Source of the DNA: Sporichthyaceae bacterium
Lineage (GTDB): Bacteria; Actinomycetota; Actinomycetes; Sporichthyales; Sporichthyaceae
Reading direction: 5' to 3'
DNA: 24,000 nt
NCBI GenBank assembly: GCA_052387905.1
Contig: JBQTIR010000021.1
Coordinates: forward strand, 64,727-88,726
Below the pieces are notes generated by a model. That model worked only from the letters and a program-made list of their open reading frames with translations. It searched no databases and had not been told where the DNA came from. Positions 1 through 24,000 of this stretch are shown one piece after another. How positions within the stretch are numbered: the first letter of the stretch is position 1; each line of letters opens with the position of its first letter. The position numbers and the translations under genes were made by a program.

Positions 1-275
1 ACCGGTACACGATCCGTTCGGCCGACGACCGTGCACTCGCATCGGCGCTCATCGCCGAGCAGTGTGCATCGTCGGTGGAGTTGGTGGCCGGCACCGGCGC
101 ACGGGTGGCGGCCGGCGCCGCCGCCGCGGCGAGCCTGCAGGTCCAGGCCACCGATGTCGGGGACTTTGTGCACGTCCTGCCGCGCCTGGCCTCCCGGCAC
201 GGCATCCGGCTCTACGAGGTCAGCCCCGCCGATGAGTCGCTGGAGTCGGTCTTCTCCTACCTGGTGACGCGATGA
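1..275 (+). CDS. ABC transporter ATP-binding protein, C-terminal fragment (5' end lies outside the window)
   Basis: Frame 3 is open from the window edge. The C-terminal tail ...YEVSPADESLESVFSYLV resembles the LEDVFL-type end of ABC ATPases. The stop overlaps the downstream permease start (ATGA at 272-275). Confidence 0.7.
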   Translation, partial: RYTIRSADDRALASALIAEQCASSVELVAGTGARVAAGAAAAASLQVQATDVGDFVHVLPRLASRHGIRLYEVSPADESLESVFSYLVTR

Positions 276-1084
276 CCGCGGACCCGCGCTGGGCGGCGTT
301 GCCGCCGCTGCCACCCAAGGCGCCGAAGCTGCCGGGTGCGGGCGGCCCGCCGTTCAACGCGACCGTCGCGCGCCTGACGCTGCGCGGGCTGCTCGGACGG
401 CGGCGGGTGATCTTCCTGCTGGCGCTGCCGGGGCTGCTGCTTGGTCTGGCGGTGCTGGTCCGGGTGCTGGCGGGCCGTGACGACGACCTGACGGTGGCGA
501 TCACCGGTGGCCTCGGGGTCGCGTTGTTCGTCCCGCTGCTCGGCGTGATCGCGGGTACCGGCGCGATCGGGCCGGAGATCGACGACGGCTCGATCGTGTA
601 CCTGCTGGCCAAACCACTGAGTCGGCGCACGATTGCCGTCACCAAGGCCCTGGTCGCGATCGGGGTGATCGCGGCGTTCGCGGCGCTCCCGGTGCTGATC
701 GCGGGCCTGGTGATGTCCGGGACGGATGGCGACCTCGCGCTCGGATTCTTCGCCGGTGCGTTGGCCGCGAGCATCGCCTACGGGGCGTTGTTCCTGATGT
801 TGGGCGTCGTCACCCGCAACGCGGTCCTCGTCGGCCTGATCTACGCGGTGGTGTGGGAGACGCTGGTCGGCTCGTTCGTCCCCGGCGCGAAGGCGCTGTC
901 GATCGCGCAGTGGTCAGGGTCGATCACGGAGTCGATTGTGGGGACCGAGGTGGCACGTCAGCTCGACATCGACGCCGCGGTCTCCCTCGGGACCGGGCTG
1001 CCGCTGCTGCTGATCGTCACGATCGGCTCGGTCTGGTACGCGGGAGAGCGCCTGCGCTCGTTGCGGATGTCCGGCGAGCAGTGA
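272..1084 (+). CDS. ABC-2 type transporter permease
   Basis: 270 aa with high GC3. It has about 6 hydrophobic segments (LLALPGLLLGLAVLV, GVALFVPLLGVIAG, ALVAIGVIAAFAALPVLIAGLV, etc.). It is translationally coupled to the upstream ATPase. Confidence 0.75.
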   Translation: MTADPRWAALPPLPPKAPKLPGAGGPPFNATVARLTLRGLLGRRRVIFLLALPGLLLGLAVLVRVLAGRDDDLTVAITGGLGVALFVPLLGVIAGTGAIGPEIDDGSIVYLLAKPLSRRTIAVTKALVAIGVIAAFAALPVLIAGLVMSGTDGDLALGFFAGALAASIAYGALFLMLGVVTRNAVLVGLIYAVVWETLVGSFVPGAKALSIAQWSGSITESIVGTEVARQLDIDAAVSLGTGLPLLLIVTIGSVWYAGERLRSLRMSGEQ

Positions 1085-1111
1085 GCGAGCTGTACCCGGC
1101 AGGATGGCCTC

Positions 1112-1837
1112 GTGACGAGAACGAGGATTGACGCAGCGCTGCTCGACCGGGCAGCCGGTGTCCTGACCGGCGCCGCGGTCGCCCAGGTCCTGGCCGTCGG
1201 CGAGCAGCGCAGTGCCGGCAACGCCGCGCTGATCGGGACGGGGCCGGTGGCGCTTGCCCATCTCGGGGACCCGGCCGGGTGCGCGCAGGCGGGCATCGCG
1301 CTTGCGCAGGCGCACGCCGACGATCCGCAGAGCGCCCAGGCTTGCGTGCTGTGGGCCCTGACGATCCGGCACTGCGTCCTGACCGGCGAACTCGACGCCC
1401 GAGTGGGACTGCGGGGCCTGGACGCTGCCGCCGCCACGACGTGGTCGACGCGGCTGTCGGAGGCGGAGGTCCACCGCCCCGGGGATTTCACCAACCTCGA
1501 CGGGGTCGTGCCCGCGGTCCAGGCGGCATGGTCGGCGATCCTGAACACCCCGGTCCTGCCCTATGACCCGGAGCGCCACTTCGAGGACGCGCTGCGCGCT
1601 GCAGTCTCTGCTGGCGGCCGCGCGCACACAGGCTCCTTCGTCGCCGACGGGGGGGTCGCGGTGATGGCCGGCGCGCTGCTCGGCGCGTGCCACGGAGCGG
1701 GTGCAGTGCCGCCGGAGTGGTCGGCGCTATTGCCCGCACGCGAGGTCGCGGTCCTGGCGGCGCAGGCACGCACGCTGGCGACCGCGAGTTGGGCGCCGGA
1801 CCCCGACGCCGAGCTGTTCGAGTTCCCGGAGGACTGA
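1112..1837 (+). CDS. ADP-ribosylglycohydrolase (ARH/DraG) family-like protein, shortened and apparently lacking catalytic motifs
   Basis: GTG start lies after AGGATGG. ARH-like blocks are DRAAGVLTGAA, RSAGNAALIGTGPVALAHLGDP, HADDPQSAQACVLWALTIRH and GG-RAHT...AGALLGACHGAGAVPPEW. The canonical GDALG, GNGxxMR and GGDTDT motifs are altered. Confidence 0.6.
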   Translation: MTRTRIDAALLDRAAGVLTGAAVAQVLAVGEQRSAGNAALIGTGPVALAHLGDPAGCAQAGIALAQAHADDPQSAQACVLWALTIRHCVLTGELDARVGLRGLDAAAATTWSTRLSEAEVHRPGDFTNLDGVVPAVQAAWSAILNTPVLPYDPERHFEDALRAAVSAGGRAHTGSFVADGGVAVMAGALLGACHGAGAVPPEWSALLPAREVAVLAAQARTLATASWAPDPDAELFEFPED

Positions 1838-1843
1838 GCGCGG

Positions 1844-1969
1844 ATGGGGCACCCGGACCTGTACGCCGAGGACATCGAGGTCGGAATCGACGCCGCGTTC
1901 GGGAGCTACACCCTGACCGAGGACGAGATCATCGCCTACGCCTCGCAGTGGGACCCGCTGCCGATTCAT
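1844..1969 (+). pseudogene. N-terminal 42-codon remnant of a MaoC-like (hotdog-fold) dehydratase gene
   Basis: LYAEDIEVGIDAAFGSYTLTEDEIIAYASQWDPLPIH matches the N-terminal pattern of MaoC/acyl dehydratase proteins (xYFEDxxVG..G..TvTe.eIi.FA.qfDPqPfH). Similarity stops at 1969, where the hypB stop codon (1969-1971, minus strand) begins. The rest of the 120-aa ORF is antisense to hypB. Confidence 0.6.
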
Positions 1970-2745
1970 CAGGGGAGTACAAGGTCTCGCAGCCAGTGGC
2001 ACCATGCGTCAACACCGGCGCCCGTCCGGGCGCTGACCTCCAAGGTTGCCACCGCCGGATTGATTCTCGTCAGGTTGGCCCGGAACAGCGCCAGATCGAC
2101 GTCCAGGTGTGGCAGCAGGTCGATCTTGTTGATCAGCACGAGGTCGACGGCGCGGAACATCACCGGGTACTTCAGCGGCTTCTCCTCGCCCTCAGTGAGC
2201 GAGTAGACCATGACCCGGGCGTGCTCGCCGACGTCGAATTCGGCGGGGCAAACCAGGTTGCCGACGTTCTCCACGAGCACGAGATCGAGGTCGGTCAGCG
2301 GGAGGCGGGTCAGGGCCGACCGCACCATGGGCGCGTCCAGATGGCACTCGCCTCCGAATCCGTTGCCGGTGTTCACCAGTTCAATGACCGCCCCGAAGCC
2401 GGCGAGGCGGTCGGCGTCGATGCTGGTCTCGATGTCGCCCTCGATCACGCCGATGCGAAACTGCCCCGTCAAGCGCGCCAGGGTCTCGCGCAACAGCGTC
2501 GTCTTGCCGGCACCCGGTGAGGACATCACATTGATCACGACGGCGCCTGCGGCTGCCAGATCTGCCCGGTTGCGTGCTGCTACTCGATCGTTCTCGTCGA
2601 AGATCCGTTCAAGCACGTCGACCCGGTCGGTGGCGGTTCCGTAGCCGGACAGGTCACCGAGGTACTTCCGCTGCGACTCGGTATCGCTGTGGTCCTGTTC
2701 GTGACTGTGCATCACTTTGTCATCATGGTGATGGAATCGGCCCAT
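1969..2745 (-). CDS. hypB: Hydrogenase nickel incorporation GTPase HypB
   Basis: 258 aa. His-rich N-terminus MGRFHHHDDKVMHSHEQDH, P-loop SSPGAGKTTLL, ENVGNLVCP and NKIDL GTPase motifs. RBS GGAAGGG lies upstream. Confidence 0.95.
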   Translation of the reverse strand: MGRFHHHDDKVMHSHEQDHSDTESQRKYLGDLSGYGTATDRVDVLERIFDENDRVAARNRADLAAAGAVVINVMSSPGAGKTTLLRETLARLTGQFRIGVIEGDIETSIDADRLAGFGAVIELVNTGNGFGGECHLDAPMVRSALTRLPLTDLDLVLVENVGNLVCPAEFDVGEHARVMVYSLTEGEEKPLKYPVMFRAVDLVLINKIDLLPHLDVDLALFRANLTRINPAVATLEVSARTGAGVDAWCHWLRDLVLP

Positions 2746-2783
2746 CTCGTGCCCTTCCCGGTGCGCTCTGACGCCCGCGTCAT

Positions 2784-3125
2784 TCAGGCCGGGGCGAACT
2801 CCAAGGCCGTGACCGCAAACTCCTCGCCGGCCACGATTGCCACGTCGGTCCCGCCGCAGGCCGGGCAGGCGAAGGTCAGTGGTTCGGGCAGGCCGAAGTG
2901 CTCGGCACAGCCGCGACAGGACAGCAGGGCCGGTACCCGGTCGAGGTCAAGGCGCGAGCCGTCGAGCGAGGTGTCGGCGGTGAGCATCGACCAGCAGAAG
3001 ATCAGCGTGTCCGGGACAACCTGGCGCAGTTGGCCGACCTGCAGGTGAATGACCCCGACGTGACGGTCGCCGGCCTGGCGGCTGGCGATGTCGGCGATGG
3101 CGCCACACAGGGCGAGCTCATGCAC
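2784..3125 (-). CDS. hypA: Hydrogenase nickel insertion protein HypA
   Basis: A GTG start at 3125 gives the canonical (M)HELALC N-terminus. Zn site is CRGC...CPAC. The longer 179-aa track ORF is an upstream read-through into the XRE gene. Confidence 0.9.
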   Translation of the reverse strand: MHELALCGAIADIASRQAGDRHVGVIHLQVGQLRQVVPDTLIFCWSMLTADTSLDGSRLDLDRVPALLSCRGCAEHFGLPEPLTFACPACGGTDVAIVAGEEFAVTALEFAPA

Positions 3126-3618
3126 GGCGGGCCTGGGCGCGCACCAGAGGTGCTGCTGGCTCCCGTGTCTTGCTCTCCGCCGCGGCCGCGGCAGGTCCGT
3201 GCGCGGCGTGGATGCGCCCGTTGCCGTTGCCGTTGCCGATTCCGTGCCCTGGGTAATCCAGCCAGCATGCGGGGTCGGTGCATGCTCCGCTCGCCGGCCC
3301 GGTTTCCAGCGCAGGCATCGCACCCCGGTCCGGGTCCCAATGCTTCGGGTGCGAGGTGAGCCCCAGCAGGTAGGTCACGGTGCATTCCAGGGCGACGGCC
3401 AGTTCGGGTAGCCGTCCCACGTCTATGCCCGCACCGTGCTCCATGGCCGACAGCGTGCGGTTGGTCGCCACAATTCCCAGGGCGTCCAGGCGATCCACCA
3501 CGTCGCGTTGGGTGAGCTTGAGTTGGTGGCGACGTTCCGTGATCTGGAGCGCGCACACCCAATGACGCTGCCGGTTCAATTCATGCGGTGTCGGGGCCAT
3601 TGCCTCCGCACCCTTCAT
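3118..3618 (-). CDS. XRE-family helix-turn-helix transcriptional regulator with Cys/His-rich C-terminal tail
   Basis: HTH_3-like block is LKLTQRDVVDRLDALGIVATNRTLSAMEHGAGIDVGRLPELAVALECTVTYLLGL. The tail has HPKH, CTDPAC, GHG, a GNGNGNG run and HAAH. The stop overlaps the hypA start by 8 nt (GTGCATGA). An alternative start is ATG 3600, just after GGAGG. Confidence 0.8.
   Translation of the reverse strand: MKGAEAMAPTPHELNRQRHWVCALQITERRHQLKLTQRDVVDRLDALGIVATNRTLSAMEHGAGIDVGRLPELAVALECTVTYLLGLTSHPKHWDPDRGAMPALETGPASGACTDPACWLDYPGHGIGNGNGNGRIHAAHGPAAAAAESKTREPAAPLVRAQARRA
3217..3240. repeat. Hexanucleotide tandem repeat (GCCGTT-like, 4 units, 2 perfect) inside the XRE gene
   Basis: Read directly as cccgtt gccgtt gccgtt gccgat. 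It encodes IGNGNGNGR on the minus strand. Confidence 0.8.
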
Positions 3619-3628
3619 TGCCTAGGGG

Positions 3629-3645
3629 CAGATCCGGGAGATCTG
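3629..3645. promoter_or_regulatory. Palindrome CAGATC-CGGGA-GATCTG just upstream of the XRE regulator gene (candidate operator)
   Basis: Perfect 6-bp inverted arms with a 5-nt spacer, in the 74-bp gap between the yceI-like stop and the XRE start. It contains one copy of GGGAGATC (3636-3643). Confidence 0.3.
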
Positions 3646-3692
3646 GGCGGATCGGTTCCCCAGTGTTCCCCCGCCTTCGGCTTCCGTCAACG

Positions 3693-4268
3693 TTACTGAG
3701 GGGGTGATCCCGTGGACCTGCCGAGATCGATCGATACCTCGATGCCGATTGCGTCAGAGAGGCGGAGCGCGCCGAGGAAGGCCTTGTAGGGCTTGATGCC
3801 AAAGGCTGACTGCAGAAGGGTTCCAGTGGCACGCCAGGACGAATCTCTGGAGTCGGTCACATCCAACCGCAACCGACCGGACGAGCCATGCAAGGTAAGG
3901 CTTCCCTCAATTTCTCCCGACGAGGCGTCGCCAGAAGGCACCACGCGATCGACGGTGAATATTGCGGTCGGATTCTTGTCGACATCGAGCAACTTCATCG
4001 CCGTCTTGGTGATGTCGGCCTTGTCGCCGGCGTCGAGCGGCGAGGCACCGCCTGTGCCCTCCACAATCGTGAACGAGCCCAGATCGACCTCGGCGGTGAG
4101 CTCGGCTCCCGTGGGGTCCTCGGCGGTCAGGCTCAGCTGCCCGGACCAACGGGGAAACTCGATGAGGAGGTCGTGCCCGACTTTCGCGGCGACGCCCTCC
4201 CGGGTGGTCCGCACTCGGATGTGGCCCACCTCCGGACCGAGGGTGAAGTCGCCGCTTGTGTGCGCCAT
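3693..4268 (-). CDS. YceI-family (lipocalin-like, polyisoprenoid-binding fold) protein, no signal peptide
   Basis: ATG at 4268 is preceded by GGAGATGGAGG. YceI-like blocks are LLDVDKNPTAIFTV, GSLTLHGSSGRLRLDV and FGIKPYKAFLGALRLSDAIGIEVSIDL. The N-terminus MAHTSGDFTLGPE has no hydrophobic leader. Confidence 0.75.
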   Translation of the reverse strand: MAHTSGDFTLGPEVGHIRVRTTREGVAAKVGHDLLIEFPRWSGQLSLTAEDPTGAELTAEVDLGSFTIVEGTGGASPLDAGDKADITKTAMKLLDVDKNPTAIFTVDRVVPSGDASSGEIEGSLTLHGSSGRLRLDVTDSRDSSWRATGTLLQSAFGIKPYKAFLGALRLSDAIGIEVSIDLGRSTGSPPQ

Positions 4269-4554
4269 CTGTCTACCTCCATCTCCGGTACGAGTACCCG
4301 CCGCGAGCACCGTAGTCGCTGGCGACGGTAGAGGCGTGGGTCCAGGAATCCGGAATTCGGTGATTCCGGGATGCCCGTAGGCATTCGGGAGATCCGGTTT
4401 TCCCGGACTCCGGAAATGCACCCAGGACCCCTATTTAATAAGGGAGATCACCCCCTTGTGGTAATGGAATTCCGGAGTATGGTCGGCGGGGATTCGACCA
4501 TTTCACTCAGGCAACGGGTGCGTTGGGCGCCCGACGTCCAGGAGGTGCGCTGCG
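4269..4554. promoter_or_regulatory. Divergent control region between the yceI-xre-hypAB unit and the hhyS operon
   Basis: 286 bp non-coding. It holds a 7-bp inverted repeat CCGGAAT-N6-ATTCCGG (4350-4369) and a 9-bp inverted repeat ACTCCGGAA (4407-4415) / TTCCGGAGT (4470-4478). GGGAGATC occurs at 4387 and 4442. The AT-rich TATTTAATAA (4432-4441) is a possible -10 element. RBS GGAGG is at 4541-4545. Confidence 0.45.
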
Positions 4555-5604
4555 GTGACCACGGCGACAGACGAGGGTGTTGTCCACATTCTCTGGATGA
4601 ACGGGGGCTTGGGTTGTGACGGAGATTCAGTTGCGCTGACCGCAGCCACCCAGCCCAGCATCGAGGAGATCGTGCTGGGGGCCCTGCCGGGCCTGCCGAA
4701 GATCGCGGTGCACTGGCCGCTGATCGACTTCGAATGCGGCCCGGAGACCGGCGCGGACAACTTCATCGAGTGGTGGCACAAGGCCGACCGCGGTGAACTC
4801 GAACCGTTCGTTCTCGTGGTGGAGGGCTCGATCCCCAACGAGGAGTTGAACGCCGGCAACGGTGGGTATTTCTGCGGCTTCGGCAACGACCCCGCGACGA
4901 ACCAGCCGCGCACCACCAACGAGTGGCTGGACCGGCTCTCCGCCAAGGCGACCGCGATCATCGCCGTGGGCACCTGCGCCACCTACGGCGGCATCCACGG
5001 GATGGCCGGCAACCCGACCGGCGCCATGGGCGTGCCCGACTACCTTGGCTGGGACTGGAAGTCCAAGGCCGGGCTGCCCATCGTGTGCGTGCCGGGCTGC
5101 CCGATCCACCCGGACAACCTCTCCGAGACCATCACCTACCTGCTCTACCAGGTCGCCGGCCAGGCCCCGATGATCCCGCTGGACACCGAGCTGCGCCCGA
5201 AGTGGCTGTTCGAGTCCACCGTGCACGAGGGTTGCGATCGCGGCGGGTACTACGAGCAGGGCCAGTTCGCCACCGAGTACGGCTCCCCGCTGTGCCTGGT
5301 CAAGCTCGGCTGCTGGGGCCCGGTGGTCAACTGCAACGTCCCCAAACGCGGCTGGATCAACGGCATCGGTGGTTGCCCGAACGTCGGCGGCATCTGCATC
5401 GGCTGCACCATGCCGGGCTTCCCGGACAAGTTCATGCCGTTCATGGACGAACCCCCCGGCAGCAAGGTGTCGGCCACCGCAAGCTCGGCTTACGGCGTGG
5501 TGATCCGAACCATGCGCAAGTTCACGATGAACACCCTGAACAAAGAACCCTCCTGGCGTGAGCGCGGACCCATGCTCAAGACCGGCTATACGAAGGTGAA
5601 GTGA
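4555..5604 (+). CDS. hhyS: [NiFe]-hydrogenase small subunit, group 1h/5 type (no Tat signal)
   Basis: GTG start lies 9 nt after GGAGG. N-terminus is VHILWMNGGLGCDGDSV with no RRxF twin-arginine leader. Fe-S ligand blocks are GTCATYGG, VPGCPIHPD and CLVKLGCWGP..NCN..GGCPN.GGICIGCTMPGFPD. Confidence 0.93.
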   Translation: MTTATDEGVVHILWMNGGLGCDGDSVALTAATQPSIEEIVLGALPGLPKIAVHWPLIDFECGPETGADNFIEWWHKADRGELEPFVLVVEGSIPNEELNAGNGGYFCGFGNDPATNQPRTTNEWLDRLSAKATAIIAVGTCATYGGIHGMAGNPTGAMGVPDYLGWDWKSKAGLPIVCVPGCPIHPDNLSETITYLLYQVAGQAPMIPLDTELRPKWLFESTVHEGCDRGGYYEQGQFATEYGSPLCLVKLGCWGPVVNCNVPKRGWINGIGGCPNVGGICIGCTMPGFPDKFMPFMDEPPGSKVSATASSAYGVVIRTMRKFTMNTLNKEPSWRERGPMLKTGYTKVK

Positions 5605-5611
5605 CTCGGCG

Positions 5612-7414
5612 ATGACCACCACCTCGACGAAGTACCTGTCCACGAAGGGCGCCGACGAGTCCCACCTGACCGAGATGGCCTGGGACCCGATCACTCGCAT
5701 CGTCGGCAGCCTGGGGATCTACACGAAGATCGACTTCAAGCAGAAGGTCGTCGCGGAGTGCTACAGCACGTCCTCGATATTCCGCGGGTACAGCATCTTC
5801 ATGAAGGGCAAGGACCCGCGCGACGCGCACTTCATTACCAGCCGGATCTGCGGGATCTGCGGGGACAACCACGCCACATGTTCGGTCTACAACCAGAACA
5901 TGGCATACGGCGTGCATCCGCCGGCGCTCGGTGAATGGCTGATCAACCTCGGTGAGGCCGCCGAGTACATGTTTGACCACAACATCTTCCAGGAGAACCT
6001 GGTCGGGGTCGACTACTGCGAAAAGATGGTCCGCGAGACCAACCCCGGCGTCCTGGAACTGGCCAACCGCACCGAGGCCCCGCACGCCGGCGAACACGGG
6101 TACAAGTTCATCGGCGACATCATGCGCGCGCTCAACCCGCTCGAGGGCGAGTTCTACCGCGAGGCGCTGGCCGTCTCCCGCTACACCCGGGAGATGTTCT
6201 GCCTGATGGAGGGTCGGCACGTCCACCCGTCCACGCTGTACCCGGGCGGCATCGGGACCACCCCGACCATCCAGCTGATGACGGACTACATGACGCGGCT
6301 GATGCGTTACGTCGAGTTCATGAAGCGGGTCGTCCCGTTGCACGACGACCTCTTCGACTTCTTCTACGAAGCCCTGCCCGGGTACGAGAACGTTGGGCTG
6401 CGCCGCACCCAGCTGGTCTGCTGGGGTGCGCTGAACGACCCGCGTCACTGCGACTTCAGGTACGAGAACATGACCAACTGGGGCCGCAAGGCCTTCGTCA
6501 GCCCCGGGGTCGTCGTCGACGGCAAGCTGGTCACCAACGATCTCGTCGAGATCAACCTCGGCATCCGCATCCTGCTCGGCTCCTCTTTCTACAAGAGCTG
6601 GGAAGACCAGCCGATGTTCGTCACCAAGGACGCACTCGGCAACACCGTCGACCGCAATCACCCGTGGAACCAGACCACGCTGCCCGACCCGCAGAAGCGC
6701 GACTTCGACGACAAGTACAGCTGGGTGATGTCCCCGCGCTGGTTCGACGGCAAGGACCACCTCGCCTGCGACACCGGCGGTGGGCCGCTCGCCCGGCTGT
6801 GGGCCACGGCGCTCGGCGGGCTGGTCGACTGCGGGTACGTCAAGGCGACCGGGACTTCCGTCGTGATCAACCTGCCCAAGACGATGCTCAAGCCCGGGGT
6901 GACCTTCGAGTGGAAGGTCCCGAAGTGGAGCAACACCCTCGAACGCAACCGTGCCCGCACCTACTTCCAGGCCTACGCCGCGGCCTGCGCGCTGTACTTC
7001 TGCGAGCAGGCACTCGAAGAGATCCGCGCCGGCAACACCAAGACGTGGAACTCCTTCGAGGTGCCGGACGAGGCGTTCAGCTGCGGGTTCACCGAGGCCG
7101 TGCGCGGGGTGCTCAGCCACCACATGGTCATCAAGGGCGGCAAGATCGCGAACTACCACCCCTACCCGCCGACGCCGTGGAACGCCAGCGTGCGTGATGT
7201 CTATGGCACGCCGGGACCTTACGAGGATGCCGTGCAGAACACCCCGATTTTCGAGGAGAACCCCCCCGACAACTTCAAGGGCATCGACATCATGCGAGCG
7301 GTGCGCAGCTTCGACCCGTGCCTGCCGTGTGGCGTGCACATGTACCTCGGCCCAGGTAAGACGATCCAGACCATCCACAACCCGGCGATGATGCCCACGA
7401 CGCTGGCGACCTGA
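5612..7414 (+). CDS. hhyL: [NiFe]-hydrogenase large subunit, group 1h/5 type
   Basis: 600 aa. N-terminal active-site motif is TSRICGICGDNHA. C-terminal motif SFDPCLPCGVHM is followed by a 23-aa extension that would be removed by the endopeptidase. Confidence 0.97.
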   Translation: MTTTSTKYLSTKGADESHLTEMAWDPITRIVGSLGIYTKIDFKQKVVAECYSTSSIFRGYSIFMKGKDPRDAHFITSRICGICGDNHATCSVYNQNMAYGVHPPALGEWLINLGEAAEYMFDHNIFQENLVGVDYCEKMVRETNPGVLELANRTEAPHAGEHGYKFIGDIMRALNPLEGEFYREALAVSRYTREMFCLMEGRHVHPSTLYPGGIGTTPTIQLMTDYMTRLMRYVEFMKRVVPLHDDLFDFFYEALPGYENVGLRRTQLVCWGALNDPRHCDFRYENMTNWGRKAFVSPGVVVDGKLVTNDLVEINLGIRILLGSSFYKSWEDQPMFVTKDALGNTVDRNHPWNQTTLPDPQKRDFDDKYSWVMSPRWFDGKDHLACDTGGGPLARLWATALGGLVDCGYVKATGTSVVINLPKTMLKPGVTFEWKVPKWSNTLERNRARTYFQAYAAACALYFCEQALEEIRAGNTKTWNSFEVPDEAFSCGFTEAVRGVLSHHMVIKGGKIANYHPYPPTPWNASVRDVYGTPGPYEDAVQNTPIFEENPPDNFKGIDIMRAVRSFDPCLPCGVHMYLGPGKTIQTIHNPAMMPTTLAT

Positions 7415-7416
7415 CG

Positions 7417-7932
7417 ATGGGCGCTCCCAAGCTCGACGTGGGCGAGCGGGTCGAGGCCCTGCTCGCGCAGCTGCGCCGCCAGGGTGGTGACCCGGCGGCC
7501 GACAGCGGCGAGGAACTCGTCCGGGAGCTGCTCGCCTACTACGGCGCCGGGTTGGAGCGCATCACCGAGATCGTCGCGGCCGGTGCCCCCGAACTGTTGG
7601 CGGCACTGGCCGCGGACCCCCTGGTGGAAAGCCAGCTGCTGCTGCACGGGGTGCACCCGCTGGGTGTGGAGGAGCGGATCACCGCCGCGCTCGACGCGCT
7701 CGTACCGCCGGCAGGTGACGCTGTCTATCTCGGCATCGACGTCGACGGCGTCGCACACCTACGCCTGCCCGGCACCGGCAAGGGCTGCTCGACCGGTGCC
7801 GCGAAGGCGGTCCTCGCCGAGACGCTGCTGGCCGCGGCTCCGGAACTCACCGACGTGGAGGTGGCGACCGAGGAAACGGCCAAACCGCTGATCCAGATCG
7901 GCAGGCGTCCCGGCCTGGTGGCAGTGAGATGA
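7417..7932 (+). CDS. NifU/Nfu C-terminal-domain-like protein of the hydrogenase cluster (single Cys)
   Basis: Starts 2 nt after the hhyL stop. The C-terminal half VEERITAALDALVPP.GDAVYLGIDVDGVAHLRLPGTGKGCSTGAAKAVLAETLL follows the Nfu-domain pattern, but CxxC is reduced to a single Cys. Confidence 0.6.
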   Translation: MGAPKLDVGERVEALLAQLRRQGGDPAADSGEELVRELLAYYGAGLERITEIVAAGAPELLAALAADPLVESQLLLHGVHPLGVEERITAALDALVPPAGDAVYLGIDVDGVAHLRLPGTGKGCSTGAAKAVLAETLLAAAPELTDVEVATEETAKPLIQIGRRPGLVAVR

Positions 7933-8606
7933 GTGGCGCCGGCGGTCTGCGCCGGTTCGTGGCTCGGCCCGAACCGGCGCTGCCGTTCGCCACGAATGGG
8001 CGGCCCCGCCCGCGCGGCGAGGGCTGCGAGATGTGCAACGAGATCATCGGTGCCGAGCATCCGCACGTCGTCAACGTCATCACGCGCTCCCTGTTGTGCA
8101 CCTGTCGGCCGTGCTACCTGCTCTTCACCCAGGCCGGTGCGGGACGAGGGACCTACCGCTCGGTCCCGGACCGTTACCTGGCCGATGACGGCGTCGCGCT
8201 GACCGAATCGCAGTGGGACGACCTGCAGGTCCCGGTGGCGATGGCATTCTTCTTCCACAACTGCGCGCAGGACCGGGTCGTGGCGCAGTACCCCAGCCCG
8301 GCCGGCGCCACCGAGTCCTTGCTGGACCTGGCCGCCTGGGACCGGATCGTCGCCGAGAACTCGCTGGCCGCAGCGTTGGAGTCCGACGTCGAGGCCCTGA
8401 TCGTGCACCGCACGCGGGAGGGCGATCGGGACGTCATGCACAGCTACCTGGTGCCGATCGACGCCTGCTACGAACTCGTCGGGCGGGTGCGCCTGCACTG
8501 GACCGGGTTCGACGGCGGAGCCGAGGCGCGTGCCGACATCGGTGAGTTCTTTGCCCGGGTGCGTGCGCGCAGCCGCGTGCTGGTCCACGAGGCATCCCGT
8601 GGCTGA
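7929..8606 (+). CDS. Conserved hydrogenase-cluster protein of unknown function with N-terminal Cys cluster (from memory, the family labelled DUF5947)
   Basis: ATGA overlap with the upstream gene and high GC3. Motif is CEMCNEIIGAEHPH-x-CTCRPCY. No recognisable enzymatic domain. Confidence 0.65.
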   Translation: MSGAGGLRRFVARPEPALPFATNGRPRPRGEGCEMCNEIIGAEHPHVVNVITRSLLCTCRPCYLLFTQAGAGRGTYRSVPDRYLADDGVALTESQWDDLQVPVAMAFFFHNCAQDRVVAQYPSPAGATESLLDLAAWDRIVAENSLAAALESDVEALIVHRTREGDRDVMHSYLVPIDACYELVGRVRLHWTGFDGGAEARADIGEFFARVRARSRVLVHEASRG

Positions 8607-9249
8607 CGTGGTCTTCGACTGTGTTGATGTGCGTTCGGACCGATACGCAGCGGGACCCACGCTGAACTTCCGGCTGCGGATCGCTGAGCTCACCGGCGAG
8701 CGGGTGCATGCCCTAGCGCTGCGGGTGCAGCTGCGCATCGAGCCAGCCAAGCGGCGGTACCTGCCGGGTGAGGTCGCCCGGCTCAATGACCTGTTCGGTG
8801 ACCAGACGCGCTGGGCCGACACCCTCAAACCGTTGCAGCTGGCGAACGCCTCGGTCATGGTGCCGAGCTTCACCAACAACGTCGATATCGAGATGCCGAT
8901 CGCGTTCACCTACGACCTCGATGTCGCCTCCACGAGCTACTTTCGCGCACTGGAGTCCGGTGACATCCCGTTGCTGTTGCTGTTCAGCGGGACCTTGATC
9001 ACCAAGGGGACCACCGGCTTCAGCGTCACCCAGGTCCCCTGGAGCTGCGAGGCCACCTACGCGCTGCCGGTCACCGAGTGGCGCCTGATGATGGATCAGT
9101 TCTTCCCGAACAGCGGATGGGTCCGCCTGAGCCGGCAGACCCTGGACGCCCTGGGGGCGTTCAAGAACTCGCGTGCGCTGCCGAGCTGGGAACACGCTAT
9201 CGATGCCTTGCTCGCGGAGGCCGCCCGGCCGGTGGAGCTCGGCACATGA
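8599..9249 (+). CDS. Conserved hydrogenase-cluster protein of unknown function (from memory, the family labelled DUF6084)
   Basis: GTG 8599 overlaps the upstream stop (GTGGCTGA); GTG 8608 is an alternative. High GC3. The N-terminal part of the 239-aa track ORF overlaps the previous gene and is rejected. Confidence 0.65.
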   Translation: MADVVFDCVDVRSDRYAAGPTLNFRLRIAELTGERVHALALRVQLRIEPAKRRYLPGEVARLNDLFGDQTRWADTLKPLQLANASVMVPSFTNNVDIEMPIAFTYDLDVASTSYFRALESGDIPLLLLFSGTLITKGTTGFSVTQVPWSCEATYALPVTEWRLMMDQFFPNSGWVRLSRQTLDALGAFKNSRALPSWEHAIDALLAEAARPVELGT

Positions 9250-10562
9250 ACGGCCCCTTCGCGATGGCACGCCAGGTCGCCGACACTGTGCTGTACGAGG
9301 GCTACGTGCTCTACCCGTACCGGGCCTCCTCGGCGAAGAACCAGACGCGCTGGCAGTTCGGGGTACTCATGCCACCGGCCTACGTGGCGATCAATGACTC
9401 CGAGCGTTCGGCCTGTCAGAGCGAGCTGGTGTGCGAACCGAAGCCCGATGCCGTGCTGAGCGTGCAGGTGCGCTTCCTGCACGTCGCCCATCGCACCGGC
9501 GGTGAGCTGCCCGAGTGGGACGAGACCGTCGAGCGGGAACTGGAGTTCGACGTCCACGTCAGCGAGGTGCTGGGGGCACCGCATGAACACCACTTCGCCT
9601 ATGCCGGCGGCGTCACCCTCGCCGACGGGGTGCGGCGGGTGACCGAGCCGGTCAGTGGTGCCGTCGTCGTGGAACTGACGCCGTTGCCCGGTCCGATCGG
9701 GGCGAAACGTCTGCGGGTCCGGGTGGAGAACCGGACCCCGGACCTGGGCAGGACGCCGCCAGGTTCGCGGGACGGCGCCATGGCCTCGGCGCTGGTGGCC
9801 GCCCACACCATGTTCGCTCTCGACCGCGGTTGCTTCGTGTCGATGACTGACCCGCCGGAATGGGCACGGCCCGAGGTGAGCGCCTGCGAGAACATCGGGA
9901 CCTGGCCCGTGCTGGTGGACGCCGCGGACGATGCCGTCGTGCTCTCGTCCCCGATCATTCTCGGGGACCACCCCGAGATCGCCCCGGAGAGCCCCGGTGA
10001 CCTCTATGACGCCACCGAGATCGACGAGATCCTCACGCTGCGCACGATGGTGCTCACTGATGAGGAGAAGGCCGAGGCCCGGGCGACCGACCCGCGGGCC
10101 GCGGCCCTGATCGACCGCGTGGACGAGCTGCCACCCGAGCACCTGGACCGCCTGCATGGCGCCCTGCGCTACCTGCGTCAGGTCACCGGGGCACCGGTTG
10201 AACCTGCTGAACCGCAGACGTTCATGACGCCACTGACACCCTGGTGGGACCCGGGCGCGGACTCCTCGGTATCGCCGGAGACCGACGCGATCGTCATCGA
10301 CGGTGTGCGGGTGGCGCGCGGCAGCCGGGTCCGATTGCGTCCCGGGTTGCGTCGCACCGACGCGCAGGATGTGTTTCTGCGTGGCCGCACCGCCACAGTG
10401 GAGGCGGTGCTCTTCGACGTCGACGGCGCCCAGCATCTGGGGGTCACCCCCGACGACGACCCGGAACTGGCCGAGGTGACGCGCTGGCACGGGCGCTATC
10501 TGTACTTCGCCCCTGACGAGGTCGAACCGGTGGCCACCACCACCAAGCAGGTGTCGTCATGA
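9246..10562 (+). CDS. 438-aa conserved hypothetical protein of the hydrogenase cluster
   Basis: ATG 9246 overlaps the upstream stop (ATGA). N-terminus is MNGPFAMARQVADTVLYEGYVLYPYR. High GC3 throughout, with no cofactor or TM motifs seen. Confidence 0.7.
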   Translation: MNGPFAMARQVADTVLYEGYVLYPYRASSAKNQTRWQFGVLMPPAYVAINDSERSACQSELVCEPKPDAVLSVQVRFLHVAHRTGGELPEWDETVERELEFDVHVSEVLGAPHEHHFAYAGGVTLADGVRRVTEPVSGAVVVELTPLPGPIGAKRLRVRVENRTPDLGRTPPGSRDGAMASALVAAHTMFALDRGCFVSMTDPPEWARPEVSACENIGTWPVLVDAADDAVVLSSPIILGDHPEIAPESPGDLYDATEIDEILTLRTMVLTDEEKAEARATDPRAAALIDRVDELPPEHLDRLHGALRYLRQVTGAPVEPAEPQTFMTPLTPWWDPGADSSVSPETDAIVIDGVRVARGSRVRLRPGLRRTDAQDVFLRGRTATVEAVLFDVDGAQHLGVTPDDDPELAEVTRWHGRYLYFAPDEVEPVATTTKQVSS

Positions 10563-11095
10563 CCGCAAGGATGCTGGTCGCCGGGGTCGGCAACATTTTC
10601 CTGAGCGACGACGCCTTTGGGGTTGAGGTCGTGAGCCGGCTCGCCCCCGCGCCGCGCCCGCCGGGTGTCGACCTGCTCGATGTCGGTATCCGCGGCATCC
10701 ACCTCGCCTACCAACTGCTCGACGGCTACGACACCCTCGTCCTCGTCGACACCGCGGCACGCGGGCAGCGGCCCGGCACGCTCACCCTGCTCGAGGTCGA
10801 TCAGGGGCAGATCGAGGCCGAGTTCCAGGAGGTCGGTAGGGCCGAGATCGCTACTGGGCAGGCGCCGATGTTGGACGCCCATGGCCTCGAGCCCGGCGCC
10901 CTGCTGCGCATGCTCGGGTCCCTCGGGGGAGCGGTGGGCAAGGTGCTCGTGGTCGCCTGTGAGCCCGAAAGTCTGGCCGAAGGCATCGGACTGAGCCCGG
11001 TGGTAGCTGCAGCGGTCGAGCCCGCGGTGGCGCTGGTCGGCGAGGTCATGAACTCATTCGCTTCGACACTCATCGCAGAGGAGGTGTCCCGATGA
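10559..11095 (+). CDS. [NiFe]-hydrogenase maturation endopeptidase (HupD/HyaD/HybD family)
   Basis: ATGA overlap with the upstream gene. Family blocks are MLVAGVGNIFLSDDAFGVEVV, TLVLVD and DAHGLEP. Confidence 0.9.
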   Translation: MTARMLVAGVGNIFLSDDAFGVEVVSRLAPAPRPPGVDLLDVGIRGIHLAYQLLDGYDTLVLVDTAARGQRPGTLTLLEVDQGQIEAEFQEVGRAEIATGQAPMLDAHGLEPGALLRMLGSLGGAVGKVLVVACEPESLAEGIGLSPVVAAAVEPAVALVGEVMNSFASTLIAEEVSR

Positions 11096-11196
11096 TCGTG
11101 AGGTTCGTCAAGGCGGCAATGCTCGCGGCAACCGTCGCCGCGGTCCTGCAATCGCTGCCCGACATCAAGCGCTACCTGGACATGCGAGCAATGTGA
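11092..11196 (+). CDS. 34-aa hydrophobic micro-protein (MIVRFVKAAMLAATVAAVLQSLPDIKRYLDMRAM), not in the supplied ORF track
   Basis: ATG overlaps the protease stop (ATGA at 11092-11095), continuing the chain of coupled genes. By hand count, about 28 of 33 codons end in G or C. The following 74 nt have low GC3 in the frame read. It has one hydrophobic helix plus a basic tail. Confidence 0.55.
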   Translation: MIVRFVKAAMLAATVAAVLQSLPDIKRYLDMRAM

Positions 11197-11270
11197 CCGA
11201 GCATTATGACTTCGTGTCAGATCAATTCCGCACGGCTCACCGTGGACGAGTTTCGAGCGAGGAGAGGTCA

Positions 11271-11465
11271 ATGGAGACCCTGGTCGGCTTCGGCGTCGGG
11301 TTCCTGGTCGGCACCAAGGAGGGCAAGGAGGGGTTAGCCAAGATCCGCGAATCGTTGGCGGCGATCCGCTCCTCCGCCGAGGTTCAGAGGCTCGTCGGGG
11401 AGGCGTTGGCCGTTCTCGTGCCGATCATGAAGGAGGTCGCCCGAGCGTCGGGCGGCCGCGCCTAG
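11271..11465 (+). CDS. 64-aa small protein with glycine-zipper N-terminus (YtxH-like flavour), unknown function
   Basis: ATG is preceded by GAGGAGAGG. Sequence is METLVGFGVGFLVGTKEGKEGLAKIRESL... with high GC3. The upstream part of the 90-aa track ORF (from GTG 11193) is rich in A/T-ending codons and is rejected. Confidence 0.55.
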   Translation: METLVGFGVGFLVGTKEGKEGLAKIRESLAAIRSSAEVQRLVGEALAVLVPIMKEVARASGGRA

Positions 11466-11474
11466 GTCGTCCCC

Positions 11475-13826
11475 GTGACGGATCGCCCGGCATCGTGTTC
11501 AACCCGTCGACGAGATCGAATCGTGGTCGCGGGCGTCGTGCAGGGCGTCGGCTTTCGGCCGTTCGTCTACGCACTCGCACGTGAACTCGCCTTGGCCGGC
11601 ACCGTGGGAAACACCGGCTCCGGCGTGGTGATCGAGGTTGAGGGTGCGCCGAACGATCTCGCCGCCTTCGCGGCGCGGGTACGCCGCGACGCGCCACCAC
11701 TGGCGAGGGTGGAGAGCGTCGACGCCGAGCCGATACCGACCCTGGGCGGCACCGAGTTCACGATCGTGGACTCGTGCGGCGGCACCGGCCGCACGCTGAT
11801 CTCCCCGGACGTGGCTACCTGTGATGCCTGTCTGGCAGAGCTGGCCGATCCGCACGACCGGCGTTTCCGGCACCCGTTCATCAGCTGTACGAACTGCGGT
11901 CCACGCTTCACCGTGATCGTGGATCTGCCCTATGACCGTCCGGCGACGACGATGGCCGATCTGCCGCTGTGCGGTCGGTGTGCGGCCGAGTACGCCGACC
12001 CGTCAGATCGGCGCTTCCACGCCCAGACCGTGGCCTGCCCGCAATGCGGACCGACGCTGACGCTGTCCCGCTCGGCCGAACCGGACCGCCGTGGGAACCA
12101 GGCCCTGGCCGAGGCCCGCCGGATGCTGGCGGATGGCGCGGTCGTCGCGGTCAAGGGCCTGGGCGGCTACCACCTAGCCTGCGACGCCACCAACCCCGAA
12201 GCCGTCGCCACACTGCGCAAGCGCAAGGATCGCGGCGACAAGCCGTTCGCCGTCGTGGTGACAGACCTTGCCGGCGCCGGCGCCCTGGCCGAGGTATCAC
12301 CTGCCGAGGGTGACCTGCTCAGCGACCACCGTCGCCCGGTCGTGCTGCTGCAACGGCGCGCTGAGCCCGACCTGGTGCTGGCGTCGTCGGTGGCGCCCGG
12401 GTGTCCTGACGTCGGGGTCATGCTGGCCTACACCCCCGTGCATCACCTGCTCCTGGGTCTGCCGGGTGACCCGGCCGGGCCGGGCGTCCTCGTGCTGACG
12501 AGCGGAAACGTGGCCGGAGAACCAATCGTCACCGATGACGGCGTGGCCCGCGAGCGCCTGGCCCCTCTCGCTGACGCGTGGCTCTGGCACGACCGGCCCA
12601 TCCATGTTCCGTGCGATGACTCTGTGGTCCGGATCGCCGGCGGCGCGCAACTCCCGGTGCGGCGATCGCGGGGGTATGCACCGCTGCCGATCGCGCTGCC
12701 GGTCCCGGTCCGCCCGGCGCTCGCCGTGGGCGGCGACCTGAAGAACACCTTCTGCCTCGCCGAGGGCCGCTACGCCTGGCTGTCCGCGCATGTCGGAGAC
12801 ATGGACGATCTGGCCACCCTGACCGCTTTCGAGGCAGCCACCGCGCAGCTGCGCTCGGTCACCCGGGTCAACCCCGAGGTGGTCGTCGCCGACCGGCATC
12901 CCGGTTACCGCAGCGCCGCGTGGGCGCGCCGCAATCGCGATCACCTGCCGGTGCATGCGGTGCAGCATCACCACGCGCACATCGCCTCGGCAATGGCGGA
13001 GAACGGACACTCCGGCGTGCGCCGGGTGATCGGATTCGCCTTCGACGGCACCGGCTACGGCGATGACGGCGCGTCCTGGGGAGGTGAGGTTCTGCTCGCC
13101 GACTACGCCGGATACGACCGGGCCGCACACCTCCGTTACGTCGCACTGCCCGGTGGCGACGCCGGGGTGCGCAACCCCTGCCGGATGGCACTCTCACACC
13201 TGCATTCCGCCGGCATCGGATGGGACCCCCGGTTGCCGTGCGTGGCCGCCTGTACGGAGGCCGAGCGCCGGATCCTGGCCCGTCAGCTCGAGACCGCCCT
13301 GGCCTGCACTCCGACCTCCAGCATGGGCAGGCTCTTTGACGCGGTGTCCTCCCTGGCCGGGGTGTGTCACCGGGCGGCGTATGAGGCCGAAGCAGCGATG
13401 CGGTTCGAGGGGCTCGCCCGCCACGCGATCGCCCAACCCGGCCCGTGCTACGCCTTCGGACCTGGGCTCGATCCCGGTCCGGTGATTTCCGCCGCGGCTG
13501 CGGACGTGCTGGCCGGGATCCCGGCGTCGGTGATCGCCGCGCGGTTCCACCGCGCCGTCGCGGACCTGGTCATCGAGACGGCGCGGGGGCTGCGCGAACG
13601 CACGGGGCTGGATGAGGTCGCGCTCTCCGGTGGGGTCTTCCTCAACGCCCTGCTCACCGTGCTGTGTGTCGACGGCCTCACCCGCGCCGGCTTCCGCGTC
13701 CTGCGCCACCGCTTGGTCCCACCCAGCGACGCCGGGCTCGCGCTGGGCCAGCTGATGATCGCCGCCCGAATCAGCACGATCCCTGCAAGTGCCGACCCCG
13801 TGAGGGAGACCTCGTCATGTGCCTAG
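11475..13826 (+). CDS. hypF: Carbamoyltransferase HypF
   Basis: 783 aa. It has an acylphosphatase motif VQGVGFRPFV and two Zn-finger pairs (CDAC...CTNCGPRFT; CGRC...CPQCGPTL). It also has the YrdC-like KGLGGYHLACDA and a Kae1-like C-terminal half. Confidence 0.95.
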   Translation: MTDRPASCSTRRRDRIVVAGVVQGVGFRPFVYALARELALAGTVGNTGSGVVIEVEGAPNDLAAFAARVRRDAPPLARVESVDAEPIPTLGGTEFTIVDSCGGTGRTLISPDVATCDACLAELADPHDRRFRHPFISCTNCGPRFTVIVDLPYDRPATTMADLPLCGRCAAEYADPSDRRFHAQTVACPQCGPTLTLSRSAEPDRRGNQALAEARRMLADGAVVAVKGLGGYHLACDATNPEAVATLRKRKDRGDKPFAVVVTDLAGAGALAEVSPAEGDLLSDHRRPVVLLQRRAEPDLVLASSVAPGCPDVGVMLAYTPVHHLLLGLPGDPAGPGVLVLTSGNVAGEPIVTDDGVARERLAPLADAWLWHDRPIHVPCDDSVVRIAGGAQLPVRRSRGYAPLPIALPVPVRPALAVGGDLKNTFCLAEGRYAWLSAHVGDMDDLATLTAFEAATAQLRSVTRVNPEVVVADRHPGYRSAAWARRNRDHLPVHAVQHHHAHIASAMAENGHSGVRRVIGFAFDGTGYGDDGASWGGEVLLADYAGYDRAAHLRYVALPGGDAGVRNPCRMALSHLHSAGIGWDPRLPCVAACTEAERRILARQLETALACTPTSSMGRLFDAVSSLAGVCHRAAYEAEAAMRFEGLARHAIAQPGPCYAFGPGLDPGPVISAAAADVLAGIPASVIAARFHRAVADLVIETARGLRERTGLDEVALSGGVFLNALLTVLCVDGLTRAGFRVLRHRLVPPSDAGLALGQLMIAARISTIPASADPVRETSSCA

Positions 13827-14146
13827 CCGTGCCCGGCAAGTTGGAAGAGATCTGGGAGAAGGACGGGACCCGGATGGCCACCGTGAACTTCGGCGGGGTC
13901 CGCAAGGAGATCTGCCTGGAGTTCGTTCCCGAGATCCAGGTCGGGGACTACACGATCGTGCACGTCGGCTTCGCCCTGCAGCGCCTGGACGAGGCCTCCG
14001 CGCTGGAGACGCTCGCGCTGTTCAAGCGGATGGGCGAGATCGAGATGGAGTTCGGCGATCCGTGGGCCCGTGCGGCAGCTGAGTCGGGCGCGCCCGTGCC
14101 GGAGACGAACTGGGCGCAGGACGCGGGCTGGGAAACCAAGTCATGA
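13817..14146 (+). CDS. hypC: Hydrogenase assembly chaperone HypC/HupF, with ~30-aa C-terminal extension
   Basis: The internal ATG gives the canonical MCLAVPGK N-terminus. It overlaps the hypF end by 10 nt. Confidence 0.9.
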
Positions 14147-14156
14147 GGAGCAGGCC

Positions 14157-15281
14157 ATGAAGTACGTCGAGGAGTTCAACGATCCCGAACTCGCCCAGCG
14201 GCTGGTCGAGGACATCCACGCGACCGCGACCCGGCAGTGGTCGATCATGGAGGTCTGCGGTGGCCAGACGCACTCGATCATCCGGCACGGCATCGATCAG
14301 CTGATCGGCGAACAGGTGGAGATGATCCACGGGCCGGGCTGTCCGGTGTGCGTGACTCCGCTGGAGCTGATCGACCAGGCGCTGGCGATCGCGTCGCGAC
14401 CGGGGGTCATCTTCTGCTCGTTCGGGGACATGCTGCGCGTGCCCGGCAGTGATGCGGACCTGTTCCGGATCAAGAGCGCCGGCGGTGACGTCCGGGTGGT
14501 GTACTCGCCGCTGGACGCGCTGAAGATCGCCCGGGAGAACCCCGACCGCGAGGTCGTGTTCTTCGGCATCGGATTCGAAACCACTGCCCCCCCGAATGCC
14601 ATGACGGTGTATCAGGCCGCGCGCCTCGGCGTGCACAACTTCTCGATGCTCGTCTCGCATGTGCTGGTCCCGCCGGCGATCGAGGCCATCATGAGCGCAC
14701 CGAACTGCCGGGTGCAGGGGTTTCTCGGGGCCGGACACGTGTGCAGCGTGATGGGCACCGGCGAGTACCCGCCGCTGGTGGCGCAGTACCAGGTTCCGTT
14801 GGTTGTCACCGGTTTCGAACCACTGGACATCCTGGAGGGCATCCGGCGCACGGTGCACCAGCTCGAGGAAGGCCGGGCAGAGCTGGAGAATGCCTACGGT
14901 CGCGTCGTCCAGACCGAGGGCAACCCGGCGGCCCGCGCATTGCTGGCGGACGTCTTCGAGGTCACCGACCGTGCCTGGCGTGGGATCGGCATGATCCCCA
15001 ACAGCGGCTGGCGCCTGGCGCCTAAGTACCGGGCCTTCGATGCCGAGCACCGGTTCTCCGTGGGCGACATCCACACCGAGGAATCCGCGGACTGCCGCAG
15101 CGGCGACGTCCTGCAGGGCTTCATCAAGCCGCATGAGTGTGCGGCCTTCGGCACTCTGTGCACGCCACGCAATCCGCTCGGCGCGACGATGGTCTCCAGT
15201 GAGGGTGCCTGCGCGGCGTATTACCTCTATCGCCGCTTGGATACCCCGGTAATCCGCGAGGCGGTGAACACCGTTGTCTGA
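14157..15281 (+). CDS. hypD: Hydrogenase formation protein HypD
   Basis: ATG lies after GAGGAGCAGG. Motifs are [20 protein letters not shown] and GIGFETTAP. Confidence 0.95.
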
Positions 15282-16356
15282 CGCAGAGTCAGTGCTGGCT
15301 GCACTGGACTTCGAGGGCTGGAGCTGCCCACTGCCGTTGCGGGACAGCCCCGCTGTCGTGATGGGCCACGGCGGCGGCGGGCAACTCTCTGCCGAGTTGG
15401 TCGAGCACTTGTTCATGCCGGCCTTCCGCGGCGGGGACGGTTCGGTGGCCGATCTCGGTGATTCAGCCGTGGTGAGCCTGGGCGGCGCCCGGATCGCGTT
15501 CTCCACCGATACCTACGTGGTGCGGCCGTTGTTCTTCCCTGGTGGTTCGATCGGCGATCTGGCCGTCAACGGCACGGTCAATGATCTGGCGATGAGCGGT
15601 GCGGTCCCGGCATACCTGTCCTGTGGCTTCGTGCTGGAGGAGGGAACGGACCTGGCGGTGGTCGGGCGGATCGCCCACGACCTGGGCGCGGCGGCGCGCG
15701 CCGCCGGGGTCCGGGTCGTCACCGGCGACACCAAGGTCGTGGATGCCGGGCACGGCGATGGCGTGTATCTCAACACCGCCGGCATCGGCGCGGTGCCCGA
15801 CGGTGTCGACATCCGGCCCGATCGGGCCTGCGTCGGAGATGTGATCATCGTCAGCGGCGACATCGGCGTGCACGGCATTGCGATCATGAGTGTGCGGGAG
15901 GGCCTGGAGTTCGGCACCCAGATCGTCTCGGACTGCGCGGCCCTGCACCCCCTGGTCGCGGCAATGCTCGACGTCACCCGGGACCTGCATGTCCTGCGCG
16001 ATCCGACCCGGGGCGGGCTGGCCACCTCGCTGAACGAGATCGCCGCCGCCTCCCGGGTGGGTGTGCGGATCATCGAGCGCTCTGTCCCGGTTCCACCTGA
16101 CGTCGCCGGAGCCTGCGCGTTGCTCGGCCTCGATCCGCTTTACGTCGCCAACGAAGGCAAGCTGGTGGCCTTCGTCCCACGGGAGCACGCCGAGGAGGTG
16201 CTCGCGGTGATGCGTGCGCACCCCCTCGGTGCGGACGCGGCGGTGATCGGTGAGTGCGTCGACGCACATCACGGGATGGTCGTGGCCACCACGACCTTCG
16301 GTGCGACCCGGGTCGTGGATATCCCCTTGGGTGAGCAGTTGCCGCGGATCTGCTGA
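15274..16356 (+). CDS. hypE: Hydrogenase expression/formation protein HypE
   Basis: HGGGGQ N-terminal motif, AIR-synthase-like fold blocks and the C-terminal PRIC. The TTG start overlaps the hypD stop by 8 nt; GTG 15292 is an alternative. Confidence 0.92.
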
Positions 16357-16445
16357 CCGCCGTGGTGCCGCTGCTACTCTCACCCCGGACCGTTCAGCCA
16401 TCCCCTTGTGCGGGCGGTGAGAGATCTGTCGGCGGCGCGTTCTAG

Positions 16446-16840
16446 GGTCGCGCCGAGAGCCGGTCCGGAACCCCCAACGAGGACGACACCTTTTCCTGGA
16501 ATGAGGCGGTGGTGTCCTCCGACGTCGAGCGGCCAAGGCCTTCCACGGCGAGGTCTTCGGGTCGTCGATGCCGATGGGCACCTACTGGGTGATCCAGGGC
16601 GGAGAGCACGGTGGGCTCGGCGGACTCATGGCGCGGCCGCCGGAGTTGCCGACCGGGACGCGCGACCACTGGGGCGTCTACTTCACTGTCGCCGATCTGG
16701 ATCGCAAGATCGGGGAGGTCACGGTCGGTGGCGGATCGCTGTTGTTCGGACCGGACGCGGTCGAGGGAGTGGGTCGCTTCGCCACGGTGGCCGATCCGCA
16801 GGGCGGCGCGTTCCAGATCATCCAGCCCCCGGCCGGCTGA
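16446..16840 (+). pseudogene. VOC/glyoxalase-family gene, frameshifted and lacking a start codon
   Basis: Frame 3 (16446-16532) reads ...TPNEDDTFSWNEAVVSSDVER. Frame 2 continues AKAFHGEVFG..MPMGTYWVIQ...HWGVYFTVADLD...GVGRFATVADPQGGAFQIIQ. One base appears to be missing near 16530-16533 (gagcggccaagg). No ATG/GTG/TTG lies between the TAG at 16443 and the FSWNE block. Confidence 0.6.
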
Positions 16841-16889
16841 TCGCGCCGTTCGCCGACCAGTGGCCCCGGCACTGGGGTAGGAAGGGCGG

Positions 16890-17378
16890 GTGACTGATTC
16901 CGGGTACGAACGCTCCGAGACGACGGCGCAGCGGCTGGACCGGAACTGGGTGGAGCTGCTGCAGGAAGTCCGGGTCGTACAGACTGGCGTCCAGCTCCTC
17001 ACCGGATTTCTGCTCATCCTGCCGTTCCAGGAGCGGTTTTCCCGGCTCAGTGACGCCTCGACGGCGCTCTACCTCGTCGCGGTCTGCCTTGCTGCGGCGT
17101 CAACCGCCTGTCTGATCGCGCCGGTCGCGAGCCACCGCATCCTGTTCCGCCACGGCGCGCGGACGCAGCTGGTCGCCTCGGCGCAGCGGTTCGCGTTGGC
17201 CGGCCTTGCCCTGTTGGGACTCGCGATCATCGCGGTCCTCATGCTGACGTTCGGGATCGTCGTGGGGCGGACGTGGGGCATTGTGGCGGGCGGGGTGGCG
17301 CTGGCGGTTTTCAGCGTGGCCTGGCTGGCACTACCGCTCCTGATGCGTCGACGCCTGGGGACATTGAAGGCCGGTTGA
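16890..17378 (+). CDS. Membrane protein, DUF6328-like
   Basis: GTG start. The N-terminal ETTAQRLDRNWVELLQEVRVVQTGVQLLTGFLL signature is followed by 3-4 hydrophobic helices. Confidence 0.7.
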   Translation: MTDSGYERSETTAQRLDRNWVELLQEVRVVQTGVQLLTGFLLILPFQERFSRLSDASTALYLVAVCLAAASTACLIAPVASHRILFRHGARTQLVASAQRFALAGLALLGLAIIAVLMLTFGIVVGRTWGIVAGGVALAVFSVAWLALPLLMRRRLGTLKAG

Positions 17379-17448
17379 GGTCCAGGGCGGCGCGGCCAGT
17401 GGCGCGACGCTACGGTGCCGGTGACCGATCAGCGAGAGCGGGAGTGCC

Positions 17449-18384
17449 ATGAGTTCCCATGCCCACGACAGTGCCGGCCCGCTGGGCACCGCCACTGAGG
17501 TCGCGAACGGGGTCTACGCCTACGTCCAGCCCGATGGCACCTGGTGGATCAACAACACCGGCTTCCTGGTGGGCTCGCGCGGCGTTGCGGCGGTCGATGC
17601 CTGCGCCACGGAGCGGCGTACCCGGGCCTTGCTGGACACGATCGGCTCGATCACGGCCGCCCCGATCCGGACTCTGGTGAACACCCATCACCACGGTGAC
17701 CACACCTTCGGCAACTACCTGTTCACCGGCGCCACGATCGTGGCCCAGGACCGGGCGCGTGCGGCGATGCTCGGGTTCGGGTCGCCGTTCTCCGCACCGT
17801 TCTGGACCGACATCGAATGGGGCGACGTCGAGATCGCGCCACCGTTCCTGACCTTCGCCGACCGGGTCACGCTCTACAGCGACGAGCTGCGCGCCGAGGT
17901 GATCCACGTCGGCACTCCCGCGCACACCACGAACGATTCCGTGGTGTGGATCCCCGAGCACGGGGTGCTCTTCACCGGGGACCTGGTGTTCAACGGCGGG
18001 ACGCCGTTCCTGTTGATGGGCTCGGCCGCCGGAGCGCTCGAAGCCCTTGCTCAGGTGCGTGCGTTCGGGGCGAGCATCCTGGTCCCCGGCCACGGCCCGG
18101 TGTGCGGGCCGGAGGTCCTTGACGGCATCGAGGCCTACATCCGCTTCGTCGTCGACGTCGCCCACCGCGGCATGGCCGCCGGCCTCACCCCGCTGGACTG
18201 CGCGCGGGAGACCGACCTGGGGGACTTCGCCGCGCTGAGTGACTGCGAGCGCATCGTGGGCAACCTGCACCGCGTCTACGCCGAACTCGGCGGGCTGGAA
18301 CGCGGCGGCCTCATCGACATGCGTGCGGCCCTCGGGGACATGGTCACCTACAACGGCGGCACACCGCTGACCTGCCGCGCCTGA
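17449..18384 (+). CDS. MBL-fold metallo-hydrolase
   Basis: 311 aa with the NTHHHGDH metal-binding motif and the downstream HTTNDS and PGHG blocks. Confidence 0.85.
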   Translation: MSSHAHDSAGPLGTATEVANGVYAYVQPDGTWWINNTGFLVGSRGVAAVDACATERRTRALLDTIGSITAAPIRTLVNTHHHGDHTFGNYLFTGATIVAQDRARAAMLGFGSPFSAPFWTDIEWGDVEIAPPFLTFADRVTLYSDELRAEVIHVGTPAHTTNDSVVWIPEHGVLFTGDLVFNGGTPFLLMGSAAGALEALAQVRAFGASILVPGHGPVCGPEVLDGIEAYIRFVVDVAHRGMAAGLTPLDCARETDLGDFAALSDCERIVGNLHRVYAELGGLERGGLIDMRAALGDMVTYNGGTPLTCRA

Positions 18385-18419
18385 CGGGTGCGCCGTGGGT
18401 TGTCGGGGAGACTGGGCTC

Positions 18420-19286
18420 ATGACCTCGCACTACATCCTCACCCTGGGCTGCCCCGACCGCACCGGCATCGTCGCGCGGATCGCGTCGTTCCTCACCGAC
18501 GCCGGCGGGTGGATCACCGAGGCCGCCTACCACGCCGACCCCGACACCGACTGGTTCTTCACGCGCCAGGTGGTGCGGGCGGACTCGCTGGCCTTCGGGC
18601 TGGAGGAACTGCGCGACCGGTTCGCCGAGCTCGCGGCCGAGCTGGGCGCGGACAAGGGCTGGCGGGTCACCGACACCGCGCTGCCCTCCCGAGTCGTGGT
18701 GCTGGTGTCCAAGGAGGGGCACTGCCTCTACGACCTGCTCGGGCGCTTCGCCGGGAACGAGCTCGGAATGGACATCCGGGCGGTGATCGGCAACCACCGG
18801 GACCTGGAGGCCATCACGCTCGCCCACGGCATCCCGTTCCACCACGTCCCGTTCGGTCCCGGTGCCCAGGACAAGCGCGCGGCCTTCGACGAGGTGCGCA
18901 AGCTGGTCGACGTCGAGTCCCCGGACGCGGTCGTGCTGGCCCGCTTCATGCAGATCCTGCCCGCGGACCTGTGCGAGGCATGGTCGCGTCGGGCGCTGAA
19001 CATCCACCACAGCTTCCTGCCCTCGTTCATCGGGGGAAAGCCGTACCACCAGGCCCACGTGCGCGGAGTGAAGCTGGTCGGGGCGACCTGTCACTACGTC
19101 ACCGCCGACCTCGACGCCGGCCCGATCATCGAGCAGGACGTGATCCGTGTCGATCACACCGACACCGTGCCCGACATGGTCCGCAAGGGCCGCGACATCG
19201 AGAAGGTCGTGCTGGCACGCGGTCTGCGCAATCACCTGGAGGACCGCATCCTGGTCCACGGCAACCGGACCGTCGTTTTCCACTGA
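18420..19286 (+). CDS. purU: Formyltetrahydrofolate deformylase
   Basis: 288 aa. N-terminal ACT domain (ILTLGCPDRTGIVARIASFL) and a formyltransferase domain with NIHHSFLPSF and GATCHYVT.DLDAGPIIEQ. Confidence 0.92.
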   Translation: MTSHYILTLGCPDRTGIVARIASFLTDAGGWITEAAYHADPDTDWFFTRQVVRADSLAFGLEELRDRFAELAAELGADKGWRVTDTALPSRVVVLVSKEGHCLYDLLGRFAGNELGMDIRAVIGNHRDLEAITLAHGIPFHHVPFGPGAQDKRAAFDEVRKLVDVESPDAVVLARFMQILPADLCEAWSRRALNIHHSFLPSFIGGKPYHQAHVRGVKLVGATCHYVTADLDAGPIIEQDVIRVDHTDTVPDMVRKGRDIEKVVLARGLRNHLEDRILVHGNRTVVFH

Positions 19287-19290
19287 GGGT

Positions 19291-20379
19291 CTAATCTCGC
19301 GCGCGCCGCAGGCGGTCGAGTGCGGGGGTGAGCTCTTTCTTCGTCAGGCGGCGGGTTCCGGGGAACAGGCGCAGGTCGATGTCACCGCCGAGGGCCTCCC
19401 AGACCCCGCCGATGCGGCCGTCGACGACGACGATCGGTGAGATCCAGCCGGCCGCTCTGCTGACCAGGACGCGGTGCTCGGCGGCAAGCAGCGTCGGGTC
19501 GCCGGTTCCGGGGCCGAGGACGTAGTCGTCGAAGCCGCCGAGCAGGTGGACCGATCGGCTGGGAGTGGTGGCGAGGAGTTCGTCGACGTGTTCGGCGCAG
19601 AGATAGCCAGGACGGCCCTCGACGTCGACGGCGGTGATCTTCTCGCCGAGTGCGGCGAACCACCCGCGCACCTTCGGGATCCCGGACCCCCCGCCCGTCA
19701 GCCAGGAGTCGAAGGTCTTCGGGCTCGCGGGACCGTACGCGCCGAGGTAGGCGGTGATCGCCGCCGGCGCAGCCTGTTCGACGTCGGGCAAGCCGGCCCA
19801 GCCGGGTGCGCGCGTCGGGCTGGTGAAGGTCACCCGGGTGCCCTTGCTCGGGCCGTGGCAGAGCAGGCCTCGCCAGGCGGCGGGCTTGAGCACCGAACCC
19901 CAACCCGATCGCAGGCGCTCTTCCAGGCCCCGGAACTCGCGGCGCCCCGCAAGTGCGGCCACGAGCTCGTCGCGGGTGTGGGGGGTGCCGGTGACCAGTT
20001 CGGCGAGCGCGTCGCACAGTGCCTCCATCTGAGGTGGCGTCAGGCCCATCGCCCGTTGCCAGGCGGGTTTCTCCCACGTCCGGGCCTGAGCGATCAACGC
20101 GAGGTAGTTACCGGCGTCGCGCGGATCGAACAGGTGCAGGGTGCCGCGCATCGCCCAGGTCTTGATCAACCCGCCCTCGGCCAGAGCCGACGCGGCGCCG
20201 CCCCCGGACGGGTCGACCTGGCGCAGTCGGAGCGCGAGGTCGGCGCACGAGGCCACTTGTGCCTGCACCCCGCACAAGCGCGCCGCGATTGCGCTCGGAC
20301 CCGCGCCGGTCGGATCGGCCACGAACTGCCGGCGCAGGCGCCAGGTGTGTACCTGGTCCCAGCTGACCGAGATGGACAC
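19291..20379 (-). CDS. Winged-helix DNA-binding protein of the YcaQ/AlkZ (HTH_42, DUF1006) family, putative DNA glycosylase
   Basis: GTG 20379 lies 20 nt downstream of the ilvD stop. Blocks are LCGVQAQ, WAMRGTLHLF and LLGGFDDY. The upstream 110 codons of the 472-aa track ORF overlap ilvD and are rejected. Confidence 0.8.
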   Translation of the reverse strand: MSISVSWDQVHTWRLRRQFVADPTGAGPSAIAARLCGVQAQVASCADLALRLRQVDPSGGGAASALAEGGLIKTWAMRGTLHLFDPRDAGNYLALIAQARTWEKPAWQRAMGLTPPQMEALCDALAELVTGTPHTRDELVAALAGRREFRGLEERLRSGWGSVLKPAAWRGLLCHGPSKGTRVTFTSPTRAPGWAGLPDVEQAAPAAITAYLGAYGPASPKTFDSWLTGGGSGIPKVRGWFAALGEKITAVDVEGRPGYLCAEHVDELLATTPSRSVHLLGGFDDYVLGPGTGDPTLLAAEHRVLVSRAAGWISPIVVVDGRIGGVWEALGGDIDLRLFPGTRRLTKKELTPALDRLRRARD

Positions 20380-20399
20380 GTCCCTGCTGGCCGCGCGGT

Positions 20400-22238
20400 T
20401 TAGGGGACGAGCCGGATCGCGCCCTTGTCCGCGGATTGCGCCATCGACGCGTAGGCGCGCAGCGCGGCGGAAACCGGACGTTCGCGCTTGAGTGGCGCCC
20501 AGCCGAGCTCGTCGCGCTCGGCGCGGCGCGCCGCGAGCACCGCATCGTCGACCAGCAGCTCGATCCTCCGGGTCGCGATGTCGATCTCGATCTCGTCGCC
20601 GTCCTCGACGAGGGCGATCAGGCCGCCGCTGGCCGCCTCCGGGGAGACGTGCCCGATGGACAGGCCCGAGGTCCCGCCGGAGAAGCGGCCGTCGGTGATC
20701 AGTGCGCACTTCGCGCCCAGGCCGCGGCCCTTGAGGAAGGACGTCGGGTAGAGCATCTCCTGCATGCCCGGCCCACCCTTGGGACCTTCGTAGCGCACGA
20801 CAACGACATCGCCGGCCACGATCGAGCCGGCCAGGATCGCGGTCACCGCGTCGTCCTGACTCTCACTCACCTTCGCTGGGCCCTTGAAGTAGTGCTGCTC
20901 TTCGGCCACCCCGGCGGTCTTCACGACGCAGCCGTCCGGGGCCAGGTTGCCATAGAGCACGGCCAGGCCGCCGTCGGTGGAGTAGGCGTGCTCGATGTCC
21001 CGCACGCACCCCATCTCGGAGTCGGTGTCCAGCGTGGCCCACGTGACGGTGGAGCTGAAGGCCTCGACGGTGCGCACGCCGCCGGGGGCAGCGGAGAACA
21101 GCTCGGTTGCCGCGGCGGGGGCTCCTGGGCGGCCGATGTCCCACGCGGCCAGCCAGCTGTCCAGGTCAGGGGAGTGCACCGTGTGCACGTTGCGCTCGAG
21201 CAGCCCGCCGCGGTCCAGCTCGGAGAGAATGCGGGGAATTCCGCCCGCCCGGTGCACGTCCTCCATGTGGTACAGCGGCGTGGACGGCGCCACCTTGCAG
21301 ATGCACGGCGTGTGCCGGGACAGCTCGTCGATGTCGGCGAGGTCGAAGTCGATGCCGCCCTCGATCGCCGCGGCCAGCAGGTGCAGGATCGTGTTGGTCG
21401 AGCCGCCCATCGCGATGTCCATGCGCATCGCATTGGAGAACGCCTCGCGGGTCGCGATGTTGCGCGGCAACACCGACTCATCGTCACTGCCGTAGTAGCG
21501 GTTGGCCAGATCGACGACGAGGCGTCCCGCCTCCTGGAACAGGCCCTTACGCGCGAACGAGGTGGCCAGGGTCGAGCCGTTGCCGGGCAACGAGAGCCCG
21601 AGTGCCTCGGTCAGGCAGTTCATCGAATTGGCGGTGAACATGCCCGAACACGACCCGCAGGTGGGGCACGCGGAGCGCTCGATGTCTTCCAGGTCGTCAT
21701 CGGAGACCGCCTCGTCGGCGGAGGCCGTCATCGCCGAGATCAGGTCCAGTTTTGGCCGGGCGACGCCGTTGCGGACGACGGCCTTGCCCGCCTCCATCGC
21801 GCCACCGGAGACGAACACGGTGGGGATGTTCAGGCGCATTGCGGCGATCAGCATGCCGGGGGTGATCTTGTCGCAGTTGGAGATGCAGACCAGGGCGTCG
21901 GCGACGTGCGCCTGAACCATGTACTCCACCGAGTCCGCGATGAGCTCACGGCTGGGCAGGGAGTAGAGCATCCCGCCGTGACCCATCGCAATGCCGTCAT
22001 CGACCGCGATGGTGTTGAACTCGCGGCCGACTCCGCCGGCCTCGGCAACCGCATCGGCGACGAGCGCGCCCATGTTCCGCAGGTGCACGTGGCCGGGAAC
22101 GAACTGCGTGAAGCTGTTCGCGATCGCCACGATCGGCTTGTCGAAGTCATCGTCGGTCATGCCGGTGGCGCGCCACAAAGCGCGCGCGCCGGCCATGTTC
22201 CGACCGTGGGTGGTGGTACGGGAGCGCAGCTCAGGCAT
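20400..22238 (-). CDS. ilvD: Dihydroxy-acid dehydratase
   Basis: 612 aa. Motifs are [32 protein letters not shown] and [11 protein letters not shown], plus the C-terminal GAIRLV-type tail. Confidence 0.97.
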
Positions 22239-22356
22239 GGCGAGTCCTCACGTTGGGCCCCTCCATCGTACGAGCGTGGATACGGACCCGACGCATGCGC
22301 GTGACCGGGTTCGAACACCTGAGCGAGTCCGGGCGGCTGCTGGGTAGGGTTTCGGT

Positions 22357-23313
22357 ATGACCGCTCTGGAGTTCGCCGTATTCACCGAGCCGCAGCAGGG
22401 CGCGAGCTACGACGGACTACTTGCCGTCGCGCGGGTGAGCGAGGACGCCGGCTTCGACGCGTTCTTCCGCTCCGATCACTACCTGGCCATGGGGAAGCGG
22501 GACCCCTCACCCGGCCCGACCGACGCCTGGATCACCCTGGCCGCTCTGGCGCGGGAGACCTCGCGGGTGCGGCTCGGGACGCTGGTCACCGCCGCCACCT
22601 TCCGGGAGCCAGGCCCGCTGGCCATCGCGGTCGCCCAGGTGGACGCCATGTCCGGTGGCCGGGTCGAGTTCGGCCTGGGTGCCGGCTGGTTCGAGCGCGA
22701 GCACCAGGCCTACGGCCTGCGCTTCCCGGACGTGGGGGAGCGCTTCGACCGCTTCGCCGAGCAGCTCGAGATCATCACCGGCCTGTGGGCGACCGACGGC
22801 GGCTTCAGCTTCTCCGGCAAGCACTACGACGTCGTGGATTCACCGGGACTGCCCAAGCCGGTGCAGCGCCCGGGACCGCCGGTGATCATCGGCGGCGTCG
22901 GGGCCAAACGCACCCCGGACCTCGCCGCGCGCTATGCCGCCGAGTTCAACGTCGCCTTCCAGCGCCTCGACGTCGCCACAACGCAGTTCGGTCGGGTGGA
23001 TGATGCCTGCCGGGCAGTCGGACGCGACCCCGCGACGCTGCGCCGCTCGCTCGGGTACGTGGTGTGCGTCGGACGCGACGACGCCGAACTCGCGCGCCGC
23101 GCCGCGGCCATCGGCCGTGACGTGGACGAGCTGAGGGCCAATGGCCTGGCCGGTTCCCCGGCCGAGATCGTCGACAAACTCGGGCACATCACCGAGGCCA
23201 CCGGCATCGCCCGGGTCTACCTGCAGGTACTCGACCTCTCGGACCTGGCCCACATCGAGCTGATCGCGGCCGAGGTCCTCCCCGCCTTCGCAGGCCAGGG
23301 ATCCACGTGGTGA
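22357..23313 (+). CDS. LLM-class (luciferase-like) F420-dependent oxidoreductase
   Basis: 318 aa. Blocks FTEPQQGASYDGLLAVARVSEDAGFDAFFRSDHY and EFGLGAGW are typical of the actinobacterial F420-dependent LLM subfamily. Confidence 0.85.
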   Translation: MTALEFAVFTEPQQGASYDGLLAVARVSEDAGFDAFFRSDHYLAMGKRDPSPGPTDAWITLAALARETSRVRLGTLVTAATFREPGPLAIAVAQVDAMSGGRVEFGLGAGWFEREHQAYGLRFPDVGERFDRFAEQLEIITGLWATDGGFSFSGKHYDVVDSPGLPKPVQRPGPPVIIGGVGAKRTPDLAARYAAEFNVAFQRLDVATTQFGRVDDACRAVGRDPATLRRSLGYVVCVGRDDAELARRAAAIGRDVDELRANGLAGSPAEIVDKLGHITEATGIARVYLQVLDLSDLAHIELIAAEVLPAFAGQGSTW

Positions 23314-23322
23314 CTCCAGGGG

Positions 23323-23337
23323 CGGCGCTCGGCGCCG
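23323..23337. terminator. GC hairpin CGGCGC-TCG-GCGCCG between convergent genes (weak candidate terminator)
   Basis: 6-bp perfect stem and 3-nt loop, 10 nt after the LLM stop. There is no U-tract. Confidence 0.2.
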
Positions 23338-23344
23338 TACCGCC

Positions 23345-24000
23345 TCACGCGTCACAACCTGGATCTGTGGCCCTCGGCTTCATCTGAAGTACTCGCTCCA
23401 CCTGCGCCAGGACCCACCATGGGCGCAACGTCACGTCCTCCCAGGTGAACCGGAGCAGCCGAGAGCGTCGACATGTGCGACCGCGCGCCGCAGGGCGACG
23501 CATCCGTGGCCGCGCGCTGAGGCCGCGGCCGCACGGAGCGCCCCGGATCTCACCCGTCCATGACGAATGGCGGAGTCCAGGATCACGACGGCATCCAGGA
23601 GCGGCAACGAACGGCCGCAGTCCAGCGCTGTCCGCAGGACGCTGGTGACCGGGAGCGGGTAGGCAATCTCGTCCGGGCGTAAATTCACGCGGTGTACCCG
23701 GACCCCCGCCTCGGTCGGGTGACTTCCGCGCCGCACCGTGACATCGATGCCGCCGATCGGCCGCCACAGATCCAACCTGTGTAGTCGCGCGGCGCTGGCA
23801 TGCGACGCGACGCCGCTCAGCCGGGCTGCTGCGACCAGGGCCGGATCAGTCGACGGGAGCGCGTAGCCGCCGTCCCCCACCGAGACCACGCAGCCTGCGG
23901 CGAGGCCTCGTCCGAGGGCGTATTCGGACACGCCGAGCCGTCGCAGCCGGGTCCAGCTTGCTGCTCCGCCACACGTGCGCAGGGCGATGCTGACGTCCAC
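23345..24000 (-). pseudogene. AbiEi-N-like/DUF559-type protein gene remnant with internal deletion and frame change (5' end at or beyond the window edge)
   Basis: Frame A (23431-24000) encodes an N-terminal region of the kind fused to DUF559 in actinobacteria (...WTRLRRLGVSEYALGRGLAAGCVVSVGDGGYAL...). A second frame (23345 to about 23465) encodes RLLRFTWEDVTLRPWWVLAQVERVL, the extreme C-terminal signature of DUF559 endonuclease-domain proteins. The ~100-aa core between them is absent. Confidence 0.5.

Follow-up and report, generated by a model that had tools for sequence, protein, structure and literature searches.

Does a YceI-family barrel protein encoded beside a group 1h [NiFe]-hydrogenase connect that enzyme to the respiratory chain? 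Group 1h hydrogenases (Hhy) consume atmospheric H2 in soils, and both their electron route to menaquinone and their regulation are unresolved in the papers that we found (10.1101/769216, PMC6883350). The enzyme of M. smegmatis is membrane-associated, has no transmembrane segments and feeds menaquinone by a route left unresolved (10.1101/769216), and HhyE is one candidate for this step (PMC6883350). Our literature search returned no paper connecting YceI proteins with group 1h hydrogenases and no paper reporting a structure of Hhy. The DNA analysed here (24,000 nucleotides in all, hereafter the window) carries a YceI-family gene next to hhyS, and a conserved barrel of the quinone-binding type beside the enzyme genes provides a concrete gene with which that step could be tested. 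A preliminary description of this DNA had gone further, and suggested that a soluble isoprenoid or quinone carrier beside hhyS might be the missing link to the respiratory chain.

The window holds a complete group 1h locus. On the plus strand, hhyS (4555-5604) encodes the small subunit, with Pfam matches to NiFe_hyd_SSU_C and Oxidored_q6 and 74-95% identity to hhyS across the class, and it is followed by hhyL for the large subunit (5612-7414; Pfam NiFeSe_Hases, 9.8e-61). The ORF directly after hhyL (7417-7932) matched no Pfam family and is termed HhyE-like by its position only; beyond it lie genes for DUF5947, DUF6084, a 438-amino-acid ORF, the maturation protease and a DUF6893 microprotein, then hypF, hypC, hypD and hypE. 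The microprotein (11098-11196, plus strand; 32 amino acids; PF21833, 39.6 bits, above the cut-off), which lies between the maturation protease and hypF and does not belong to the YceI unit, has a hydrophobic N-terminal half.

The YceI gene (3693-4268, minus strand) is separated from hhyS by a divergent intergenic region of 286 bp (4269-4554), and the divergent arrangement of the two genes given in the preliminary description is thereby borne out. The order on the minus strand is YceI, an XRE-like helix-turn-helix regulator termed P0003 (3118-3618), hypA (2784-3125; Pfam HypA, 2.5e-25; the product starts VHELALC) and hypB (1969-2745; Pfam cobW/HypB/UreG, 3e-18), the last two encoding the nickel insertion protein and the nickel insertion GTPase. 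P0003 begins 74 bp after the YceI stop codon and its own stop codon overlaps the start of hypA. Its match to HTH_3 is weak (E 0.088), and a relative at the Nonomuraea locus L061 (59% match) gives 2.5e-6 with the same family. No terminator-like site was found between 2600 and 4700, no sigma-70-like promoter consensus was found around the YceI gene and the 286-bp region, and the predicted RNA fold of that region was no better than that of shuffled sequence. The proposal that the YceI gene heads the hypAB transcription unit is therefore plausible, with the XRE-like ORF as a further putative member of that unit.

The product of the YceI gene, P0001, has 191 amino acids and was assigned to a distinct actinobacterial subfamily of YceI proteins from Pfam, from an AF2 model searched with Foldseek and from an alignment of homologues. 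PF04264 (YceI) matched it at 54.5 bits (E 2.2e-14), above the curated cut-off of 23.7, and a profile search of the whole genome with PF04264 returned it at 54.2 bits. There are 168 homologues of near-identical length in which, among the matches listed, YceI is the sole domain. The AF2 model had a pLDDT of 84.5 and a pTM of 0.79, and all 21 Foldseek matches in the PDB at E <= 0.001 were to YceI-family chains, with TM scores of up to 0.79; the structures listed are 7bwl, 5ixh, 5ixg, 1wub, 1y0g, 3q34, 3hpe, 2x32/2x34, 2fgs and the 5w-series of C. jejuni YceI. A profile built from 22 homologues also reached solved YceI proteins, weakly (PA0423, 1e-10; E. coli YceI, 3.5e-8; TT1927b, 5e-4). P0001 is thus predicted from its model to be an eight-stranded antiparallel barrel of the lipocalin-like YceI fold, and it can be seen in the alignment that apolar and polar residues alternate along the strands, as expected with an apolar barrel interior. 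Across the subfamily T21, R23, H32, D33, W41, D82 and D172 are invariant and Q153 is invariant or nearly so, and these polar residues could be binders of a lipid head group.

The N-terminus of P0001 reads MAHTSGDF, and a GGAGG motif lies 7 nt 5' of the ATG. We place the start at the ATG at 4268 because the N-termini of homologues align there, with a MAxxxGxxxLGP motif conserved across the subfamily. Two other calls were rejected: a longer ORF from an in-frame upstream GTG at 4421, the extension of which is not conserved and also contains no leader, and a 173-amino-acid call (P0004), since homologues align from residues 1-10. There is no hydrophobic stretch within residues 1-35. Both the YceI assignment of the preliminary description, through the Pfam match and the predicted fold, and its leaderless MAHTSGDF start, through the conserved N-termini, are confirmed, and a cytoplasmic location is predicted for the protein. 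A missing leader is not special to P0001, because the second, canonical YceI gene of the same genome (169 bits; L001 1489-2070, minus strand, equivalent to G000:C37), which sits between a pirin-like gene and a gene for a MarR-like regulator, encodes a leaderless protein as well.

We then assessed how well the arrangement is conserved. Within the Sporichthyaceae the YceI gene is close to and divergent from hhyS in 11 of the 13 family genomes that have hhyS, with a gap of 228-264 bp in the ten genomes other than that of the window, and the two family genomes that lack a 1h hhyS also lack a gene of the YceI subfamily. A separate observation concerns the Sporichthyaceae-family genome G005, where hhyS (G005:C1:261244-262279) is called as two overlapping pieces in different frames, maybe through a frameshift, and a YceI-like gene is found on another contig. 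Taking GTDB with one genome per species, P0001 has at least 515 relatives, and we read the neighbourhoods of the closest 80. In 51 of these hhyS (80-93% identical) lies divergently upstream of the YceI gene, and in 39 of the 51 hycI and hyp genes follow downstream on the YceI strand. A further 8 of the 80 have only hyp genes in view (3 of the 8 with almost no upstream flank), and in the remaining 21 no gene of a hydrogenase lies within 10 kb. The hhyS-linked set spans Sporichthyaceae (Sporichthya), Treboniaceae (Trebonia), Streptosporangiaceae including Nonomuraea, and Actinospica. The sole co-directional case is in G083, a genome of another family, with YceI, hhyS and hhyL in that order on one strand.

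On a quick maximum-likelihood protein tree the linked state required 9 changes, compared with 28 when labels were shuffled, and linked subclades alternate with unlinked clades from Micromonosporaceae, Streptomyces and Jatrophihabitantaceae. Such a pattern could reflect an ancient linkage that was lost several times, or one that was gained repeatedly. We conclude that linkage of the YceI gene to group 1h loci is, within this clade, far beyond chance. Where the cluster is split, the YceI gene remains with maturation genes: in three Planotetraspora loci (L029, L056 and L057) it comes after hypF, in the same orientation, and hhyL is on another contig, and in L020 it stays with hypA and hypB. It is the maturation and regulator arm, and not the structural operon, that the YceI gene accompanies. 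One record in the set, titled as a Candidatus Melainabacteria MAG (L066), contains an actinobacterial-type run of hhyS, XRE, YceI, XRE and hyp genes, with an hhyS 82% identical to that of the window; either the bin label is wrong, as it looks, or the cluster was transferred.

Regulators of the XRE type accompany the YceI gene in two different arrangements. In some 50 linked loci outside the Sporichthyaceae a protein of about 190 amino acids with a C-terminal HTH_3 domain is encoded directly upstream of YceI on the same strand, between hhyS and the YceI gene (for example, L025:9340-9915 and L040:9017-9856, both plus strand), and in these loci YceI is followed by SIS, HypC-like, SIS and HycI genes and hypCDEAB. 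This upstream XRE protein is 55-89% identical among loci, better conserved than the YceI protein, and its N-terminal domain of about 130 residues gives a weak match to HATPase_c_2. It is absent from unlinked YceI loci and is a candidate regulator of the 1h hydrogenase genes. Loci of the Sporichthyaceae, Nonomuraea and Actinospica type have a different XRE protein downstream of YceI, and this order of YceI followed by the helix-turn-helix gene is kept in 7 of the closest 80 loci and in G012.

The picture changed when group 1h loci were sampled evenly. In 401 genomes of the class, 57 had the YceI subfamily and 89 had a 1h-type hhyS; both genes were present in 25 and adjacent in 12, that is, in 12 of the 89 hhyS-positive genomes, a denominator that includes the unpublished genomes G020, G028, G037, G045, G049, G265 and G371, among which there are zero adjacencies (12 of 82 without them). 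Outside the home family, co-occurrence at the genome level was near chance, with 12 genomes observed and 8.6 expected. The co-occurrence of YceI and 1h genes thus holds as conserved adjacency within the clade but not across the class. All 14 of the YceI-less 1h loci that we sampled from other families keep the block hhyS, hhyL, HhyE-like, DUF5947, DUF6084, ORF and hycI; no gene takes the place of YceI in them, and the upstream neighbour of hhyS is hypAB or hypF. When these 14 genomes and G030 were searched for a YceI domain of any subfamily near hhyS, none was found in 14 of the 15. The exception, a genome without the P0001 subfamily, has a fragment of a canonical-type YceI domain (118 bits, covering profile positions 2-114) at about 2037-2387 of L111, minus strand (G041:C8:195697-196047), at a distance of 7.6 kb on the upstream side of hhyS. 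One of the 1h-positive genomes, which is 97% complete, lacks YceI domains altogether.

The converse also occurs. Among ten genomes with unlinked YceI copies, hhyL was found elsewhere in 5 and was absent from 5, the latter including those of the isolates Actinopolymorpha pittospori and Micromonospora sp. DT47, and two further families (f25 and f45) carry close YceI copies without the enzyme. The unlinked copies have no constant neighbours. In a comparison of linked and unlinked copies we found no residues specific to the linked proteins apart from one glycine; the two groups share the invariant residues, and the biochemical activity is therefore presumably the same in both settings. An optional barrel cannot universally link Hhy to the respiratory chain, and the suggestion of a missing link is not supported on any of these points: adjacency is confined to 12 of 89 genomes, YceI-less loci are intact, carriers without hydrogenase exist and linked copies have no residues of their own. 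The narrower idea of a carrier beside hhyS retains the barrel family and the linkage within the clade, and is possible as a lineage-specific extra but not as a general link. We conclude that P0001 is neither a core subunit nor a general group 1h route to the respiratory chain, and that its gene is a real, conserved, optional accessory from a divergent YceI subfamily. The survey thereby narrows what the YceI gene can explain to an optional helper restricted to some lineages.

What might such a helper do? Our tentative preference, which we hold with appreciably less than even confidence, is that P0001 is an optional accessory that holds an isoprenoid or menaquinone, is expressed along with the maturation arm and aids Hhy in the linked lineages. 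By analogy with its solved relatives the barrel would hold a long isoprenoid, and in this Gram-positive organism the candidate ligands would be polyprenyl lipids and menaquinone, the quinone expected of Actinomycetes. Made together with the hydrogenase maturation genes, P0001 could keep menaquinone or hand it over, or could help membrane contact, for a soluble Hhy that lacks a Tat signal. The fold, the alternating strands, the adjacency to hhyS and hyp genes conserved in several families and the precedents for quinone binding all speak for the accessory reading. It is less likely that P0001 is itself an electron-transfer partner, because its gene sits with maturation and regulator genes, a line of reasoning also applied to HhyE (PMC6883350). 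A bolder version is that a menaquinone-loaded cytoplasmic YceI protein works with the hydrogenase either as a quinone adaptor or, together with the XRE protein, as a sensor of quinone state that switches hhy and hyp genes, in Sporichthyaceae, Treboniaceae, Streptosporangiaceae-like and related lineages. We think this unlikely; if true, the adaptor or sensor would be the first YceI fold to serve a hydrogenase specifically, and to do so in the cytoplasm.

A potential explanation that would not need to invoke any physical or electron link to Hhy is that P0001 is a general cytoplasmic isoprenoid- or lipid-binding stress protein, for example one that buffers quinones or lipid radicals, and that it shares its control by starvation or persistence with the hydrogenase. 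YceI lipocalins do act in oxidative and lipid-peroxyl stress (PMC9113575), the same subfamily with its invariant residues occurs in varied unlinked contexts and in genomes without hydrogenase, and the other YceI protein of this genome is likewise leaderless and encoded beside MarR-like and pirin-like genes. A word-index search found no fused form of the P0001 subfamily longer than 335 amino acids, and in the longer representatives the only recognisable additions were TPR repeats or a superoxide dismutase C-terminal domain, with no DNA-binding or redox-cofactor domain. One metagenome representative called at 386 amino acids (P0179) joins a YceI domain of this subfamily to an Fe/Mn superoxide dismutase C-terminal domain, and is either a genuine fusion or a product of faulty gene calling; taken as called, it would also suit a stress function. 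However, adjacency to hhyS and hyp genes has been kept through at least three gene orders and at least four families, and loose co-regulation usually preserves less. We consider the stress-protein explanation doubtful. That the YceI gene is simply a passenger with no functional tie to the locus seems to us very improbable.

The constant company of XRE regulators makes regulation an equally testable role. P0001 could be the ligand-sensing partner of the neighbouring XRE protein, its barrel reporting a lipid, or the redox state of menaquinone, and so tuning the transcription of the divergent hhy and hyp units. An HTH_3 regulator adjoins the YceI gene in both main architectures, the pair is located at the divergent control region, the conserved upstream regulator of the roughly 50 linked loci does not accompany unlinked copies, and a patchy distribution fits regulation, which is typically lineage-specific. 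Nevertheless, we know of no YceI protein that acts as a co-regulator, the fusion search gave no DNA-binding domain in this subfamily, the upstream XRE protein has an N-terminal domain of its own and unlinked YceI copies have no constant regulator neighbour, and on balance we rate a sensing partnership as rather unlikely. The association with hyp genes could also mean that P0001 helps maturation or assembly of the hydrogenase under air, along with the co-oriented SIS, HypC-like, HycI and Hyp proteins. Co-orientation with hycI and hyp genes in 39 of the 51 linked loci, and the retention of YceI with hypF in Planotetraspora and with hypA and hypB in L020, are what such a role would produce. Yet most 1h loci mature their enzyme without YceI, the protein is present in genomes without hydrogenase and, to our knowledge, no maturation step requires a lipid barrel; a maturation role is accordingly very unlikely in our judgement.

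How, then, does the tentatively preferred accessory compare with known systems? The ligands of solved YceI lipocalins are octaprenyl compounds or ubiquinone-8 (PMC9113575). P0001 shares the Pfam family, the predicted barrel and the apolar interior pattern with P. aeruginosa PA0423 (7BWL), B. cenocepacia BcnA/BcnB (5IXH/5IXG), T. thermophilus TT1927b (1WUB) and E. coli YceI (1Y0G), and its model matches these with Foldseek E values of 2e-11 to 4e-10 and TM scores of 0.64-0.79. Sequence identity to solved YceI proteins is 13-23% (best profile E 1e-10), and the P0001 subfamily differs from them in its invariant polar residues and in an insert, about 11 residues long, that contains an invariant G-x-G-G..L motif. 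The solved and BcnA-type proteins are periplasmic or secreted, whereas P0001 has no export leader and is predicted to be cytoplasmic. BcnA has been proposed to cycle quinone with a membrane cytochrome b561 (PMC9113575), and BcnA-type proteins have a linked cytochrome b561; in contrast, a search of the whole genome of the window (97.9% complete) for cytochrome b561 (lcoA/yceJ, PF01292) gave no match.

The high-affinity hydrogenase Huc reaches menaquinone through HucM (PMC10017518), and the statement in the preliminary description that Huc uses a dedicated scaffold for this purpose is correct. The likeness of P0001 to HucM of the M. smegmatis group 2a enzyme is one of proposed role only, namely to bring menaquinone within reach of a high-affinity hydrogenase that is soluble and associated with the membrane. 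HucM forms an alpha-helical coiled-coil scaffold that is stoichiometric in the purified Huc oligomer, whereas P0001 is a predicted beta-barrel with no relation to it in sequence or fold, and its gene, which occurs in a minority of 1h loci, lies alongside hyp genes on the strand opposite to the structural genes. In all 51 linked loci among the closest 80 the YceI gene and hhyS diverge, which places YceI outside the structural operon, and far from being universal it is adjacent in 12 of 89 hhyS-positive genomes and absent from 14 of 14 sampled loci of other families. HhyE and HucE, putative iron-sulfur proteins, are also candidates for the step from hydrogenase to menaquinone, and their genes too accompany those of the enzyme. 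Genes of the HhyE-like kind belong to the structural operon, and the one so termed here by its position is kept both in linked loci and in 14 of 14 YceI-less loci, whereas P0001 is optional and, unlike HhyE and HucE, has no cysteine motifs.

For a respiratory quinone in a YceI fold there is precedent. The X158 YceI-like domain of S. degradans binds UQ-8 (PMC8981238), and GNA1030 of N. meningitidis is a ubiquinone-8-binding YceI protein, as cited in PMC9113575 and PMC8981238. Both proteins support the idea that a quinone held in this fold may have a part in a redox chain; both are extracytoplasmic and bind ubiquinone, whereas P0001 is predicted to reside in the cytoplasm.

Follow-up and report, generated by a model that had tools for sequence, protein, structure and literature searches.

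The gene block downstream of hhyL in a group 1h [NiFe]-hydrogenase operon looks more like a protease-tied assembly kit than a respiratory-chain link

Gene content of the locus

The window, i.e. the whole stretch of 24,000 nucleotides that was analysed, carries a group 1h [NiFe]-hydrogenase operon from a Sporichthyaceae MAG (Table 1). Hydrogenases of this group ('actinobacterial', Hhy or AH) are scavengers of atmospheric H2, and a block of helper genes is conserved after their large-subunit gene. Identities of the locus genes were established from Pfam and NCBIfam matches. Downstream of hhyL, the block comprises an HhyE-like protein, DUF5947, DUF6084, a member of an unnamed ~440-aa family, the HupD protease and a DUF6893 peptide, and hypF, hypC, hypD and hypE continue its tightly spaced chain; hhyS through hypE is predicted to form a single operon. 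HhyS has neither a Tat signal nor a TM helix and its N-terminus begins directly in the conserved domain. The L1 (TSRICGICGDNH) and L2 (SFDPCLPCGVH) motifs of HhyL are identical to the 1h signature quoted in PMC5364354. L2 is followed by a 24-aa C-terminal tail (MYLGPGKTIQTIHNPAMMPTTLAT), the presumed protease substrate; the sole PDB relative of HhyL, 5aa5_C (HofG), stops at the equivalent of His576. The tail motif MY[LV]GxG[KR]...HxP is conserved in 201 loci, and such strong conservation fits dedicated recognition.

Table 1. Features of the hydrogenase locus, in window coordinates
Feature	Coordinates	Strand	Length (aa)	Assignment	Basis
hypB	1969-2745	-		nickel insertion	PF02492
hypA	2784 to about 3134	-		nickel insertion	PF01155
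YceI-like lipocalin	3693..4268	-	probably 191, from internal Met	YceI-like lipocalin	PF04264, sequence
hhyS	4555..5604	+	349	group 1h small subunit	PF14720, PF01058
hhyL	5612..7414	+	600	large subunit	PF00374, sequence
o171	7417..7932	+	171	short-form HhyE-like	profile A4, alignments
o225	7929..8606	+	225	DUF5947, PHG067 / MSMEG_2717-like equivalent	PF19372, 2e-70
o216	8599..9249	+	216	DUF6084, PHG068 equivalent	PF19562, 2e-84
o438	9246..10562	+	438	unnamed family, PHG069 equivalent	family clustering, AF2, fusions
hupD	10559..11095	+	178	HycI/HyaD-type maturation endopeptidase	PF01750, TIGR00072, 3e-33
p34	11092..11196	+	34	DUF6893 micro-protein	PF21833, 41.6 bits vs cut-off 24.6
o90	11271..11465	+	probably 64, from internal Met		sequence
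hypF	11475-13826	+			Pfam
hypC	13817-14146	+			Pfam
hypD	to 15281	+			Pfam
hypE	15274-16356	+			Pfam

Junctions and conservation of the block

Direct reading confirmed all junctions, lengths and coordinates of the original prediction. The hhyL stop TGA (7412-7414) is followed by 'cg' (7415-7416) and the ATG at 7417, ATGA overlaps lie at 7929-7932, 9246-9249, 10559-10562 and 11092-11095, and o225 and o216 overlap by GTGGCTGA at 8599-8606. The chosen starts are supported by the DUF6084 model, whose match to the 216-aa form of o216 begins at residue 1, by the homologues of the 438-aa protein, which align from residue ~5, and by the pHG1 annotation, which carries the identical -8 overlap. The 4-nt overlap was the modal junction in 80 genome loci, which are mostly from Streptomyces and hence not independent (o171>o225, 70/79; o216>o438, 57/75; o438>hupD, 50/59); the recurrence of the same junctions elsewhere makes the pattern more than chance. 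The start of a gene was taken to be the in-frame start codon closest to the stop upstream of it. A metagenome sample supplied a further 120 loci (40-75% GC). There, o216>o438 was -4 in 37/49 loci and within 12 nt in all of them, and o225>o216 was -4 in 20/59 and -8 in 23/59. Overlap of hhyS>hhyL was rare (median +19.5 nt) and overlap of hhyL>o171 was seen in only 25% of the metagenome loci. The tightest coupling joins the block genes to one another and to the protease rather than to hhyL. The genes are tightly coupled as predicted, but their products cannot be called stoichiometrically tied to the structural subunits, since hhyL>o171 seldom overlaps and the chain of overlaps runs on through hupD, hypF, hypC, hypD and hypE, i.e. 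through enzymes and chaperones.

The order and junction geometry (-4, -8, -4, -4) were kept in ~95% of 200 other loci, and the block order was invariant across the 80 genome loci. In the motif-sampled metagenome set, per-gene presence downstream of hhyL was 91-97% (o171, 96/100; DUF5947, 61/64; DUF6084, 49/54; o438, 33/35; hupD, 29/32), and the same block was found on pHG1, a Methylocystis plasmid and a Mycobacterium plasmid. These counts across group 1h loci bear out that the genes are real and co-conserved with hhySL. Overlaps of 4 nt are common in actinobacterial operons and, as had been noted from the outset, biochemical activity has been demonstrated for none of the block proteins; both points would suit incidental operon compaction in a high-GC genome, with no specific link to hydrogenase. 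However, gene order, gene presence and the -8 overlap itself persist across Actinomycetota, Beta- and Alphaproteobacteria and on contigs of 40-75% GC. Incidental compaction is effectively refuted by these conservation data, and its probability is negligible.

Related loci

The block is already on record: it matches HhyE, the 'conserved hypothetical' hhaABC as a set, and PHG066-069. Plasmid pHG1 of Cupriavidus necator (Ralstonia eutropha) H16 carries PHG064-PHG070 in identical order (small and large subunit, NifU-family, DUF5947, DUF6084, hypothetical, protease), with junctions nearly identical to those of the window (-1, -4, -8, -4, -4) and an unannotated DUF6893 ORF after the protease. The pHG1 proteins are 25-40% identical to those of the window; the plasmid differs in that a SIS-domain gene separates hypC from hypD and hypAB follow downstream. 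The likeness to hhaABC (e.g. Thermomicrobium roseum trd_1876-1874) is one of position, directly downstream of hhyLS, and is drawn for the genes as a set. The T. roseum genes are co-induced with hhyLS in starvation, and the name hha has also been applied to hyp-type genes in Methylacidiphilum (PMC5364354). No mention of DUF5947, DUF6084 or DUF6893 was found in the literature searched.

The HhyE-like protein

The o171 protein belongs to the same family as HhyE/HucE of Mycobacterium smegmatis (Islam et al. 2019, PMC6883350) and occupies the same slot directly after hhyL. An N-terminal helical domain with conserved D67, LHxLHP (77-81) and R87 is followed by a degenerate Nfu domain with two small deletions, in which GSCxGC has become GTGKGC, with one Cys left. 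The family profile A4 matches Nfu domains (2z51, E 7e-21); PF01106 is present in 15/20 family members and PF00355 in 7 long forms, and the window protein matches neither. Long HhyE forms combine the Nfu CxxC with a Pfam Rieske-fold domain containing two CxxC, whereas o171 is a short form that lacks this C-terminal domain. Truncated forms were already noted in PMC6883350, and the Mycobacterium plasmid homologue (301 aa) is annotated 'NifU family protein'. With its short form and single Nfu Cys, o171 cannot be assigned the Fe-S function predicted for HhyE. The CxxC is also missing in 47/96 metagenome homologues, and PHG066 and the Methylocystis homologue have no Cys at this motif, which disfavours an Fe-S relay by o171. 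A degenerate Nfu fold that has lost its CxxC is also found in the second, Cys-less Nfu domain of plant CnfU (2z51, second A4 match). That domain has a structural role and shares its chain with an intact Nfu domain, whereas the degenerate domain of o171 is its sole one.

These features bear on the original suggestion that the block provides the subunits which the group 1h enzyme lacks for electron transfer or respiratory coupling. In that reading, electrons leaving HhyS at its distal cluster would be taken up by a metal cluster of DUF5947, and by the Rieske-like domain where HhyE is long, and then be handed on to menaquinone. Enzymes of group 1h have no cytochrome b, which favours this idea, and their route to the respiratory chain is, as stated originally, a natural question. 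In M. smegmatis, Hhy activity is lost on deletion of HhyE, and native gels show HhyE running together with HhyLS, which the authors read as electron transfer (PMC6883350); these data suit maturation equally well. The Nfu CxxC and Rieske-fold domain of long forms favour such coupling, the loss of Nfu ligands in the window and in about half of the homologues speaks against it, as does the fact that TM helices and recognisable quinone sites are lacking in all block proteins.

Profiles of the four block families retrieved no PDB homologue beyond the Nfu-domain matches of A4, whereas HhyL retrieved HofG of 5AA5. The purified and crystallised C. necator enzyme (5AA5) consists of HofK and HofG only, and these PDB profile searches placed no block protein in it, the only 1h enzyme solved. 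Hhy migrates as a low-molecular-weight active band, which also counts against a subunit role. Also against coupling, whole blocks are absent beside hhyL in two loci (L113, L152), and the 1h locus of Methylacidiphilum consists of hhyS-hhyL-hupD, yet its enzyme is still membrane-associated and of high affinity (PMC5364354). Likewise against a subunit role, HucSLM reduces menaquinone directly according to the Huc structure paper, in which HucE, the HhyE paralogue, is unmentioned (PMC10017518).

DUF5947 and DUF6084

The electron-acceptor idea is kept alive only by DUF5947, through what its sequence predicts. The N-terminus of o225 holds a knuckle-type motif (C33xxC36-x7-H44xH46-x10-C57xC59xxC62), followed by a C-terminal alpha/beta domain. 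All seven ligand residues are invariant in 63/63 diverse metagenome homologues and also in A2, and would suit a redox-active cluster, which counts against a maturation role. The AF2 model (pLDDT 82.7, pTM 0.79) had no fold match in the PDB; Foldseek gave scattered, non-significant matches to Rieske oxygenases, and the HhyE C-terminal domain showed weak profile similarity to the DUF5947 N-terminus (E 0.01, probability 4%), both in the direction of coupling. The homologue PHG067 has been proposed as electron acceptor of the C. necator enzyme, as cited in PMC6883350. DUF5947 is thus a possible redox or metal partner. By comparison, o216 has no metal motif and no sequence relative in the PDB, and its conserved residues include R52, Y54, F66-G67, F129-x-G131 and several Trp.

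The block may also be split in function, with o171 and o438 acting in maturation together with HupD, and DUF5947-DUF6084 remaining with the finished hydrogenase as its partner in redox chemistry or O2 protection. One locus that keeps hhyL, o171, o438 and hupD (L119) has lost DUF5947 and DUF6084 jointly, a loss that also weighs against coupling; the DUF5947>DUF6084 junction has its own conserved -8/-4 geometry, and universal metal ligands occur in DUF5947 only, as HupD fusion does in o438 only. On the other hand, DUF5947 persists where DUF6084 alone is missing (L115), and neither protein has a PDB homologue. We judge this division of labour improbable.

o438 and the HupD protease

The o438 family (3844 clusters at 50% identity) had no sequence match in Pfam, NCBIfam or the PDB. 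Its N-terminal motif VLYEGYxLYPYR..KNQxRWQFGV is invariant. The AF2 model, of medium confidence only (pLDDT 69), comprises a beta-sandwich (~40-235) and an SH3-like barrel (348-428); the acidic segment between them (236-310) is invariant in sequence, but its modelling confidence is low. For the C-terminal domain, PetP (7r0w_V, 2n5u) was matched with probability 1.0. A C-terminal HycI/HupD domain was found in 7/10 long family members, and in one locus (L088) the SH3-like domain by itself is fused in frame with HupD; o438 is the only block protein for which such fusion was seen. Part of these fusions could be frameshift artefacts at the 4-nt overlap in metagenome assemblies, since linker length is close to that of the unfused ends. 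In another locus (L075), o438 has moved next to hupD-hypCDE, away from hhyL. By its fusions, relocation and junctions, the block follows the protease and not the structural genes, and the most conserved overlaps (o216>o438 and o438>hupD), with the chain on through hypFCDE, link it to maturation.

A putative assembly and maturation module

The o438::HupD fusions, the relocation of o438, the loss of the Nfu CxxC and the absence from the PDB make the evidence lean to maturation over electron transfer. Electron coupling by the block, with which the DUF5947 motif is compatible, is in our opinion unlikely. The block looks more like a protease-tied assembly kit than a respiratory-chain link, and we give an even chance to the four larger proteins forming a lineage- and isoenzyme-specific assembly and maturation module. 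Together with the endopeptidase they would act on HhyS and HhyL precursors, rather than as stoichiometric electron-transfer subunits of the finished enzyme. We infer that o438 would be a protease-coupled chaperone, whose SH3-like domain docks HupD and/or the HhyL tail for as long as the Ni-Fe site is incomplete. DUF5947 may use its invariant residues, five Cys and two His, to hold a metal centre (Zn or Fe-S) in a rubredoxin-like knuckle, perhaps alongside a further His/Cys site. This centre would serve cofactor delivery or redox protection in air, with DUF6084 as the putative partner of DUF5947. The HhyE-like protein would be a non-redox scaffold acting through its conserved helical domain.

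Group 1d membrane-bound hydrogenases have isoenzyme-specific maturation genes (HoxL, O, Q, R, T, V / HyaE, HyaF). Placed between the structural, protease and hyp genes, this non-Hyp set is required if assembly is to proceed in air, and one of its products is a rubredoxin-type CxxC protein. The block has a like arrangement, but no sequence or fold similarity to the group 1d proteins was detected. Nor was similarity in sequence or fold to any known maturation factor found, which counts against the maturation reading. Tat-proofreading roles are inapplicable to 1h enzymes, as these have no Tat signal.

Candidates for a membrane link

The group 2a Huc complex poses the same problem, which HucM solves: Huc has neither TM helices nor cytochrome b, associates with the membrane and reduces menaquinone (Grinter et al. 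2023, PMC10017518). In the window locus, no gene resembling HucM was recognised. Unlike HucM, its candidates are the 34-aa TM peptide and the YceI-like lipocalin, which together are better candidates for a membrane link than the block proteins. Hydropathy shows a single hydrophobic helix in p34, which resembles a membrane helix; the p34 tail, PD[ILV][KR]RYLx[ILM]RxM-stop, is invariant in the tail logo. Of the genome loci, 75/82 carry p34, as do 20/31 of the metagenome loci that could be assessed, pHG1 and the Methylocystis and Mycobacterium plasmids. The lipocalin, predicted to bind quinone, has no signal peptide, is transcribed divergently from hhyS and recurs in 20 genome and 8 metagenome loci, where it lies upstream of hhyS or immediately follows a p34-like peptide.

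The DUF6893 peptide is near-universal and often unannotated. The N-terminus of the small o90 product is hydrophobic and Gly-zipper-like (LVGFGVGFLVG), and amphipathic helices come after it. The o90 gene occurs in a subset of loci only (18 genome loci, each time directly after p34), and in one of the loci (L203) a 64-aa gene is called at its position.

The hydrogenase and its flanking genes

The genes around the block form a textbook group 1h locus. HhyL carries the L1 motif TSRICGICGDNH and the L2 motif SFDPCLPCGVH, both read in the sequence and matching those quoted for the group 1h large subunit (PMC5364354), and its best and only relative in the PDB is HofG of the C. necator 1h enzyme HofKG (5AA5). 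As expected of group 1h, the N-terminus of HhyS is devoid of a twin-arginine (Tat) leader, Pfam scans of all ORFs of the window revealed no cytochrome b, and no membrane-anchor gene was found. The hupD product was assigned to the HycI/HyaD endopeptidases (TIGR00072, 114.8 bits for a cut-off of 47.45; PF01750 also above its cut-off). HhyL extends 24 residues beyond PCGVH, as does a substrate of such an endopeptidase, and the HofG chain in 5AA5 stops exactly at the His preceding this tail. The tail motif, MY[LV]GxG[KR]xxxxxHxP[TM], is unusually conserved over 201 loci, even where the accessory block is missing, and this conservation at the sequence level fits a dedicated recognition. Counterparts of the tail are 19-29 residues long, with the first 16 residues strongly conserved. 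Downstream of hypE, a 161-aa ORF yields an Arg/Gly-rich, seemingly out-of-frame translation and is probably no gene; it is followed by a DUF6328 gene.

Features of the window and of compared loci. Minus-strand genes of the window come first, then its plus-strand genes in order. L081, C. necator pHG1; L082, Methylocystis plasmid; L204, M. intracellulare plasmid. The last column gives presence in assessable metagenome loci.
Feature	Locus	Position	Strand	Remark	Presence
hypB	window		-		
hypA	window		-		
YceI-like gene	window	3693-4268	-	lipocalin without signal peptide	
hhyS	window		+		
hhyL	window		+		
HhyL tail	window	7343-7414	+	residues 577-600	
o171	window	7417-7932	+	HhyE-like	96/100
o225	window	7929-8606	+	DUF5947	61/64
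o216	window	8599-9249	+	DUF6084	49/54
o438	window	9246-10562	+	unnamed family	33/35
hupD	window	10559-11095	+	maturation protease	29/32
34-aa ORF (p34)	window	11092-11196	+	DUF6893	20/31
small ORF	window	11271-11465	+	about 64 aa from internal Met	
hypF	window		+		
hypC	window		+		
hypD	window		+		
hypE	window		+		
161-aa ORF	window	16408-16893		rejected as a gene	
DUF6328 gene	window	16890-17378			
DUF5947/DUF6084 overlap	window	8599-8606	+	8 nt	
DUF5947/DUF6084 overlap	L081	8339-8346		8 nt	
DUF5947/DUF6084 overlap	L082	8351-8358		8 nt	
DUF6893 peptide	L081	~10990-11094		no CDS in gene table	
DUF6893 peptide	L082	10627-10836			
DUF6893 peptide	L204	8335-8454		no CDS in gene table	
o438::HupD fusion	L203	1859-3832		P0033	
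SH3-like domain::HupD	L088	4-~560	-	minimal form	
SIS-domain gene	L081	13936-14625		hypC-hypD gap	
SIS-domain gene	L082	926-1615		hypF-hypD gap	
nuoA-G operon	L204	9944-15320		NADH-quinone oxidoreductase	
small-subunit gene	L081	4205-5260		labelled HypE	
small-subunit gene	L082	4296-5375		labelled HypE	
small-subunit gene	L204	1933-2988		labelled HypE	

Conservation of the gene block

Domain searches assigned o225 to DUF5947 (PF19372, 236.4 bits, gathering cut-off 25), o216 to DUF6084 (PF19562, 282.8 bits, cut-off 25, full-length match over 1-210) and the 34-aa ORF to DUF6893 (PF21833, 41.6 bits, cut-off 24.6). No relative of o438 was detected in Pfam, NCBIfam or the PDB; its family comprises 3844 clusters at 50% identity. 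The 438-aa product is 100% identical to ACT4P1_09930, which assigns the window to a Sporichthyaceae MAG. The locus was compared with a genome set of 80 loci fetched with HhyL, which is biased towards close relatives, and, against this bias, with a metagenome set of 120 loci (40-75% GC) from contigs picked out with a degenerate nucleotide pattern encoding the L2 motif, where presence was counted only if enough sequence was available downstream of hhyL. Across the 80 genome loci the gene order hhyS-hhyL-o171-o225-o216-o438 hardly varies, and presence in the metagenome loci ranges by gene from 96/100 to 29/32, so that the block is co-conserved with hhySL, as the original prediction had supposed. 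As exceptions, the block is absent beside hhyL in two loci (L113 and L152), and the Methylacidiphilum 1h locus reads hhyS-hhyL-hupD (PMC5364354).

The same six genes are annotated in the same order on pHG1 (PHG066 'NifU family', PHG067 DUF5947, PHG068 DUF6084, PHG069 hypothetical, PHG070 protease) and on the plasmids of Methylocystis parvus and Mycobacterium intracellulare. The two proteobacterial loci differ from the window by a SIS-domain gene beside hypD. On the M. intracellulare plasmid, a nuoA-G operon starts about 700 nt past the hhy-hupD-hypC genes. In the literature the block genes appear as HhyE and 'conserved hypothetical proteins hhaABC', while no mention of the names DUF5947, DUF6084 or DUF6893 was found in the literature searched. 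The block is thus known, widely conserved and biochemically uncharacterised, and the window provides a further instance of it. Group 1h hydrogenases are thought to consume a large share of the atmospheric H2 taken up by soils; since the block is nearly universal beside hhyL, its products are obvious candidates for assembly of this cytoplasmic two-subunit enzyme in air and for the passage of electrons to the respiratory chain.

Gene junctions

The junctions on which translational coupling had been proposed were found as described: the hhyL stop (7412-7414) is followed by an ATG at 7417, ATGA occurs at 7929, 9246, 10559 and 11092, and GTGGCTGA at 8599. The ORFs read 171, 225, 216, 438 and 34 residues, again as claimed, and 178 for the protease. 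The shorter starts of the 216- and 438-aa genes are backed by homology and by the pHG1 annotation of the same junction; longer starts, at 8530 and 9078 respectively, were ruled out on homology. Tight spacing runs past the protease, with a 10-nt overlap between hypF and hypC, an overlap or a 10-nt gap between hypC and hypD, and an overlap between hypD and hypE. A promoter and terminator scan gave nothing beyond chance inside the operon.

In the genome set, a 4-nt overlap is modal between o171 and o225 (70/79), o216 and o438 (57/75) and o438 and hupD (50/59). Among the metagenome loci, o216 and o438 overlap by 4 nt in 37 of 49 and are within 12 nt in all; o225 and o216 overlap by 4 nt in 20/59 and by 8 nt in 23/59. 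The 8-nt overlap of the DUF5947 and DUF6084 genes is common to the window, pHG1 and the Methylocystis plasmid, that is to an actinobacterium, a beta- and an alphaproteobacterium. hhyL and o171 overlap in only 25% of the metagenome loci, and the median gap from hhyS to hhyL is +19.5 nt. This conserved geometry indicates that the tightly coupled unit is the block with the protease and not the block with the structural genes. The proposed coupling is tightest inside the block and to hupD, not to hhyL.

The block as a possible assembly module

The link between o438 and the protease is also seen in protein architecture. A C-terminal HycI/HupD domain was detected in seven of ten unusually long o438 family members (P0033, P0254, P0258, P0296, P0311, P0269 and P0344), the P0033 locus being otherwise identical to the window. 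These natural or apparent fusions might in part be frameshift artefacts at the ATGA overlap. Independent of this question are a minimal form (L088), where the part of o438 joined in frame to HupD is the SH3-like C-terminal domain alone, and a locus (L075) in which o438 stands with hupD-hypCDE, apart from hhyL. The AF2 model of o438 (pLDDT 69) comprises a confident beta-sandwich and a C-terminal SH3-like barrel; segment 236-310 is invariant in sequence and poorly modelled. A Foldseek search of the PDB matched only the SH3-like domain, to PetP, with otherwise no credible match. H187, C214 and H304 are nearly invariant. The reading that we favour, and to which we give an even chance, is that the block is an isoenzyme-specific assembly and maturation module working with HupD. 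In such a module o438 would be a protease-coupled chaperone and the HhyE-like o171 a scaffold, while DUF5947 would handle metal with DUF6084 as its partner.

The family profile of o171 (A4) matches Nfu structures (7e-21) and 15 of 20 members match PF01106, which places o171 in the HhyE family although the protein itself is below every Pfam threshold. Long forms of this family (280-325 aa) combine an Nfu CxGC motif with a Rieske-fold domain bearing two CxxC; short forms also exist. o171 ends at residue 171, without the C-terminal two-CxxC domain, and has lost the Nfu CxxC (GTGKGC in place of GSCxGC), retaining a single Cys in the whole protein. PHG066 and the Methylocystis homologue have no Cys at the Nfu motif, and the metagenome homologues divide into 47 of 96 short without CxxC, 32 long and 15 short with CxxC. 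It follows from the CxxC-less forms that an Fe-S relay is not the universal role of the family, and not every HhyE homologue should be called an iron-sulfur protein. The residues conserved throughout the homologues, D67, LHxLHP and R87, belong to the helical domain at the N-terminus, and the position directly downstream of hhyL, with a 2-nt gap in the window, is kept in 96/100 metagenome loci.

DUF5947 has an invariant set of Cys and His residues, C33, C36, H44, H46, C57, C59 and C62, shared by 63/63 metagenome homologues. Its predicted model is good (pTM 0.79), with no credible Foldseek match in the PDB (best E 0.025, probability 0.13), and when 32 members were scanned permissively against Pfam, Rieske, rubredoxin and ferredoxin models were not matched even below threshold. 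Profile-profile comparisons for hidden paralogy were negative between DUF5947 and o438, DUF5947 and HypA, and DUF6084 and o438, and gave a weak lead only between DUF5947 and the HhyE C-terminal domain (E 0.01, probability 4%). DUF6084 has no metal motif. The ligands of DUF5947, together with the long HhyE forms, speak for the main rival reading, towards which the original prediction had pointed, in which the block proteins are electron-transfer subunits of the 1h enzyme. M. smegmatis genetics, where HhyE is required for Hhy activity (PMC6883350), also agrees with it but fits maturation equally well. The same paper, citing earlier work on the C. necator operon, suggests MSMEG_2717/PHG067 as an electron acceptor; by position this is the DUF5947 gene. 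Pfam and NCBIfam searches detected no haem b, quinone-binding or ferredoxin-type Fe-S domain in o171, o225, o216 or o438. Profile searches (A1, A2, A3 and the HhyE family) found no relative of the four families in any PDB entry other than the Nfu structures for HhyE, whereas HhyL matches HofG. In the paper on the Huc structure, HucS, HucL and HucM are described as reducing menaquinone and HucE is nowhere mentioned (PMC10017518). We consider electron-transfer subunits rather unlikely; what stands of the original prediction is that the genes are real, coupled and conserved.

Slightly less probable still is a split model that sets the DUF5947/DUF6084 pair apart from o171/o438. One locus (L119) keeps o171, o438 and hupD with DUF5947 and DUF6084 both missing; in another (L115) DUF6084 alone is missing.

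DUF6893 and the YceI-like lipocalin

Only p34 in the block region has a hydrophobic helix. The DUF6893 peptide was found in 75/82 genome loci as well as in the metagenome set, always adjoining hupD or o438. Near-universal in group 1h loci, it spans Actinomycetota to Proteobacteria and is often unannotated, as on pHG1 and the M. intracellulare plasmid. A TM-like helix (Kyte-Doolittle at least 1.6 over 17 residues) is present in 93% of members, and the invariant tail reads PD[ILV][KR]RYLx[ILM]RxM-stop. On contigs L112, L122, L130 and L131 the peptide is longer and has two hydrophobic segments. The YceI-like lipocalin without signal peptide is also encoded in L122, L130, L131, L074, L052 and others. 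Its gene is either upstream of hhyS and divergent from it or immediately behind the DUF6893-like peptide, and in some cases there are tandem copies. Known ligands of YceI lipocalins are ubiquinone-8 and octaprenyl compounds (PMC9113575), and because YceI proteins bind such polyisoprenoids the YceI-like protein is a possible menaquinone carrier, by analogy.

We therefore sorted the genes into three groups: o438 and the HhyE-like protein as candidate protease-linked assembly factors, DUF5947 as a universal, predicted metal-binding protein, and DUF6893 with the YceI-like protein as possible membrane or quinone partners. As partners of this kind the latter two are better candidates than the large ORFs, but this is a hypothesis of low probability, and we regard it as equally doubtful that small, overlooked operon genes, and not the four large ORFs, link the 1h enzyme to the membrane and menaquinone pool. 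In such a link, DUF6893 would tether the cytoplasmic enzyme to the membrane through one TM helix and its invariant cytoplasmic tail (PD.[KR]RYL.[ILM]R.M), the leaderless lipocalin would hand over menaquinone in many lineages, and DUF5947 might act as a redox relay. The value of this sorting lies in a testable division of roles and in an overlooked micro-protein; it points experiments and shows annotation gaps to mend.

The small ORF that follows p34 encodes a Gly-zipper-like hydrophobic start and then amphipathic helices; its product belongs to no Pfam family, and only some loci, about 18 of the genome set and a few of the metagenome set, have it directly after the DUF6893 peptide. Three RefSeq-derived plasmid records give the gene of the 1h small subunit the label 'hydrogenase expression protein HypE', an apparent systematic misannotation.
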